DNA of 64,000 nt from Candidatus Thorarchaeota archaeon (GTDB lineage Archaea; Asgardarchaeota; Thorarchaeia; Thorarchaeales; Thorarchaeaceae): the NCBI GenBank assembly GCA_003345545.1, contig PRDH01000012.1, forward strand, positions 19,177 to 83,176, read 5' to 3'. The translations under genes were made by a program, and so were the position numbers. The notes beneath the pieces are model-generated. The model ran no database searches, had not been told where the DNA came from, and was given only the letters and a program-made list of their open reading frames with translations. Positions 1 through 64,000 of the stretch are shown here, one piece after another; positions within the stretch are counted from its first letter, which is position 1, and every line of letters starts with the position of its first letter.

Positions 1-611
1 ATTATGATGAACAATGTTTCATCTCGCGCCTGTCTGAGTAGAACCTTTATCCAGTTGTCAGTTCGTCGAACTATTTTCTCAAGAAGGGTCTTGGGCGGGG
101 TCCGATGTCCATACTGAGCATAGAGGCTCTCAAAGTCCAAAAAGTGGAGATATAGAAGCTCACTCTTGAAGATGTACTTAGTAGCCTCAATATATGTTGC
201 CATGTCATCATGTGGGGTGACCGTATACGCAGAGTCGAATCCCAAGGTAGCTTGGTCAGCCTCCCTGCATATGACCTTGATCACTTTGCCACAGTCTTTG
301 ATGTGTTTGATCATATGAAAGTCGGAACGAGGTCCCTGCAAGAGAGTCTTGATCAGAGGAATTGCGTAGGGGTCATCAGTCTCGAGGAGGGCAAGAGCCT
401 CCATGTTCTTGATGAGTGCCTCAGGCTTGTAGACGACTGCTTCAAAGAGCCCAAAGTTGTCGATGACAACCATAACCACAGCCTTGGGACTGAACTTGCT
501 GACCAGTTCTTCATTTGCTGGATACAGCCCTTCTGGAATCTCTAGGCCGAGTAGTCTAAGGATAGTAGAGGGAAACTCGACTGCTGTGGTTCGGACTTGC
601 GGGAACGACAT
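1..611 (-). CDS. Alkaline phosphatase/sulfatase-superfamily-like protein (3' end outside window)
   Basis: Manually translated open frame from ATG 611: MSFPQVRTTAVEFPSTILRLLG...VVMVVIDNFG...LLYLHFLDFES...; the IDxxG strand is typical of the AlkP fold. Not in ORF track because it is truncated. Confidence 0.55.
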   Translation of the reverse strand, partial: MSFPQVRTTAVEFPSTILRLLGLEIPEGLYPANEELVSKFSPKAVVMVVIDNFGLFEAVVYKPEALIKNMEALALLETDDPYAIPLIKTLLQGPRSDFHMIKHIKDCGKVIKVICREADQATLGFDSAYTVTPHDDMATYIEATKYIFKSELLYLHFLDFESLYAQYGHRTPPKTLLEKIVRRTDNWIKVLLRQARDETLFII

Positions 612-777
612 TCCTCTTTCCTCAATACACTGCTTACTCTTGTGAATCGACCTATTGAATAAGCTTTGGTGACTGTCCTACGATGACATGACCTCTCTGC
701 CCCAATTCAGAATCCCTCTTTAACCTATGGAAGCATTAATAGAGAAACCAGACAATCAGCCGTTCAGAGGTCTTGGA

Positions 778-1743
778 ATGACTCTCAAAGATATCATCTA
801 CAGTGACTCGGTCAAGTTCATCCTCTCGGGAGGTAAAGGAGGAGTTGGAAAGACAAGTTGCGCTGGTGCGATAGCAGTGCTGTCAGCACAGCATGGGTTT
901 CGAACTCTGGTCTTATCGACTGATCCGGCACATAGTCTCAGTGACAGCTTCAACCAGAACCTCTCAGGGGGAGAAGTCATTCCTATCGAGGGATTCGACA
1001 ATCTCTGGGCGATGGAAATAAGCACTGAGAAGGGAATGCAGCAGTTCCAAGATATTATCGGGGACGGATCTGCTGGTCCTGAGGCACAGATGGCAGCGAA
1101 TCTTATGGGCGACATGACAGGCATGACACCACCCGGGTCGGATGAAGCAATGGCATTCGGAAAGATACTCGAGTTCATCGAAGACTCCTCCTATGATCGG
1201 GTCATCTTCGATACTGCACCCACAGGTCATACTCTGAAACTCCTTGAATTGCCAGACCTTCTAGATAGTTGGCTGGGCAAAATCATGACCCTTCGTCAGC
1301 GATTGAGCGCGATGATGGGTGGACTCAGAAGTATGTTTGGCGGCGGAAAGCAAGAAGAAGACAGCTCCTGGGAGATGATTCAACAGACTAAGGATAAGAT
1401 TCGGGCGGCCCGTATCGAACTCTCAGATCCGGACACCACGCAGTTTGTTGTGGTCATGATTCCAGAGGCAATGGCAGTCTTCGAAACGCAACGTCTGCTC
1501 GCTAGTCTAGACAAATGGCATATCCCTGCCACCAATATGGTCGTGAATCAGCTTGTTCCTCCCAATCCATCCTGCAAGTTCTGCACAAAACGATATGAGA
1601 TGCAACAGACGAATCTCAAAGACATTAGAGACCTGTTCTCCGACATCGACATCACGGAGGTTCCACTGTTTGATGGAGAGATAAGAGGAATCGAAGAACT
1701 CACACGGCTGGGCATGATTCTGATTGGAAACACGGAGGACTGA
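778..1743 (+). CDS. ArsA/Get3 (TRC40) family ATPase
   Basis: GGKGGVGKT P-loop, STDPAHSLSD, DTAPTGHT switch II, Met-rich insert, C-terminal CKFC; likely start MTLKD at 778 (ORF track 727). Confidence 0.92.
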   Translation: MTLKDIIYSDSVKFILSGGKGGVGKTSCAGAIAVLSAQHGFRTLVLSTDPAHSLSDSFNQNLSGGEVIPIEGFDNLWAMEISTEKGMQQFQDIIGDGSAGPEAQMAANLMGDMTGMTPPGSDEAMAFGKILEFIEDSSYDRVIFDTAPTGHTLKLLELPDLLDSWLGKIMTLRQRLSAMMGGLRSMFGGGKQEEDSSWEMIQQTKDKIRAARIELSDPDTTQFVVVMIPEAMAVFETQRLLASLDKWHIPATNMVVNQLVPPNPSCKFCTKRYEMQQTNLKDIRDLFSDIDITEVPLFDGEIRGIEELTRLGMILIGNTED

Positions 1744-1745
1744 AC

Positions 1746-1847
1746 TTGAAACGTGAGACCAGAAGGAAGGTGTACTCTATCATCTTTCTGATTTTGCTCC
1801 TTGTATCAGCTGCGGTGACAACGATGCTAATCCTTGGCATGATATGA
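1746..1847 (+). CDS. 33-aa single-TM microprotein (MKRETRRKVYSIIFLILLLVSAAVTTMLILGMI)
   Basis: TTG start 2 nt after the Get3 stop, GGAGG SD-like motif upstream, basic N-terminus plus hydrophobic helix. Confidence 0.55.
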   Translation: MKRETRRKVYSIIFLILLLVSAAVTTMLILGMI

Positions 1848-1868
1848 TGGGCAAAATGAGTGAATTCT

Positions 1869-2012
1869 TCATGCGCCCTTCACGCGTTTCACTACTGGTG
1901 GACGGACTTTGTAAAGAATTCTCCCACCGCAGTATGGACATTTGACGCCTGGCAGTGTCCTAAGGCCATCTGGGGTTACTTCACGATGACAGTTATGACA
2001 GGTGTATACCAC
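1869..2012 (-). CDS. rpoP: DNA-directed RNA polymerase subunit P (Rpo12)
   Basis: Manual translation MVYTCHNCHREVTPDGLRTLPGVKCPYCGGRILYKVRPPVVKRVKGA: two CxxC and RILYKxRP motif. Confidence 0.93.
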   Translation of the reverse strand: MVYTCHNCHREVTPDGLRTLPGVKCPYCGGRILYKVRPPVVKRVKGA

Positions 2013-2067
2013 GGTGTGCCACCGTTCTGACTCCCGGAGCCTTAGCAATATGAAGCTTTGCCTAGAG

Positions 2068-3672
2068 CTATCTTGATTCGAGTTCTGGTTCTCGAACGAT
2101 CTCGCCCTCTACAAGTCCGCTGCTCAGGACCCTTTGAATTCTGACCTGGAGCATTGTGCCTGCCGAAAATCCCCCGGGAACTGTCATAAGCGGACCTTCC
2201 TGCAGGGGGTATACCATGGTATAACCGACTTGTGCCCAAGACGGCTCAGCAGCTATCCCCTGTACGACTCGTCCAAGATAGTCAGTCTTCTTTTTTCGAT
2301 TGACTCTCTCTGCCTCTCGACGGAGCTGTGCCCCGAACTCGTCCCTAGTTGAAGACTCCGGAAAACCCTCGAAAGCAGACCCGGGCAGAGATCTGAAACC
2401 ATAGAGAATGATTCTCTCAGCCCCAGCATCACTGAGAGCCCGCATCATCCTGATTGATTCCTTTGTGCTCTCTGCATCCTCTCCCGGTAGCCCATAGATG
2501 AAATACACGAAGGGTTTCATGCCATGGTCTACTGCTATACGTACTGCAGTAAGCACGTCACTAGGGCTTCCACACTTGCCGATGGCCTTAAAGTGTTCGT
2601 CAGACCCAGTTTCAATGCCAATATTCGGAGAGCTTGATATCTTCGACTCATTCAACGCCAGCGCAACAGCTTCAGTGAACAGACACGCTTTCATGTTCTC
2701 GATGGCTATGTGTGCTGTTCCGTCCACAAGTTGAGGAAGAGAGTTGAGTTGACCAAGGAGACCTCGGATGGCATCAAGATTAGCAGGGGGAAAGCAAGGA
2801 TCTGTGAGTGGTTCACTACCACGCATATAGTCAAGGAATCCAGGAGACTCAAGCACGATTCGGTGTGCGCCAAGCTCCAGCAGTCCCTTCACCTCCTGCA
2901 TAATCACAGCAGAGGAACGGCTTCTTGGAGGCCCCCATGTACTCGGAACACTGCAGAAACCACAGCCGGGAGGAATATCCTCCGGGCAATTCATTCTAAC
3001 ATCAAGTTTCTCTGAGTCACAGTTTCCACAATCGGAACACTGCCTTCCATTCCTGAGGGGGAGGGTCGTCCTTCTGAAATTCGAACATCCCCGAGTCACC
3101 TCGACATAGATCTTACTCGCCTGATAGGCAGGATAATCGATAATCCTGGTTATTGAGGGCATGTAATCCCGTGAGAGTGCCTCTGTCGTGATGAACTCAC
3201 GAGCTGGTGTCACATGGATCCCGTTAGCTCCCCGAAAAGCAATCCCCTTGACTGATGATAGATCGATGGGGTCTTCAAAGAAGTGCCGAGTCACCAACTC
3301 CTCAAGCGTAGCCTCTCCTTCTCCCATCACCAATACATCAGCGCTCAGTTCCCTCAGGACCTCAGGGTTGGATGCGATAGGGCCTCCAATGATTGTCCTT
3401 CCAGAGGAACGAGATCTATGTTGCCATTGCTTCATCAGCGTCTTCACAACAGGAGAATCCATGGTCATAGCACTGATAGCTAGGTGGTCGAACTGCTGGA
3501 GGATACTCTTCTTGGATAAGACCTCTTCTGCCCTACGAATTCTGCAATTCAGCCCGTGTTTCTCGAGAATGCCTGCAACGGACCTTGGTCCGCATCCTAT
3601 GGAGTCACGTGAGCTGCGACGTTGGCCAGTGCCTGTACTCAATGCATCAATGATCAAGATTCGGCCTGTCAT
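2068..3672 (-). CDS. B12-binding radical SAM protein with C-terminal TRAM-like domain
   Basis: IIGGP...GEGE B12-binding region, EVTRGC...GCGFC, GIETGS, YFIYGLPGE. Confidence 0.85.
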   Translation of the reverse strand: MTGRILIIDALSTGTGQRRSSRDSIGCGPRSVAGILEKHGLNCRIRRAEEVLSKKSILQQFDHLAISAMTMDSPVVKTLMKQWQHRSRSSGRTIIGGPIASNPEVLRELSADVLVMGEGEATLEELVTRHFFEDPIDLSSVKGIAFRGANGIHVTPAREFITTEALSRDYMPSITRIIDYPAYQASKIYVEVTRGCSNFRRTTLPLRNGRQCSDCGNCDSEKLDVRMNCPEDIPPGCGFCSVPSTWGPPRSRSSAVIMQEVKGLLELGAHRIVLESPGFLDYMRGSEPLTDPCFPPANLDAIRGLLGQLNSLPQLVDGTAHIAIENMKACLFTEAVALALNESKISSSPNIGIETGSDEHFKAIGKCGSPSDVLTAVRIAVDHGMKPFVYFIYGLPGEDAESTKESIRMMRALSDAGAERIILYGFRSLPGSAFEGFPESSTRDEFGAQLRREAERVNRKKKTDYLGRVVQGIAAEPSWAQVGYTMVYPLQEGPLMTVPGGFSAGTMLQVRIQRVLSSGLVEGEIVREPELESR

Positions 3673-3886
3673 GTGTCTAAATTGAGATGCAAGATCGTAC
3701 TTTACTCTTGCCCAACGAGTATGACGATTCTACCCTGACGTTCATCCTGTGCTGCAGGCAGAGGTTGACTACAGGCAGTTGTCCTTTTGATGCGTTTGGT
3801 GCCTTCTAAGAAGAGTATTTATATGCTCAGAGTGAAAAGCCTCCCCAAGTATATTGCTAAACCAAATCTAAGGAGTACATGACTTA

Positions 3887-4231
3887 GTGAGTAATGACGA
3901 TGGCGGAATATGCCCCAATTGTGGGTTACCTACGGATCTGTGCGTCTGTGAGACCATCGCACAGGAAGAGGCTCGGATTACTGTGAGTATAGAGCGAAGA
4001 AAATGGGGCCGGTTGACCACTATTGTCGAGGGTTTTGACAAGAGTATTGACCTCGGTGACCTGGCTACAAAACTTAAGGCCAAGCTTGCTTGCGGAGGAG
4101 CAGCAAAACACGGCCATATCGAACTTCAAGGAGACCATCGGGGAGTCATTGGAGAAGTTCTAGCGAAGCTTGGATTTCCAGATGAGATGGTCCAGATTGA
4201 TTGGTCCTTCGTATCTACTGGAAGAGGGTAA
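3887..4231 (+). CDS. sui1: Translation initiation factor aIF1 (SUI1)
   Basis: CPNCGLPTDLCVC, LKAKLACGG, IELQGDHR. Confidence 0.95.
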   Translation: MSNDDGGICPNCGLPTDLCVCETIAQEEARITVSIERRKWGRLTTIVEGFDKSIDLGDLATKLKAKLACGGAAKHGHIELQGDHRGVIGEVLAKLGFPDEMVQIDWSFVSTGRG

Positions 4232-4284
4232 TTACGCCCTCCGAAACTCCTATTTCATAACTGAGTAATCTACAGGCAACAAGA

Positions 4285-5265
4285 TCAGAAGTCCATAGGT
4301 TCCAGACCTAGGGAGTCGATACCCAGCTTCTTGACTATCTCCTTGTACCTGTTCCTTACAGTGACTTCGGTCACTCTAGCAACCTCAGCGATCTCTCGCT
4401 GAGTCCGCCGCTCATCAAGCATGATTGAGGCCACGTAGATGGCAGCAGCCGCTAGCCCAAGTGGGTCGCGACCGATCGTGAGGCCTATATCCCGGCTCTG
4501 TTGTAGTATCTCGACAGTCCGAAGTTGCACAGGGCTTGACAGCTCAAGCTGGCATGCAAACCGTGAGATGTAGTCAATGGGATTGGAGAGGGGAATCTTG
4601 ATGTCAAGACTTCGAAGAAGTAACCGATAACACTGGCCAAGTTTCTTGCGGTCAATTCGTGATCCATCAGCCACTTCATCAAGGGGTCGTGGCTTCAAAC
4701 GTATTCTGCAGGCAGCATAGAGAGTAGCTGCGACCATCGCCTCTATTGAACGACCGCGGACTAGTTTCTTGATAATTGACTTTCTATAGAGGAGCGCAGC
4801 AAGCTCGCGAATTGGTTCTGGAATGCCAAGTTGTGACGAGAGTCTCTCAAGCTCGGACATCGCCTGAGCAAGATTCCGATCGAGAGAACTATGAACGCGA
4901 CTACGTATCTGCCATTTGCGAAGCCGGTAGATTTCGGATCTCCTAGTCGGACTGAGTTTCTTTCCTGCAGTATCACGGTCTCGCCAGTCAATAATCGTAC
5001 TGAGCCCTTTGTCGTGCACGGTGTAGCGGAGCGGAGCACCTACTCGACTCCGTGAATCACTCTCCTCTGAGCTGAAAGCTCTCCACTCAGCACCTGTATC
5101 AATTCGGTGGTCTGAGAGTACAAGTCCACATCCGCCGCAGACTCGTTCACCGCGAGTAGAGTCCTCTACAACAATTGCCGATTTGCACTCAGGGCACCTC
5201 AGAATTTCGACAGTCGCTTCCGATGCTCCTTCTTTTTTGTCCTCGGCGCTTCCTGTGCGGTCCAA
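4285..5265 (-). CDS. tfb: Transcription initiation factor IIB
   Basis: Zn ribbon CPEC...CGGCG, EWRAF B-reader, two cyclin repeats, VTEVTVRNRYKE. Confidence 0.97.
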   Translation of the reverse strand: MDRTGSAEDKKEGASEATVEILRCPECKSAIVVEDSTRGERVCGGCGLVLSDHRIDTGAEWRAFSSEESDSRSRVGAPLRYTVHDKGLSTIIDWRDRDTAGKKLSPTRRSEIYRLRKWQIRSRVHSSLDRNLAQAMSELERLSSQLGIPEPIRELAALLYRKSIIKKLVRGRSIEAMVAATLYAACRIRLKPRPLDEVADGSRIDRKKLGQCYRLLLRSLDIKIPLSNPIDYISRFACQLELSSPVQLRTVEILQQSRDIGLTIGRDPLGLAAAAIYVASIMLDERRTQREIAEVARVTEVTVRNRYKEIVKKLGIDSLGLEPMDF

Positions 5266-5453
5266 TCGCTCTCCTCCGATGTGTAGGAACCGGTTTAAGA
5301 CCGTCAGTATTCACTGTCATATCGATGTACCGATGACAGTCTCCCAGGACCCACAATAACAAAACTACGGAAAAAATACTTTTAATCCTTCTGTGTCCAC
5401 CGAAAATCGATTCGGCAAGGGACTATGTAATGAAATGTGCATCTCAGAGAAGG

Positions 5454-6395
5454 CTAGGTGGTCTGTTCATGTCCTTTCTCAGTGATAATGACAGTGTGTT
5501 CATGCTGGGACACAAACTGACCCTTCTCTTCAGCTAGGATATGATGCGCGTATAGGACACCATTCTGGCGAAGCTCTCTGATTGCCATCTTGAGTGTCGC
5601 ATGCTTCATGCGCTCTGCGAGCCAGCGTTCAGCGAACGGGAACTCTCTGTATTCCTTTCTAGCAATCCCTAGGAACTGTTTCGAACCAGCAAACCGTAAT
5701 GGGACACGTATCGGAAGAAGCTGATAGATTGTGGGGTTGGGTAGATCAGTTATGTTCCCAGAACCTGTACTTGCAAAGGTCTCGACAGCATAGACTTCTC
5801 CTGCTTCAACCAAGACCTCGGATTTCCCACCAACACATGGCACCTGTTTTTCAGCGTGAAGCTCATATTCCTTCAGCTGGTGTCCTGTAAGCTGTTTGAT
5901 GGGCTTGAACCCTGCCTTGGTGATGGTATCTTCGATGAGCGCACCGATTGTATTGAGCTTCGCGCCGGGGCGCATCATCTTGACAGCTACATTGGTGGCA
6001 TCCTCAGCGGCCTTCACGAGATCCTGATGATCAGGATTCAGAGCCACTGTGAATGCAGTATCCGCAATACAACCGTCAACATGGGAACCACAGTCTACGG
6101 TGACAAGATCGCCTTTCTGGAGAGTGGTTTCATCATTGAGGGGTGAGGTATAATGTGCCGCAATGTTGTTCAGTGATACATTGCATGGAAACGATGTTCC
6201 TGAGGAGTTCGCGCGGATGTAGTTCTCAACGGTATTGATGATATCAAGAACCTTGATTCCGGGCTCAATCATTGGTCGAGCAAGGGCGAGAGCCTCACGT
6301 GCCACTGCTCCTGCACGCCGCCACTTTTCCCAGACATCCTTGTTCTCGTTGTCGTCTTCTTTCTCTTTTGGCATTTCATCCGGCACAGTAACCAC
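5454..6395 (-). CDS. map: Methionine aminopeptidase type II
   Basis: FPCNVSLNNIAAHYT, DxGxHVDG.IAD.A, LTGH, QHEHTV. Confidence 0.95.
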   Translation of the reverse strand: MVTVPDEMPKEKEDDNENKDVWEKWRRAGAVAREALALARPMIEPGIKVLDIINTVENYIRANSSGTSFPCNVSLNNIAAHYTSPLNDETTLQKGDLVTVDCGSHVDGCIADTAFTVALNPDHQDLVKAAEDATNVAVKMMRPGAKLNTIGALIEDTITKAGFKPIKQLTGHQLKEYELHAEKQVPCVGGKSEVLVEAGEVYAVETFASTGSGNITDLPNPTIYQLLPIRVPLRFAGSKQFLGIARKEYREFPFAERWLAERMKHATLKMAIRELRQNGVLYAHHILAEEKGQFVSQHEHTVIITEKGHEQTT

Positions 6396-6450
6396 CGACC
6401 TGACTGCTCGTCATTGGTGGGACAGATAAAAGTGACGATGGAGCAGAAAC

Positions 6451-6858
6451 CTATGATAGTACTTGTTCAATACGTCGTGCAGTTCTGGACATTGAGAAGA
6501 ACATGTATCCAATGTTGGCACGCTTATTGGTCAGAACGGCAAGGATTGCATCATTCCCAGCATCACAGATGATGACATATCCACTCTCTCCCTCGATGAG
6601 CATCCTAATGAGAGAACCGCGCTTCAGTTGCTTGAACACCTTTCTGGTAGCCTCTTGTATCTGAATGGTGCGTCCTGCAATGACATCCTCTTCAGGAATC
6701 CGCTTCTCATCAGGACCTTCAGGGTACAGGGAGTATATAGGAAGTCCTTGCGACTTTGAGATGATAGCACTCGCTTCCACATTGCCTTGGGAGGCTCTAC
6801 TCAAATCTAGAAGAAGTTCTTTCAGTAACTCAGTCTTTGAGGACAAGCTATAGCGCAC
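6451..6858 (-). CDS. Roadblock/LC7 domain protein
   Basis: VEASAIISxxxGLPI...LKRGSLIRMLIEGESGYVII..AG..AILAVLT pattern. Confidence 0.85.
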   Translation of the reverse strand: MRYSLSSKTELLKELLLDLSRASQGNVEASAIISKSQGLPIYSLYPEGPDEKRIPEEDVIAGRTIQIQEATRKVFKQLKRGSLIRMLIEGESGYVIICDAGNDAILAVLTNKRANIGYMFFSMSRTARRIEQVLS

Positions 6859-6897
6859 CTCCCAGAGGAGACTGAGTGAAAAGGGGTTGTCAAGTAT

Positions 6898-7671
6898 TTA
6901 AACTCTCTTGGCGCCTGCTTCCTTCAAGGCTTTGACTATCTTCTTCAGTCCTTCACCCTTGTCTTTTTGAACATATTTCTCGAGATAGGTCCCTTGGACA
7001 ACTATTGATGCTCCAGCCTCTATGGCACCGACCACAGACGCTGCATCATTAAAGCCTCCTCCGGTAATCACAGGAATCTCGATGAACTTCGAAACCATGG
7101 CTATCATCTCAGGAGGCACACCTCCGCCTTCTGCTCCGCTGCCAGCTTCAAGATAGACAAGCTTCATGCCAAGAAGTTCGGCAGCAATGGCATACATCGC
7201 TGGAATCTTGGGCTTGTCCCGAAGGAAGGGTTTTGCGTCGCCGACCCATGCTGCAGTCTTCCCGGGAGCCACCATGAGATACGCCATTGGGATTGTCTCA
7301 ATACCGGCGAGTTTGATTTTCGGTGCCGCTAGAGCCTGTGCTCCAATGATCCAGTAGGGATTTGTGCTGTTGAGAAGAGTCATGAAGAACATTGCGTCCG
7401 CGTATTCAGAAACCCCTGTGATATTGCCGGGAAAGAGGATCGTTGGAATATCAATAGCCTCGTTGATCTCACGCACTGCGTCGTCAATCACACCAAAGAC
7501 TGTGCTTCCACCTATCATTGCCGCATCGCTGCCTGCCTTCTCAGCAAGTTTAGCAATCTCTACAACATCTTCGATAGTTGTAGAAAGTGGATCAGGATCA
7601 AGTAGGGAGAAATGAAGTGCACCCTCAGTCTCTAGCTTCTCCGTGATGTAGCTCCAGACCTTGCCTGGCAT
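6898..7671 (-). CDS. Geranylgeranylglyceryl phosphate synthase
   Basis: LLDPD, MIGGST, ILFPG, YLEAGSGA, GGG motifs; likely start MPGKV. Confidence 0.93.
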   Translation of the reverse strand: MPGKVWSYITEKLETEGALHFSLLDPDPLSTTIEDVVEIAKLAEKAGSDAAMIGGSTVFGVIDDAVREINEAIDIPTILFPGNITGVSEYADAMFFMTLLNSTNPYWIIGAQALAAPKIKLAGIETIPMAYLMVAPGKTAAWVGDAKPFLRDKPKIPAMYAIAAELLGMKLVYLEAGSGAEGGGVPPEMIAMVSKFIEIPVITGGGFNDAASVVGAIEAGASIVVQGTYLEKYVQKDKGEGLKKIVKALKEAGAKRV

Positions 7672-7837
7672 TATGAAACCTCCATCGGATATGGCCATCC
7701 GGTCCCAGCGTGCTTTTTACACTTTTGGTGGGATTTTCCACTAGATTAATGTCTATCTAGGTAGGCTGCATTCTCATCAAATACCTCAACGTGCAATTCG
7801 ACGCTGTTGCCCGGGAGAGTACTGTGCCGGTGAGCTA

Positions 7838-8473
7838 GTGGTCAGTGAAAGTATGAAGGATGTGACGGTGGCCATCTTGGCTGGAGGTGACTCAAGACGA
7901 TTCGGTTCAGATAAGGCCTTGAAGGAGTTTCAAGGGCGGCCTCTAGTATCACATATGCTTGACATCGCTCGGGAGATTTCGCCCACTGTCCTTGTCGTAG
8001 TGTCAGATGGTGAACATCTTGAGAGGATCAAGCCGCACATCAAAATGGGACGTGTTGTCGTGGACCCAGAGGACAGCACGAAGTCAGCCTTGAATGGAGC
8101 TGTCACTGCATTTGAGCACGCAGAAACGGACTACACACTGCTACTGCCAATTGATACACCCCTTGCGAGGCCAAGCCTGTTGAAGATACTTGTGGAGATG
8201 AGTCCTAAGCACGGAGCTGTAGTGCCCTCATGGCCATCTGGATATATCGAGCCGCTTCACTCGGTCTACATGACAGAGCATGCCTATTATCACGGACTAA
8301 AGGTCTTGGGGCAGAAGTCATTCGAGATGCACAGCCTACTTAATCGACTCCAAAATGTCTTGTATGTGTCAACAGAAGCCCTGAAGCAGTTTGACGCCAA
8401 ACTTGAAACCTTCAAGAATTTCAATACATTGGGCGAATTGAAGGCTGCAGAGGGAAAGTACCGGAGCAAATGA
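7838..8473 (+). CDS. mobA: Molybdenum cofactor guanylyltransferase
   Basis: ILAGGDSRRFGSDKA, DTP, EPLHSVY, FKNFNT. Confidence 0.88.
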   Translation: MVSESMKDVTVAILAGGDSRRFGSDKALKEFQGRPLVSHMLDIAREISPTVLVVVSDGEHLERIKPHIKMGRVVVDPEDSTKSALNGAVTAFEHAETDYTLLLPIDTPLARPSLLKILVEMSPKHGAVVPSWPSGYIEPLHSVYMTEHAYYHGLKVLGQKSFEMHSLLNRLQNVLYVSTEALKQFDAKLETFKNFNTLGELKAAEGKYRSK

Positions 8474-8526
8474 CCTGCGAGTCTTCTGAGAGTTTCGGTA
8501 GATGGACTTCGGTTCAGGCGAGATCC

Positions 8527-9606
8527 TTAGGCTCCTGAGTTCTCATGGCGGATTCTGCACGTGCCCTCATGACCAACCATGCATGGCCCATAGGGGTTCT
8601 CAGGGGTGCAACGGTTCCCAAATAACTTGCAGTCCACAGGGTCAACCATACCGAGAATCACTTCATGGCATCTGCAACCAGGGAGGATATCCACAGACTC
8701 AGTATCCGGAAAGTCGAACCTGAGTCTAGCGTCATGCGCGCGGTACTTTCGTTTGATGAAATAGCCGGATTTCTTGATGATTCCGAGACCTCTCCAAGGA
8801 GCGTCACCAATCCTGAATGTCTGGCTCAATACTCTCTGTGCTGTAATGTTGCCCTCAGGACGAACTACACGTGTGTACTCATTCTCTGAGACTGCTCTAC
8901 CTTCAGATATCTGTAACGCAATCATCCGAATGGCCTCGAGGACATCCAGTGGTTCGAAACCAGCAGCAACACACGGCACATGACGTCTCTCCGCAAAGGA
9001 CTGGAATGCATTCGAGCCAATGATTGCTGAAACATGTCCCGGAGTGATGAAGCCATCCACCGCAAATCCTTCAATGTTGACGAGAAGATCCATCGCAGGA
9101 GGAATGACCTTCAGTGACGTGAGAATCGAGAAGTTAGGAGGAGGCGAGCGAAGGAGCTCTAGTCCAATAGTGGGGGCGGTGGTTTCAAAGCCAACTCCGA
9201 CGAACACGACTTGCTTGTTAGGATTCTTCCTAGCAATCTCAACGGCATCATTGGTACCATACACCACTCGAACATCGGCACCCTTCGTGCGCTCTTTTGC
9301 CAGTGAGGAGTCAGTCGAGGGAACACGAACCATATCTCCAAAGGTCGTCACTATGTGGCCCTGCCGCGCCAGCGCGATTGCCATGTCTACATCTTCGGCT
9401 GCGCACACGCACACTGGACACCCAGGGCCCGCAACTAGGTGCATGCTCTCGGGCAACAGGGAGCGAATTCCGTATTGACTTATCGTGTCCTCATGCGTGC
9501 CGCACACATGAACAATCCTTAGCTGCCGATTATGGCTCAGAGTCTCGATCTCTCTCTTCAGAGCTTGAGCGTATCGGGCACTGCGGAATTCAAGTTGTTT
9601 GCTCAT
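8527..9606 (-). CDS. hypD: Hydrogenase maturation protein HypD
   Basis: VCGTH, GPGCPVC, GFETTAP, PGHVS, C-terminal Fe-S cysteines. Confidence 0.96.
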   Translation of the reverse strand: MSKQLEFRSARYAQALKREIETLSHNRQLRIVHVCGTHEDTISQYGIRSLLPESMHLVAGPGCPVCVCAAEDVDMAIALARQGHIVTTFGDMVRVPSTDSSLAKERTKGADVRVVYGTNDAVEIARKNPNKQVVFVGVGFETTAPTIGLELLRSPPPNFSILTSLKVIPPAMDLLVNIEGFAVDGFITPGHVSAIIGSNAFQSFAERRHVPCVAAGFEPLDVLEAIRMIALQISEGRAVSENEYTRVVRPEGNITAQRVLSQTFRIGDAPWRGLGIIKKSGYFIKRKYRAHDARLRFDFPDTESVDILPGCRCHEVILGMVDPVDCKLFGNRCTPENPYGPCMVGHEGTCRIRHENSGA

Positions 9607-9670
9607 CGCATTATGACCACTTGGTACCTAGTGGACTTAGCATAAAAATGACGATGTGTGGCAAAAAGAT

Positions 9671-9997
9671 TCAGGATTTCGATTCGTATCCTTCTAGAAT
9701 GGCGAGGGCTTCTCCCACGGTAATGGACAACTTGCTGGCGAGTTCCCTTGCTGTGATCTTTGGATCCTCCGGAATGATATGATTGATTGCGTACCCTGCA
9801 TTGCCTGCGAACAGAGGATTATTCCTTGCAGTTTCAATCAGAATAGGCCATAGAGGATGCCCCTTGAAATCAGCAACGTCAATATCGATTGTTCGACCAG
9901 ATTCATACTTAACAGAGCGGACGTTAACCGACTTCTTTGATGTTTCCTTGGTCTTAGTAGAATCAGTGAGCTTCGCCTGTCTCAATGCGACATCCAA
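9671..9997 (-). CDS. Hypothetical protein with possible C-terminal HTH
   Basis: 108-aa ORF; ITARELASKLSITVGEALAIL is HTH-like. Confidence 0.6.
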   Translation of the reverse strand: MDVALRQAKLTDSTKTKETSKKSVNVRSVKYESGRTIDIDVADFKGHPLWPILIETARNNPLFAGNAGYAINHIIPEDPKITARELASKLSITVGEALAILEGYESKS

Positions 9998-10235
9998 CCT
10001 TTCTTTTCCCGGCGTTGCCTATGACAATAGGAACATCTCAGAAGTCTTCGTTGACACGATATAAGCCTTGGGGAGCGTCATCTGTCCTGAAACTGAGTAG
10101 CGCCACTAGCAGAATTGGTGCTCATGCCTGAATTTTCAATGGCAGTATTATGTCGCAAGATTTAACAAGGGAATCAAGAAGAGCATGAAACGAAGCAGAA
10201 TAAGGCCTCAATGCCAAAATGGGAGAATGCGATCA

Positions 10236-10532
10236 GTGCCTCAAGGCATTCGGAGAATAGTATTGGATGTTTTGAAACCTCACAGTCCGCCGCTGACTGA
10301 GCTCTCCTTGATGCTCGTACGAGATGCACGCGTAAGTGGAGTCAACATCTCGCTCAAGGAAGTAGATCAAAACACTGAGAGCATCACTATCACTCTGGAG
10401 GGAGATGACCTGAACTTCAGCAGTATCAGGGAGGTTCTAGAAGACGCGGGAGCAGTCATCCACTCCATTGACCAAGTTGTAGCAGGAAAGTCATTTGTTG
10501 AGGAAGTAAACCTTCAGCTTGAGGATACATAG
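10236..10532 (+). CDS. DUF211 family protein
   Basis: IRRIVLDVLKPH...GAVIHSIDQVVAG signature; GTG start at 10236. Confidence 0.9.
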   Translation: MPQGIRRIVLDVLKPHSPPLTELSLMLVRDARVSGVNISLKEVDQNTESITITLEGDDLNFSSIREVLEDAGAVIHSIDQVVAGKSFVEEVNLQLEDT

Positions 10533-10537
10533 AGATA

Positions 10538-11152
10538 CTATCTTCTCTGGATCTGGTCACTTACCCTCTTGCTCTCGATCTCAATCTTCTTGCGGACAAG
10601 GGCATATAGCTCTGGCTCGAAAATGCCAGGAATGATTTTCACAACACTGCACAGCTGATCGACTATCTTCTCAGCTAGAGACTCTGGTGAAAGCACATTA
10701 CGGCTAACAATACCGATTACAAGCTCTTCACCAACATTGGCACGAACGACAGAGTCAACAACGCTAGATATCGTTCCCTGAGGATCCATGAAGAAGGGGA
10801 GCTGCGTGCTATCATGAATGGTTGAGAAGCCAAGCTTGTCGCAGATACTCTCCGTGTACCATTCCAGGCTGGATTCCTTCATATTGAGCTTGTTAGCGAA
10901 CTCTGTTTTCGTCAGAGGATTCGGGTGACTCCAGGGGTGTCGTGTCACAATATAGAGCGCTGCGGCAAAGAGGGGATCTTCCTCCCGTGGCCTGCCCTGT
11001 TGAGAAACATATCTCCGGACAAGGTCAAGTGCCATCTTCTCATATCTTGCATCAATCCGGTTCTCTTTGAAAAACTCATGAGCATGAAGCACAGCCTCCA
11101 CAATGATTTGAGGACTGATAGGGAATTCTTCTGAGTCATGATGAGATTCCAT
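10538..11152 (-). CDS. Hypothetical protein with a single TFB/cyclin-like repeat
   Basis: LFAAALYIVTRH...PLTKTEFANKLNMKESSLEWY resembles the TFB cyclin repeat. Confidence 0.6.
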   Translation of the reverse strand: MESHHDSEEFPISPQIIVEAVLHAHEFFKENRIDARYEKMALDLVRRYVSQQGRPREEDPLFAAALYIVTRHPWSHPNPLTKTEFANKLNMKESSLEWYTESICDKLGFSTIHDSTQLPFFMDPQGTISSVVDSVVRANVGEELVIGIVSRNVLSPESLAEKIVDQLCSVVKIIPGIFEPELYALVRKKIEIESKRVSDQIQRR

Positions 11153-11268
11153 CTGTGTTCCTCTCGAATACGCTCTGCAAGCTACAGCTGGTTTCAGTGG
11201 AACTAGATGCAAGATATATTCTTTTGCAAAGGAAGTAAGGGTGAGTTCTTAAGGGCGCCATCACTGCT

Positions 11269-11847
11269 TCATCTAGCGCTGTACGTCTTTTCGAGGGCCC
11301 AACGGAGAGTAGACTGTATCTCCTTCATTCGGTTCTCATCACCGCAGTTCCTGATGACCATCTCACCTAGGATGTTGTCTTCTGAATGCACTTCAAAATC
11401 AAAAGCATCTTCCCATTCAATCTCACCGTTCTCAACTCTATGACGGTCTTCCTGCTGGAATTTACCGAGAATTCTCTCCACGAAGAATCGGGCAAAGGCT
11501 CCACGAGTGATGTCATAGACTGCATGCTCGGCAGGTAGGAACCGCATGGTCTGTTCAGAGATCTCAATGATTCCGAGCTCTAGTTTGCCAGCCTTGTTCA
11601 TCAGGACTATACTCTGAGGCTCGGTAGTTTCTGCTGCTACCTTGGCCGGAGCTGCGCCTTCGACACTCGGAGCCTTCGCCAACGCGGCATCAGCTGTTGT
11701 GAAACTGGCTTTGGCGATCTGAGCATCAAGATTCTCTATGTGCTCCTCGAAACGTGCAATCATATCTCGTAGTCTATCAATCTCTTCGTTCAACTTAGTT
11801 CTAATATTCAGAAGAAATTGAATGTCAGGATTCTCCACTCTGTGCAC
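11269..11847 (-). CDS. Hypothetical protein with N-terminal coiled coil
   Basis: 192-aa ORF, heptad N-terminus, Ala/Pro linker, globular C-terminus. Confidence 0.7.
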   Translation of the reverse strand: MHRVENPDIQFLLNIRTKLNEEIDRLRDMIARFEEHIENLDAQIAKASFTTADAALAKAPSVEGAAPAKVAAETTEPQSIVLMNKAGKLELGIIEISEQTMRFLPAEHAVYDITRGAFARFFVERILGKFQQEDRHRVENGEIEWEDAFDFEVHSEDNILGEMVIRNCGDENRMKEIQSTLRWALEKTYSAR

Positions 11848-11941
11848 CTACATAGACAACTGACTATACAGGTCATTGTCTGATGATATATCATTGCATG
11901 TATTATCATAAAGCTCGCAGAAAGCGAGTGTGCTGATGAGG

Positions 11942-12157
11942 TTATTCCTCGACGGAGATTGCAAAGTCAGGACACTCCATCTCACAGAGCCGACAGACCT
12001 TGCAGGACTCAAGATCTACTACAATAGGGAGAAAGGAACCACGATTATCCACAACATCTGACTTTTTCAAAACACCATGGGGACAGACGGAGATGCAGAT
12101 ATGGCATCCCTTGCACAATTTGGCGTCAATATGGATTTGCTTTGCCTTCCTCGGCAT
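11942..12157 (-). CDS. 2x[4Fe-4S] ferredoxin (2-oxoacid oxidoreductase delta-like)
   Basis: CKGCHICISVCP and CKVCRLCEMECPDFAI. Confidence 0.9.
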   Translation of the reverse strand: MPRKAKQIHIDAKLCKGCHICISVCPHGVLKKSDVVDNRGSFLPIVVDLESCKVCRLCEMECPDFAISVEE

Positions 12158-12277
12158 TGTCAGATTCCCAAGCGAAAACGCCGGTTGCACTGGATATAAC
12201 AATATTCATCCGACCAGAGAGAGCGACCATTAAATAGCCAGAACTATAAACACTGTACTAGTGCTGGGGCTTCACCA

Positions 12278-12991
12278 TTGAAACAATTCGTAGTGTTCAT
12301 GTGTGCTAAGTGTAGAAACTTCACGAATTCTCCGGTGGGGCAGAAACACAGACGATGCAGCTATTGTGGCAGCATCATCGATATCACGAAGGCGAACTGT
12401 GCTCTCTTTGATGGACCCGAACAGGCTATGGAAGCAGTCAAGAAGTTCAATGCTGCAAGGGGAGGAAACGAGTTTCAAGATGCTGTGGAAAGGTCGAAGG
12501 AAAGATACCGTTCCCTATTGCCCGAGGAACCAGTCGATATTGACAAGATGGCGACCGACGATGAACAACTGGTCCTCCCAGGAAAACGAGCGCGTCTGAT
12601 GGCGATACTCGAAGAAGAGGCTAGGGGAAAACCTTGTTCGCTTGACAGACTCGAGGAGTTAAGCGATAATCGGCAACTTCGCTGGACATGGGTCGAGAAG
12701 ACTATTCAGGACCTATCAAATAGTGGAGCACTAATATTCCCACACCCATGGGAAGTGCAGCTAGTGGAAACCAACGAAGACTCGTCGCCAAAGAGCACTG
12801 CCGAGCGTGATGTATCAGCGGAAATCATCTCATTTCTGAAGATGCAAGGAGAGAGAGTGAGGGTTGATGAGATTGTGCGTCATTTCGAGAAGAGGGGGAT
12901 CTCAGAAGCATCAGTCGACAGCTCACTTGAACGACTCATGAGAAGTGGAGATATCTTCCAGCCGACTGTCGGGTATGTGAGTTTGGTATGA
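12278..12991 (+). CDS. DUF1922-like Zn-ribbon protein with C-terminal winged-helix domains
   Basis: CAKC...CSYCG N-terminus; LSNSGALIFP and LMRSGDIFQPTVGYV wing motifs. Confidence 0.7.
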   Translation: MKQFVVFMCAKCRNFTNSPVGQKHRRCSYCGSIIDITKANCALFDGPEQAMEAVKKFNAARGGNEFQDAVERSKERYRSLLPEEPVDIDKMATDDEQLVLPGKRARLMAILEEEARGKPCSLDRLEELSDNRQLRWTWVEKTIQDLSNSGALIFPHPWEVQLVETNEDSSPKSTAERDVSAEIISFLKMQGERVRVDEIVRHFEKRGISEASVDSSLERLMRSGDIFQPTVGYVSLV

Positions 12992-13031
12992 ACTGTTCGA
13001 TTCATTCAAGAGGGTTGGAACAGTAAGGAAT

Positions 13032-13430
13032 GTGATACAAATGCCAATTGTCGAGCTCGTGGCCATAAGGATACTGGAGAGGAATCCAGGTATCGGTCTC
13101 GATGTTGTCGACTTGATTGTGTTACTATGGATGTACACCAATCCCTATGACAGCCATCGTCGTCAGCTCAGTTCGATGAGAAACATCCTGAAGATGAGCG
13201 AAACCCTACAAGTCCCGGGTGGAACGCTTGATGTGACAGAGGAAGAACTGACGCAAATAGTCCTGAAAAGTCTCGAGAGTCTCAGAAAGAAGGGATTCGT
13301 GTATATTCAATCAGCAGGAGTTCACTACATCAAAGGCACGCTTACGGACACCGGAGTGAAACTAGTCCAAAGGACAGTGAGCAGTCCACTCTTGAAACGA
13401 GTCACAGATGAGTTTGGCGATAATCCATAG
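13032..13430 (+). CDS. Hypothetical winged-helix protein
   Basis: SLESLRKKGFV...LTDTG wing motif. Confidence 0.65.
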   Translation: MIQMPIVELVAIRILERNPGIGLDVVDLIVLLWMYTNPYDSHRRQLSSMRNILKMSETLQVPGGTLDVTEEELTQIVLKSLESLRKKGFVYIQSAGVHYIKGTLTDTGVKLVQRTVSSPLLKRVTDEFGDNP

Positions 13431-13449
13431 ATGTGGTTCTCGGACATGT

Positions 13450-13463
13450 GAGAAGGTTTAAAT
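13450..13463 (+). promoter_or_regulatory. BRE/TATA promoter of the uL22 ribosomal operon
   Basis: Purine-rich GAGAAGG followed by TTTAAAT, about 210 nt upstream of the uL22 start. Confidence 0.55.
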
Positions 13464-13501
13464 GCTAAAGTCATCCGGAACCGAGCAGTTGCTCATTGAA
13501 C

Positions 13502-13653
13502 GTGACTGTTTCAGAGCCGATGGATGCAGTGCAGACTACTTGGTTCTGCTCGCGAGAACTGTCTGCAGACGTGTGCCTGTAGGGTCTGGAGTGGTTACAG
13601 AGCGCGAATATGACTTAGAAGCTTGCAGAATAATGTGAGCTTTCCATAGTCAC
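13502..13653 (+). promoter_or_regulatory. Putative structured RNA leader (multi-branch) upstream of uL22
   Basis: Closing stem 13502-13509/13646-13653 enclosing three hairpins (13530-13567, 13570-13606, 13618-13643). Confidence 0.5.
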
Positions 13654-13672
13654 ACAGCGGAAGTGACGCACG

Positions 13673-14137
13673 ATGCCATCGTATGGATATTCAATCATAG
13701 GCATTGACCCGGATAGAACTGCTATTGCTAGTGGAAGAAACATTCGGGTTTCTCCAAAACAGTGCAGAGAAGTCTGTAAACAAATCCGAGGAATGATGCT
13801 TGACAAGGCCATAGAACTTCTGGAGGCCGTAATCAAGGAAGAGAAGTGGATTCCCTACAAGCGCCATTACAAGAGCCGTGCGCACCATCCCGGAATGAGA
13901 AAGTGGATGGCAGGCGGGCATCCCGTCAAGGCTTCTACTCACATCATCAAGATTCTAAAGAATGCTGAAGCGAATGCAGACAATAAGGGACTCGACATTG
14001 ATCGGCTCAAGGTCATCCATGCAGTCACACACAGAGGCCGAATGTACAAGAAGTACATGGAGAGAGCGTTCGGAAGAAGCTCGCCGTTTTTTGAGGAATC
14101 CTCACATATTGAAATCGTTCTGGAAGAGGTGGCGTAG
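13673..14137 (+). CDS. rpl22: 50S ribosomal protein uL22
   Basis: RVSPKQCREVC, NAEANADNKGLD, RAFGRSSP. Confidence 0.97.
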   Translation: MPSYGYSIIGIDPDRTAIASGRNIRVSPKQCREVCKQIRGMMLDKAIELLEAVIKEEKWIPYKRHYKSRAHHPGMRKWMAGGHPVKASTHIIKILKNAEANADNKGLDIDRLKVIHAVTHRGRMYKKYMERAFGRSSPFFEESSHIEIVLEEVA

Positions 14138-15031
14138 ATGTCGGCGGTCAAGTATTTCATTGAGCAGAACACACGCAAACTGGCAATTGACGAATTCCTG
14201 AACAAAGAACTCAATGCTGCAGGATATGGTGGCGTTGAGATCAGAAAGATGCCCATGAAGACAGAGGTCGTCATCAATGCTTCGCGACCTGGTGTTGTCA
14301 TTGGAAGACGTGGAGCAAAAATCAGGGAGCTGACCTACATTCTTGAGAATGAGTTCGGACTAGAGAATGTCCAAGTCGAAGTCAATGAGATAGAGAATCC
14401 ATGGCTTGATGCGGCAGTCATGGCATCGAGGCTAGCTAGACAGCTAGAGCGTGGTGTCAGATTCCGGAGAATGGCATACTGGATCCTTAGGAGAGTCATG
14501 CGAGCAGGTGCCATCGGATGCGAGATTATTGTGAAGGGCAAGCTCTCCAGCAGAAGAGCCCGTTATCAGAAATTCAGACAAGGGACCGTTGCCAAGACGG
14601 GACAACCAGCAAGTGTCTTTGTCGATGAGGCGGATGACAAAGCTATTCTCAAGCCTGGAGTCATTGGCATAAAGGTCCTGATTATGAGACCGGATGCAAA
14701 TATGCCTGGAGTCATTACCATCAAGCCTCCAAAACCAAAGAAACCTGAAGAGATTGAACTGGTCAAGAAGGCTGGTGAAGAGAAGGCCACTGAGGAAGAA
14801 GAGGCCATGGAGGAGGCTCTTGAGGGAATCACGAATATCGATGAACTTAGAGAACTGGAAGAGCTTGATGGTCTTGAACTTCTGGAAGACGAAACAGCTC
14901 CAGAGGAGCACAAGACTCCCGAGAAGACGCCAGATGAAGAGCCTAAAAGAGATGCTAGTGAACCAGCCGATGAGAGTGTCGTAGATGATCTCTCAGAGCT
15001 GGATGAGCTAGACGAGGAGGATGCTGATTAA
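14138..15031 (+). CDS. rps3: 30S ribosomal protein uS3 with long acidic C-terminal tail
   Basis: RPGVVIGRRG KH domain, LERGVRFRR, KPGVIGIKV. Confidence 0.97.
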   Translation: MSAVKYFIEQNTRKLAIDEFLNKELNAAGYGGVEIRKMPMKTEVVINASRPGVVIGRRGAKIRELTYILENEFGLENVQVEVNEIENPWLDAAVMASRLARQLERGVRFRRMAYWILRRVMRAGAIGCEIIVKGKLSSRRARYQKFRQGTVAKTGQPASVFVDEADDKAILKPGVIGIKVLIMRPDANMPGVITIKPPKPKKPEEIELVKKAGEEKATEEEEAMEEALEGITNIDELRELEELDGLELLEDETAPEEHKTPEKTPDEEPKRDASEPADESVVDDLSELDELDEEDAD

Positions 15032-15243
15032 TGGTAAGACTCACCTCGAAAGATATACGAAAGCTGACACCTGCAGAACGTCAGAAGAACTTGGATGATC
15101 TCTATGATGAGATGTCCAGAATCAGAATTGAGTCTGCAACAGGTGGAGGTACTCAGAATCCGTACAGGATCCGCAATGTTAGGAGGGCAATAGCCCGGAT
15201 TCTAACGATTCAGCACCAAGAGGAGCCGGAGGCATCTGAATGA
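15031..15243 (+). CDS. rpl29: 50S ribosomal protein uL29
   Basis: NPYRIRNVRRAIARILT. Confidence 0.95.
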   Translation: MVRLTSKDIRKLTPAERQKNLDDLYDEMSRIRIESATGGGTQNPYRIRNVRRAIARILTIQHQEEPEASE

Positions 15244-15524
15244 GAATCACTCCAGAGAATGTCACAAGACATGAACTCACCGGTCTGCCAATGCACATTG
15301 TCGAATCGACGGACCCGAGCTTCGTGTGCAGGAAGGGCGTCATCTTAGGAGAATCAAGGGAGATGATTCACTTCCGAACAGAGGACAGGGAAGTAAATGC
15401 GCCCAAGAGCAATTGTGTCTTCGATGTGACACTCCCTGATAATACAGTGGTTCGAATCAATGGAGAGGTCCTTCGAGGAAGACCAGAAGACAGAATGAAG
15501 AAACGCCTCAGCAGGAGCTGGTAA
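15240..15524 (+). CDS. rnp1: Ribonuclease P protein subunit Rpp29
   Basis: HELTGL...GRPEDRMKK; conserved position between uL29 and uS17. Confidence 0.93.
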   Translation: MRITPENVTRHELTGLPMHIVESTDPSFVCRKGVILGESREMIHFRTEDREVNAPKSNCVFDVTLPDNTVVRINGEVLRGRPEDRMKKRLSRSW

Positions 15525-15526
15525 GG

Positions 15527-15892
15527 ATGGTACAAACCAAGACAAAGGTCAGAAACATTGGCATTCCAAACGTGGAGCCGCCAGAGGCAACATGCGATGA
15601 CATTCATTGCCCATTCCATGGTAATCTCTCGGTCAGAGGTCGTATTACTGAGGGCATAGTCACCAGTACAATGATGCGCAATACAATAGCATTCCAGCAA
15701 GACTATCTAAGCTTGGTGAAGAAGTACTCCAGATACGAACGCCGAAGATCAAAGAAGCTCGCCCATCATCCACCATGTATCAGTCTCAAAGTGGGCGATA
15801 CTGTGAAGGTCATCGAGTGTCGACCCGTTAGCAAGAATGTATCCAGTGTTGTTGTGGCTGTGACGCACATTGGGGAAGCGCAGGAGGAATAA
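15527..15892 (+). CDS. rps17: 30S ribosomal protein uS17
   Basis: CDDIHCPFHG, KYSRYERR, ECRPVSK. Confidence 0.97.
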   Translation: MVQTKTKVRNIGIPNVEPPEATCDDIHCPFHGNLSVRGRITEGIVTSTMMRNTIAFQQDYLSLVKKYSRYERRRSKKLAHHPPCISLKVGDTVKVIECRPVSKNVSSVVVAVTHIGEAQEE

Positions 15893-15895
15893 TGC

Positions 15896-16318
15896 GTGTC
15901 AAGAAAGCTGGCAAGAGGAATCAGGAAATTCATACCGAGAATGGCCAGAGGGCTTCCGGTTGGAGCCACACTAATGTGCGCGGATAACTCGGGAGCAAAA
16001 GAACTTCAGCTACTCACTGTCTTCGGCTACAAGGGCAAACTGGGAAAGATTGGCAAGGCAGGAATCGGAGACATAGTGAACGTTTCAGTCATCAAGGGAA
16101 AACAGGAACTGAGAAAGCAGGTGCTACAAGCTGTAGTGGTCAGGCAAAGAAAGCCATTCAGGAGGCCAGATGGCACTTGGATGCAGTTTGAGGACAATGC
16201 GGCTGTTCTGGTAAAACCCGGTGGAGAACCTCAAGGCTCAGAGTTGAGAGGGCCCATGGCCAGAGAGGTCACTCTGAAGTGGCCTCGTGTCGCTGCGATA
16301 GCGTCAAAGATAGTGTGA
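15896..16318 (+). CDS. rpl14: 50S ribosomal protein uL14
   Basis: CADNSGAK, FEDNAAV. Confidence 0.97.
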   Translation: MSRKLARGIRKFIPRMARGLPVGATLMCADNSGAKELQLLTVFGYKGKLGKIGKAGIGDIVNVSVIKGKQELRKQVLQAVVVRQRKPFRRPDGTWMQFEDNAAVLVKPGGEPQGSELRGPMAREVTLKWPRVAAIASKIV

Positions 16319-16320
16319 GG

Positions 16321-16719
16321 ATGAGTCAAATGGTGAAGAAAACCAGTCCAATATCGCCTAGGAAACAGCGGAGGAAAGTAGAACAGAGCCCCATGCATGC
16401 CCGCAGAACCCTGCTCAAGTGCAGGCTTGATGAGTTCTTGCAGGAAGAGTATGGTCTCAGATCACTTCCCGTAAAGAAGGGAGACCTTGTGAAGATAATG
16501 AGAGGGCAATTCCGGGATACAGAAGGCAAAGTCATCAGAGTGGACCAGAAGAATGTCCGTGTCCATTTGGATAGCGCTACCATCACCAAGTCGGACGGCA
16601 AGGAGGCGAACGCACCACTCCACCCATCGAATCTCATGCTGGTGAAGCTGGAGTTGGATGATGAGAGAAAGAAGCTCATCGAAAGCAAATTGATGAAGAC
16701 TCCGGAGAGTGAGGAGTAA
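16321..16719 (+). CDS. rpl24: 50S ribosomal protein uL24
   Basis: PRKQR, KKGDLVKIMRG KOW motif, HPSNL; start ATG 16321 or 16330. Confidence 0.95.
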   Translation: MSQMVKKTSPISPRKQRRKVEQSPMHARRTLLKCRLDEFLQEEYGLRSLPVKKGDLVKIMRGQFRDTEGKVIRVDQKNVRVHLDSATITKSDGKEANAPLHPSNLMLVKLELDDERKKLIESKLMKTPESEE

Positions 16720-17475
16720 ATGACAAGAAGAGGTCAGAAAAAGCACTTGAAACGCCTGCCAGCACCAAAGCACTGGCCAATGCCAAGGAAGGAGGTCAAG
16801 TTCACAACACGCGTGATTCCAGGGCCACATCCACGTGATCATTGTCTGACGCTGGCACTGATCCTGAGGGAGATACTCGGCTATGCAGAGAATATGCGTG
16901 AGATAAGGGCAATCCTCTCGACAGGTCAGATAAAGGTGGATGGACAAGTCAGGAAGGATGCTCGATTCCCAGTGGGATTGATGGACATCATTGAGATCAT
17001 AACCTCTGGGCAGCGCTTCAGGGTGCTTCCTAGGATAGGCGGAGGCCTGCGTCTGGTCAACATCGATGAATCAGAGGCCAAGTTCAAGCTCTGCAGAATC
17101 GAGAGGAAACTGATGAATAGAGGCGGAAAGGTGCAATTGGGCCTTCACGATGGTCGCACACTACTACTTGCCGGGAATGAGAAGGCCTCAAAGTACAGCA
17201 ACCTTGATACTCTCAAAATATCGGTACCTGACCAGAAACTCTTGGCATCAATACCTCTTGAGAAGGGTGTTCAAGCAGTAGTTTCACGAGGGAACAACAT
17301 CGGGATTCAGGGTAAAGTCTTTGCAGTTGAGAAGCGGCATGGTACTCACGCAAGCACTGTGACCTTGGAGGACCCAGCAGGTAATAGATTCCAGACTGCC
17401 CTAGAATATGTGTTTGTGGTCGGTAAGAACAAGTCAGAAGTGAATCTTCAGATTGAGGGAGGAAGTTCTGAATGA
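16720..17475 (+). CDS. rps4e: 30S ribosomal protein eS4
   Basis: KKHLKRLPAP, PGPH, FPVGLMD. Confidence 0.97.
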   Translation: MTRRGQKKHLKRLPAPKHWPMPRKEVKFTTRVIPGPHPRDHCLTLALILREILGYAENMREIRAILSTGQIKVDGQVRKDARFPVGLMDIIEIITSGQRFRVLPRIGGGLRLVNIDESEAKFKLCRIERKLMNRGGKVQLGLHDGRTLLLAGNEKASKYSNLDTLKISVPDQKLLASIPLEKGVQAVVSRGNNIGIQGKVFAVEKRHGTHASTVTLEDPAGNRFQTALEYVFVVGKNKSEVNLQIEGGSSE

Positions 17476-18047
17476 GCATCGAGAATGAGAAAGTCTATGC
17501 TGAGAACTGGAAGGCGTACCCAATGCGGGAACCCTTCGTTTCGAAGGTTGTGGTAGATATCTGCACTAGCGGGGGCGAGGAGCTCAATAGAGCAAACACG
17601 ATACTCGAGCAGCTCACAGGTCAGACGCCAATTCAGTCTAAGGCACATCAGACGATACGTGACTTTGGTATTCGCAAGAAGGACCCGATAGCTGTTAGAG
17701 TCACTCTTAGACACGGGCGTGCTGATGAGTTCCTACGAAGGGCTATGAAAGCTAAAGATAACGTTCTTCTATTGAAGAACTGGGACGAAGACGGCAACTT
17801 CGCATTCGGGATAAGTGAACATATCGACATCCCCGATGTGAAGTACGACCCCGCTCTAGGGGTTCAGGGAATGAATATCACAGTCTGTGTTGAGCGACCT
17901 GGCTACAGAATAAAGCGAAGACGCAGACAGAAAGCAAAGGTACCCTATAGACATCGTATGACTCCAGAGGAGAGTATGGTGTTTGTGAAGAGTAAATTCG
18001 GTATCGAGATTCTTGAGAAGGAGCGAGAACGGACATACCTATTCTGA
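17472..18047 (+). CDS. rpl5: 50S ribosomal protein uL5
   Basis: FGIRK, VTLR, GNFAFGISEHIDIP. Confidence 0.97.
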   Translation: MSIENEKVYAENWKAYPMREPFVSKVVVDICTSGGEELNRANTILEQLTGQTPIQSKAHQTIRDFGIRKKDPIAVRVTLRHGRADEFLRRAMKAKDNVLLLKNWDEDGNFAFGISEHIDIPDVKYDPALGVQGMNITVCVERPGYRIKRRRRQKAKVPYRHRMTPEESMVFVKSKFGIEILEKERERTYLF

Positions 18048-18058
18048 GGTGATCAGTA

Positions 18059-18229
18059 ATGAGTACAAAGAAAGAGCGGACACGACAGAGAAAGAAGATG
18101 GGCAAGGGCAGCAGAATATGCGTCCGTTGCGGAACACATCAGGCAATCATCCGTTCCTACGGTCTGTACATGTGCCGGCGCTGTTTTAGAGAGAAGGCAG
18201 AGAACCTCGGGTTCCGCAAGTATAACTGA
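18059..18229 (+). CDS. rps14: 30S ribosomal protein uS14
   Basis: Manual translation ...[11 protein letters not shown]...[23 protein letters not shown] (56 aa, below ORF-track cutoff). Confidence 0.96.
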
Positions 18230-18246
18230 AGGAGGTCTAAGAGAGA

Positions 18247-18639
18247 ATGACACTACTAGACCCATTGGCTGATGCAATGTCAAACATACACAATAGTGAA
18301 TCGGTAGGCAAGTCCGAAGTGGTCGTTGCTCCAGCATCACAACTGATTGAAAAAGTGCTGCAAGTAATGCAGTCCAAGGGTTACATCGGTGAGTTTGAAC
18401 GAATCGATGATGGAATGGCAGGCAGACTGCGCATCCAACTCATGGGTCGTACAAACAAATGCGGTGTGATAAAACCGAGATACCCAGTCCCGCGGGATGG
18501 TTTTGAAAAATACGAGAAGCAATTCCTTCCTGCCTACAACTATGGTATCCTGATTGTCACAACACCAGCAGGCGTGATGACTCATCAGGATGCAAAGGAC
18601 CGCGGAATCGGCGGGAGACTACTAGCATACGTGTACTAA
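18247..18639 (+). CDS. rps8: 30S ribosomal protein uS8
   Basis: [22 protein letters not shown]. Confidence 0.97.
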
Positions 18640-18652
18640 GGAGATCTGGCAA

Positions 18653-19222
18653 ATGTCAAAAGAGTTAGAGTTGGTATATCATCAGACGATTGAGATTCCC
18701 AGTGACTGTCAGGTCTCCTTGGAAGACAAAACAGTCACTGTAAAGGGTCCCAAAGGCACACTCAAACGTTCTTTTCCAGAACGTCAGACAACGATCAAAA
18801 TCCAAGGAAGTGAGGTGTATGTGGGTACAGACATCAGCAGAAAACGTAGTAGAGCTCTGGTCGGAATGATAATAGCGCACGTCCGGAACATGATGCTCGG
18901 AGTACGCCTGGGCTATGAGTATCAGATGAAGATAGTCTACAGTCACTTTCCTATCAACGTTGAAGTACAAGACAGTACCGTCCTCATCAAGAACTTCCTC
19001 GGCGAACGAGGAGTTAGAAAGGCTCGGGTTGTTGGTGACATTAAGATACGAACCTCTGAGGATGAGATCTTCGTCAGTGGCATAGACATCGAACAGGTGG
19101 CACAGAGTGCCGCAAATATCCAGCAAGCCTGCAAGATCCGCGACAAAGACCGACGTGTCTTCATGGATGGAATCTATGTGATCAAGAAGACAAAGGGTGA
19201 CGTAGTGAAGTCCATAGTATAG
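18653..19222 (+). CDS. rpl6: 50S ribosomal protein uL6
   Basis: VKGPKG, YSHFP, KDRRVFMDGIY. Confidence 0.97.
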   Translation: MSKELELVYHQTIEIPSDCQVSLEDKTVTVKGPKGTLKRSFPERQTTIKIQGSEVYVGTDISRKRSRALVGMIIAHVRNMMLGVRLGYEYQMKIVYSHFPINVEVQDSTVLIKNFLGERGVRKARVVGDIKIRTSEDEIFVSGIDIEQVAQSAANIQQACKIRDKDRRVFMDGIYVIKKTKGDVVKSIV

Positions 19223-19233
19223 GAGGCAACAGA

Positions 19234-20142
19234 ATGTCAAAGAAGCCAGAACTAAAAGACCTGCCCGGATTAGGCCCAAAGATTGAAGAGAAGCTCAGAG
19301 AGGCTGGGATAAAGACAGTACTCAGTCTATCGCGGGCTAGCGCAGACAAGCTTGCTGAGAAGGTAGATGGACTCAGCGTGAGCCGTGCACAGACACTGAT
19401 TGCCGCAGCTCAAAATACCCTTCAAAGTGCTCCATCGAGGGAAGTGAAACCCAAGAAGACTGAAGCCAAGGAAGAGGTGCCTAAGAAGAAGGCTGCTGTG
19501 AAGAAGGAACCCAAAGAGAAAGCCGAGGCGAAGAAAGAGGCACCGAAGAAGACTGCAGCAAAGAAGGTCTCAGAGAAGAAGGGAGAGGTCACCACAGAGA
19601 AACCAAAACCTTCGAAGAAGTCAAAGGCAACGAAGGTCAAGCCAAAGGTCAGAGCTGTAAAGAAAGAAAAGAAAGAGAAACACGAAGTTCCGCTCAGATT
19701 CAAGAATGTAGACCAACGGCTTGTAAGAATCGCACGGAACAAGAAGATGCGTATGCCTCCGTTTCAGCACGAGAATGCGCATCGCTGGACTCGTGTCGCT
19801 AGGAGATGGCGGCAAGTACGTGGAATTGACAGCTATACCAGACAGAAGAAACATGGTCGAATTGCCATGGTAAGATCAGGGTACAGAACTCCCAAGGCCA
19901 TTCGGAATCTTCATCCATCTATGTTCATCGAGATTCCAGTTTCCAGACCATCGGACCTTCAGAATCTTAATCCTGACATCCACGCAATACGCATTGCTGG
20001 AACAGTAGGAGGAAGAAAGCGTCAGGAAATTCTTTCGGCGGCAGATGCAAAGCTCCTACGGGTACTTAATCCAGGCACAACCGAAGAGATTGGTGAAGAA
20101 GATCTCTTCACTGACCTAGACTTGGAGGAGGAAAAATCATGA
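19234..20142 (+). CDS. rpl32e: 50S ribosomal protein eL32 with N-terminal HhH domain and Lys/Glu/Ala-rich linker
   Basis: LPGLGPK HhH; C-terminal WRQVRGIDS...GYRTPKAIRNLHPS...LRVLN. Confidence 0.93.
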   Translation: MSKKPELKDLPGLGPKIEEKLREAGIKTVLSLSRASADKLAEKVDGLSVSRAQTLIAAAQNTLQSAPSREVKPKKTEAKEEVPKKKAAVKKEPKEKAEAKKEAPKKTAAKKVSEKKGEVTTEKPKPSKKSKATKVKPKVRAVKKEKKEKHEVPLRFKNVDQRLVRIARNKKMRMPPFQHENAHRWTRVARRWRQVRGIDSYTRQKKHGRIAMVRSGYRTPKAIRNLHPSMFIEIPVSRPSDLQNLNPDIHAIRIAGTVGGRKRQEILSAADAKLLRVLNPGTTEEIGEEDLFTDLDLEEEKS

Positions 20143-20591
20143 AACTCTCCACTCAAAAGAGACTAGCTGCTCAAGTATTGAAGGTCGGTACTTCGAGAGT
20201 ATGGATTGACCCAACATTTGAAGATGAAGTCAGTCTAGCAATCACTCGAGAAGACATCAAGCGTCTGATAGACGAGAGGGCCATTCAGAAAAGAGCAGCG
20301 ACCGGTGTCAGCCGGGGTCGAGCTCGTTATGTTCTCGAACAGAAGCGAAAGGGCCATAGAAAGGGGCCTGGCACGAAGAAAGGTAAGGACAGAGCAAAGC
20401 TGACCGGCAAGGACCGTTGGATGATCAGAATACGCCCGATGCGAAAAGAGCTACGCGAGCTTCGCGACAATAATAAGATTACCAGCAGGACCTACCGAGA
20501 ACTATACCTGATGGCCAAGGGTAATGCATTCCGAAATACAGCACACATTAGAATGTATATTTCAGAGCACAAGCTGGAGGTGTCCAAGTAA
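20139..20591 (+). CDS. rpl19e: 50S ribosomal protein eL19
   Basis: [28 protein letters not shown]. Confidence 0.97.
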
Positions 20592-21361
20592 TGGCGCAGG
20601 GGCCAATGTACCGAGTGAAGTTCCGCCGTCGACGAGAAGGTAAAACAAACTATTACCGCCGCCGCAGTCTACTACAATCACGACGGGCAAGACTCGTTGT
20701 AAGAAAGACCAATGCAGACATGATAGTCCAAGTCATCAATGCCAGCGTTGGAGGAGATATGACTGTAGCATCAGCGTCTGCAAAAGAACTCACTGACCAT
20801 GGTTGGACAGCAGGAACAGCCAATACGCCTGCAGCCTATTTGACAGGACTCCTAGCAGGCTTGAGAGCAAAGAGCCGAGGAGTCAATGAAGCAGTGTTAG
20901 ATATCGGACTTAACCCTCCTACAAAGGGCTCAAGAATTTACGCTGCACTCAAGGGAGCGCTTGATGCTGGCCTTGACGTACCGCACAGCCCAGATGTTCT
21001 CCCGGATGACTCAAGAATCTCAGGAGAGCATATTGTTGCCGGGTATGACCACTTCAGTGGAGTAGATGGCACCCTGATGTACATCAGAGTGGGCAAGAAG
21101 AAGACAGCCATCACAGCAATACCAAAGCAGGTAGAAACTGTAAGGAAGGCGCTTCAGGCGATTCCAGCTGCTGATCTCAAGAAGAAGAAGACAAAGAAGG
21201 CTCCCGCAAAGGCGAAGGCGGCCGCTGAAAAACCAGCGAAGAAAGCAAAGAAGGAAGTACCTTCCGTCAGACCTCAGCGGGCAGTACCAAGGAAACCCAA
21301 GCCCAAGAAGTTGCTTGCCAGAGGTAAGGGCAAGAAGGCTAAGAAGGAAGCAACGGAGTAG
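20591..21361 (+). CDS. rpl18: 50S ribosomal protein uL18 with basic C-terminal extension
   Basis: [21 protein letters not shown]. Confidence 0.97.
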
Positions 21362-21374
21362 GGGATGATTGGTG

Positions 21375-22052
21375 ATGAGTAAACAACAAAGAAGAAGAGC
21401 ACCCCGACCAGAAATCAACCCGCTGGATGAGTGGACTCCAAAGACGAAGCTTGGAAGGCTCGTCAAAGATGGCCACATTAACGGTATAGAGGAAATCCTG
21501 GAGAACAACTACAGAATCAGGGAACCCGAGATTGTGGATGCTCTCTTCCCAGAGCTGAAACAAGAGGTTGTCGATGTCAGTATGGTACAACGCCAGTCTG
21601 ACAGTGGACAGCAGAAGAGCTTCAGGATTACCGTCATTGTCGGAAATGGTGAGGGTGTGCTCGGGATTGGAGTGGGAAAAGCTCCCGAATTTGTCCCTGC
21701 CGTCCGTGCAGCTGAATCACGAGCTAAACTAAACATCACGAAATTCCGAAGAGGATGTGGGTCTTGGGAGTGCAGATGTCATGATCCTCATAGTATTCCG
21801 TTCGAGGTGCACGGAACATCAGGGTCTGTTAGTGTCACCCTTAGGCCGGCACCGAAAGGAACAGGACTTGTGACTGCTGATGTTGGCAAGATTGTGCTGC
21901 GAATTGCTGGCCTTAACGATGTGTGGTCCATATCCAAGGGACGCTCGCGGACATCATCCAATTTCGCCAAGGCATTCGTTGACGCACTCTTACAGACCTA
22001 CAAGATGCTACCACCACAGGAGTGGGTTTCATCGGGGGCGACTGAGCAATGA
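21375..22052 (+). CDS. rps5: 30S ribosomal protein uS5
   Basis: WTPKTKLGRLV, RGCGSWEC, PAPKGTGL. Confidence 0.97.
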   Translation: MSKQQRRRAPRPEINPLDEWTPKTKLGRLVKDGHINGIEEILENNYRIREPEIVDALFPELKQEVVDVSMVQRQSDSGQQKSFRITVIVGNGEGVLGIGVGKAPEFVPAVRAAESRAKLNITKFRRGCGSWECRCHDPHSIPFEVHGTSGSVSVTLRPAPKGTGLVTADVGKIVLRIAGLNDVWSISKGRSRTSSNFAKAFVDALLQTYKMLPPQEWVSSGATEQ

Positions 22053-22531
22053 GGGAAGACGAGAAAGTCATCCTTGCAATTCGGGTCAGAGGTATAGCAA
22101 GAGTTCGACCTCAAATAGAAGACACTCTTGACAAGCTGCTTCTTGGTCGTGTACACCAAGCAAGAATCATCAAGACTACGCCAAGCATGCAAGGTATGAT
22201 CACAAAGGCCAAGGACTTCATTACTTGGGGAGTGCCCTCTGAAGAGGTGATTGAGAAGCTCCTCACAAAGAGAGGGCGAGTTCCAGGCAATGCACATCTG
22301 ACTGACGCCTATGTGAAGAAGAACTCGAGCCACAGCAGTGTGAAGGCCTTGGCAAAGGCCATCGCATCAGGGAAGGCCTCGGTCACTGATGTTGAGGGTC
22401 TGAAGCCTGTCTTTCGACTCACACCGCCGACAAAGGGATTCAGAGGAACAAAGTACCTGCCAATTGGCATGGGTGGCATCACTGGTGACCGTGGCGAAGG
22501 TATAAGCGAACTCGCACTACGTATGATCTGA
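22049..22531 (+). CDS. rpl30: 50S ribosomal protein uL30
   Basis: AIRVRG, ITWG, FRLTPP.KG. Confidence 0.95.
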   Translation: MREDEKVILAIRVRGIARVRPQIEDTLDKLLLGRVHQARIIKTTPSMQGMITKAKDFITWGVPSEEVIEKLLTKRGRVPGNAHLTDAYVKKNSSHSSVKALAKAIASGKASVTDVEGLKPVFRLTPPTKGFRGTKYLPIGMGGITGDRGEGISELALRMI

Positions 22532-22541
22532 GGGATAACAT

Positions 22542-23081
22542 ATGTCTTGGGACAACGATCATGATGATAATGATGATGAGAATAAGAAGAGAATACGCCG
22601 TTGGTTTGGCGACTTCATCCCAGAGGAGGTACTTAAGCAGATCGAAGAGATGATGGAACGAATGATGTCAGAGATGAATCAAGGTGCATTCATGAATCCT
22701 GAAGGCTTCGAGGAGATGCTTAAGAACCAAGAGGGAACAAATCCATTCCTGTTTGGTTTCTCCATGAATCTAGGCCCAGACGGAAAGCCCATAATACAGC
22801 GATTTGGTAACACACCAGGTGAAGAAGGAGAAACTCATACTCTTGAACCTCTGGTAGATGTTGTAGAGGAAGACGGCGAGATCATCGTTGTTGCAGAGGT
22901 ACCTGGAGTGGATAGAGACGAGATCAAGGTCCGAATCAAAGGAACCGAACTGACAATCCATGCAGAGAATCCAGAGAGGCCTTATCATAAGGTCATTAAA
23001 CTACCGTCAAAGGTAAAGAAAGACGAGGCGAAATCAGCAATACGAAACGGCGTGCTGGAAGTACGATTGAAGAAGATATAG
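22542..23081 (+). CDS. hsp20: Small heat shock protein Hsp20 (archaeal type)
   Basis: GFSMNLGPDGKP...FGN, EPLVDV, AEVPGV, NGVLEVRL. Confidence 0.93.
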   Translation: MSWDNDHDDNDDENKKRIRRWFGDFIPEEVLKQIEEMMERMMSEMNQGAFMNPEGFEEMLKNQEGTNPFLFGFSMNLGPDGKPIIQRFGNTPGEEGETHTLEPLVDVVEEDGEIIVVAEVPGVDRDEIKVRIKGTELTIHAENPERPYHKVIKLPSKVKKDEAKSAIRNGVLEVRLKKI

Positions 23082-23097
23082 AAAGGAGATTGCAGCT

Positions 23098-23565
23098 ATG
23101 CAAAGGAGAACACCAAAGAGAGCTCTCAAGATGAGAGGCCTTAGATCACAAGGCTATGGACATACCAAAGGACATAGGGCTGCTGGACAGAGAGGCGGCA
23201 AGGGTATGGCCGGCTCACATAAGCATCATTATCAGAAGAGACTGCAGGACAATCCACACTACTTTGGTAAGTGGGGATTCAAGAGACCGCAGAAGCTGCT
23301 TGAGAGTCTATCAGTTATGAATATTGGCGAGATTGATGAGGCTGCTGATAGGCTGGTTGCTGGAAATGTTGCCACAATGACAGGAAAGAGTTACAATATT
23401 GATGTATCCAAGCTTGGTGTTGATAGGATCCTCGGCTCCGGAAAGGTCAACCGAAAGTTGAACCTCACTGGGGTGAAGTCAATCACACCTGGAGCTAGAA
23501 GCAAGGTAACAGCTGCCGGTGGAACTCTCGATCTTCCAGAGGAAGAGAGCAAGCCAACTAGTTGA
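23098..23565 (+). CDS. rpl15: 50S ribosomal protein uL15
   Basis: GQRGGKGMAG, FGKWGF, ILGSG. Confidence 0.96.
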   Translation: MQRRTPKRALKMRGLRSQGYGHTKGHRAAGQRGGKGMAGSHKHHYQKRLQDNPHYFGKWGFKRPQKLLESLSVMNIGEIDEAADRLVAGNVATMTGKSYNIDVSKLGVDRILGSGKVNRKLNLTGVKSITPGARSKVTAAGGTLDLPEEESKPTS

Positions 23566-23751
23566 TTGCCGTTTCTATACAAAGAACATCGGACACCCCA
23601 CACCTGCCTCGCTAATAGTGTCTATGCCTTGGCGGCAATGTTGCGCATGTTGCCGTATTACTTCAGAAGCGGTGCGCATTCAAAACAATCAATATGTTTA
23701 AAGGTATGGGCCAGCTGGAGCCGAAAAGTACCTGCAGGAGGCAAGGTGTGA

Positions 23752-25272
23752 ATGCCTAGCACATTTCTCAAAGCTCTTTCCCCGTTTGTCAGGATACTGC
23801 CTGAAGTAAAGGTGCCTGACAGAAAGGTTTCTTTTCGAGAGAAGATTGTTTGGACTGCTATCGTGCTCATTATCTTCCTTATCATGTCACACATGCCATT
23901 GTACGGCGTGGACAGGACAGTAGGGACAGATTATCTTTGGGCAATGCGAGTCATTCTCGCATCTACTAGAGGCACATTGATGGAGCTGGGAATAGGGCCA
24001 ATTGTCACTGCAGGTCTGGTCATGCAGCTATTGTCTGGTTCCAAGATTATTAGTGTGGACTTTGGAAACCCAGAGGACCGAGCGCTCTTCACTGGTGGTC
24101 AGAAGGTACTGGCTCTGTTCATGACAGCCTTTCAGTCCATTGCATACATCGCAGGCAATGCATATGGTGTTCTAGAGCCAGTAGCAGCGCTTCTAGTGTT
24201 CCTCCAACTCTTAATTTCAGGAATCATCGTGATCCTCATGGATGAGCTTGTGCAGAAGGGATGGGGTCTTGGGTCAGGCGTATCCCTCTTCATCATGACC
24301 AATGTCGCAGGACAGGTTCTCTGGAACATGCTTGATTTCACACAGGTAGAGGGCCCAGGTCCGACAGGCTATGCCGGAGTTGACCCAGCAAATCCAACGG
24401 ATACCGGACTTCCAAACGGTATCATCGCAGCAATACTCTCGAACATCTTGAGAGCATTTGGAATCGGTACAGCCGCGGGACCTGCTGTAGATGCGGGATG
24501 GCTGTTCTTACGTAATGGATTCACTCCAAGCCTCTTCTCAATGCTCATCACATTCAGCATCTTCGGCGCGGTCATCTATCTAGAGTCTGTCCGTGTTGAG
24601 ATACCCCTCCAATATGCGAAGTATCGGGGCATGAAGGCACGGTATCCAATCAAGCTCCTCTATACATCGAACATTCCAGTCATTCTTGCACAGGCACTCT
24701 ATGCAAATGTGCTGTTCTTCGGGCAGATGATCTGGAGCGCCTTCAATAGCGACAATAGCAATCCATTCCTAAGCTGGATAGGTGTCTTCCATAAGGATGC
24801 GGAATCAGGGAGAATGATAGCAGACGGGGGTCTTGCAAGGTACATCACGCCGCCTCAGGGACTGTTCAGCCTAAGAGGGGAAGCTGACTGGCTGCCTCAT
24901 GTTGTCATCTACTTCGTCCTCATGATCCTCCTATGTTGGGGCTTCTCCAAGGTGTGGGTGGACATCTCAGGTATAGCGCCACGTGATGTCTCTCGACAAT
25001 TGCTCAATTCGGGCTACATGGTCCCTGGTTTCAGGACCAGCGAGAAGGTCATGGAGCGGCTACTTGAACGCTACATCCCAGTTGTCGCAGGTCTTGGAGG
25101 GTTCCTGATAGGAGTGCTTGCTGCGACAGCAGATGTCATGGGTGCCCTGGCCAGCGGTACTGGTATCTTGCTGATGGTTTCAATCATCAAGCAGTACTGG
25201 GAGAAGATAGCGAAAGAGCAGCTTGCAGGCATGGGCGGCGAAGGCGTCGCTGGGCTTCTTGGAATATTGTAG
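23752..25272 (+). CDS. secY: Preprotein translocase subunit SecY/Sec61alpha
   Basis: LMELGIGPIVTA, KGWGLGSGVSLFI, YPIKLLYTSNIP, GTGILL. Confidence 0.98.
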   Translation: MPSTFLKALSPFVRILPEVKVPDRKVSFREKIVWTAIVLIIFLIMSHMPLYGVDRTVGTDYLWAMRVILASTRGTLMELGIGPIVTAGLVMQLLSGSKIISVDFGNPEDRALFTGGQKVLALFMTAFQSIAYIAGNAYGVLEPVAALLVFLQLLISGIIVILMDELVQKGWGLGSGVSLFIMTNVAGQVLWNMLDFTQVEGPGPTGYAGVDPANPTDTGLPNGIIAAILSNILRAFGIGTAAGPAVDAGWLFLRNGFTPSLFSMLITFSIFGAVIYLESVRVEIPLQYAKYRGMKARYPIKLLYTSNIPVILAQALYANVLFFGQMIWSAFNSDNSNPFLSWIGVFHKDAESGRMIADGGLARYITPPQGLFSLRGEADWLPHVVIYFVLMILLCWGFSKVWVDISGIAPRDVSRQLLNSGYMVPGFRTSEKVMERLLERYIPVVAGLGGFLIGVLAATADVMGALASGTGILLMVSIIKQYWEKIAKEQLAGMGGEGVAGLLGIL

Positions 25273-25278
25273 AATGGC

Positions 25279-25311
25279 GAGGGGCCTTCGAGCCCCTCTA
25301 TTCTCTCTATT
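25279..25311 (+). terminator. Hairpin plus pyrimidine tract after secY
   Basis: GAGGGGC-CTTCGA-GCCCCTC followed by TATTCTCTCTATT. Confidence 0.6.
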
Positions 25312-25376
25312 GATGCCTTTCATACCACGGTGTATTTATGGGAGCCTCCGTTCCTGTTCACAGAGAGGTTTCAACA

Positions 25377-26417
25377 ATGCCAGAGAGAGTCACTGTCGGG
25401 AATGCAACCGCGAGTAGAGGAGAACTGCAGAAGGGTGTCATCAAGGGAATTGAGCTGAATACAACCACTCCTATTGATATTCCAGTCTTAGTGATGAATG
25501 GAGCGAAGGATGGCCCCACACTGCTTATGGTGTCGACACAACACGGTATAGAGATACAGGGGATTGAGGTCATTCTCAAGATAATGAGAGAGAAGGTCAA
25601 TCCCAAGGAGCTTCGAGGAGCCATCATTGGCATCCCAGTGGAGAACCCACTCGCCTTCATGCATCACCAGTATCTCTCATGGATTGACAACTTGGACCTA
25701 GGTGGTGGTGGAAGTGCCAGCCCTCTGACAGCAGACCAGCCTCATGGGGCATCAACGGAACGCCTGGCGCATGCCCTCTGGAAGGAGGCATGGAGCAAGG
25801 CAGACATGGTCTTGAACATACACTGTAATGTGAGACCTGATTCGCTCTTCTTCACTGAGATCAATGTTGGCAATCCGTCGACCAGGGAGAGGCTAGAGCG
25901 GATGGCACGGGTGTTCGGTGTGACCAATGTAGTGGAGAACATCACTATCAAGAAGAATGCGCCAGATACCCTCACAAACTTGGCCGTAAAGAATGGAGTT
26001 CCGGATATCCTCATCGAACTCATTGATGGCCGATGGATATCAGAACCCTCTACATCAGTTGGCGTCAGAGGCGTTCTCAACATCATGAAGGAGTTCGATA
26101 TGATTGATGGTCCCATTGAGCCACAGAAGAGCGTTCCCATCATTCAAGGTGTGTGTACAGGTCATGGCATCGTGCGGGCAGACAGAGGTGGTCTCATCAG
26201 ATTCAAGAAGACCCCCGGTGAGTTCATGAAGAAGGGCACCGTCTTTGCGGAGATTTATGACCTGTATGGTGATGTCCTTGAAGAGGTGACATGTCCTGTT
26301 GATGGGTACATCTGGGCCTATCCCTGCGGCGACATCTTGGGTACGCCTGGCAGTCTTCAGGCTGTGCAGGCTGGAGCCAACATTGCCTATGCGTTCACAT
26401 CAGACGAGCATCAATAG
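25377..26417 (+). CDS. Succinylglutamate desuccinylase/aspartoacylase (M14) family protein
   Basis: GPTL...QHGIE Zn motif, NIHC, C-terminal biotinyl-like segment (GDVLEEVTCPVDG). Confidence 0.88.
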   Translation: MPERVTVGNATASRGELQKGVIKGIELNTTTPIDIPVLVMNGAKDGPTLLMVSTQHGIEIQGIEVILKIMREKVNPKELRGAIIGIPVENPLAFMHHQYLSWIDNLDLGGGGSASPLTADQPHGASTERLAHALWKEAWSKADMVLNIHCNVRPDSLFFTEINVGNPSTRERLERMARVFGVTNVVENITIKKNAPDTLTNLAVKNGVPDILIELIDGRWISEPSTSVGVRGVLNIMKEFDMIDGPIEPQKSVPIIQGVCTGHGIVRADRGGLIRFKKTPGEFMKKGTVFAEIYDLYGDVLEEVTCPVDGYIWAYPCGDILGTPGSLQAVQAGANIAYAFTSDEHQ

Positions 26418-26693
26418 TATAGCACTTAGTGAGGAAGGGGAGGAGCTGGGGACATATGACCTACCGCAAGATTGGTTTGTGAATCAGCAGAAGAGAGATG
26501 GGAGTTGGTTTCTGTATCTCCTCAAAAGAGCTGGGTACAAATGCCACGGTTTCTGGATTGCTCTTGTCATAAGCAGAATGCTCAAACGTTTCTTTGGATA
26601 GTTCATACCTACGCAGTTCATGTGCATAGAAGGAATTATAACCACCTCATTCGCCCAAGCGGTCAGACTTAGGAGCAAAGGTGATTCTGCCCA

Positions 26694-27284
26694 ATGAAAG
26701 AGTCAAGGAACATAGTCATTGTGACCGGCATTCCGGGTGTCGGAAAGACAACTGTGATCAACACAGCCGTAGATATTGTCAAGCAGAAGCACGGAGAAGA
26801 TGTGCTTGTCTTGAACTTTGGGACTGAGATGTTCGAAGTTGCCTCTAAAGCGGGGCAAGTCAAGGACCGCGATGAGATGAGAAAGATGCCCACTGCACAG
26901 CAACGCGAGAACCAGAGGCTCGCAGGACAATCAATAGCTAAGAAAGCCCGAAAGGCCAGGGTGATTGTGGACACCCATACCCTCATCCAGACCAACAATG
27001 GATACCTGATTGGGCTTCCTGAATGGGTAGTGCGAGAGATTCAACCGAAGACCGTCGTGCTGGTAGAGGCGGACTCCGAGAAGATTGCCAGCCGCAGAAA
27101 CAACGACCCGTCCCGTGCCCGTGATGCTCAGGCTGTCAGTGACATTCAGATTCATCAGGAGATGTGTAGAGCAGCAGCAGTATCTGTAGGAACTCTGACC
27201 GGAGCCACGGTGCGGAGAATCATAAACCACGAGGGCAAAGTTGAAGAAGCTGCCGTCGAACTGGCTCAGACAATAATGGAGTAG
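26694..27284 (+). CDS. adkA: Adenylate kinase (archaeal type)
   Basis: GIPGVGKTT, RDEMRK, VDTH...GYLIGLP. Confidence 0.96.
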   Translation: MKESRNIVIVTGIPGVGKTTVINTAVDIVKQKHGEDVLVLNFGTEMFEVASKAGQVKDRDEMRKMPTAQQRENQRLAGQSIAKKARKARVIVDTHTLIQTNNGYLIGLPEWVVREIQPKTVVLVEADSEKIASRRNNDPSRARDAQAVSDIQIHQEMCRAAAVSVGTLTGATVRRIINHEGKVEEAAVELAQTIME

Positions 27285-27291
27285 AGGCTCG

Positions 27292-27864
27292 TTGCAGGAT
27301 CTCTTCACCGACTTTGCCATATGGTTTGCAACAACATTTCAGTTGTTCCAGTCACCGCCCTTTTCTGGGCTATTCATCATGCTCGTTTCAGTCGCTGTGT
27401 CATCACTGAGTAACCTTGCCATGAGACGATTCTCTGACATGCGAAGGCTGCAACGCCAGCAATTGGAGGTCAAGCAGTATCAGGAGATGGAGAAAGAGGC
27501 GAAGAGAACACAGAATGAGAAGCTTCTCAAGAAGGTACGAAGAAGAAAGGCCTATATCAACCGAATTCAACGGGAGCAGATGAGCTCTCGGTGCAAACCA
27601 TCGCTGATATTCCTGATTCCTTTCATGGTGATATTCACTCTCCTTAGGGCCTTCTATATCGTTGATGGAAGTGAAGTCATTGTTGCAGTCATACCCTTCA
27701 ATCTTCAGAAGGTCCTGCCATTCATTGTGGGGATGGGTGGCCGAGCGACAGAGGCGGGTTTTGGCCTTACGTTCTATATGTTCTACTTCGTAGTAGGGCT
27801 TGGTCTCTCAAGCATCCTTCAACGAATCATGGGTACCCAGGTCATGGCACCACCGATGAGATGA
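27292..27864 (+). CDS. DUF106 / EMC3-TMCO1 (Oxa1 superfamily) membrane insertase
   Basis: TM1, cytosolic coiled coil, KPSLIFLIPF TM2, FY-containing TM3; conserved adk-DUF106-eL34 context. Confidence 0.88.
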   Translation: MQDLFTDFAIWFATTFQLFQSPPFSGLFIMLVSVAVSSLSNLAMRRFSDMRRLQRQQLEVKQYQEMEKEAKRTQNEKLLKKVRRRKAYINRIQREQMSSRCKPSLIFLIPFMVIFTLLRAFYIVDGSEVIVAVIPFNLQKVLPFIVGMGGRATEAGFGLTFYMFYFVVGLGLSSILQRIMGTQVMAPPMR

Positions 27865-27942
27865 TGAATCAACGACCCACCGCTTTGCTTAAAAGAGAAC
27901 AACCACCGGGCTCAAGGGAAAATAGAGGAATGGTGTTGAGAT

Positions 27943-28209
27943 ATGGCAAGGCCCGGTCAACTCACTAGAGGAAAAGCAAATCGTTTGGTAAAGACGCCTG
28001 GCGGCAAGAGTGTTGTACATAGGCAGAAGTTCTACAAGGCTGGAGGCGTCTGTCATTTGACTGGTTCTCAGCTGCAGCTTCCTAAGGCATCACTCTATGG
28101 ATTGAGTAGAAGGTCTAGTCGGTCATCCAAGCGCCCTAACCGGCCATATGGCGGAGTCCTATCTTCAGCAGCTACACGCCGCGAGATAATCACAAAGGCG
28201 CGAGAGTAG
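27943..28209 (+). CDS. rpl34e: 50S ribosomal protein eL34
   Basis: VKTPGG, KRPNRPYGG. Confidence 0.92.
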   Translation: MARPGQLTRGKANRLVKTPGGKSVVHRQKFYKAGGVCHLTGSQLQLPKASLYGLSRRSSRSSKRPNRPYGGVLSSAATRREIITKARE

Positions 28210-28213
28210 AGCG

Positions 28214-28759
28214 ATGAAGCGAGTCATTACTATCGGTGGACTTCATGGTACAGGAAAGAGCTCTGTGGCTGATGCTGTAGCAAAGAGATTCAAGTTGAGG
28301 CGGATTTCCGCAGGAGCAACATTCCGTCAGTTGGCTAAGGAGAGAGGGCTCACCCTAGAGGAGTTCTGCAGGGTGGCGGAGGGAGATGGAGAGATTGACA
28401 AGCTCATCGATGGCGCTCAGAGGAGGGAGGCGGAGAATGGCAATGCTGTCATTGATGGACAGCTTGCAGCATGGATGGCGGGAGAGCATGCGGACCTGAA
28501 GATTCTCTTAACAGCACCTCTCGAAGTGAGAATCAAGAGAATTGCTGCCCGTGATGGAACGGACTTTGAGTTTGCCCGGCGTGAAACCATCCATCGAGAG
28601 GGTAGCGAGAAGGCAAGATATCTCGAATATTACAAGGTAGATGTCACGGATCTGTCTGTCTATGACCTCATTCTGAACACGGGAAAATACCCTCTAGATG
28701 GCGTCAGCAAAATAGTAATTGCGGCTGTTGAAACATACTTTAGGCTAGCAGCACAATGA
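28214..28759 (+). CDS. cmk: Cytidylate kinase
   Basis: ITIGGLHGTGKS, SAGATFR.LA, YDLILNT. Confidence 0.93.
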   Translation: MKRVITIGGLHGTGKSSVADAVAKRFKLRRISAGATFRQLAKERGLTLEEFCRVAEGDGEIDKLIDGAQRREAENGNAVIDGQLAAWMAGEHADLKILLTAPLEVRIKRIAARDGTDFEFARRETIHREGSEKARYLEYYKVDVTDLSVYDLILNTGKYPLDGVSKIVIAAVETYFRLAAQ

Positions 28760-28879
28760 GCATTCTGTGGGCCTAGCGGAAGGCTCTTATTGTTAACGAA
28801 ATTTCGTGTTGTCATTCTCCCAGTCCAGATGGATGATACGCCGAGGTGACTTGGTTGCAGACTATGGACACGGCGAGGT

Positions 28880-29170
28880 GTGACTGATATGAAGCTGTAC
28901 GATATTGGTAGAATCTGTGTAAAAGTGCTAGGCCGTGAAACCGGGAGCCACTGCGTCATCGTTGAAGTTAAGGATAACAACTATGTTGTTGTCACCGGCC
29001 CCAAAGACATTAGCGGTGTCAGACGAAGAAACTGCAATGTCAGACACCTTGAACCATTAGAAACCGTTCTTCCAATCTCAAAAGGTGCCGATGACGAAGC
29101 TGTTGCAAAAGCGATTGCTGATGCAGGACTTACTGAGAAGTTTCGAGAGAAGATTCGGATTGGAATCTAG
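28880..29170 (+). CDS. rpl14e: 50S ribosomal protein eL14
   Basis: IGRICVKVLGRETG, GVRRRNCNVRHLEP. Confidence 0.95.
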   Translation: MTDMKLYDIGRICVKVLGRETGSHCVIVEVKDNNYVVVTGPKDISGVRRRNCNVRHLEPLETVLPISKGADDEAVAKAIADAGLTEKFREKIRIGI

Positions 29171-29201
29171 ACGAATCAACTCGTAATAGGAGTGTCTGCG
29201 A

Positions 29202-30221
29202 ATGGTGGGCTTGCTGCCTTCAGACCAACCTCGTGAAGTGATTCAACGGGCATCAGACACTACAAATCCGGAATACGGATTCCCCTCGCTTGATAATCTT
29301 CCAATCAAATACCTGCTTGAGAATGGAATCATAGTCCTTGACAAGCCAGCAGGACCGACCAGCCATGAGGTAGCAACATGGGTCAAGAAGATCCTCGAAG
29401 TAGACCGTGTCGGTCACGGAGGAACATTGGATCCCGGTGTGACCGGTATTCTTCCCACAGGCGTCGGCAATGCGACAAAGGCAATGCAGGCTCTCATCCC
29501 TGCTGGGAAGGAGTATGTCTGTGTCCTTGAACTCCATCACCCAACTCCAGAGGACGAGATACGGCGAGTGATCAGTGAGTTCGTAGGTAAGATCTACCAG
29601 AAACCTCCACTCAGGTCATCTGTGAAGCGAGTGACACGAGTTCGTGAGATATACTACAATGAGATTCTTGAGATCAGCGCAAGAATCGTTCTCTTTCGAG
29701 TTGGATGTCAAGCAGGAACCTACGTCAGAAAACTCTGTTTTGACATTGGCGAAGCGCTCGGTGTTGGAGGGCACATGAGAGAACTTCGTAGAACAAGGGT
29801 AGGAACATTCAGGGAGGACGAGCATTTATGCTCTCTATACGACCTCAAAGACGCCTACATCTTCTGGAAGGAGAATGGTGAAGAGCAGCTCCTTCGCAGG
29901 TACCTGCTGCCAACAGAGTTCGCCTTGGGCCATTTGCCATTCATACAGATACGAGACTCTGCTGTTGATGCAATATGCCACGGTGCTGATCTTGCTGCTA
30001 CAGGAGTTGTCAGATTGAACACGGGCATCAAGAATGGAGACCTCTCACTCATCAAGACCTTGAAGGGGGAAGCCGTTGCGCTTGCAAAGAGTAATGACAC
30101 TAGTGAGAGGATTGCAAAGGCCAAGAGTGGAATAGTGGCTACTAGTGAGCGTGTCTTGATGGTCAGAGGGAGATATCCTCAGATGTGGAAGAAACACTCT
30201 GAGGATGAGCGAAACTTGTGA
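29202..30221 (+). CDS. cbf5: H/ACA RNA-guided pseudouridine synthase Cbf5
   Basis: DKPAGPTSH, GHGGTLDP, GTYVRKL, C-terminal PUA domain. Confidence 0.96.
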   Translation: MVGLLPSDQPREVIQRASDTTNPEYGFPSLDNLPIKYLLENGIIVLDKPAGPTSHEVATWVKKILEVDRVGHGGTLDPGVTGILPTGVGNATKAMQALIPAGKEYVCVLELHHPTPEDEIRRVISEFVGKIYQKPPLRSSVKRVTRVREIYYNEILEISARIVLFRVGCQAGTYVRKLCFDIGEALGVGGHMRELRRTRVGTFREDEHLCSLYDLKDAYIFWKENGEEQLLRRYLLPTEFALGHLPFIQIRDSAVDAICHGADLAATGVVRLNTGIKNGDLSLIKTLKGEAVALAKSNDTSERIAKAKSGIVATSERVLMVRGRYPQMWKKHSEDERNL

Positions 30222-30258
30222 GATTAGCCATCTTTTTATGAGTTGATTCATAGAGGAA

Positions 30259-30618
30259 GATGTAGCTCCGGAGCAGAAGCGCAACTGACGGTACTCATCC
30301 TTCGGGGTGAGAGCTGAGGAAACTCCCGACTCGTGTCGGCGTCAGTCCAACGAAAGAAGGGAGGCGAGAGCCTCGCTCTGGGAACAGAAACGACACCCCC
30401 GTTCGGGATGTGACAATGATACAGACTCGAATCTGTCGAGGACTCGTACGGACAGGTTGAAACGGCCCATCACTGGTTGAGCAATTCCAAGAATACACTG
30501 TTGACGTGTCGACCTGAGGTGTAGGGTAGGAAGCTTAGTTTGATGTTGCAAGATCCCAGGCAGGCAACTGTCTGGGGTGGAACAGAATCGGGGTCACTCT
30601 CTGGACCGGAGCTACATC
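30259..30618 (+). ncRNA. rnpB: RNase P RNA
   Basis: 13-bp terminal helix GATGTAGCTCCGG/CCGGAGCTACATC; CR-I GAGGAAACTCC, ACAGAAA, TGAAACG, GAGCAA and CR-V ACAGAATCGGGG. Confidence 0.95.
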
Positions 30619-30625
30619 ATATCAA

Positions 30626-31153
30626 TCATCGATTTTGTAGTTCCATGTACTCTTTCTGTATTTCTATAACCTCCCTGCTTGTACTGCATTTTGAATATGC
30701 TTCCAAGAACTCGTGATTCAATGTTATGAAGGCCGACCCCCATTTGAAGATAGACATAATGTCTTCAGCCTCTTCCTTGAAACCAGCAATATAGAGCGCT
30801 GCAGCCACAGCCTCAGCAGTTGACAACTTGATTGGTTTGTAGGTGTTGACTGGATTCGCAGCGAGGAGGTAAGGTAATGCTCTCTGGATACCTGATTGCG
30901 AGCTCGCGAATATCTCTTCAGCCTTTTTCCACGAACAGTCAAGTGCGACAAGACCTGAACGCAGAACAGGATTCCTGTCTGCCCCTGAAAAGGCGACCTC
31001 AGAGACCGGGTTGAGCACAACACTCCCAACAGATATCTGGTTCATGCTCTTGAGTATCTGAGCCCTCTTCATTCTGATGAGCCGTGTCCCAGTGCATTTC
31101 TTTGGATCACACTGATCAGCGTGATAGATGAGAACTCTCGGTCGTGCGGTCAC
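30626..31153 (-). CDS. tsr3: rRNA aminocarboxypropyltransferase Tsr3 (DUF367)
   Basis: QCDPKKCTG, LDCSW, RALPYLLAANPVN, LSTAEA, FKWG; GTG start with GGTGA SD (ORF track overextends to 31414). Confidence 0.93.
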   Translation of the reverse strand: MTARPRVLIYHADQCDPKKCTGTRLIRMKRAQILKSMNQISVGSVVLNPVSEVAFSGADRNPVLRSGLVALDCSWKKAEEIFASSQSGIQRALPYLLAANPVNTYKPIKLSTAEAVAAALYIAGFKEEAEDIMSIFKWGSAFITLNHEFLEAYSKCSTSREVIEIQKEYMELQNR

Positions 31154-31233
31154 ACTTGATTCACCAATCGTATCATCCAAAAGGGTAAAGGATTTCTGTG
31201 TTGTCATAGGCCTAAACAAGAGGTAATGCTGAA

Positions 31234-31506
31234 GTGTACCATGTAGCTGCATCCTCATGCGAGATCTGCGGTGAGGATGAGATGCATCTTGTCTCCTGCA
31301 AGATGTGTGGGGCATATGTCTGTCCTCAATGCGTGACCCACGATACTCAACTATGTCTGAACTGTGTTGAAGCCAGATGCCAGATCTGTGGTGAGTACCT
31401 GGCCTCACGGGCATGCAATATCTGCGGCAGACTTGTCTGTGAGGACCATGGAATGAAAGTGGATGAGTCTACAATATGTGATTACTGTCGGAAGAGAGAG
31501 GCATGA
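31234..31506 (+). CDS. Small tandem double-zinc-finger protein
   Basis: Eight CxxC/CxxH pairs in two repeats; stop overlaps the tiaS start. Confidence 0.75.
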   Translation: MYHVAASSCEICGEDEMHLVSCKMCGAYVCPQCVTHDTQLCLNCVEARCQICGEYLASRACNICGRLVCEDHGMKVDESTICDYCRKREA

Positions 31507-32837
31507 GGCTACAAGAGATCCACATCGGTCTTGACGACATTGACAGTCCAAAGGGAGGCTGCACTACACACTTTGCAAGCCTCCTTGTTGAACAGCTCTC
31601 ACGCCAATCAATCAAGTGGATAGACTACCCTAGACTGATCCGATTGAATCCTGGTATTCCGTTCAGGACACGGGGCAATGGTGCCGTGGCACTTCAGTTG
31701 CTCTTTGATACTAGCAGGATTAGCGACCTGATAGAACAGATTGAACAGATGGTCCACAACTATGTTGATGAAACCTATCCCAATACGAACCCTGGTGCCG
31801 TCATTGTCACAGGAGAGATTCCTGATAGCGTGCAGCTACTGTCACAGCAGGCATTGTGGCGCATGATCCCGATAGAACTAGCACAGAGGCTAGTGGAGAG
31901 ATATGACATAGTCCACTACAAAGGGGGCAACGGGAGAGGACTGATTGGAGCTCTGGCATCTGTTGGAAACGCCCTTGAGCATGACCACACGTACGAGTTC
32001 ATTGCCTATCGTTCAATGGACCAATCTGGATTCAAGAGAGGAGTTGAACCCGAGTCTGTACTCGAAATGGTGGAGAGAATGAAAGACAGGGTGTTCTCGA
32101 ATATCGACCCTGATGAGGGGAGAGTCCTAATCGAACCTCACGGTCCGGACCCCGTAATCTATGGAATCCGGGGAGAAGCGGCAACTGATGTCATTGAAGC
32201 GGCAGGACTCGTAAGGAGCAAGCAAGATGTCGACAGATGGATGGTGTTCAGAAGCAACCAGGCCACTGCTGAGCATCTTACGCATACCATGACGATTCGT
32301 GACCTGAGACCGTACATGGCCTGCCTTGTCCATGGACGCGTAGAGAGTCGCCCAAGGATAATGGAGGGAGGTCATGTCTTCTTCGAACTTGGAAATGATG
32401 ATGAGAGAATTGACTGCGCGGCATACGAGCCCACTCGGGGCTTTAGAGAGATTGTCAGGGGGCTTCGTGTTGGTGATGAGATCTGTGTGCATGCGAATGT
32501 CAAGCCGAGGTCAAGAACGCATGGCCTCACGCTCAATATCGAAGGCCTTGAGATTCTCAACCTTGGGCCTGATGTCTTGTTAGTGAATCCAGACTGCCCT
32601 CACTGTCTGAAGCGGATGAAGAGTGCAGGAAGCGGGAAAGGCTTCAAGTGTTTCAGATGTGGCTTTAAGGACCGGAATGCAGCGAAGGTCGAGAAGAGGG
32701 CAGAGAGAACCATCAAGGAGGGGCTTCACCTCCCACCCCTCAGCGCGCAGAGACATCTCACTCGACCTCTTGCCAGGATTAATCGTTCGAACTCAGGAAG
32801 ACCAGAGCATCTTGTCAGCAAATGGCATAGTCACTGA
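31503..32837 (+). CDS. tiaS: tRNA(Ile2) agmatinylcytidine synthetase
   Basis: IGLDDIDS..GGCTTH, RLNP.IP.RTRGNGA, GRGLIGALA, OB fold, Zn ribbon, RHLTRP. Confidence 0.95.
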   Translation: MRLQEIHIGLDDIDSPKGGCTTHFASLLVEQLSRQSIKWIDYPRLIRLNPGIPFRTRGNGAVALQLLFDTSRISDLIEQIEQMVHNYVDETYPNTNPGAVIVTGEIPDSVQLLSQQALWRMIPIELAQRLVERYDIVHYKGGNGRGLIGALASVGNALEHDHTYEFIAYRSMDQSGFKRGVEPESVLEMVERMKDRVFSNIDPDEGRVLIEPHGPDPVIYGIRGEAATDVIEAAGLVRSKQDVDRWMVFRSNQATAEHLTHTMTIRDLRPYMACLVHGRVESRPRIMEGGHVFFELGNDDERIDCAAYEPTRGFREIVRGLRVGDEICVHANVKPRSRTHGLTLNIEGLEILNLGPDVLLVNPDCPHCLKRMKSAGSGKGFKCFRCGFKDRNAAKVEKRAERTIKEGLHLPPLSAQRHLTRPLARINRSNSGRPEHLVSKWHSH

Positions 32838-32875
32838 ATAATCTGTCAAATGCACAGAATAGGAAGCGTTTGAAA

Positions 32876-33277
32876 CTACACACGTCTGCCACGACGACCT
32901 CCAGCTTTTCTGGTTCCATCGTGTGGCATAGGAGTGACCTCATCAATGATACCGATCCTAAGACCAGCCCTGCTGAGCGCACGAATGGCTGCCTGAGCAC
33001 CGGGACCTGGAGTCTTTGGACCAGAGCCACCCGGAGCTCTGACGCGAATATGAATGCCGTAGACACCCTTGTCCTTTGCCTCTCTGGCCGCCTGAAATGC
33101 TGCCTGCATGGCAGCGTGCGGTGAGGACTCGTTCCTGTCAGCCTTGACCATCATACCACCAGTATGTCGTGCCAAGGTTTCTGCACCAGAGATATCAGTG
33201 ATGTGAACGATGGTGTCGTTGTATGACGCAAAGATATGCGCGACGCCCCACTTGTCTCTCTTCTCTTCCTTACTCAA
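32876..33277 (-). CDS. rps11: 30S ribosomal protein uS11
   Basis: [33 protein letters not shown]; probable TTG start overlapping the uS4 stop. Confidence 0.97.
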
Positions 33278-33932
33278 GTTCTTCATCTCCTGAAACATCA
33301 TCAGGTTCGTTTCTCAGCGGCTCTCTCTCATCTACAGATTCCATCGAAACAAGTCGTCGTCTTGGGCGTTCTTCGTCGATCTCCTCAGGAACCGCAGTGA
33401 TTCTTGTCGCTGCGTCTGAGGCAGCGATTCTTGCTGGGTGGGACTGATCATTCAATGCAGACTTTGTAGTATATGTGATGTGCTCCTCTTCTGCGGTGGT
33501 GATCAATCGTGCAGGTGTTGTCACACGGCGGTCGTTCAGTCCAATATGACCGTGGGTCACTAACTGCCTAGCATGATGCATGGAGGCTGCTAGACCCTTT
33601 CGAAAGACGATTGTCTGGAGTCTACGTTCGAGAACTTTCTCGAGTGTCAGGTTCAAAACATTATCAAGAGTCAAATCACCAGAAAGGATGCCAAGTCTGC
33701 TGAGCTTATCAACAAGCTCTCTCTCATCATGGGCTCTCTCTGAGGGAGGTAGTGCTAGGAGATACCTTGCCGTTCTGCGGTAATGAGAAAGTTCTGTCCT
33801 ATGAATCCAGATCTCTTTCTTGTTCCGTAGGCCAAAAGTACCAATCAATTGAAGCTCCTGTTCAAATCTATCTGTGTCGAAGGGACGCTTCGGCATTACG
33901 TACTTCTTGCTCTGGAATCGTATATCTCCCAT
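33270..33932 (-). CDS. rps4: 30S ribosomal protein uS4
   Basis: [26 protein letters not shown]. Confidence 0.97.
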
Positions 33933-33935
33933 CTC

Positions 33936-34394
33936 TCATGCCGCCTTTACTTCTTTCCTTGACACACCGACTGCTACGCCACCACGACCAGTCGTTCTGG
34001 TGTGTTGGCCCCTTACCTTAAGACCAGCTGCGTGTCTTGTGCCTCGCCATGATTTGATCCTGCGGAGTCTGTCAATATCGTTTCTGCTGGCAAAATCAAG
34101 GTCAGAACCAGTCAAATGCAGCATTCTGCCACTCATTCTGTCTCTCGGGCGGTTTAAGAACCAGTCAGGAAAACCTGCCGCCAGAGGATCACGAAGAACG
34201 GTTTCTACCGCCTTAATGTTCTCATCCGAAATGTATCCGAGTCTGTCATTGGGATCCATTCCAAGATGTGCTAGAATGGTCCTGGACATTCGGAGACCAA
34301 CACCCATGATATGGGTTAGCCCCTGAAGCAGGCTCTCTTGGCCGTCAATGTCGGATCCACCTATACGAACAATATGCTTGTAGTCTTCAGACAC
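33936..34394 (-). CDS. rps13: 30S ribosomal protein uS13
   Basis: I.GVG, PDWFLNR, GLKVRGQHTRTTGR. Confidence 0.97.
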   Translation of the reverse strand: MSEDYKHIVRIGGSDIDGQESLLQGLTHIMGVGLRMSRTILAHLGMDPNDRLGYISDENIKAVETVLRDPLAAGFPDWFLNRPRDRMSGRMLHLTGSDLDFASRNDIDRLRRIKSWRGTRHAAGLKVRGQHTRTTGRGGVAVGVSRKEVKAA

Positions 34395-34513
34395 GGTCTG
34401 TTACCTCATTCTGACTGGATTTGGCTAGTTCCGCTCTTTTGGATTCCTTATAACCATTGCCATAGAGAACCGATTCTTGAAGGTCCTCTTAGCCCTCAGT
34501 AAGGACTCATCTC

Positions 34514-34918
34514 ATGGGGACACACGTGTCATACGAACCTACCCTTACGCCCAGTATTAAATCGAGTATCTCAGCCCTTCTAAAAGAGACCATCCTTGAG
34601 AGTTGCAGCAGACAAGAGGGAAGAGGACGAAGGAGCGTTCTCATCTCCAGCAACAGCTTAGCTAGCAGGATCGTATATCTTCGCTGGGGAATCAGGCCAT
34701 CGCAGCGCAGACAATACAGAAACCTATTCTCTGAAGTGAGAGAACAGTGCCGCGAGCTCTTCCGGTACTATGTCAATCAGGGAGAAGTTGTCAGCCAGAA
34801 GGAAGGAACAGAGTATAGATACGGAGTCTACAAGTTCGATGAGGTTCGTGGAAACCTGATTCTGGGGATTGTATATGTTGATGCGGACTCACCTTTTCTG
34901 CCAAAGCCCTCGAACTAG
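34514..34918 (+). CDS. Hypothetical protein
   Basis: 134-aa ORF filling the space between uS13 and the GTPase; no motif recognised. Confidence 0.6.
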   Translation: MGTHVSYEPTLTPSIKSSISALLKETILESCSRQEGRGRRSVLISSNSLASRIVYLRWGIRPSQRRQYRNLFSEVREQCRELFRYYVNQGEVVSQKEGTEYRYGVYKFDEVRGNLILGIVYVDADSPFLPKPSN

Positions 34919-35451
34919 GCGGGATTGAAACGAAGCAGGGCATCTGGTGAGATGTCCGGGACCTCTAGTCCAAAGGGCTCGCATAGCAGATGCACCAGAC
35001 TTCTGAGCAGGTTTGTTCGATATGCTAAGTCTACAGCGACTATGGAATGCACATCAGCTCCAATGACCTTGCCAATGGCAGACGGGTCTAGAGCATTCGG
35101 GAGCTCTTGTTTGTTTGCAAACGCTCTGATTGGAAGCTTGGGATAGTCCTGCTGAATCTTCGCCATGATTCCTTTTGATATGACTAGGTTTCTTGGCGTG
35201 GAATCAGATATGAGAAAGGCAACATCAGCTCTGCTAAAGTCCCACAGTTTTTGGGACTGCAATTGCCCTCCGAAATCAAGTATCATGATATCGTAGTTAG
35301 CAAAACGGATGTTGGGGAGAACCTCCGTATTGAGCAAGACAGTAGGAAGATGCTCCTCAGGAGGCGGCGTTTCCATGAGGAGATGAAGAATCGAGGTCTT
35401 TCCTACGCCACTCTCACCGACCAATGCAATGACAAAATGTGATGTGGCCAT
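34915..35451 (-). CDS. Small Ras-superfamily (Arf-like) GTPase
   Basis: G1 GESGVGKT, G2 PT, G3 DFGGQ, G4 ANKQE. Confidence 0.88.
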   Translation of the reverse strand: MATSHFVIALVGESGVGKTSILHLLMETPPPEEHLPTVLLNTEVLPNIRFANYDIMILDFGGQLQSQKLWDFSRADVAFLISDSTPRNLVISKGIMAKIQQDYPKLPIRAFANKQELPNALDPSAIGKVIGADVHSIVAVDLAYRTNLLRSLVHLLCEPFGLEVPDISPDALLRFNPA

Positions 35452-36219
35452 GGGATCGACAATCCCAGAGAAATTCGTCCGAATATGGCTCGCGGACATC
35501 ACGCCAGTGATTCCTCGAAGGATGCGCGCGACACTGTTGATTCTTTTGGTGATCTCATCGTCGGACTCCGCAAATCGGTGGAGAAACTATCAGACTACTG
35601 TCTCCGCACTCACGACCGAAGAACTTCAAGTCATCAATCGCAGTTGACTTGTACTTGAGCCGTTCTGGACTTCTCTGCCATTTCGGCCGGACTTGAGAGA
35701 TACCTATTCAGTTGTGCTCGTGATAGTCTATTGCTCCAATAATTAAGAGAAGCAATCCTGCATCGATTAGCGGCATTGACTACGACGACGCTATAGATCA
35801 TGGTGCGTACCTCTCAGTGGATTCAAAGATAAATCATCAATATGAGAGCAAGTATTGACAATACAGATGAGAGCGCAGTGAGTACTCGCACTCTTAGAGC
35901 ATATTCTGATGACGCAACAATCTTCTCGCTCACAGACCTTCTTTCCCATCTATGTCAGCAGGCCAAGGAGAAACCCGGTATTAGTCTGACGACTATTATT
36001 CATTCCCTGCAATAGAAGACGCCATTTTCTCTTTTGCGTGGTGTCTTCATATGGCTCTCTGACGAGGCTGAACTCAGTGAGGAACAGACTGAGTTCTTAG
36101 CAAGATCTAGGCCATGAAATACGGTGATACTGGTTTGAAACACAATATCGTGCTGCGAGTCGGTATCCTTTTGAGCGTGTGAGGGTCTTGAAATAGCGTT
36201 CGAAGGGCGGCGTTGTCGT

Positions 36220-37809
36220 ATGACTGAAGCTCAGGGACAAGGTGGCAGAGGCCATTCTAGACTCGGATGGCTTACTCTTCTTGTAGTGCTTGTCGTGTTA
36301 CTTGGTTCCGCTGAGGCGCCTACTGGTGCATATGGCGCGAACGACTTGACAGATGCAACCACGCATAGCAGAGTTGCCCTTACCTCCACCGAAAACAGAA
36401 TAGCTCTAGTCAAGCCCATTTTTTCTGCGACTGCCTACTCAGCCGCTTTCTATCAATTCTACTATACGTACGACTCGGTACCTCCAGGGGAGTATGTTAC
36501 AACTAACCTCGGACTCTTGAACAGAACAGTGGTTGATGACTGGGGGTGGAGCAGGCGACTCAGTACATGGTTTGAGAGTGACACAGCTCGCTCTCTGCAC
36601 CTGATTCTCGGAGAGACTGTGACGCTCATCAACGAAATCGACGTGGACGGTGGTGCGCTCTTTCACGATGGTGTGAGGTCGTATGATGTCCTGATACTCG
36701 GGTTTACCGAGTATGTCACAGAGAGGGAGTACCTCTACTATAAGCAATTCGTGGCGTCAGGAGGCACACTGATCATACTGGATGCCTGCAACTTCCTCGC
36801 CGAAGTTGCATATTCCAACGGCTATCTAAGCCTAACCAAGGGACACGGGTGGGAATTCAACGGAACCCATGCTTGGAAGTCCGCCTACCACAGGTGGTAC
36901 GAAGACAATAGGAATTGGGTTGGTAGCAACTTCTGGAAATATTGGATCGGCACACACTATAATGGCATCAGAGTAAACACAACAAATGTTCTCAGCAACT
37001 TCATCAAAACTACGTTGGGTGAGAACATATCGACGACTTACCCCGGCCATGAAGAGAACTCTCTACAAAACCGGACAGCGACAGACATTATCGGTTACTG
37101 GAATTTTATCGACCCCAGTGAAAGCCCTGACAATCCTGTAGTAGCTTATATGCACAGATACGGAAATGGAATGGTCATACATTCGGGGATAATGGCAAGC
37201 GATGTGATTCTCTCTGATTCATTCCTCAAAGTGTTCCTTGCCGCTTCTATAAGGTTTGGTCTCGCCGGAGAAATCGGTCAATGGAAGTACCCCGAACCGT
37301 TAGTTTCGCCAGACGACTTTGTAGAATCTACAATAGCAATGTATGAAAAGTATGGAGGGCCAATTTCCGGAGCGCTTTCTGGTTTGGTCTACTGTGACAT
37401 CAGTTTCAACGTGACGACAGATATTCTCCGGAGCGGCTATCGATGCAACCTTGAATCTGTGACGGGATACCTGACCAAACAGGCCGATATAGAGGGGCAA
37501 GCATTGCTTGAATCCGTCTTGGAGGCTCGGGCCGTGAACGACACTTACTGGCGATTGGACATAAACACATATCTGTTCACGAATGGAAACCACAGGCTAG
37601 CGATTGACGCAACATGGAAGGCGGTTGGGTGTTCGAATTTGGCGAACGAGTCCATAGGAGCCTTGTATCTCACTGTTCAAAACAGTTGGTGGATGTCGAT
37701 ACTCCCATGGGCTTTGCCTCTAGGTGCCGCAATATGTGCGGCTGTTGTCACAGTCATATACATGCAGTTCAACAGGATGAAACTCCGAAGGTCTTTCGTT
37801 CCAAACTAG
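36220..37809 (+). CDS. Secreted, C-terminally anchored protein with DMF-amidase beta/GATase1-like domain
   Basis: N-terminal signal/TM, P..TAY, YDVLILGFTEYVT...FVASGGTLIIL..N, C-terminal TM plus basic tail. Confidence 0.7.
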   Translation: MTEAQGQGGRGHSRLGWLTLLVVLVVLLGSAEAPTGAYGANDLTDATTHSRVALTSTENRIALVKPIFSATAYSAAFYQFYYTYDSVPPGEYVTTNLGLLNRTVVDDWGWSRRLSTWFESDTARSLHLILGETVTLINEIDVDGGALFHDGVRSYDVLILGFTEYVTEREYLYYKQFVASGGTLIILDACNFLAEVAYSNGYLSLTKGHGWEFNGTHAWKSAYHRWYEDNRNWVGSNFWKYWIGTHYNGIRVNTTNVLSNFIKTTLGENISTTYPGHEENSLQNRTATDIIGYWNFIDPSESPDNPVVAYMHRYGNGMVIHSGIMASDVILSDSFLKVFLAASIRFGLAGEIGQWKYPEPLVSPDDFVESTIAMYEKYGGPISGALSGLVYCDISFNVTTDILRSGYRCNLESVTGYLTKQADIEGQALLESVLEARAVNDTYWRLDINTYLFTNGNHRLAIDATWKAVGCSNLANESIGALYLTVQNSWWMSILPWALPLGAAICAAVVTVIYMQFNRMKLRRSFVPN

Positions 37810-37992
37810 TCCTGCCCGACTGCCAATGCTTCAGGATTCTGCGCGAATTACGGCTTCAGTGAAGACATCACTTAGTTGAGTTGATGGGGCACTCAACATA
37901 ACCTAGACAGTGAAAGCTTCTGGATTGAGAGGTTTTTCACGCTCAGCACAGCTAAGCACACTTCCTCTACTTCTGCACTTGATGGAAGAGAA

Positions 37993-38110
37993 TGGCGCCC
38001 GGAATGAGACTCGAACTCATGCCTCCCAAAGGGAGAGCAGCTGCCTGTCGGGCTGTAATAAATACGCTATCAGCTCCAGGCTGCCGCCATAGCCACTAGG
38101 CTATCCGGGC
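37993..38110 (-). tRNA. tRNA-Ser(GGA) with 31-nt intron at 37/38 (intron 38043-38073), CCA encoded
   Basis: Acceptor GCCCGGA/TCCGGGC, anticodon stem GCAGC/GCTGC with CT-GGA-G, long variable arm, TTCGAGT T-loop, G73. Confidence 0.92.
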
Positions 38111-38189
38111 TTGCAGCCTGTAGATTCTGCAGTCCTTTTCATCTTTTCCCTGCGCCTATGTTCGAGCCTGCACACAGGAATCCGTTCTC

Positions 38190-39245
38190 TCAAGGGGCGT
38201 GCAATTGGCCCGGAGTACCGGAGTAGGACATCTCACCTACGTAGCTAATTCCCATCATGTCCCGGACTCTATCAGGCTCACGAGTATGGCCTAGTACCCA
38301 TGCGAGTTTCACTAGCGCAGCTTCAGAGGTCATATCATAGGCGCTCATGGCACCAACATCCATGGCAGCGTGGCCGACCTCATAGACTGACAGGTCAGCT
38401 TGCCCAAAGGCACATTGTGAACTGACTACTACAAAGCAACCTTGATCCATTGCCTGTAGGATTCCACCTGTTAGAGCATTCTCGTCAGTGGGAATGTTGC
38501 CCGATCCAAAGCCCTCAATCACAATCCCGTGATAACCCATATCGATTATCTTGGCAAGCGCCTGCGGGGGAAGCCCAGGGAACACTTTCAACAAGAAGAC
38601 TCGATCATCGAGTCGTGTGTCAAAGCGAGGAATAAGACTCATGTTACGCCTAATGCGGCCCTCGTAGAGTACAATATCCCTCGCTAGAATGCCAGTTGGT
38701 GATGGGTCCATGGAGTCGAAGGCATCGTAAGAATTCACCCGAACCTTCTTTGCTCTGGTAGCACGATGTATCTCACCATTGAATACAATGACAGTTTCGC
38801 CAAGATCACCGAAAGCGGCGACTCGCATTGCATCCAAGAGATTCCTTGGACCGTCGCTCCAAGGTATACTGGCAGGTATCTGAGCGCCAGTAAAGACTAT
38901 AGGTTTTCCAAAGTTCTGAATCATGAAACTGACGGCGGCAGAGGAGTAGGTCATCGTGTCGGTTCCATGAGAAACAACAATGCCGCGGAGATCCTTGATC
39001 TCCTCACTCACTTGCTTGATAGCACCAGCAAGTGTCTGCCAATGGTGGGGCTGTGCATTTGCAGAGTCAAGTTGAAAAAGCTCTCTCTTGATGACTTCAA
39101 TATTGCGCAGGCCTTTGGGTAGTCTCTCAAGCAGCTCATCTACTGCAAGACCTGGACGAAGAGCCTGTGTTCGCTCGTCATAGATACTTGAGATTGTGCC
39201 GCCTGTGGTCATCAGACAGATTTTTGCTGTTTCTTCAGTGGTCAT
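38190..39245 (-). CDS. ansA: L-asparaginase type I
   Basis: TGGTISS, HGTDTM, TGAQ, G.GN, DMT.EAALVKLAW. Confidence 0.92.
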   Translation of the reverse strand: MTTEETAKICLMTTGGTISSIYDERTQALRPGLAVDELLERLPKGLRNIEVIKRELFQLDSANAQPHHWQTLAGAIKQVSEEIKDLRGIVVSHGTDTMTYSSAAVSFMIQNFGKPIVFTGAQIPASIPWSDGPRNLLDAMRVAAFGDLGETVIVFNGEIHRATRAKKVRVNSYDAFDSMDPSPTGILARDIVLYEGRIRRNMSLIPRFDTRLDDRVFLLKVFPGLPPQALAKIIDMGYHGIVIEGFGSGNIPTDENALTGGILQAMDQGCFVVVSSQCAFGQADLSVYEVGHAAMDVGAMSAYDMTSEAALVKLAWVLGHTREPDRVRDMMGISYVGEMSYSGTPGQLHAP

Positions 39246-39322
39246 GATGCATCCTCCAACCTAGAGTCACACTAGCAGATTTATTCATATTGTGATATAG
39301 TTCACTAGGTAGATGACCAAGA

Positions 39323-40552
39323 GTGCACGACCTTCTAGTCATAGGTGGAGGACCAGCAGGGGCAACCTGTGCTAGAAGAGCCGCGCAGAAGGGGCTGGAT
39401 GTAGTCCTTATTGAGAAAGCAATCCATCCACGGGAGAAGACGTGCGGCGGTGTCCTGAGTCCGAAGGCCGTGCACTTGCTTGACTTCGATGTTTCACATC
39501 TCTTTGAGAGGGAGTTTCATGCTGCACTTGTTCATACGCCGGCAGGAAGACGCACGCTCTTGACTCGTGATGGACTCAGAGGATACCTCGTACAGAGAAG
39601 TACATTCGACGACTTCCTGCTCAAGAAGGCTCACGAGGCAGGAGCGGAGATTGTTCAAGGAACCAAGGTCGTGGCAATCGAACAGCTTCGGAAAGGAATC
39701 CGTGCGCTCTGTGCTGGTGACTCCTATAGGGCGCATCTACTGGTCGGGGCTGACGGAGTCAATGGCATTGTAGGCAGGGAACTGAGGATTAGAAGCAGGT
39801 GGGATCCGGATTCCGTCGCTGTATGCATTAAGGCTGAAGTTGAAGTCGACCCATCAGAGATCAATAGAATGTGCACCCCGGAGGAAGGGCATGGTCGGAC
39901 TGCTCTCGATTTCTACTATGGGCTTATTGAGTGGGGATATGGATGGTGCTTCCCTAAACGCGATACCCTCGATATCGGTATAGGATGCAGGATGGACCGG
40001 GCTCGAAACCTTCGTGACAAATGGGAGGTGTTGATTTCGCATGTCAACAGGACAAAGGGGTTGGACCTCAAGGTCACAGCGAAGACATCGGCTCGAGTGC
40101 CATTTGGTGGAATAATCGGAAGCTATGTTGCAAGACGTTCGATGTTGATTGGTGACGCGGCCGGGCTTGTATCGCCCGTATCAGGAGAGGGAATCTCATA
40201 TGCTATCGAGTCTGGAACAATAGCTGCTGATGTTGCATTTGAGGCGGTCAGGAACAGGTCCGCTGCCCGAATTGTCGAGTATGAGCATAGACTAGGACAG
40301 GGACTACTTAGAGAGCTGAAGGAACTGAGATGGCTTGCGAGAATTCTCTACAGGTCAAACAAGAATATCGAACTCATCTGTGCGATTGTTGACGAGGACT
40401 CCGTAATGAGAGAGTCCTTGACAGATCTGTTGGCAAGAGCCAAGTCGCAGTCAGATTTGTTGCGTCAGATTCGCAAGAGAATGCTCCTACGATACCCCCT
40501 CAAGACGATTAGGCTGGGTCTCCAGCAGTCTGGGCAGTCCCGGGCTGTATGA
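39323..40552 (+). CDS. Geranylgeranyl reductase family flavoprotein
   Basis: GGGPAG, R.K.CGG, GADG, GYGWCFP, GDAAG..SP.SGEGI. Confidence 0.9.
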   Translation: MHDLLVIGGGPAGATCARRAAQKGLDVVLIEKAIHPREKTCGGVLSPKAVHLLDFDVSHLFEREFHAALVHTPAGRRTLLTRDGLRGYLVQRSTFDDFLLKKAHEAGAEIVQGTKVVAIEQLRKGIRALCAGDSYRAHLLVGADGVNGIVGRELRIRSRWDPDSVAVCIKAEVEVDPSEINRMCTPEEGHGRTALDFYYGLIEWGYGWCFPKRDTLDIGIGCRMDRARNLRDKWEVLISHVNRTKGLDLKVTAKTSARVPFGGIIGSYVARRSMLIGDAAGLVSPVSGEGISYAIESGTIAADVAFEAVRNRSAARIVEYEHRLGQGLLRELKELRWLARILYRSNKNIELICAIVDEDSVMRESLTDLLARAKSQSDLLRQIRKRMLLRYPLKTIRLGLQQSGQSRAV

Positions 40553-41474
40553 TGGTGTGGCTCCCATCCTTGTCCAAGGTGACTGTGAGCAGGTCTCGGG
40601 CTAGAATGGTATTGGGAAAGTGTGCTCGTCCCTCATTCAGGATAGCCTCGCCATCATAGTACCTTGGACTATAGTGGGTGAGGATGAGCAATCTAACACC
40701 AACTTCAGAGGCTATCTTGGCGATGGCCTCAGCTGTTGAGTGACCTCGCTCCTCAGCAAGGTCTGTGTGTTCTGCGGTGTACATGGCTTCCGAGATGAGA
40801 ATGTCAGCGTCCTGTGATGCACTTCGTAGTAGCTGACATGGACGAGTGTCTCCAGAGTAGACTATCTTCAGAGACCTTGGGCGTGGTCCTGTGACGTTTT
40901 CAGGTTGGATAATCCTACCATCCTCAAGGGATACCTGGTTCCCTTTTGCAAGGAGACTCCAAAGAGGCCCCTTTGGAACTCCTAGGTCCTCGGCCTTCTC
41001 TGGCATGAACTCTCCCGTTGGATTTTGAAATAGAATTTCATAGCCAAACGCAGGCCCTCGATGGTCGACTTCAAATGCACGAATTGTGATAGGTCCCTCC
41101 TGAAACACGATTCCGGGCCCAATTGCATGGACAACGGTTTCAAAGGTAGTCCCAAGATTGATTGTGGCTTGATTGACCTTGACATACTCGATTATTTCCC
41201 TCGGACCGTAGATGTTCAGGGGTCTCCCTCTTCCTAGGAGCGAGAATCTCAATAGGAGTCCGGGAAGTCCAAGAATGTGATCTGCGTGCATATGAGTGAT
41301 GAAGATCGCCATGTTCTTGTTCAAGCCCAGCCCGGCCTTTTCGATCTGGCGCTGTATATCTTCACCGCAGTCAAAGAGGAAGATCCATCCTAGGTAACGA
41401 ATTGCAATAGCAGGGAGGTTACGACCCTCAGTAGGCATTGATCCACCTGTACCTAGGAATATGATGTCTAGCAT
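40509..41474 (-). CDS. rnz: Ribonuclease Z
   Basis: FLGTGG..P, DCGE, THMHADH, GVPKGP exosite, SGDT, HST, THYS.RY. Confidence 0.95.
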   Translation of the reverse strand: MLDIIFLGTGGSMPTEGRNLPAIAIRYLGWIFLFDCGEDIQRQIEKAGLGLNKNMAIFITHMHADHILGLPGLLLRFSLLGRGRPLNIYGPREIIEYVKVNQATINLGTTFETVVHAIGPGIVFQEGPITIRAFEVDHRGPAFGYEILFQNPTGEFMPEKAEDLGVPKGPLWSLLAKGNQVSLEDGRIIQPENVTGPRPRSLKIVYSGDTRPCQLLRSASQDADILISEAMYTAEHTDLAEERGHSTAEAIAKIASEVGVRLLILTHYSPRYYDGEAILNEGRAHFPNTILARDLLTVTLDKDGSHTIIQPGTAQTAGDPA

Positions 41475-41535
41475 TGATAATTCACTCTGGTCCTACAATG
41501 TCGCACAAGATATGGGTTTTGCCGCGTAGATGCCT

Positions 41536-42963
41536 CTATGCGAGGTCAAGGGGAATGTTGTAGGGAGATGCTTCCTTCCTCAAAACGCTGTAGGTGACTG
41601 CATCAAAATGCCGAGAAACATCATATGCCCAAGTGTTTTGGCGGCGGTCATACATACTTGAAACCTTGGTGACCCCACCCATTCCTGCAGCAACAGTCCA
41701 CGCAGAGTAGTCGTCCACCTTCGAGGTTTCATCGTTGAGCACACTAAGTACAGATGTACCTGAACCTGCTGGAAGGGCGGATATCAGTAACACCTTCTCA
41801 TCGGAGTTGTCCTCGAGATTGGAGATTCGGCTTATATATGTCAGGGGCAGATTCTGCCAGCCCGGAGTGAGATTGCCTCCCACCTCAGGGCTACACATGA
41901 CAACTATACGGTCACTCAATTGTGATATATTGACCCGTGCCCGAGAGATGACGGTGCCCTTCGCAAGAAGGCTAGCTCGTTTCCGGAAGACGGTGGATAG
42001 AGACAACCCTGTTTTCTTGGCAATATCGTTCGCGGTGTCATCCAAGCTCTCAATCAATGCATCCATCACTTGAGTGTCCCCATATGTGAAGCGAGTGTTT
42101 TCCGTGGTAGAAGGAACTGGAATATCAGCCAGAGTAATAGGATCGCCACCCTTTCGTAGCATAAGTCGGAAATGTAGGAGGTCAAGAGTCCATCCCTTCT
42201 GCGGGTCAGAATAGAGGCCACTGAAACTGGGATGACCTGTCGAAAGACTATAGACTGATGCATTCGTTGTTGAGTTCCTCAGACTCCTGACGGTATCCAT
42301 GAGGTCCTTCCGCTTAATGTATGGAACTATGGCAACAATCAGAACCAACGGAGAGTAGCCATCGACAAAGAGCTCTTTTTGGCAGTACGGACCCGACAAG
42401 ACGAGAGAAGGATTTTCAAGGACTATGAGAATGCGTTCTAAGCCGAGCTGGTCTGTATTCAGCATGCCTCCAATCTTAAGAGCTCCACTTTCGCTGAGCC
42501 GCTTTTGAGCTCGACGTGCCTGAGGGTAGCTAAATCCGGCTCTCTCAGAGAGGCTCTTCAGTGAATCTCCAGGAAACTTCAGTACTGCTTCAAGAAAGGG
42601 CAGTTCTGTCTTTGTGAGCGTTGAGATGTTGTCAGCCCACAACTTATCGATTAGCGACATAATATCCCTCTGTGTGATAATCTCCACACCGCCAAGTCTG
42701 AGGACTTGCCTTAGCCGCTTCATGAGCAATGGATAGAGATGCCCTCTGTATGATTTGACAATCTTACGTAGATGTGCAGTGTCTGCATCTTCGCTGAATA
42801 CCTCTATCTTGCCGCCAGTCTCGCTGACCTGTATGAATCTCAGAATGGCTCTAGCGCTTGGCGACAGTTTCCTGTCAAGTTTGAGGGCAGCTTCATCATC
42901 TGGCATCAAGTCGTCTTCCTGAACACGGTCATCTGAATCGGACTGCGTCATCACTACTACCAC
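41536..42963 (-). CDS. Tandem Lrp/AsnC-like winged-helix protein
   Basis: Two HTH segments (SLKSLSERAGFSYPQARR; ANDIAKKTGLSLSTVFRK), each followed by a RAM-like domain. Confidence 0.65.
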   Translation of the reverse strand: MVVVMTQSDSDDRVQEDDLMPDDEAALKLDRKLSPSARAILRFIQVSETGGKIEVFSEDADTAHLRKIVKSYRGHLYPLLMKRLRQVLRLGGVEIITQRDIMSLIDKLWADNISTLTKTELPFLEAVLKFPGDSLKSLSERAGFSYPQARRAQKRLSESGALKIGGMLNTDQLGLERILIVLENPSLVLSGPYCQKELFVDGYSPLVLIVAIVPYIKRKDLMDTVRSLRNSTTNASVYSLSTGHPSFSGLYSDPQKGWTLDLLHFRLMLRKGGDPITLADIPVPSTTENTRFTYGDTQVMDALIESLDDTANDIAKKTGLSLSTVFRKRASLLAKGTVISRARVNISQLSDRIVVMCSPEVGGNLTPGWQNLPLTYISRISNLEDNSDEKVLLISALPAGSGTSVLSVLNDETSKVDDYSAWTVAAGMGGVTKVSSMYDRRQNTWAYDVSRHFDAVTYSVLRKEASPYNIPLDLA

Positions 42964-43024
42964 CTGAATAGTTCAAAGCGAGTGTTACTGATGGTAGATT
43001 GTCTGGAGCTGAGAATATAAGCTC

Positions 43025-43801
43025 CTAAATCGGCCTGGAGTCTTTCCACAGAGACTCAAAATAGCTTGACGACATGGCTGCGAAGATTGCGTGACTGCTA
43101 TATATCCCGAGAAACTCGTTGCTATCTTCTCCACCGGGCAGCATGATCAGGGTGTTTCGTTGATCAACTACAAGGCCTGCCCCAAAAACACGTTCTCTAG
43201 TTCTCACCTCAAACTTTCTGGGAATTTGGTCTTTGAGAGTGTCCGTGATAGAAGATGTCAAGATTCGAACTCTCGCTTTGACTCCAAGAACTCTCTCAAC
43301 GATAACATCCACATCTTCTGCAGAGAGGTCAAAAGATGGCAGTGAGAGAAGCACTTCTTCTTTTGCTGAGTCGAGCATCTCCATGGCCTTTGCAAGAATC
43401 GACGCACGACCATGAACAACCCAGACATCGCGTGTCGTTGCATGTTGCTCTTGCTCAAATAATGGCTGGAGCTCCTCAACGACAACTTTGCTAGACTCTT
43501 TCAGCCTTTCCTCCCACTCGAGCCGGATGAGACGCATGACCTCCGTGGGAGCCTTGGCAACATATGATGTGGGTCTGCCCTTGCGAACTTGGACGAACTG
43601 CTTCTCCTCCAACCGGCCAAGGACATCGTAAATCCGCGAGAATGGCACCTTAGACTTCGCAGAGATATCTGATGCGGCCATCTGGCCACCTCCTACTAGA
43701 GCTAAGTAGGCTTGAGTCTCGTATTCAGTGAGTCCAAGCTGCTTGAGAGCCTTCAGGGTCGCCTCACTTGCGGACATCATTAACACCGAGGTTGAGTTCA
43801 T
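43025..43801 (-). CDS. TrmB family transcriptional regulator
   Basis: LGLTEYE..AYLAL, VPFSRIYDVL.RL, GRP..Y.A, PLD-like sugar-binding C-domain. Confidence 0.92.
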   Translation of the reverse strand: MNSTSVLMMSASEATLKALKQLGLTEYETQAYLALVGGGQMAASDISAKSKVPFSRIYDVLGRLEEKQFVQVRKGRPTSYVAKAPTEVMRLIRLEWEERLKESSKVVVEELQPLFEQEQHATTRDVWVVHGRASILAKAMEMLDSAKEEVLLSLPSFDLSAEDVDVIVERVLGVKARVRILTSSITDTLKDQIPRKFEVRTRERVFGAGLVVDQRNTLIMLPGGEDSNEFLGIYSSHAIFAAMSSSYFESLWKDSRPI

Positions 43802-43812
43802 TGTATTCCAAC

Positions 43813-44385
43813 TTAAGGATTCTCAGGTGCACTTGTTTTCCAATCCAAGAATGCTCTGAATGCCTTAGTGCGATGTGAGATACGAACTTTTTCAGAGAGT
43901 GATAGCTGAGCATATGTACAAGAGAAGCCACTCGGAACGAAAATTGGATCATAGCCAAATCCACCCTCTCCAGAGGGGCTCTGGCTGATCGTTCCGGGCA
44001 TCTGGCCGACAAATGATCTCAGAGTATCTTCATCACAGAACGCAACAGCAGTCGCGAATCTAGCGGAGCGGTCTTGAACCCCTTCCAAGAGTTTGAGGAT
44101 CCCGCGGTAACCAATAGTCTGTAAGACATATGCAGCGTAGGAACCCGGAAAATCACTGAGTGATGCTACAAAGAAACCTGTGTCATCAACAACGACAGGA
44201 CGGTTCAGACTCTCATGAGCATGCCTCGCTGCTGCCAGTGCAATCTGCTCGACATCCTGGGATCGTATCTCAAGTTTCTCAAGGTCAGTGGTATCAAAAC
44301 GAACCTTATACTCAGCAAACAGGGGTTTTAGTTCTGCAAGCTTGTGCTTGTTTTGTGTGACTAGGACAATTCTATCCTTTGACAT
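43813..44385 (-). CDS. rdgB: Non-canonical purine NTP pyrophosphatase (XTP/dITP)
   Basis: T.N.HKL.E, DDTG, GFGYDPIF, KxxISHR. Confidence 0.94.
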   Translation of the reverse strand: MSKDRIVLVTQNKHKLAELKPLFAEYKVRFDTTDLEKLEIRSQDVEQIALAAARHAHESLNRPVVVDDTGFFVASLSDFPGSYAAYVLQTIGYRGILKLLEGVQDRSARFATAVAFCDEDTLRSFVGQMPGTISQSPSGEGGFGYDPIFVPSGFSCTYAQLSLSEKVRISHRTKAFRAFLDWKTSAPENP

Positions 44386-45496
44386 ACGAGAGAATCTCCT
44401 TCATCACGCCGTAGGAGGATTTGGTCTTGGAGAGGTCAAACATACCAGAGGCATTCCAGAGGATCATATGCTTCAGACCCTGTGCCGCATAGTCTTCGAG
44501 TCTCTTGATCATAGATTCAGCATCACCTGTCATGTAGAAGTTCTCCAAGACGCTCTGTGGGACGGCATCCATAGCTTTCAGAGTTGTTTCTCTATTGTAG
44601 CGCATCGGAATATAATCTGTGAGAGAGTGGAACTCCTTACCGAAGGGGTGATCATATCCCAGTTTCTTCCACTCACTCGCGGGCAGTAAGAGCGCAAATG
44701 CCTTGGCTAAGGGGGTATTCAGCATCCGCTCACATTCAGAGGGTTCATTATCAAGGATACACCAGTTCCACAACGCTGGTGTGAATACACCTGTTCTGTC
44801 CTTCTTCTTACGATGGGCCTGTATTGTCCTGAGTCGCTCTCCATAGTCCTTTGGTTGTAGAATAGTTGGGAGCCAACCGTCACCATACTCGGCAGCGAGC
44901 TCAAGCATCTTCGGACCGTGAGCAGCAATCCAGATTGGCGGAGGCCGTCCCTCAACAGACGGGCGTAGTGATATCACAGCATCCTTTAGCTTCCAGTATT
45001 TGCCTTCAAAATCAAAGGGAGCATGTGTATCCCAAATCATCCGAATGATGCGTAGAGCCTCTCTCAGTCTTCCAAATTGCCCACTATAGGTGAGCCCGTA
45101 GGGTTCAGTGTTCTCAATCTCTCCGGCACCAATGCCAAGGATTGCCCTTCCACCACTGATATGGTCCAGCGTCAGAAACGTCTGTGCGATGAGGGCAGGA
45201 TGCCTTCTGATGGGCTCAGTGACAGAGGAAACCAACTTGACTCTCTCAGTCACAGCTGCACAGGCACCCATGATGGTGGCCAATTCGTAGTATGTGTGGG
45301 GTGACTGCTGAAGAAACGCTAGAGGAGTTACATCAGAAGTCCAGATACTCTCAGGGATAAAACCAGCAAAGTGGTCAGGGAATGCCATGCTGTCATATCC
45401 CAAGGAGTCAATCGTCTTGGCATTCTTCAGAGCGTTCTCCCAAGGAGGAAGGAAGGGGCCTGGAGCGCCTATCTCAAGATCATGTATGTCGCCCAT
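44372..45496 (-). CDS. LLM-class (F420/flavin-dependent) oxidoreductase
   Basis: PDHF, RHPA..AQ...TLD.ISGGR..LGIGAG, PPIWIAA.GPKML.LA..YGDGW. Confidence 0.9.
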   Translation of the reverse strand: MGDIHDLEIGAPGPFLPPWENALKNAKTIDSLGYDSMAFPDHFAGFIPESIWTSDVTPLAFLQQSPHTYYELATIMGACAAVTERVKLVSSVTEPIRRHPALIAQTFLTLDHISGGRAILGIGAGEIENTEPYGLTYSGQFGRLREALRIIRMIWDTHAPFDFEGKYWKLKDAVISLRPSVEGRPPPIWIAAHGPKMLELAAEYGDGWLPTILQPKDYGERLRTIQAHRKKKDRTGVFTPALWNWCILDNEPSECERMLNTPLAKAFALLLPASEWKKLGYDHPFGKEFHSLTDYIPMRYNRETTLKAMDAVPQSVLENFYMTGDAESMIKRLEDYAAQGLKHMILWNASGMFDLSKTKSSYGVMKEILSYVKG

Positions 45497-46678
45497 CTAT
45501 TCACAAGTCTCCGCAAAATGGATTAGTACTTTCTTCACGGTTTCAAAGTCAGTAAGGTGCATGAACTCATCAATTCCGTGATAATTGTTGTCATCCCTCA
45601 ATGTGCCAAAGCAGGCTGTAGGAATACCATGTGAGATGAAGTAGTGACCATCATTTCCGCCTAGGTCTGCAGAAGTTGTAATATCAGGGTCGACCACTTG
45701 TTTAACGCTTGAATGGAATCTCTTGATGAACCTGTTCTCCCGATCCGACCCCCAGCCAGCATGCTTGCTCTTGAACTCGAGGGTCGCATCCACACATGTT
45801 TCCTCCTTAGCCTTTTCAAAGAAGTCAGTGATGTCTTTGACAACATCCTCGACATCTTCCTCAGGGATGGTTCTGCAGTCAAAGGAGATTTCAGCCTTTC
45901 CGGGAATGATGTTAGTCTTGCTCCCAGCCTTATAGACGGTCATCGAGAATCTACCCCAGAGCGTCCTGTACGGACTACCAGGAGGAGCAGGGAACTCTGA
46001 TTCCACTTTTCGTCTCAGATCAGCATAGTCCAACATGACCTGCATCAATGGCACTGAGAGATGAATCGCATTGGCAAATTTGAAGGGATACCCCGCATGT
46101 CCCTGAGTTCCATGGACAGTAATCGTACCAGCGATGACTCCGCTTGCACCAATGCTCACATACTCTGGTCCAGAGTCAACGACGATTCCAAAATCACCAC
46201 GAATCTTTGGAGGACCGTTCATGAGGTAATCAATGCCCCACTCTCCACCAATCTCTTCATTGGGACTGATCAGGATCTTGTAGTTGACTTTGGCTTTGCC
46301 CTTCTTAATGAGCACTTTAGCGGCGCTCACAGAAACAACAATGTTCCCCTTGTTATCACTCACGCCGCGACCGTAGGCCTTGCCGCCCTTCACTGTAAGC
46401 TTGAATGGAGGGTATTTCCAGTCCTCAATGTCCCCGGGAGGTACTACATCATAGTGCGTGCAGAGAAGTACTGTGGTCTTGGCACCAGCATCCATCGTAG
46501 CAACAATGTTCGGTTGGGCGATACCATCATGTTTGGAGTCGAAGACTTCTACCTTGAGCCCAGCCTCCTCGCAATACCGTTTGACCACATCAGCGCATTG
46601 CTGGTAGTTCTTCTTTTCATCGCTATTGGTATCGAGCTCGACCAGTTCTCGAAGAAAAGCCTCTTCCCACTTGTCCAT
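45497..46678 (-). CDS. M20 family metallopeptidase (DapE/ArgE-like)
   Basis: HYDVVPPG, YGRGVSDNKG, EEIGG, GHA, N.IP, H..DE. Confidence 0.92.
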   Translation of the reverse strand: MDKWEEAFLRELVELDTNSDEKKNYQQCADVVKRYCEEAGLKVEVFDSKHDGIAQPNIVATMDAGAKTTVLLCTHYDVVPPGDIEDWKYPPFKLTVKGGKAYGRGVSDNKGNIVVSVSAAKVLIKKGKAKVNYKILISPNEEIGGEWGIDYLMNGPPKIRGDFGIVVDSGPEYVSIGASGVIAGTITVHGTQGHAGYPFKFANAIHLSVPLMQVMLDYADLRRKVESEFPAPPGSPYRTLWGRFSMTVYKAGSKTNIIPGKAEISFDCRTIPEEDVEDVVKDITDFFEKAKEETCVDATLEFKSKHAGWGSDRENRFIKRFHSSVKQVVDPDITTSADLGGNDGHYFISHGIPTACFGTLRDDNNYHGIDEFMHLTDFETVKKVLIHFAETCE

Positions 46679-46746
46679 CTCTATTTGTCTCCCGCTTATT
46701 GCTAGAATTTACATACATGCTACCTGATTAGTATTATGACACGCGG

Positions 46747-47550
46747 TTATTTCTGGCAGCTCTGGCAATAGTTCGTCTTGAAACGATTTGCATGCACCTC
46801 AGAAACTCGTCCGCCACAGAGGGGACAGATTCCGCCGCCCTTGTTGTGAATCATCAGAAAGTCTCGTTTCTCCTTTGATATCTCATCAAGTGACCTCTCT
46901 GCGAGGATTTCTCGTATGCGAGTCAGAACGTTCCTTACAGATTGATAGAGCTGCTCTGTTTCCTGATGGCTCAAAGAGGACCGTTTCCTGAACGGTAGGA
47001 TTCCTGCATACAGTAGTATCTCATCAGCATAGGCGTTTCCGATACCTTTCACGAATCGTTGATTGCGCAGTACGTTCTTTATCTGGCCATTATGAAATTT
47101 CAGACGTTGCATGAACGCCTCAACCGTCAGAGTGGGGTCGAGGGCTGATGGACCACGATTAGCAAAGCCAGCCACAATTGAATAATCGCCCTTAGGAACG
47201 AGATATACTCGTCCCATCTTTTTAGTATCAGAGTACCAAAGCGCAGGGCCGTCAGTTTGAATTGAAACCATATCTATGCTCGTGGGCTTTTTGTATCTCT
47301 CAAAGACTCGGAATCGTCCGGTTAGCATGGGATTGATGACTATATCATGTTGATTGAGCATGAGAATCAGGAATTTCCCATCAGCCTCAACCCTCTCGAA
47401 CGTTTCACCAATTGCCGTGCTGGAAAAGTCTTCGACAGTACGTCCATGTACAACAATGTGATTATGAACTGAAACCTTGGTTAGACTATGACCCCTCAAC
47501 AGGTCTGTCAAACGTTCACTTATCACTTGAAGCTCTGGAAGTTCTGGCAT
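46747..47550 (-). CDS. Fpg/Nei family DNA glycosylase
   Basis: N-terminal MPELPE, GKFL, H2TH GIGNAYADEIL, C-terminal CPLC...CQSCQ Zn finger. Confidence 0.93.
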   Translation of the reverse strand: MPELPELQVISERLTDLLRGHSLTKVSVHNHIVVHGRTVEDFSSTAIGETFERVEADGKFLILMLNQHDIVINPMLTGRFRVFERYKKPTSIDMVSIQTDGPALWYSDTKKMGRVYLVPKGDYSIVAGFANRGPSALDPTLTVEAFMQRLKFHNGQIKNVLRNQRFVKGIGNAYADEILLYAGILPFRKRSSLSHQETEQLYQSVRNVLTRIREILAERSLDEISKEKRDFLMIHNKGGGICPLCGGRVSEVHANRFKTNYCQSCQK

Positions 47551-47696
47551 ATTGCTGGATTCCGGTGTGCATTCGACCAATAAGAAGAGTATGTATCAAC
47601 AGGGTACTGCAATTAGAGATTGCTATCGCAGATAGCAGGGAAAACAAAGAGAACCAACACGATAGTTTTAGTAATGAATAATGGGCATGTGATTTC

Positions 47697-48293
47697 ATGA
47701 AACCTATAACAGTTTTCCACATTCAGAAGGGTCGGCTTGTTAAGATACCAAATCCTGGTACATTCGGAAGAGGAGACTGCTACCTTGTGGATGCAGGATC
47801 GAAAATCTACCTATGGATAGGGCCGAAGTCAACTGCTGACGAGAAATTCCTGACCGCAGCAACTGCAGTGATGCGCGACACAGACCGAAAAGGAAAGGCA
47901 GACATAGACCGTATCGAAGGAGGTCATGAACCGCCAGAATTCAAGGCTCTCTTTGACAGATTTCAACTCACTGACCAAGACACCGAGGGAATCCTGAGGA
48001 AAGTCCAACTCAAGACCCATGAGCACAAACTCTGGAAGGTGCATCACAGTGGAGCTGAAACATTCTTCGCCGAGGTTCCCCTGAACAAGAGTTCTCTCAA
48101 GTCCGAGGATGTCTTTATTCTCGACGCATGGGATAGCATCTGGGTCTGGCGAGGTAAGAACGCTTCAGCCAGAGAGAAATTCGATGGCAATATTCTTGCA
48201 CGAAGATACGATGCTGAACGCGTTGGTGTGCAAGAGATTGAGATAGTCGAAGAGGGAGAGGAACCACAGGAGTTCCACAAGGCATTTCCATAG
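47697..48293 (+). CDS. Two-domain gelsolin-like actin regulator
   Basis: Two gelsolin repeats: GDCYLVD...IYLWIG..S..DEK...EPPEF and EDVFILD...IWVWRG..AS..EK...EGEEPQEF. Confidence 0.92.
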   Translation: MKPITVFHIQKGRLVKIPNPGTFGRGDCYLVDAGSKIYLWIGPKSTADEKFLTAATAVMRDTDRKGKADIDRIEGGHEPPEFKALFDRFQLTDQDTEGILRKVQLKTHEHKLWKVHHSGAETFFAEVPLNKSSLKSEDVFILDAWDSIWVWRGKNASAREKFDGNILARRYDAERVGVQEIEIVEEGEEPQEFHKAFP

Positions 48294-48295
48294 AA

Positions 48296-49735
48296 TCACA
48301 CAAGTCTGTAGTGACCTGGTCGCGGTTCATAGAGCACGCCGCTATCCTTCATCCGCGTCAGGTTCTCTGCAGCAACGTAGCGCTCAACACCTGCTTCTTG
48401 AGCAATCTCATCTAAGGTCGGACCAAGATCGCCCTGTTTCCCGGCATCCAGCTGCCGAATGGCTTTCAGGACCTTTGTATTGAATTTATCAATGCGACTA
48501 CCTTTTCCCCAGTCCTCTTCTGATTTCCTCTTGACCTCAGCTATTTCTATGAACTCCTTCAGTGCTGGTTCGACAACCCTGTCCCAAGACTGCTTGATCT
48601 CACTTGCAGTGACTTTGTCACTCCAGGATGCCCGTGCCGTTGAACGCGCGATTTTCAGTGCGCTCATCGGTCTGCCTAGCGAATCGGCATCAAGCACCTT
48701 CCCTCGAGCTAGGGCACTCTCTCCTAGCCCGAAACTCTCTTGGAGTGCCTCTAGCCTTGACAATACATGCTTTGTGCCGGTGTCAATACTACGCTGAGAT
48801 ACCACTGGAGTCAATAGCTGATAGGTAATTGCTGACTTCAAGATTGGCAATTGAAGTTCTGCGGGGTTTCCCGTCTCAATCCAGAAGTCCTCGGACGCAA
48901 GCGCGAGAGGGATATCTGGTAATGCAGCGGTCTCTGGTTCCGTCATCGTGCCAACTGAGACCTCTCTGAAGCCAGACGGGTCTCTACGCTCAACGCAAAT
49001 CCGCTCCAGTCTTGATTTCGGTAGTGAACCAATATCAATCCTGAACATTCGTGGTGTAGGAACCCTGATTCCACGTACATCCTGCACAGAGATCTTCCTG
49101 TTCCTCATGGTTGGCGGGAGAACTCGTCTTATGAATGACAGGAATCTATGCACTTCAGCCGTGGAGGCAATTGCCTGAATACCTGTAGTCAGGCCTCCAA
49201 CAGCCGTCTGATAGGGGGGGCTGGAAACAAAGAGTCTGGCAAAGACGCGCTTGCTTGCCTCAGCCATCCCTACTCGCTCGAACAGCATCCTCGAGAGCTC
49301 AGCGAGACTCAATGGAGGCGCAATCTGGGAGGAGATGTCTATCGAGAGTTCTTGACACGATTCTGCGGTTATAGCGCGAAGCACAGTCTGTGAATGCTGG
49401 AGAACAGATGGAGCTGCCACTCTCTTGCCCGTCACTTCCACATAGGCACCATCATCAGGCATATTCTGGCCTCGCTCAAAGAACACAAATTCACCCTCAA
49501 GCAACCAAGGACTGGGGGTCAAGAGAATCAATGATGTGTCACGGGTGTGCCGTACAAATCCACGATACAGGAACCTTTGACCTCTGAGGCGTTCACTGAA
49601 TCTCTGGAGGAATGCAAACTCCCACTTGGCAAGCTCCGTCCCAAATTGTCTACTGAAGATGTCGCTTGAACTGGAAACATCTGCAAGCCTATCAAAGGCA
49701 GAACCATGTTCAGCAAGCATATCTTCAGGGTCCAT
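48296..49735 (-). CDS. Divergent MCM-like protein lacking Walker A
   Basis: OB-like GAYVEVTG, AAA lid GRPMSALKIARSTARASWSDKVT, C-terminal WH GVLYEPRPGHYRLV. Confidence 0.6.
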   Translation of the reverse strand: MDPEDMLAEHGSAFDRLADVSSSSDIFSRQFGTELAKWEFAFLQRFSERLRGQRFLYRGFVRHTRDTSLILLTPSPWLLEGEFVFFERGQNMPDDGAYVEVTGKRVAAPSVLQHSQTVLRAITAESCQELSIDISSQIAPPLSLAELSRMLFERVGMAEASKRVFARLFVSSPPYQTAVGGLTTGIQAIASTAEVHRFLSFIRRVLPPTMRNRKISVQDVRGIRVPTPRMFRIDIGSLPKSRLERICVERRDPSGFREVSVGTMTEPETAALPDIPLALASEDFWIETGNPAELQLPILKSAITYQLLTPVVSQRSIDTGTKHVLSRLEALQESFGLGESALARGKVLDADSLGRPMSALKIARSTARASWSDKVTASEIKQSWDRVVEPALKEFIEIAEVKRKSEEDWGKGSRIDKFNTKVLKAIRQLDAGKQGDLGPTLDEIAQEAGVERYVAAENLTRMKDSGVLYEPRPGHYRLV

Positions 49736-49764
49736 TTGTCAGTCACATCCTGTAGTCGCATGAG

Positions 49765-50748
49765 TTAGTGTTTCTTTCCCGCTCTGTGTTGATATTCTTG
49801 ATAAGCACGCGGATGAAGTACGGCCAGTTCCTCAAGTGTTGGTAGACGTTCTCTGTAGGTTCTGTATGATTGGCCAGGTTTCACTGAACCTATCTCACGC
49901 CCAAGAAGCGGTTTCAGTCTCTTATTGATTTCAAATCCCACAAAGTGCCGAAATGCTGACTTTGCTGCGACCGCAGTTGTACCATTTCCCATGAAGGGAT
50001 CTAATACTAGGTCGCCAGGTCTTGAGGAGAAGTCGATACAGCGAGCAACGACATCGAGTGGAAGCTTAGTGCCATTCTTTGCAAGTCCAGCTCTGTACTT
50101 GCGGTTCACAATCCATACGTCCTCGGGATAGTTTTCTATCTTGTTGAAGAAGTGCGCACCTGTATCTTTGACGAGCAGCACAATATGATAGTGACTTGTC
50201 ACGAACCTTCGTTTTGTATAGACCCCAAAGGGATAATGCCAAATCAGATGGTTCAATGTTTCGAGACCAGCCTCTTCTGCTCCAGCCAGAATAGCTCCAA
50301 GATTCGTCCACCCACTGAATACGTAGGCGGAGGCGTCATTCCTCATTATTCGAGGAAGTTGACTCATCCACTGTTTCGTGAACTCGTCATAGGACCCCTG
50401 AGCCTCTGTGTAGCCACCAACCACGAGGGACTCATTACGATTATAGACACTGCTCTTCCCATCGAAATCTATTCCAAAAGGAGGGTCAGCAATAACCAGG
50501 TCAACTGATGACTCCGGTAGTTGTTTCATGCCCTCCATGCATTCCATGAACAACACAGTGTCCTGTTCAAACTCCTTAAGCACATGCGTCTTATTGGCAA
50601 AGAGCTGCTTTGCCTCCTGGTATGTCCAATCAAAGGTCGGTTCAAAGTAGAACTCGGCAAGATGTGGAATATAGGGAGTTGATCGTACCTTCTCTGACTT
50701 ACTCTTCTTTTTGCCAGAGTTCGTGTCGACTGTCATGAGCAACTCCAT
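49765..50748 (-). CDS. Site-specific DNA amino-methyltransferase (N6A/N4C, beta class)
   Basis: DLVIADPPF catalytic motif precedes LVLDPFMGNGTT SAM-binding motif. Confidence 0.92.
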   Translation of the reverse strand: MELLMTVDTNSGKKKSKSEKVRSTPYIPHLAEFYFEPTFDWTYQEAKQLFANKTHVLKEFEQDTVLFMECMEGMKQLPESSVDLVIADPPFGIDFDGKSSVYNRNESLVVGGYTEAQGSYDEFTKQWMSQLPRIMRNDASAYVFSGWTNLGAILAGAEEAGLETLNHLIWHYPFGVYTKRRFVTSHYHIVLLVKDTGAHFFNKIENYPEDVWIVNRKYRAGLAKNGTKLPLDVVARCIDFSSRPGDLVLDPFMGNGTTAVAAKSAFRHFVGFEINKRLKPLLGREIGSVKPGQSYRTYRERLPTLEELAVLHPRAYQEYQHRAGKKH

Positions 50749-50796
50749 AGATTCTTTCCTGTCGCTTCTTCTTAAGAGTAGTCATACCTTTTTCGA

Positions 50797-51879
50797 CTAG
50801 AGCACGTCTGAGGGATCTACCTTGCGAAAGACTGCACGCTGAGTCATCCAGTCCATTGGATTCTCGGGCGGGGGTGGCTTCTCTGCAGGTTCCTTTCTGA
50901 TGAGCTCTAGTGCAGATTCGGGGCACACCATGGCACAGACCCCACATCCAATACATCTTGTTGTATTGGGAACACATACGTCTTCAGGGACGCTGAGAGC
51001 ACGGAACTGACATCTATCTATGCATGTTCCGCATCCAGTGCATAGGTCTGCATTCACCGAGATTACGAAGTCGGTCTTGATGTACTCACGAGGATTGCTG
51101 AGTGTGTTGACACCCCTGAGAACAGCACAACAGCATGTACAGCAGTTACAGATGTAGTAATGACCTGTCTGTGTGTTGTATGAACAGTGGATAAGACCTG
51201 CTTCCTCTGCCTGCTTCAGAAGTCTCAGTGACTCCTCTTTCGTGACTGGCTTTGTAAGCTCATCATCATCAAATGCGTGTTCTCTGTTCGGGACAAAGGC
51301 CATGCAGACAGTCGTCGGATAGGAACAAGGCTGTCCAAGAAGTGATTTCTGCTTCTTGCAGATGCATTCTCGAATCCCCCACGAGGCAGCATTCTCAAGA
51401 AGCTGCTCTGCCTGCTCGTAGGGATAAATCTCGAGCTCGCCTCTGATGCTCTGATTGACAGGAATGACCTTGAAGATGACAGGCTCTATTGCAGAGATTT
51501 TCTTGAATCCGTGTTTAAAGTACTGCTCCAGCAGTTGCGCGAACTCCTTGTCCATACGATTCAGTTGTTCTTCGTAGATTCCAACTGCAAAGGGGAGCAG
51601 TCCATACTTTCTGCTCCCCGCGCTCTTCGATATCCATGAACTGATTTGGCCCTTAGACAGCATAGTGGTAAGAAGCTGATTGAGTTTCTTCTTTGGAATC
51701 CTCAGACGACCTGCTATCTCGTCTAGAGTTTCGCCTCGAAGTTTCAGTTTACTAGCAAGTTCTGCCTCCTCAGGGGTAAAGATCCACTCAAGTATTTTCA
51801 GATGGGTTCCGTCTTCAACAGCTGGAAATCCATTAGGGATTTTGTCTAGCGTTGCGGCTAGTTTCTCGTAGGAATTCAT
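50797..51879 (-). CDS. Multi-Fe-S (4Fe-4S dicluster) protein with N-terminal HTH-like region
   Basis: C.C, ICNCCTCCC, CTGCGTCIDRCQ, CIGCGVCAMVCP. Confidence 0.88.
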   Translation of the reverse strand: MNSYEKLAATLDKIPNGFPAVEDGTHLKILEWIFTPEEAELASKLKLRGETLDEIAGRLRIPKKKLNQLLTTMLSKGQISSWISKSAGSRKYGLLPFAVGIYEEQLNRMDKEFAQLLEQYFKHGFKKISAIEPVIFKVIPVNQSIRGELEIYPYEQAEQLLENAASWGIRECICKKQKSLLGQPCSYPTTVCMAFVPNREHAFDDDELTKPVTKEESLRLLKQAEEAGLIHCSYNTQTGHYYICNCCTCCCAVLRGVNTLSNPREYIKTDFVISVNADLCTGCGTCIDRCQFRALSVPEDVCVPNTTRCIGCGVCAMVCPESALELIRKEPAEKPPPPENPMDWMTQRAVFRKVDPSDVL

Positions 51880-52011
51880 CTCTGGCACAGCTCCGTAGTA
51901 GTGTACACAGATGCTGATTAGTCTTCTGTCAAGCAAAAACATGCCCTTGGAAAACCTTTACTGCATTTGTTACAGATAGTAACACTTGTGCAGAACAGGG
52001 GCTGAAGTACT

Positions 52012-53220
52012 GTGAGAACCTGTGCAAGTTGCGGAAAGGCTAACCTTCCTACTAGGAAATACTGCGTGCGCTGCGGCAAGTCTCTCCTCTCCTCAAGAGT
52101 GGATGAATCGACGAAGACGCCCACACGGCCGACCGATAGGCTGGAGAGTGTTGAAGTAGTAAAGCCGCGAGCGGAACCAGTGAAGCCCGTCAGGCAATCT
52201 CCTGACACTCTGAAGGTCACGACTGATGATAAATGGGTGAGGCCCAGCGAAGTATCCAAGGATAGACTGAGAACGACATCGTCTAGCAAAGGCAAATCCG
52301 AGATGGAGAAAGCAAGAGAGGCGTTTGCGAGAGCAGAGCAAATCGGCATCAAAGAGGAAGGAGGGGACATTGTCGAGACCAGAATGCTCAGGGCAAGCGA
52401 TGTTCGAGAACTCATGCATGAAGTTGCCACTCAGCCTCAAACACCCCAGCGACCAGCCGAAACAACACCAAGTCAGTCTATGCAAAGACCACTGCAAACA
52501 CCGAGAGAGCCAACTCGACCAATGCCAAGCAAAGCAAATCCTGTTGGGACACCCATAGAGCAGGCAAGAGTCCAACCTGCAACTACATCAGTGAGCCCCT
52601 CATTTGCCAAGTCAGAACCACCGAGAATGACAAGCGCACCCAGCGATACTGCTTTTTCCCAAGATAGACAGTCCACCCTGATGCAGCAACATCCACAAGG
52701 AAGACCACCCCTCCGAGCGGCGTCCAATGCACTGAGTGCTGAACCAGCTACAATATCCTCCCTCAGCAAGGCTCGCGATGCGCCAATTCCTGAGATGGAT
52801 ACGATAAGAGCATGCATTACGCAACCTGAGGACCTTCTGGACAGCAAGATCAAGGATGGCATAACTGAGCTAACAAGCCTCCATAGAGAGAAGCAGCAAG
52901 TCTTGGCAGATCAGACTGCTATCAGTTCACAGCTTGATGCGAGTGTACGAGAGAGCCAGAACAAGGCAGAGGTCAAGAGGCTGCACTATGAAAGCATCAA
53001 TGACAAGATGCGACTAGCAAAACAAGAGTTGGATGATGCAAAAGAGGAGTTCGATAAGGTAGAAAATCGAAGAAAACGAGAACTCTCTGCACTGGACGAC
53101 CGAATCAAGAACATCCAGAAGCGAATCGAAAAGGCAGAGGGAGCAGTCAAGAAGCGCGTTGGGGAGCTCAATAAGGTTCGGGAAAAGATCGCGCAGCTCC
53201 AGAAACAAGAGTCACCATAG
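52012..53220 (+). CDS. Zn-ribbon / disordered linker / long coiled-coil protein
   Basis: CASCG...YCVRCG, Pro/Thr/Gln/Ser-rich middle, ~130-aa heptad C-terminus. Confidence 0.8.
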   Translation: MRTCASCGKANLPTRKYCVRCGKSLLSSRVDESTKTPTRPTDRLESVEVVKPRAEPVKPVRQSPDTLKVTTDDKWVRPSEVSKDRLRTTSSSKGKSEMEKAREAFARAEQIGIKEEGGDIVETRMLRASDVRELMHEVATQPQTPQRPAETTPSQSMQRPLQTPREPTRPMPSKANPVGTPIEQARVQPATTSVSPSFAKSEPPRMTSAPSDTAFSQDRQSTLMQQHPQGRPPLRAASNALSAEPATISSLSKARDAPIPEMDTIRACITQPEDLLDSKIKDGITELTSLHREKQQVLADQTAISSQLDASVRESQNKAEVKRLHYESINDKMRLAKQELDDAKEEFDKVENRRKRELSALDDRIKNIQKRIEKAEGAVKKRVGELNKVREKIAQLQKQESP

Positions 53221-53289
53221 GCTTCGCGTAGCTCGGAGTATTCGAGTAGAGGGAATATCAGGAGGAGCCCTGGGGTACGTCATCAAGAA

Positions 53290-54375
53290 GTGGTGCGCAG
53301 TTTGAATGCCGTAGTCGCAGCAGTCAATCTCAGAGAGCATAAGCGTGATGCCGTCAAAGAAGCCTGTAATCTAATTGGTGGAATTGAGGATATTGATGTT
53401 CCGGAGCGCGAGGTTGCTATCAAGGTTGGGGTATTCTCCCCTGTAATCGGATCGTATTCGACAGTGGAAACAGTTGAAGGAATCATCAGAGCGTTCGCAC
53501 GTTCACCAAAGAAGTATCTTGTCGAAACTGACAACTATCAGGGAACTGCTACTGATAGACTGAAGGTCTGGGAGTCACTATTCTCAGACAGGGTCGTTCC
53601 TGTGAATCTCTCAGAGGAGACTGAAACGATTCCAGTTAGGATTCCCAATCCAATCAAAGATGTGACCATTGACCTTGCTAAGTTAGTCATCAAACCACGT
53701 GTCTTTGTGGATACACATGTCATGAGAGCTTATGATAGAGGAAGCATTCTCAAGAACCTCTTTGGTCTTCCACCCACCAGCAAGAAGGTACAGTACCACA
53801 AGAGCGAGATCTTCTTCAATGTCCTGACATCTCTCTATGAGGCCATTGGAGGAGTTGACCTAGCAGTCTTGGACGCAACGTACTACTCGTATTCGTTCAA
53901 AGGGAAGGACGCGAGAACAAGGACCGACACTCTGTTTGTTGGCCGTGACGCTGTGGCAGTGGAGGCCATCGGGCTTCATCTGGCAGGCATCAATCCCCAT
54001 AAGGCACAGGTGATTCAGTCATTCGTAGAGCGAGGTTTCGGCATTGGTGATCTTGACAAGATTGAAGTCGTCGGTGTCCCCATGGATAGACTCGAAGCCA
54101 ATTTCAAAGAGGCAAGAACGGAACTCGAAGCAGAGATGGCACAGAAGCCGGATCCGTGGTCAGCTTCAAAGGCTGTCAGTGCGCTCGTGAAGAGTGGCTA
54201 TTTCACATTTCCCAACAAGCGCACGATGCAAGACATCATGACAGCTCTCATAGAGGCCGACCCTAGAACGAAGAAGAGGGACAAGATGATATACAGCACC
54301 GTCAGAAGGCGGTTTGAAAATGGAAAGTTGCAAGGTGAGAAGACAGATAGTGACTGGCTCTATTGGACGAACTGA
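53290..54375 (+). CDS. DUF362-like protein with C-terminal winged helix
   Basis: VAIK, LKNLFG, L.VLDA, GRD.VAVE, G.G.GDL..IEV.G. Confidence 0.75.
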   Translation: MVRSLNAVVAAVNLREHKRDAVKEACNLIGGIEDIDVPEREVAIKVGVFSPVIGSYSTVETVEGIIRAFARSPKKYLVETDNYQGTATDRLKVWESLFSDRVVPVNLSEETETIPVRIPNPIKDVTIDLAKLVIKPRVFVDTHVMRAYDRGSILKNLFGLPPTSKKVQYHKSEIFFNVLTSLYEAIGGVDLAVLDATYYSYSFKGKDARTRTDTLFVGRDAVAVEAIGLHLAGINPHKAQVIQSFVERGFGIGDLDKIEVVGVPMDRLEANFKEARTELEAEMAQKPDPWSASKAVSALVKSGYFTFPNKRTMQDIMTALIEADPRTKKRDKMIYSTVRRRFENGKLQGEKTDSDWLYWTN

Positions 54376-54432
54376 TCAATTGAGCTTGTTCTTAGACGAC
54401 CCTTGGCTTGAGTGAGCACTGTACATGTGGAC

Positions 54433-55716
54433 TCATACCATAAGGACGAGGAAGAACAGATAGACAAGCGTCTGCAATATAGTAAGTGGAACGCCGACCT
54501 TCGCGAATTCCAGGAAACTCAGGGTTTCACCCTGCTTCTCAGCATTCTGTATGATGATCACATTGCTGGCAGCACCAAGAATGAGCATGTTTCCAGCTAT
54601 AGTGCTCCCTGCCGCCAGTGCCATGAGTTGAGGGATGGTGGAACCGGAAATCGTGAGAAGAGGAAGATACAATGCGACAAGGGGCACATTCGATATCAGT
54701 TGACTGAACAACACTCCGACTACCATGATTGCTGGGATGGATGTGATGCCCACGTTGAAACTGACAAGAAGTTCCTGGAAGAAGCCACTCTGCCAGACAC
54801 TAGCCATCAGGACAAACATTGAAGCGAAGAACACCAGCGTTGCCCAGTCTATGTTCTTGACAATCTTCACTCTTTCAGAACTTAGGAAGAGAATAGGTAG
54901 GGAAGCAACGAGAGCAATATAGGAGAGCCTCATGTCAATCCAAGGGGCAGTAATACCCAAGAATATCTTCACTACAATGAGAACAACAATCAGACCTAGT
55001 GATGCCTTGGCAATTCTGGCTTGTGTACTATTAGGGACAGCCCTATCGAAATTGCCAGGCACAATCTCTGACCCAAATTGATGTCTATAGACTACCTTCA
55101 AAACAAGAAAAGCAATGACCATCGACGCCAATGAAGGCAAGAATAGATACTGCAGGAAAGTGATGAATGGGGTGATCATACCCGAGCTTGCTATCAGAAG
55201 GTTCTGAGGATTTCCTATGGGACTCATTACACTTCCAGTGGTCACTGCCACCGCCAGGGTCATCAGAAGAAGTTTCGGTGAGATACTCTGCCTCTTGGAG
55301 ATGCTCAACAAGACAGGTGTACCTATGATTGCTAATGTGTCGTTCATCAGAATCGCTGAAACCAGGCCAATTGGGAAGAGTATCAAGAGAACGAGATGAT
55401 CCATATTCCTTGCGCGATGAAACAACTTGAATGATAGTATATTGAGGTATCCACTTGTCTGCAGAGCCTCACCCACGACGAACATTCCGAATAGGAAGAC
55501 CATGACATCAATGTTGATCGAGTACAGTGCATCGATGGGAGAAATTTGGCCCAGCAGCAGAACTACTATGGCTCCGATTGTCATTGCCTGCCATATCTTG
55601 ATGTGGTTATGACCAATCCTTCTGATGGCAATCATCGCAAAGACGATTGCCAGCACAATGACCGGAATCCATGAAGTAACTGCCAAATCTACATCGGATA
55701 ACGCTCGCGAGTACAC
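54433..55716 (-). CDS. ArsB/NhaD/SLC13-type anion permease
   Basis: Many TMs; SA.L.ND, SPIGNPQN, ISNVP, AGN....GAASN. Confidence 0.9.
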   Translation of the reverse strand: MYSRALSDVDLAVTSWIPVIVLAIVFAMIAIRRIGHNHIKIWQAMTIGAIVVLLLGQISPIDALYSINIDVMVFLFGMFVVGEALQTSGYLNILSFKLFHRARNMDHLVLLILFPIGLVSAILMNDTLAIIGTPVLLSISKRQSISPKLLLMTLAVAVTTGSVMSPIGNPQNLLIASSGMITPFITFLQYLFLPSLASMVIAFLVLKVVYRHQFGSEIVPGNFDRAVPNSTQARIAKASLGLIVVLIVVKIFLGITAPWIDMRLSYIALVASLPILFLSSERVKIVKNIDWATLVFFASMFVLMASVWQSGFFQELLVSFNVGITSIPAIMVVGVLFSQLISNVPLVALYLPLLTISGSTIPQLMALAAGSTIAGNMLILGAASNVIIIQNAEKQGETLSFLEFAKVGVPLTILQTLVYLFFLVLMV

Positions 55717-55757
55717 AACTTATAGAGCAATCTGTCAGACCACGATATGAAAGGGGA

Positions 55758-55931
55758 TTAAGTGCGGCTTGTTAATGAATGACCCATCATGTAAAATCCA
55801 AGAGTGCCAATTGCCAATCCAAAGAAACCGAATATCGTGAGGACGTTCACTTGTATCTATACACCTCTTGACCATAGAGCCACTAAGATGAACAACCCAC
55901 CAACCGCAAACTCAATGTCACGTTGCACCAT
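55758..55931 (-). pseudogene. Small two-TM membrane ORF interrupted by an in-frame TAG
   Basis: GAGGA SD, ATG 55931, MVQRDIEFAVGGLFILVALWSRGV*IQVNVLTIFGFFGLAIGTLGFYMMGHSLTSRT. Confidence 0.4.
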
Positions 55932-56037
55932 TACTAGTTCCTCAAGAAACCAAGGTCATACTGAGGTTTATTCCTATAGGCAGAATCAGACAATGTTTCC
56001 ACTCTTTCAGGACAGAATCGGCAAATGATTGATTATC

Positions 56038-56074
56038 GAAAACACGAGAGCGAAGAGCAAAAGACTCCCTCTTC
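56038..56074. repeat. Hairpin repeat copy 1 (degenerate)
   Basis: GAAAACACGAGAGCGAAGAGCAAAAGACTCCCTCTTC. Confidence 0.8.
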
Positions 56075-56169
56075 CATTCAGACCCCAGACTGAGTGAGTT
56101 ATTGTGTATTTAAGTGCATTCAGAACAAGGGATTCATAGGAGTCAAAGATTGAGTGGGTAGAATCTGGA

Positions 56170-56532
56170 ATGAGTGAGAGAAATTCTGAATATCCAGACT
56201 ATCCAAGGCGAGGGAGATATGGAGATACAACTCAGAGGTGTGCGTGGTGTGGAAGACCCACTGCCTACAGCGACCGATTCTGTGTAGGAGGTCTCTTTAG
56301 GCGCAACTATTGCTCGTTTACGTGTCGTGCGGCTGGGGATTATTATACTACCTTAGTTTTGGCAGTGTTTTATCCATTGTTTCTCATCTTGTTTTGCTGG
56401 TTCTTTAATATAGTTCCAGGTACAGCTGCCTTTCAGAGTATGTTGTTTATGATCGTATATCTTGGAATTCTACCAGCTATCTGCTTGTGGTCTTGCGTGT
56501 TTTGCGGCATGAGTGAACGAAGAGGGTCTTAA
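56170..56532 (+). CDS. Small Zn-finger (CxxC...CSxxC) membrane protein with two TMs
   Basis: CAWCG...YCSFTC followed by two hydrophobic helices. Confidence 0.7.
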   Translation: MSERNSEYPDYPRRGRYGDTTQRCAWCGRPTAYSDRFCVGGLFRRNYCSFTCRAAGDYYTTLVLAVFYPLFLILFCWFFNIVPGTAAFQSMLFMIVYLGILPAICLWSCVFCGMSERRGS

Positions 56533-56574
56533 ATGCCTCAAAAAGCCATCTGAATTCCTTAAGGAAGAATAATA

Positions 56575-56614
56575 GAAAAACAAGAGAGCGAAGAGGGAAA
56601 AGACTCCCTCTTCG
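56575..56614. repeat. Hairpin repeat copy 2 (perfect 10-bp stem)
   Basis: GAAAAACAAGAGAG-CGAAGAGGGA-AAAGAC-TCCCTCTTCG. Confidence 0.85.
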
Positions 56615-56863
56615 GAGATTAAGAACAGACGAGATATAGCAGTGAATGACCTCTCGTCCAACCAGAAGGAAAGCTATGAACCTAAGAGATATACTCATAC
56701 CACCGAAGTTCACAATACGTGCTAAGTTCGATGATGGTGTACTTCTCAGGATTACGATTCCAATTGGTATCAAAGTAGTGGTATGAGAGTTCTGCCTATA
56801 GCTAATAGTTAATATTGCTATAGAATTAACTATAGTAAATTATTTCTGTGTCAATCAGCTGGA

Positions 56864-57346
56864 GTGAACACAATGATAAGCAAAACGTCCAAGAAATTGG
56901 CAAAGATCGCAAAGAAGGTTGATGCCAAGCAGGTCACTGCGAAGCCAATCCTCCTCGCTGGAGGCAACCCTCAGATCCCCAAGGGTGATGGCGATGCCCC
57001 CGTGCAAGCCTACATCGCAGCCATGCCAGGCTGGAAACGTGATGTCGGGCGCCGTCTCGACGCGCTCATCGTACGCGCTGTCCCCGAAGTACGCAAGGCA
57101 GTCAGGTGGAACTCACCCTTCTATGGCATCGAAGGCCAGGGCTGGTTCCTCAACTTTCATTGTTTCACAAAGTACGTCAAAGTGGCTTTCTTCCGCGGCG
57201 CTTCACTGAGTCCTGTCCCCCCCGGCGATTCCAAGGATAAGAATGTGCGCTACCTCGACATCTACGAGGACGACCAGCTTGATGAAGCTCAACTCATCGA
57301 TTGGGTGAAGCAGGCTAGCCAATTGCCTGGCTGGGGTAAAACCTAA
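56864..57346 (+). CDS. DUF1801 (YdhG-like) protein
   Basis: LLAGGNPQIPKGDGDAPVQAYIAAMPGWK, KAVRWNSPFYG, YVKVAFF.G; visibly GC-richer than neighbours. Confidence 0.88.
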   Translation: MNTMISKTSKKLAKIAKKVDAKQVTAKPILLAGGNPQIPKGDGDAPVQAYIAAMPGWKRDVGRRLDALIVRAVPEVRKAVRWNSPFYGIEGQGWFLNFHCFTKYVKVAFFRGASLSPVPPGDSKDKNVRYLDIYEDDQLDEAQLIDWVKQASQLPGWGKT

Positions 57347-57375
57347 CAACTGTGAACTTCGAACTCCTTCTTCGA

Positions 57376-57648
57376 CTATTTGTAATATCCAGGCATCTTT
57401 GCCATCTTAAGTTGAAGCACTAAAGTTGGCCCAGAAACATCTACGAATAAAATATCAGTTGCATTAAAAATCAGAGCGATATCTTCATTTTCATATACTG
57501 CAAACTGACCGTAAGATTCCTTCCATCTTTGAATTTTAGATATCTCGCAAACCGTGTTCTCTAATGCCTTAATCTGCACTCCTTTCTCACCAAGCTCCGC
57601 TTTAGATAAAGCGGCTTTCAGCACTTCAAATTGAGGATATGAAATCAT
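57376..57648 (-). CDS. Hypothetical protein (AT-rich)
   Basis: 90-aa ORF with GGTGA SD before the ATG. Confidence 0.65.
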   Translation of the reverse strand: MISYPQFEVLKAALSKAELGEKGVQIKALENTVCEISKIQRWKESYGQFAVYENEDIALIFNATDILFVDVSGPTLVLQLKMAKMPGYYK

Positions 57649-57695
57649 CTAATCACCATGTAGTATTGTTAACAAAACATAATGAGAGTATTGGT

Positions 57696-57734
57696 GAAAA
57701 CAAGAGAGCGAAGGGGGCGTAGTGCCCACCTTCG
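57696..57734 (-). terminator. Actin 3' hairpin/pyrimidine tract (repeat copy 3)
   Basis: Minus strand CGAAGGTGGGC-ACTAC-GCCCCCTTCG-CTCTCTTGTTTTC, 15 nt after the actin stop. Confidence 0.7.
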
Positions 57735-57749
57735 AAAACAAAGTATAGA

Positions 57750-58889
57750 CTAGATACAGCGGTGTATGACCTCTGGTCCGACTTCCTCGAACTCTTTCTT
57801 AGACACCCACATCTTCTGGAATGTCTTCAGTGAGCCAAGAATGCTTCCTCCAATCCAGACAGAGTACTGTCTCTCAGGTGGAGCAATGATTCGAACCTCG
57901 ATGTTCTCTGGGACTAGTTCGGTGATCTCCTTGTGGAGTCTCTCCTTGAGTCCTGGGAACATGGTCGAGCCGCCTGATAGTACAATGTTTGCGTATAGGT
58001 CACGTCGCAAGTCGACATCACATGCCTTGATTGACTCGACAATGTGCTCATCGAGTGGCATTGTGTCAAGACCAATAGCGCTTGGGTTGAAGTACAACTC
58101 AGCAGCCTGGAACCTCTCAGCACCCACAGTGATGACCTCACCGTCAGGGAGCATGTAGGGCTTGTCGACACCGGCCTTGTCAGCGACCGTCCGTTCCCTC
58201 TCGGGATCAAGAGCTACGTAACATAGCTTCTCTTTGATGTCTCTGACAATCTCTTTCTCTGCGCCGCTGACAAAGGAGTATCCCCTCTGTCTGAGCAGCC
58301 TGCGCAGGTACTCGGTGATGTCTCTTCCAGCCAGGTCAATTCTGCGGATGGCGTGATTGATCGAGAAGCCCTCATAGATAGGTACTATGTGGGTCACACC
58401 ATCACCAGAGTCTATGACCAGACCTGTTGTTCGGCCAGATGCGTACAGTGAGAGTACTGCCTGTGTGGCAACGTACACTGCGGGCACTCCGAAGTTGTCA
58501 AACATAACGGAGGCCATACGCTCTCTGTTCTCTCTGGGGTTGAATGGTGCTTCAGTGAGGAGCACCGGGTTCTCACTTGGGTCTACCTTCAAGTCGTTAT
58601 AGAACGTGTAGCTCCATATCTTCTCGATGGCATCCCAGTCTTCTACAATTCCATGAGAGATCGGGTAAACCAGACGCAGGACACCACGTAGGTTGATAGC
58701 CTCTTCACCAATGTAGTAGTCACGTGTGTAGTGATCAACATCGGTCATGATTGACTCATATCTTGGATAACCAATCAGAGTCGGCCAGACACTTCGTGGC
58801 TGATCTTCGCCGGCGTATCCGTTCTTGCTCAATCCAGTGCCGTTGTCAATGACAATCGGCTTGGCGCCAAGAAACTCGTCTTCAGCCAT
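57750..58889 (-). CDS. Asgard actin (Lokiactin-type, eukaryote-like)
   Basis: [77 protein letters not shown]. Confidence 0.98.
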
Positions 58890-59158
58890 TTTTCGGTCCT
58901 CGTGTTATTTTGTTTTAGGCAAATACAGAAATTCAGATTTGCCAGTTCGGAACTAGGGAAGCTCCTTGCTACAACATCGTTTCTGTAGTATGTATTTAAG
59001 GGTTCGTCTGATAGCTATGAATCGAATCGAAAAGTATCTTACTAATGTATATTGGACAGCCTTTTCTGACCGTTTTTCAGGCAGTAGACCACATTACATT
59101 CGATAAGTATAATAGGTTAGTACACAAGATTACTAGATAATATATCCGCATAAGGTGA

Positions 59159-59938
59159 TTGGCGATGCTCAGAAAGCCTCTCGAAGACATCATTAGAGAA
59201 GAGATCGAAACGGTCAGAGCACGAAGAATAATCTTGGACCAGCTCGAGGGGGGACTGAAGACTGGGGCAGAACTGAGAGAGAAGATTGCCACAGATATCA
59301 AGGCCCAGATGATGTTGGAGGGGGCAAGCAAGAAGGAGATTGAGAAAGTGGATGTGACAAGTCCCAAACTCTATCACAACACATCCCGCCTCGAAGATCT
59401 TGGCATCATTGTCAGCTGGAAACAATCTCAGTACCGCCTTTTCGAACTAGAACCCAAAGCAATTCATCCAATACGTAGAGCTCTGGGGATTACTAAACCA
59501 TTGCTGTATGTCACATCGTTGAACAGGCCGGAGGATCAGAGACCCTTTGTACAGTGGCTAACGAACAATCCGTACTTCAATCCAAAGAAGCTCTTGGTCT
59601 TTGTTGAGGCCAGACATTGGACACGTGGTGTGTCAAGGATTGTTGACCGATTCATTCCTGATGATGCATTCAGACGATGGACCACAGAATGGATTGAGGT
59701 GCCGGATGAGGTGATTGGAACTGATGATGAAAATGAGTATGGGCATCTTCAGGGCACCTTTGATTTTATGGAAACGGGAATAATCGATAATATCCTCGTC
59801 CATGACATCGTCATCGACCTGACCCTTGGGCCTTCATTGATCGCTCTCGCGTTAGCAAAGCTCGCGGCTGAGTACTCAATCACTGCCTTTCATGTGACTA
59901 GGTATGATAGGACCAATGCTGAGATAAGCTACTACTGA
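59159..59938 (+). CDS. ArsR-like wHTH fused to a C-terminal CARF-like Rossmann domain
   Basis: ARRIILDQL...PKLYHNTSRLEDLGII wHTH; LLYVTSL and IVIDLTLGPSLIALALAKLA resemble CARF motifs I and II. Confidence 0.65.
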   Translation: MAMLRKPLEDIIREEIETVRARRIILDQLEGGLKTGAELREKIATDIKAQMMLEGASKKEIEKVDVTSPKLYHNTSRLEDLGIIVSWKQSQYRLFELEPKAIHPIRRALGITKPLLYVTSLNRPEDQRPFVQWLTNNPYFNPKKLLVFVEARHWTRGVSRIVDRFIPDDAFRRWTTEWIEVPDEVIGTDDENEYGHLQGTFDFMETGIIDNILVHDIVIDLTLGPSLIALALAKLAAEYSITAFHVTRYDRTNAEISYY

Positions 59939-59947
59939 GGGTGGTGA

Positions 59948-60628
59948 TTGTTAGACATGACAAGACTCGGCTGGAAACCCGTTGATATATTGGCCAAGCT
60001 CGACATCCTGCTTGATGCAATAGAACAAACTAGGAATAAGACCCCCTCGAACAAATCGCGACTCATGACCAAGATTAGTCGATGGGAAGAACAGATTGAA
60101 CAGATAAAAGGGGACATAGAGTATGTCAATCACAACCTTGCTCCCAAGCTAGAAACAATGCTAAGTCTGAAGATTACGAATCTAGAACTTCTTCAGGTGG
60201 CAATGTTTCAGCCAAGCACAAAGAATCTGTTTCTGGAGCTTGAAACGCACTACAGAAGTGAAGGCACGAATCCCCTAGGTAATCATGGTTTTGCAGATCT
60301 CATAGCACTGGGCGAGATTGCCATGGTGATTGCGCTACTCGGGGATGCTGCAATAGCCATGGGAGTCCTATATCAGCTATGGCGACCTGAACCGAGTGAT
60401 GTGGGGCATCTGACCCAGGAGAAGTCAGAGATTGTCAGTAATGAACACATGGCAGAGGTGTGCGACCGATGGGGACTCTATGAGCATCGTATTCATCTTG
60501 ATTCGGAGGTACCTAGCAGGGCCGAAATTGAGCATGACAAGGGAACCCTAGTAGAGGCCATCTATGGAATCATCCAGATGGAGTACGGTTTTGGTAGTGT
60601 CCTCGACAACGTCAGACATCTGCTCTAG
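59948..60628 (+). CDS. Ribonuclease III domain protein without dsRBD (Mini-III-like)
   Basis: LLQVAMFQPS, ALLGDAAI, IVSNEHMA...WGL, GTLVEAIYGII. Confidence 0.8.
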   Translation: MLDMTRLGWKPVDILAKLDILLDAIEQTRNKTPSNKSRLMTKISRWEEQIEQIKGDIEYVNHNLAPKLETMLSLKITNLELLQVAMFQPSTKNLFLELETHYRSEGTNPLGNHGFADLIALGEIAMVIALLGDAAIAMGVLYQLWRPEPSDVGHLTQEKSEIVSNEHMAEVCDRWGLYEHRIHLDSEVPSRAEIEHDKGTLVEAIYGIIQMEYGFGSVLDNVRHLL

Positions 60629-62148
60629 TACTCAAGAAAGTCATGTTCATCATCCCGATGGAGGGGCATGTCAGCCACAGGAAACATTCTTTCAAACTTC
60701 CTCTGTATGACACCTGCAATGCTAGGGTCTGAGTATACACGGACTGACGGGATAGTACGTGTCTGTTGTCTGAGGGTCTGCAGAAGAGGGTAACCCTCAT
60801 TTGTTTCATCAAGGCTCACAATATCAAACCCTTGTTCCCCTCCCACCAGAAGTGGAATCTTGCTGAGACTCTTCGCCCCCAAGTCAGGCACTACAACGTC
60901 AATCACTACACTACCAGGTTTCTCAGAGAGCTCATTCTCTGCTTCAATCAGGGTTTGGATTCTGGTAAGCATTGAAAAGAGCTCCTTCTTTGCACTCGGT
61001 TCGAATGACGCGAGAGACTTGGAGAAAGCGACTTTGAATAGGCGCCTATAACGAATCCGTGCTGCATATTCTCTCACAAAGGCGATGTCAGATTCAGAGA
61101 GCCAGCGATACAGGTCTCCATCATTCATTCTAGTGAACAGACCGATACACTCATTCTTTGAGAGACCCTCTTCCTCCATTCTGAAGTACGTAGCCTTTGA
61201 AGTCAATGCCTCTGCAAGTTTCACAGCATGGTGGAGATAGAGATCAGAGAACATCCAATTGCGGCTCAGGATGAGAGCCTCGAGAGAAGAGATTGCCTTC
61301 AGCATAAAGGCACGAACGTATTTTTCCTCTTTTCCCATGACCACTCGGTTGGTAAGCAGAACTCGCTCAGCAGGAAAGACACCAAGCTGCACACCACTGA
61401 AATGCGCATCACGTATCAGGTAATCTGTCTTGTCAATGTCCAGGGGATGATCAAGAAAGTCTGCTAGCAGGTTCAGTATAGGGTCGTCCGTTTTCCGTCT
61501 GATGATACTCATGATATCTCTTGGGTCTATACCGTTTTGTCTAAGTGTGTCAGTGAGCCCACTGTTGAGGATTAGGAATTCTCCAAGGTCAACATGATCA
61601 AGGCCAGCCCAAGATTTCAGAGCGTACTCGATTGTATGAGAGGTCGGAGGATGGCCGACATCATGGAGCAGAGCCGCAGCCCTGAAGAGCTTCTTTTGAT
61701 AGTCATCAAGCAAGTCCGAAAACGGTTTGAAACAGCCGCCCTCAAGGTCCTCGCAGTAGTTCACGACTCGAATGGATTTTTGAGCAAGGAAATTCGTGCC
61801 AAGGCAGTGTTGGAATCTCGTATGAGTGGCCCCGGGATAGACAATGTGAGCTGGTCCCAGCTGCATCACATAACGGAGCCTAAGCATTTCCCACGTAGAT
61901 ACTACATCAAGTTCCCAAGGCTCTAGAATGATTGCCCCGTGAACAGGGTCTTGGATGGCTTTTTGTCGTGTATGTTTCTCGCCCATTCCTATGAGACGCT
62001 TATGTTCCCGTATAGACTGGTCTATTCTACTCCATTTCTCACCACCCTCCTTCTTTGCTGTGTTAATCTCATTCTCCCTGAGACCAGTCAGGCGAATGAA
62101 TTGGATGGCATTCACATCTGTATCACTTTGCAATGCAGTCAGACCCAA
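60625..62148 (-). CDS. HD-domain phosphohydrolase, SAMHD1/dGTPase-like
   Basis: IQDPVHG, RLRYVMQLG, YPGATHTRFQH.LG, ALLHDVGH, DIDKTDYL.RD, Y.H. Confidence 0.92.
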   Translation of the reverse strand: MGLTALQSDTDVNAIQFIRLTGLRENEINTAKKEGGEKWSRIDQSIREHKRLIGMGEKHTRQKAIQDPVHGAIILEPWELDVVSTWEMLRLRYVMQLGPAHIVYPGATHTRFQHCLGTNFLAQKSIRVVNYCEDLEGGCFKPFSDLLDDYQKKLFRAAALLHDVGHPPTSHTIEYALKSWAGLDHVDLGEFLILNSGLTDTLRQNGIDPRDIMSIIRRKTDDPILNLLADFLDHPLDIDKTDYLIRDAHFSGVQLGVFPAERVLLTNRVVMGKEEKYVRAFMLKAISSLEALILSRNWMFSDLYLHHAVKLAEALTSKATYFRMEEEGLSKNECIGLFTRMNDGDLYRWLSESDIAFVREYAARIRYRRLFKVAFSKSLASFEPSAKKELFSMLTRIQTLIEAENELSEKPGSVVIDVVVPDLGAKSLSKIPLLVGGEQGFDIVSLDETNEGYPLLQTLRQQTRTIPSVRVYSDPSIAGVIQRKFERMFPVADMPLHRDDEHDFLEY

Positions 62149-62196
62149 GATTAGGAAGACATGTCCGATATTTAAGCCATGACAAAAGCAACAATA

Positions 62197-62757
62197 TCAG
62201 GAATGTGTTCTCGAGAGCTTCACATGTTCGCGAGCTTCAATATACTCGAAGGTGCTATCAGTCTTCATGGCTCTGCAGTATTCATTGGGATGACAATACC
62301 CCCAGTGACGCATGGAGTTGCAGGAAGGAGCGCTTCGTGATTTGTAAAATGGCGGTGCAAGAAGACCCACTGCTGCGAGGTAGTTCGTGACTGTCTTGAT
62401 TGTCTTCTTTGCATAGGCCAAACGTATGCATGGCGGCGCTCTCTCAACGATGTCCCAAGTCGCCATCTTGTATAGCCGGGACCAAAGTAGGCAATTCTTG
62501 GCAACATAGAGGAGCTCACACTTAGGGCAGGTCTTGATGTGAATGGAGATCTCACACAGCTCATTACGAGTTGTCCTAATGAGACCGTCCCTACGAAGAT
62601 GATGAAAGTTGACTTGGGCAAAATGATGGGGTGTGAAGGAGCCAAACTCATCAGCAAAGGATTGAAGCTCCTTGGCGATGGTCTCTGACGTAGAGAACCA
62701 TTCATCCTCGTTCAGTTTTGGTGGTTCAGTGTCTCCATCCATAGTATCAGGTCTCAT
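62197..62757 (-). CDS. Stand-alone primase large subunit Fe-S (PriL-CTD)-like protein
   Basis: PPCI...PSCNSM..WGYC....YC four-Cys pattern plus an extra CPKC. Confidence 0.6.
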   Translation of the reverse strand: MRPDTMDGDTEPPKLNEDEWFSTSETIAKELQSFADEFGSFTPHHFAQVNFHHLRRDGLIRTTRNELCEISIHIKTCPKCELLYVAKNCLLWSRLYKMATWDIVERAPPCIRLAYAKKTIKTVTNYLAAVGLLAPPFYKSRSAPSCNSMRHWGYCHPNEYCRAMKTDSTFEYIEAREHVKLSRTHS

Positions 62758-62872
62758 ACTCCGCTCTTAAACACATTAATTCCGGATACGGCCTATCAGT
62801 CCAATAACTCTTAAATGGTATCGGAGTCCTTCACGTGTTCAATCAGCCCATCGCTGCAAGAGGACCCCCTAC

Positions 62873-63886
62873 ATGACCATGTTCGACGTTGTTTCAAAGG
62901 TTACTTTCAAAGAGGTAATCACTTCCGTCGAGCTAGTGGATCTAAAGGGAATGGGGAAGAGTAACGTTGTTGTGACCACGCTTAATGGCGATGTGAAGGT
63001 CTATGAGTTCGACCGAGCTGAGAAGACCCCTCTTGCTGAGCAATGCAGCCTCGCGGATATGCCACCTCTCGCAGCTATTGCTATTGGGGATGTTACAGGC
63101 GATGGTGTCGCGGACTTTGTCATGGGTGGGCTTGATAACACTCTCCGGGTCGTTGTGTATTTGGACGACAAACTCAGTGTGAAGGCGTCAACTCCTCTCG
63201 GCAGCCTCCCCACATCTGTGTCAGTCCTGAACATCCTCGGCAATGAAAGCGCAGAAGTTGTTGTGGCTACTAGCGATGGCAGCATGCGCTGTTATGGCTG
63301 GTATGATGTTGCTCTTGACAAACTGGCGCACAAAGTGCTTGAACGGCCAGTGTTTTCGATACAGCCTCTACGAACAAAGGGATTGCCCTATAATCGTTTC
63401 ATCTTTGGTGACGATTCAGGGTTTTTTTACATCTATCAGTATGCTGATGATAGACTGCATGAGAGAGCGAGAACTAGTGTTGGAGGAGATGTCGAACTCC
63501 TGTCTTCCGGAGACATCACAAATGATGGGAACGACGAGGTATTGACCGTATCTGACGCGAAGACACTTACTCTGTTCGGCCTTGTGAAGGGGACAATGGA
63601 GAGGATTGACTCTATTAAAGCGCCTAACACTGTCACTGGAATCAAGATGGGTCGCTTCTGGGATCTTGAGCCAATGCGAGGTCAGATGGTCATCAGTCAT
63701 GCCAACTCCAACATCGCACTATTGACGCTGGTCGAAAAGAGAATCAATTTAGAAACAACACTTAGGACATCAAAAAAGGCAACAGAGTCAATCCTAGCCA
63801 TCGGAGACATCGACGGAAACAAAAGGTGCGAGATAGTACAAGCAGTAGGAAACAGCTTGTATGTCATCGACTTTATCGCTGAATGA
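62873..63886 (+). CDS. Cytoplasmic FG-GAP-like beta-propeller (BBS2/ITFG2-like)
   Basis: Repeated GD[VI]xxDG..E motifs (GDVTGDG, GDITNDGNDE, GDIDGN); no signal peptide. Confidence 0.75.
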   Translation: MTMFDVVSKVTFKEVITSVELVDLKGMGKSNVVVTTLNGDVKVYEFDRAEKTPLAEQCSLADMPPLAAIAIGDVTGDGVADFVMGGLDNTLRVVVYLDDKLSVKASTPLGSLPTSVSVLNILGNESAEVVVATSDGSMRCYGWYDVALDKLAHKVLERPVFSIQPLRTKGLPYNRFIFGDDSGFFYIYQYADDRLHERARTSVGGDVELLSSGDITNDGNDEVLTVSDAKTLTLFGLVKGTMERIDSIKAPNTVTGIKMGRFWDLEPMRGQMVISHANSNIALLTLVEKRINLETTLRTSKKATESILAIGDIDGNKRCEIVQAVGNSLYVIDFIAE

Positions 63887-63889
63887 ATC

Positions 63890-64000
63890 CTACTCGAGCT
63901 TGGGCATGAATATCTCGATGGCCTGAAGGACTCTCATTGTCTTGACTGAGGTCTTTGCCCTTATTCTGGGTGCGACATTCTTCTCAATCCATGCTCGTAC
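63890..64000 (-). CDS. C-terminal fragment of a hypothetical protein (5' end outside window)
   Basis: Open frame VRAWIEKNVAPRIRAKTSVKTMRVLQAIEIFMPKLE* to TAG at 63890. Confidence 0.45.
   Translation of the reverse strand, partial: VRAWIEKNVAPRIRAKTSVKTMRVLQAIEIFMPKLE

What the first reader, a model, noticed from the sequence alone, without database searches (positions are those of the whole stretch)
59159..62757. Candidate nucleotide-sensing/immunity module: wHTH-CARF + RNase III >< SAMHD1-like dNTPase + primase Fe-S domain
Two convergent gene pairs with overlapping stops (60625-60628) combine a putative nucleotide sensor-regulator, a dsRNA nuclease, a dNTP-depleting HD enzyme of a family with antiviral roles (SAMHD1, bacterial dGTPases) and a primer/template-binding-type Fe-S domain. 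I do not recognise this combination as a described system. It could be an Asgard antiviral or nucleotide-stress module. Functional linkage is inference from adjacency only.
Basis: inference. Interest (0 to 1): 0.75.

Follow-up and report, generated by a model that had tools for sequence, protein, structure and literature searches.

The report
Core actin-side genes, not defence module
Four real neighbouring genes of a Thorarchaeon (a CARF-sensor DNA-binding protein, a stripped-down RNase III, an extra SAMHD1-type HD hydrolase and a cysteine-rich primase-like iron-sulfur protein) are inherited core genes beside the actin gene and form at least three separate transcription units, so they are most likely not one antiviral system.

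Summary
All four ORFs exist at the stated coordinates, and the two convergent stop codons share CTAG at 60625-60628. Three domain calls are confirmed: wHTH-CARF, RNase III and SAMHD1-type HD. The fourth, a PriL-like Fe-S domain, is plausible but weakly supported.

The reading as one immunity module is not supported. The block actin<>ORF1-ORF2><HD,ORF4<>FG-GAP is single-copy and fixed in all 9 Thorarchaeaceae genera examined. It lies in a housekeeping region with no defence-library hit in the flanking genes tested, and no Cas10 was found in this genome.

Outside the family the genes separate:
- ORF1 stays head-to-head with actin in 7 of 9 loci from other Asgard families.
- ORF2-like genes sit alone.
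- ORF4 sits beside purine-synthesis genes.
- The HD is a family-specific paralogue, lost in 2 of 17 genomes, with its own conserved TATA box.

The HD's nearest relative lies next to a TIR/RNase III/Argonaute cluster in one Lokiarchaeial genome (n=1).

Earlier reports of this scan, on at least 8 other Thorarchaeota genomes, reached the same conclusion for ORF1-ORF2. New here are the ORF4 and HD analyses.

The parts
57750..58889 (-). Actin (lokiactin-type) gene, the conserved divergent partner of ORF1
   Evidence: Pfam Actin E 4.5e-133. It is adjacent and divergent to ORF1 in all Thorarchaeaceae loci and in 7 of 9 loci from other Asgard families.
58890..59164 (.). Actin-ORF1 divergent spacer. 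It holds a TATA-like box for actin (58993-59000, CTTAAATA on the minus strand), a TATA-like box for ORF1 (about 59105-59114) and conserved blocks, including TTCGA[A/T]AAGTAT twice.
   Evidence: Alignment of 10 same-genus spacers shows invariant blocks. Sequence. The promoter assignment is inferred from the archaeal TATA consensus.
59159..59938 (+). ORF1: N-terminal winged helix-turn-helix plus C-terminal CARF domain (CARF_m5 family). Likely start is ATG 59165.
   Evidence: PADLOC CARF_m5 E 1.6e-23. AF2 model has pLDDT 88.7. Foldseek top hits are Csm6, Card1, Cdn1, Cam1, Can2 and Csa3 CARF domains plus ArsR/PadR wHTH. Single copy in 24/24 genus genomes.
59948..60628 (+). ORF2: RNase III-domain protein without dsRBD, with a helical N-terminal extension. 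It is in an operon with ORF1. Likely start is ATG 59957.
   Evidence: Pfam PF00636 E 3.6e-9. D133 and E203 are invariant, with A129 and T200 at the other two acidic sites. It is the only RNase III gene in the genome. ORF1 stop and ORF2 start overlap by 4 nt in loci of at least 5 of the other 8 genera.
60625..62148 (-). ORF3: SAMHD1-family HD phosphohydrolase, a family-specific extra paralogue
   Evidence: Pfam HD + HD_assoc_2. PDB 2hek E 5e-30, EF1143 and SAMHD1 about 1e-21, with the H..HD..D motifs aligned. The orthologue occurs only in the family (15/17) plus one Lokiarchaeial genome.
62169..62176 (-). Conserved TATA-like box CTTAAATA, 20 nt upstream of the ORF3 start. It implies that ORF3 has its own promoter.
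   Evidence: The motif is invariant in the ORF4-ORF3 spacer of all genus genomes and present in loci of 2 or 3 other genera. Sequence. Promoter function is inferred.
62197..62757 (-). ORF4: 186-aa protein with eight invariant Cys. The N-terminal part is wHTH-like, and the C-terminal part is a shortened PriL-CTD-like putative 4Fe-4S domain.
   Evidence: Alignment A1 gives invariant C68, C77, C80, C89, C110 (PPC), C146, C155, C161. Asgard PriL has PPC...C-x8-C-x6/11-C. hhalign against PriL gives prob 55%, E 1.2e-4. VIA-align gives Z 4.0 to human p58C 5dqo_A and Z about 5 to wHTH domains.
62873..63886 (+). FG-GAP beta-propeller gene that closes the conserved block. In the sister family it directly follows ORF1.
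   Evidence: Pfam FG-GAP_3 / BBS7 propeller. Synteny (L026).

Best explanation
The four genes are not one system. They are a family-level (Thorarchaeaceae) fixed arrangement of independently evolving core genes, inserted into an old housekeeping region next to actin. (1) ORF1 is a CARF_m5-type wHTH-CARF transcription factor whose conserved partner is the divergently transcribed actin gene. It most likely binds the shared spacer and regulates actin and its own operon in response to a small ligand (inferred). (2) ORF2 is the family's only RNase III-type protein. It is co-transcribed and often translationally coupled with ORF1, and probably acts in dsRNA or structured-RNA processing with a reduced Asp/Glu active site (inferred). 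(3) ORF3 is an extra, dispensable SAMHD1-type (d)NTP triphosphohydrolase paralogue with its own promoter. (4) ORF4 is a separately distributed wHTH-like, PriL-CTD-like metal-cluster protein, probably a nucleic-acid-binding or redox-sensing factor. Shown here: gene reality, domain identities, distribution, synteny, HD loss, and the conserved TATA box. Inferred: all biochemical roles.
For: Distribution and inheritance: ORF1 is single-copy in 24/24 genus genomes. The whole block is kept in 11/11 genus loci and in all 9 genera of the family.

The genes separate outside the family. Only the actin<>ORF1 pair persists, in 7 of 9 distant loci, and those orthologues hit CARF_m5 at E down to 2.4e-80. 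In the sister family ORF1 is followed directly by the FG-GAP gene (L026). ORF2-like genes in another family have unrelated neighbours: Orc1/Cdc6, thiolase, MFS and LRR. ORF4 homologues in three other families lie elsewhere in the genome; in the two where neighbours were annotated they sit by purF, purD and purE.

The HD orthologue is absent from G042 (deleted between ORF4 and ORF2) and is a fragmentary pseudogene in G052, while the other genes remain.

Background control: clearly unrelated housekeeping genes further along (CDP-alcohol phosphatidyltransferase, NTP-transferase, Sua5, THUMP, CGI-121, PRTase) keep their order over even larger distances. Conserved order here is therefore not specific evidence of function.

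No defence context: six flanking genes have no PADLOC hit, no Cas10 palm domain was found in the 92.9%-complete genome, and the NCBIfam antiphage dGTPase model scores 17.5 bits against a cut-off of 400.

Transcription units: ORF1-ORF2 are separated by 9-19 nt or overlap by 4 nt. A conserved CTTAAATA box lies between ORF4 and ORF3.

Contigs at least 99% identical to actin, ORF1 and ORF3 occur in a wetland RNA library. This is a weak sign of expression, because DNA carry-over is possible.
Against: The four genes have stayed collinear while diverging to 38-45% identity, which is also what a selected gene cluster would look like.

CARF domains are so far known mainly as cyclic-oligoadenylate sensors in defence.

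The nearest relative of ORF3 lies convergent to a TIR - RNase III/dsRBD - PIWI Argonaute cluster in one Lokiarchaeial genome. RNase III and this HD type are therefore neighbours twice.

No experiment or strand-resolved transcript data supports any assigned role. Regulation of actin by ORF1 rests on conserved adjacency and conserved spacer blocks alone.
Confidence: 0.62

Rival explanations
1. One reading: the four genes form one nucleotide-sensing antiviral or nucleotide-stress module. ORF1 senses a signal nucleotide. ORF2 degrades dsRNA. ORF3 depletes dNTPs. ORF4 senses primer/template-like nucleic acid.
For: Collinearity across 9 genera. CARF fold and profile. SAMHD1-family HD with intact metal residues. 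ORF3's sister gene lies beside a TIR/rnc/Ago island.
Against: The genes are unlinked outside the family. They are core, single-copy and vertically inherited in a housekeeping region with no PADLOC hits in the flanks. The HD is lost in 2 of 17 genomes without loss of the rest. There are separate promoters. No Cas10 was found. The CARF basic residue of the D-x-T-x-x-x-[RK] motif is lost in exactly this family.
Confidence: 0.1
2. ORF1 and ORF2 alone form a split CARF effector. Ligand-bound ORF1 switches on the RNase III-like ORF2, or controls its synthesis, to process specific RNAs such as the actin mRNA or rRNA. ORF3 and ORF4 are bystanders.
For: A tight operon with overlapping stop and start in at least 5 of the other 8 genera. 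ORF2 is always next to ORF1 in the family (17/17). Loss of the CARF basic residue and two insertions in ORF1 coincide with acquisition of ORF2.
Against: ORF1 exists without ORF2 in all other families, and ORF2-like genes exist without ORF1 in another family. ORF2 lacks the E38 and E41 equivalents, and E41 tolerates no substitution in E. coli RNase III (PMC10037077; alignment).
Confidence: 0.18
3. The convergent RNase III / HD pair is a domesticated remnant of an Argonaute-type RNA-silencing or defence island that became fixed next to actin in the Thorarchaeaceae ancestor.
For: The G066 HD is the reciprocal best hit and sister of ORF3 (SH-aLRT 97, quick tree). It lies convergent to rnc-Ago, with TIR upstream. 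That locus type is the published HrAgo1 cluster (bioRxiv 10.1101/2023.12.14.571608). ORF3 sits on a long stem branch.
Against: There is a single outgroup genome (cluster of one member). ORF2 is not detectably closer to the G066 rnc (no hit at E<=1e-3; 18% identity). PIWI was found in 0 of 5 genus genomes and in 2 of 17 family genomes, on other contigs.
Confidence: 0.08

Closest known systems
CARF_m5 (minor CARF family carried as PADLOC-DB profile PDLC01987) and Csa3-type CARF transcription factors
   Same: Rossmann-like CARF fold plus a winged HTH. The profile match is full-length (E 1.6e-23 here, down to 2.4e-80 in other Asgard families). Structural neighbours are cOA-binding CARF proteins, including Csa3.
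   Different: The domain order is wHTH then CARF, the reverse of Csa3. There is no CRISPR or Cas10 context. The conserved partner is the actin gene. In this family the basic residue of the D-x-T-x-x-x-[RK] motif is replaced and two insertions are present.
Bacterial Mini-III / class 1 RNase III
   Same: An RNase III catalytic domain above the Pfam cut-off and no dsRBD, as in Mini-III. The Asp of the signature and the C-terminal Glu (E. coli D45 and E117 equivalents) are invariant. Mini-III shows that a dsRBD is not needed for activity (PMC3867540).
   Different: The E38 and E41 equivalents are hydrophobic or Ala, and the D114 equivalent is Thr. There is an insertion of about 35 aa within the domain and a helical N-terminal extension of about 75 aa. 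The profile matches Mini-III structure 4oun only at E 0.25, and matches Drosha and bacterial RNase III better. My recollection that Mini-III carries the same Ala/Thr substitutions was not verified here.
SAMHD1 / EF1143 / Aq_1910 family of HD dNTP triphosphohydrolases
   Same: HD + HD_assoc_2 architecture, with the H..HD..D motifs aligned to solved members.
   Different: It is a second, longer paralogue (507 aa against about 435 aa for the widespread Asgard form, also present in this genome on contig C78). It is restricted to one family plus one Lokiarchaeial genome, sits on a long branch, and is dispensable. It falls far below the cut-offs of the anti-phage dGTPase models.
C-terminal 4Fe-4S domain of primase large subunit PriL/p58 (and stand-alone PriX-like derivatives)
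   Same: A PPC[IV] motif, then C-x8-C-x5-C, matching the Asgard PriL pattern PPC...C-x8-C-x6/11-C. hhalign aligns the last three Cys (prob 55%). Human p58C is the only listed fold match for residues 93-182 (Z 4.0).
   Different: The spacer between the first and second Cys is 35 residues instead of 72-76. There is no PriS-binding N-terminal domain. Four additional invariant Cys and a wHTH-like N-terminal part are present. PF04104 does not detect it. Canonical PriL is encoded elsewhere in related genomes.

Membership tests
CARF superfamily (CARF_m5) | Significant match to a CARF family profile | tested here: met
   PADLOC PDLC01987 CARF_m5 E 1.6e-23, residues 14-251 on profile positions 4-191 of 195. 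Orthologues reach E 2.4e-80.
CARF superfamily (CARF_m5) | Rossmann-like CARF fold | tested here: met
   AF2 model has pLDDT 88.7. The Foldseek top 30 are CARF proteins (Csm6, Card1, Cdn1, Cam1, Can2, Csa3, ring nucleases) at prob 1.0 and E down to 2.4e-5.
CARF superfamily (CARF_m5) | Ligand-site signature [DN]x[ST]xxx[RK] after the fourth strand (feature recalled from Makarova et al. 2014/2020; paper not held) | tested here: inconclusive
   D220-L-T-L-G-P-S here. The D and T are kept, but the basic residue is replaced throughout this family. It is intact (R/K) in 8 of the 9 orthologues aligned from other families.
CARF superfamily (CARF_m5) | Functional link to a cyclic-oligoadenylate synthase (Cas10) | tested here: not met
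   No PF22335 match in the 92.9%-complete genome. The gene is linked to actin instead.
RNase III | RNase III catalytic domain above the curated cut-off | tested here: met
   PF00636 scores 37.7 bits against cut-off 27. The family profile hits Drosha and bacterial RNase III at E 1e-16 to 1e-9.
RNase III | Full set of acidic active-site residues (E. coli E38, E41, D45, E65, D114, E117) | tested here: not met
   Only the D45 (D133), E65 (E166) and E117 (E203) equivalents are present. E38 is replaced by M/L, E41 by A129 and D114 by T200, and these replacements are invariant in 19 sequences. E41 is intolerant to mutation in E. coli (PMC10037077).
RNase III | dsRNA-binding domain (class 1 enzymes) | tested here: not met
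   No dsrm hit. A canonical Asgard rnc (L055) shows one.
SAMHD1-like dNTP triphosphohydrolase | HD domain plus HD-associated region | tested here: met
   PF01966 scores 34.4 bits (cut-off 22) and PF19276 scores 61.7 bits (cut-off 23.1).
SAMHD1-like dNTP triphosphohydrolase | Metal-binding H...HD...D residues | tested here: met
   The RFQH, LLHDVGH and DxDKxDYLxRDA segments align to 2hek and EF1143.
SAMHD1-like dNTP triphosphohydrolase | dNTP triphosphohydrolase activity and allosteric regulation | not testable with these tools
   Needs an enzyme assay.
Anti-phage dGTPase (PADLOC dGTPase; NCBIfam NF041026) | Full-length match above the model cut-off | tested here: not met
   NF041026 scores 17.5 bits against cut-off 400, over 36 residues only. 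PADLOC dGTPase gives E 1.7e-5 over profile positions 73-125 of 395.
PriL/p58 C-terminal Fe-S domain | Match to PF04104 | tested here: not met
   No hit at E<=10. A genome-wide PF04104 search finds only the canonical PriL in relatives.
PriL/p58 C-terminal Fe-S domain | Four cluster cysteines in PriL order, including the PPC motif | tested here: met
   PPC110, C146, C155 and C161 are invariant in 19 sequences. The pattern parallels Asgard PriL.
PriL/p58 C-terminal Fe-S domain | Profile and fold similarity to PriL-CTD | tested here: inconclusive
   hhalign gives prob 55%, E 1.2e-4 over 38 columns. VIA-align gives Z 4.0, rmsd 4.7 A, 87 residues to 5dqo_A at rank 45. Foldseek finds nothing.
Defence island / defence system | Patchy distribution and neighbourhood of known defence genes | tested here: not met
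   Universal and syntenic in the family. Flanking genes are housekeeping with no PADLOC hit.

The most novel reading that the evidence does not exclude
In Thorarchaeaceae a CARF-domain transcription factor that controls the actin gene across Asgard archaea has recruited a reduced RNase III. Together with a SAMHD1-type HD hydrolase derived from an Argonaute-associated lineage, it forms a ligand-controlled RNA and nucleotide-pool circuit. That would be a domesticated defence-type signalling pathway wired to the archaeal cytoskeleton.
Probability: 0.1. Interest if true: 0.7.

Novelty: new variant of a known kind. Interest (0 to 1): 0.4.

Why it matters
As a defence system the finding does not hold, so the locus should not be listed as a new Asgard immunity module.

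Three things remain useful. First, a CARF sensor protein is conserved head-to-head with the eukaryote-like actin gene. This gives a directly testable candidate regulator of the Asgard cytoskeleton and an example of CARF signalling outside CRISPR. Second, Thorarchaeaceae have a single, dsRBD-less RNase III with a reduced active site, which bears on how archaea process dsRNA. Third, there is a stand-alone, shortened PriL-like Fe-S protein of unknown role.

The link between the extra HD hydrolase and an Argonaute/RNase III locus in one Lokiarchaeon is a small lead for work on the origin of RNA silencing.

Tried and rejected
- **Complex prediction of ORF1 with ORF2** (family alignments A5, A6): score 0.00, no verdict. 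It counts neither way.
- **Foldseek of the ORF4 model against PDB:** nothing at E<=0.001.
- **PDB profile search with A1:** only a chance-level CcdA match at E 1.
- **ESM Atlas search for ORF4:** no usable hit.
- **Pfam and NCBIfam at loose thresholds for ORF1 and ORF4:** only noise.
- **Makarova et al. 2020 CARF classification:** not in the library. What is said about CARF_m5 therefore rests on the PADLOC profile alone.
- **The look-up of encoding contigs:** Contexts of further HD relatives could not be fetched. The G066-type HD turned out to be a one-member cluster anyway.
- **RNA library contigs:** they did not cover ORF2 or ORF4. This means nothing for expression, because contigs cannot show absence, strand or operon structure. 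Run X2 holds only 95-99% relatives and may be DNA.
- **sigma-70 promoter scanner:** considered and not used, because archaeal promoters are TATA/BRE-type.
- **Mini-III membership for ORF2:** considered and not adopted, because the profile match to 4oun is only E 0.25.


Full report
**Observation**

The window is contig C12:19177-83176 of a 2.69-Mb, 92.9%-complete Asgard genome. Public names of near-identical proteins identify it as Thorarchaeota.

- ORF1 59159-59938(+), 259 aa
- ORF2 59948-60628(+), 226 aa
- ORF3 60625-62148(-), 507 aa
- ORF4 62197-62757(-), 186 aa

The convergent stop codons of ORF2 and ORF3 share the palindrome CTAG at 60625-60628. Orthologue N-termini and GGTGA motifs suggest that the real starts are ATG 59165 (ORF1) and ATG 59957 (ORF2). 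On the left lies actin (57750-58889, minus strand; Pfam E 4.5e-133). On the right lies an FG-GAP propeller gene.

**What each gene is**

ORF1 has no Pfam hit. It matches the PADLOC profile CARF_m5 over its whole length (E 1.6e-23). An AlphaFold model built from 24 orthologues has pLDDT 88.7. Its C-terminal part matches cOA-binding CARF domains (Csm6, Card1, Cdn1, Cam1, Can2, Csa3, ring nucleases). Its N-terminal part matches ArsR/PadR-type winged helices.

In the alignment the CARF motif D-x-T-x-x-x-[RK] is intact in eight of the nine orthologues aligned from other Asgard families. It has lost its basic residue throughout this family, which also carries two insertions.

ORF2 carries an RNase III domain above the Pfam cut-off and no dsRBD. 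Nineteen homologues keep D133 and E203 invariant (E. coli D45 and E117 equivalents). They have Ala and Thr at the E41 and D114 positions and a hydrophobic residue at E38. Deep mutational scanning of E. coli RNase III found E41 intolerant to change (PMC10037077). Activity is therefore uncertain, although dsRBD-less Mini-III shows that such minimal enzymes can be active (PMC3867540).

ORF2 is the only RNase III-domain gene in this genome, and each of the 17 family genomes sampled has exactly one.

ORF3 is a SAMHD1-family HD hydrolase (HD + HD_assoc_2) whose metal motifs align to solved members.

ORF4 has eight invariant cysteines. The last four (PPC110, C146, C155, C161) copy the pattern of Asgard PriL (PPC...C-x8-C-x6/11-C). 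hhalign aligns that part to PriL with 55% probability. Human p58C is the only structure in the list that covers residues 93-182 (Z 4.0). PF04104 does not detect ORF4, and Foldseek finds nothing. 'PriL-like Fe-S domain' is therefore plausible but not established. Residues 20-81 look like a winged helix (Z about 5).

**Linkage test**

ORF1 is single-copy in 24 of 24 genomes of the genus. The block actin<>ORF1-ORF2><ORF3,ORF4<>FG-GAP is intact in all 11 genus loci fetched. It is also present in all 9 genera of the family, at 38-49% (ORF1) and 42-48% (ORF2) identity.

There are two informative exceptions:
- In G042 the HD gene is cleanly absent between ORF4 and ORF2.
- In G052 only frame-broken N-terminal fragments remain.

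Neither genome has an ORF3-type gene elsewhere.

Outside the family the genes separate:
- Only the actin<>ORF1 pair persists, in 7 of 9 loci from other families. Those ORF1 orthologues are strong CARF_m5 members (E down to 2.4e-80).
- In the sister family ORF1 is followed directly by the FG-GAP gene (L026).
- ORF2-like genes occur in 2 of 15 genomes of one other family, beside unrelated genes.
- ORF4 homologues occur in three other families. In the two whose neighbours were annotated they sit beside purF, purD and purE and FAD enzymes.
- ORF3-type HD occurs only in this family (15/17) and in one Lokiarchaeial genome. Every genome also has the ordinary paralogue of about 435 aa.

**Context**

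Beyond the FG-GAP gene the region continues with CDP-alcohol phosphatidyltransferase, an NTP-transferase, Sua5, a THUMP protein, CGI-121 (KEOPS) and a phosphoribosyltransferase. The order of these genes is kept even between families. This is a slowly rearranging housekeeping region. Functionally unrelated genes also stay collinear here, so collinearity of the four genes is weak evidence of a shared function.

None of six flanking genes hits PADLOC. No Cas10 palm domain was found in the genome. ORF3 is far below the anti-phage dGTPase model cut-offs.

**Transcription units**

ORF1 and ORF2 are 9-19 nt apart in the genus. In at least five other genera their stop and start overlap by 4 nt. This is an operon with probable translational coupling.

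Between ORF4 and ORF3 lies an invariant CTTAAATA box (62169-62176, minus strand), 20 nt upstream of the ORF3 start. It is conserved across the genus and in at least two other genera. The same octamer lies upstream of actin (58993-59000). ORF3 therefore probably has its own promoter. That assignment is inferred from the archaeal TATA consensus.

The actin-ORF1 spacer has further invariant blocks.

A wetland RNA library contains contigs at least 99% identical to parts of actin, ORF1 and ORF3. This is a weak sign of expression at best.

The only close relative of ORF3 outside the family is a 534-aa HD in genome G066. It is the reciprocal best hit and the sister branch in a quick ML tree (SH-aLRT 97).

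That gene lies convergent to a cluster of a TIR protein, an RNase III+dsRBD gene and a PIWI Argonaute. This locus type was published as the HrAgo1 cluster (bioRxiv 10.1101/2023.12.14.571608).

RNase III and this HD type are thus neighbours in two lineages. However:
- It is a single genome (a one-member cluster).
- ORF2 is not detectably related to that rnc beyond the shared domain.
- PIWI was found in none of 5 genus genomes and in only 2 of 17 family genomes, on other contigs.

**Conclusion**

The interpretation as one immunity or nucleotide-stress module is not supported.

The best reading (confidence about 0.6) is a family-fixed set of core genes forming at least three units:
- an actin-linked CARF_m5 transcription factor with a co-transcribed, reduced RNase III;
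- an extra, dispensable SAMHD1-type hydrolase;
- a separately distributed Cys-rich PriL-like protein.

All biochemical roles are inferred.

Earlier follow-up reports of this scan, on at least eight other Thorarchaeota genomes, reached the same view of ORF1-ORF2 and of the HD as a lineage-specific neighbour. I reached my reading before seeing them. New here are the ORF4 analysis, the HD losses, the HD promoter and the Argonaute-locus relative.

Noticed in passing
window 58890-59164: The actin-ORF1 spacer has blocks invariant across the genus. These are TATTTAAGG (58992-59000), the motif TTCGA[A/T]AAGTAT twice (about 59025 and 59100), and TTACTAG[A/C]TAATA[T/C]ATCCGC just upstream of ORF1. They are candidate promoter and operator elements for the actin-linked CARF regulator.
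   Followed up: partly
L055 (G066:C4:393000-411000) 3149-10021: A Lokiarchaeial locus carries a TIR protein, a small ORF, RNase III+dsRBD, a 776-aa PIWI Argonaute and a small ORF, then a convergent 534-aa SAMHD1-type HD gene. That HD is the closest relative of ORF3. The HD gene is not mentioned in the HrAgo1 preprint text searched.
   Followed up: partly
L034 (G052:C40) about 10100-12813: The HD gene is reduced to frame-broken N-terminal fragments, and about 2.4 kb of other DNA lies between it and ORF2, including a CitMHS-like fragment. This looks like gene decay or replacement by an insertion.
   Followed up: no
L026 (G025:C35) 9267-11000; window 62873-63886: The cytosolic FG-GAP/BBS7-like propeller gene follows the actin-linked CARF gene directly in the sister family and closes the block in Thorarchaeaceae. 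It may be the older neighbour of the actin/CARF pair.
   Followed up: no
window 62197-62757 (ORF4 residues 3-37): The N-terminus of the ORF4 family (W..e....e...fi.e.GsF) weakly resembles the C-terminal CcdB-binding region of the antitoxin CcdA (PDB 2adl, E 1). This is probably chance.
   Followed up: no
G000 whole assembly: No canonical PriL (PF04104) was found in this assembly, although 17 of 18 same-genus genomes have one. The likely cause is the missing 7% of the genome, not replacement by ORF4.
   Followed up: no
L049-L054 (families f7 and f19): ORF4 homologues outside Thorarchaeaceae lie in a conserved neighbourhood with purF, purD, purE and two FAD-dependent oxidoreductases. A Mg-chelatase-like AAA+/VWA protein and a Band-7 protein lie further along.
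   Followed up: partly
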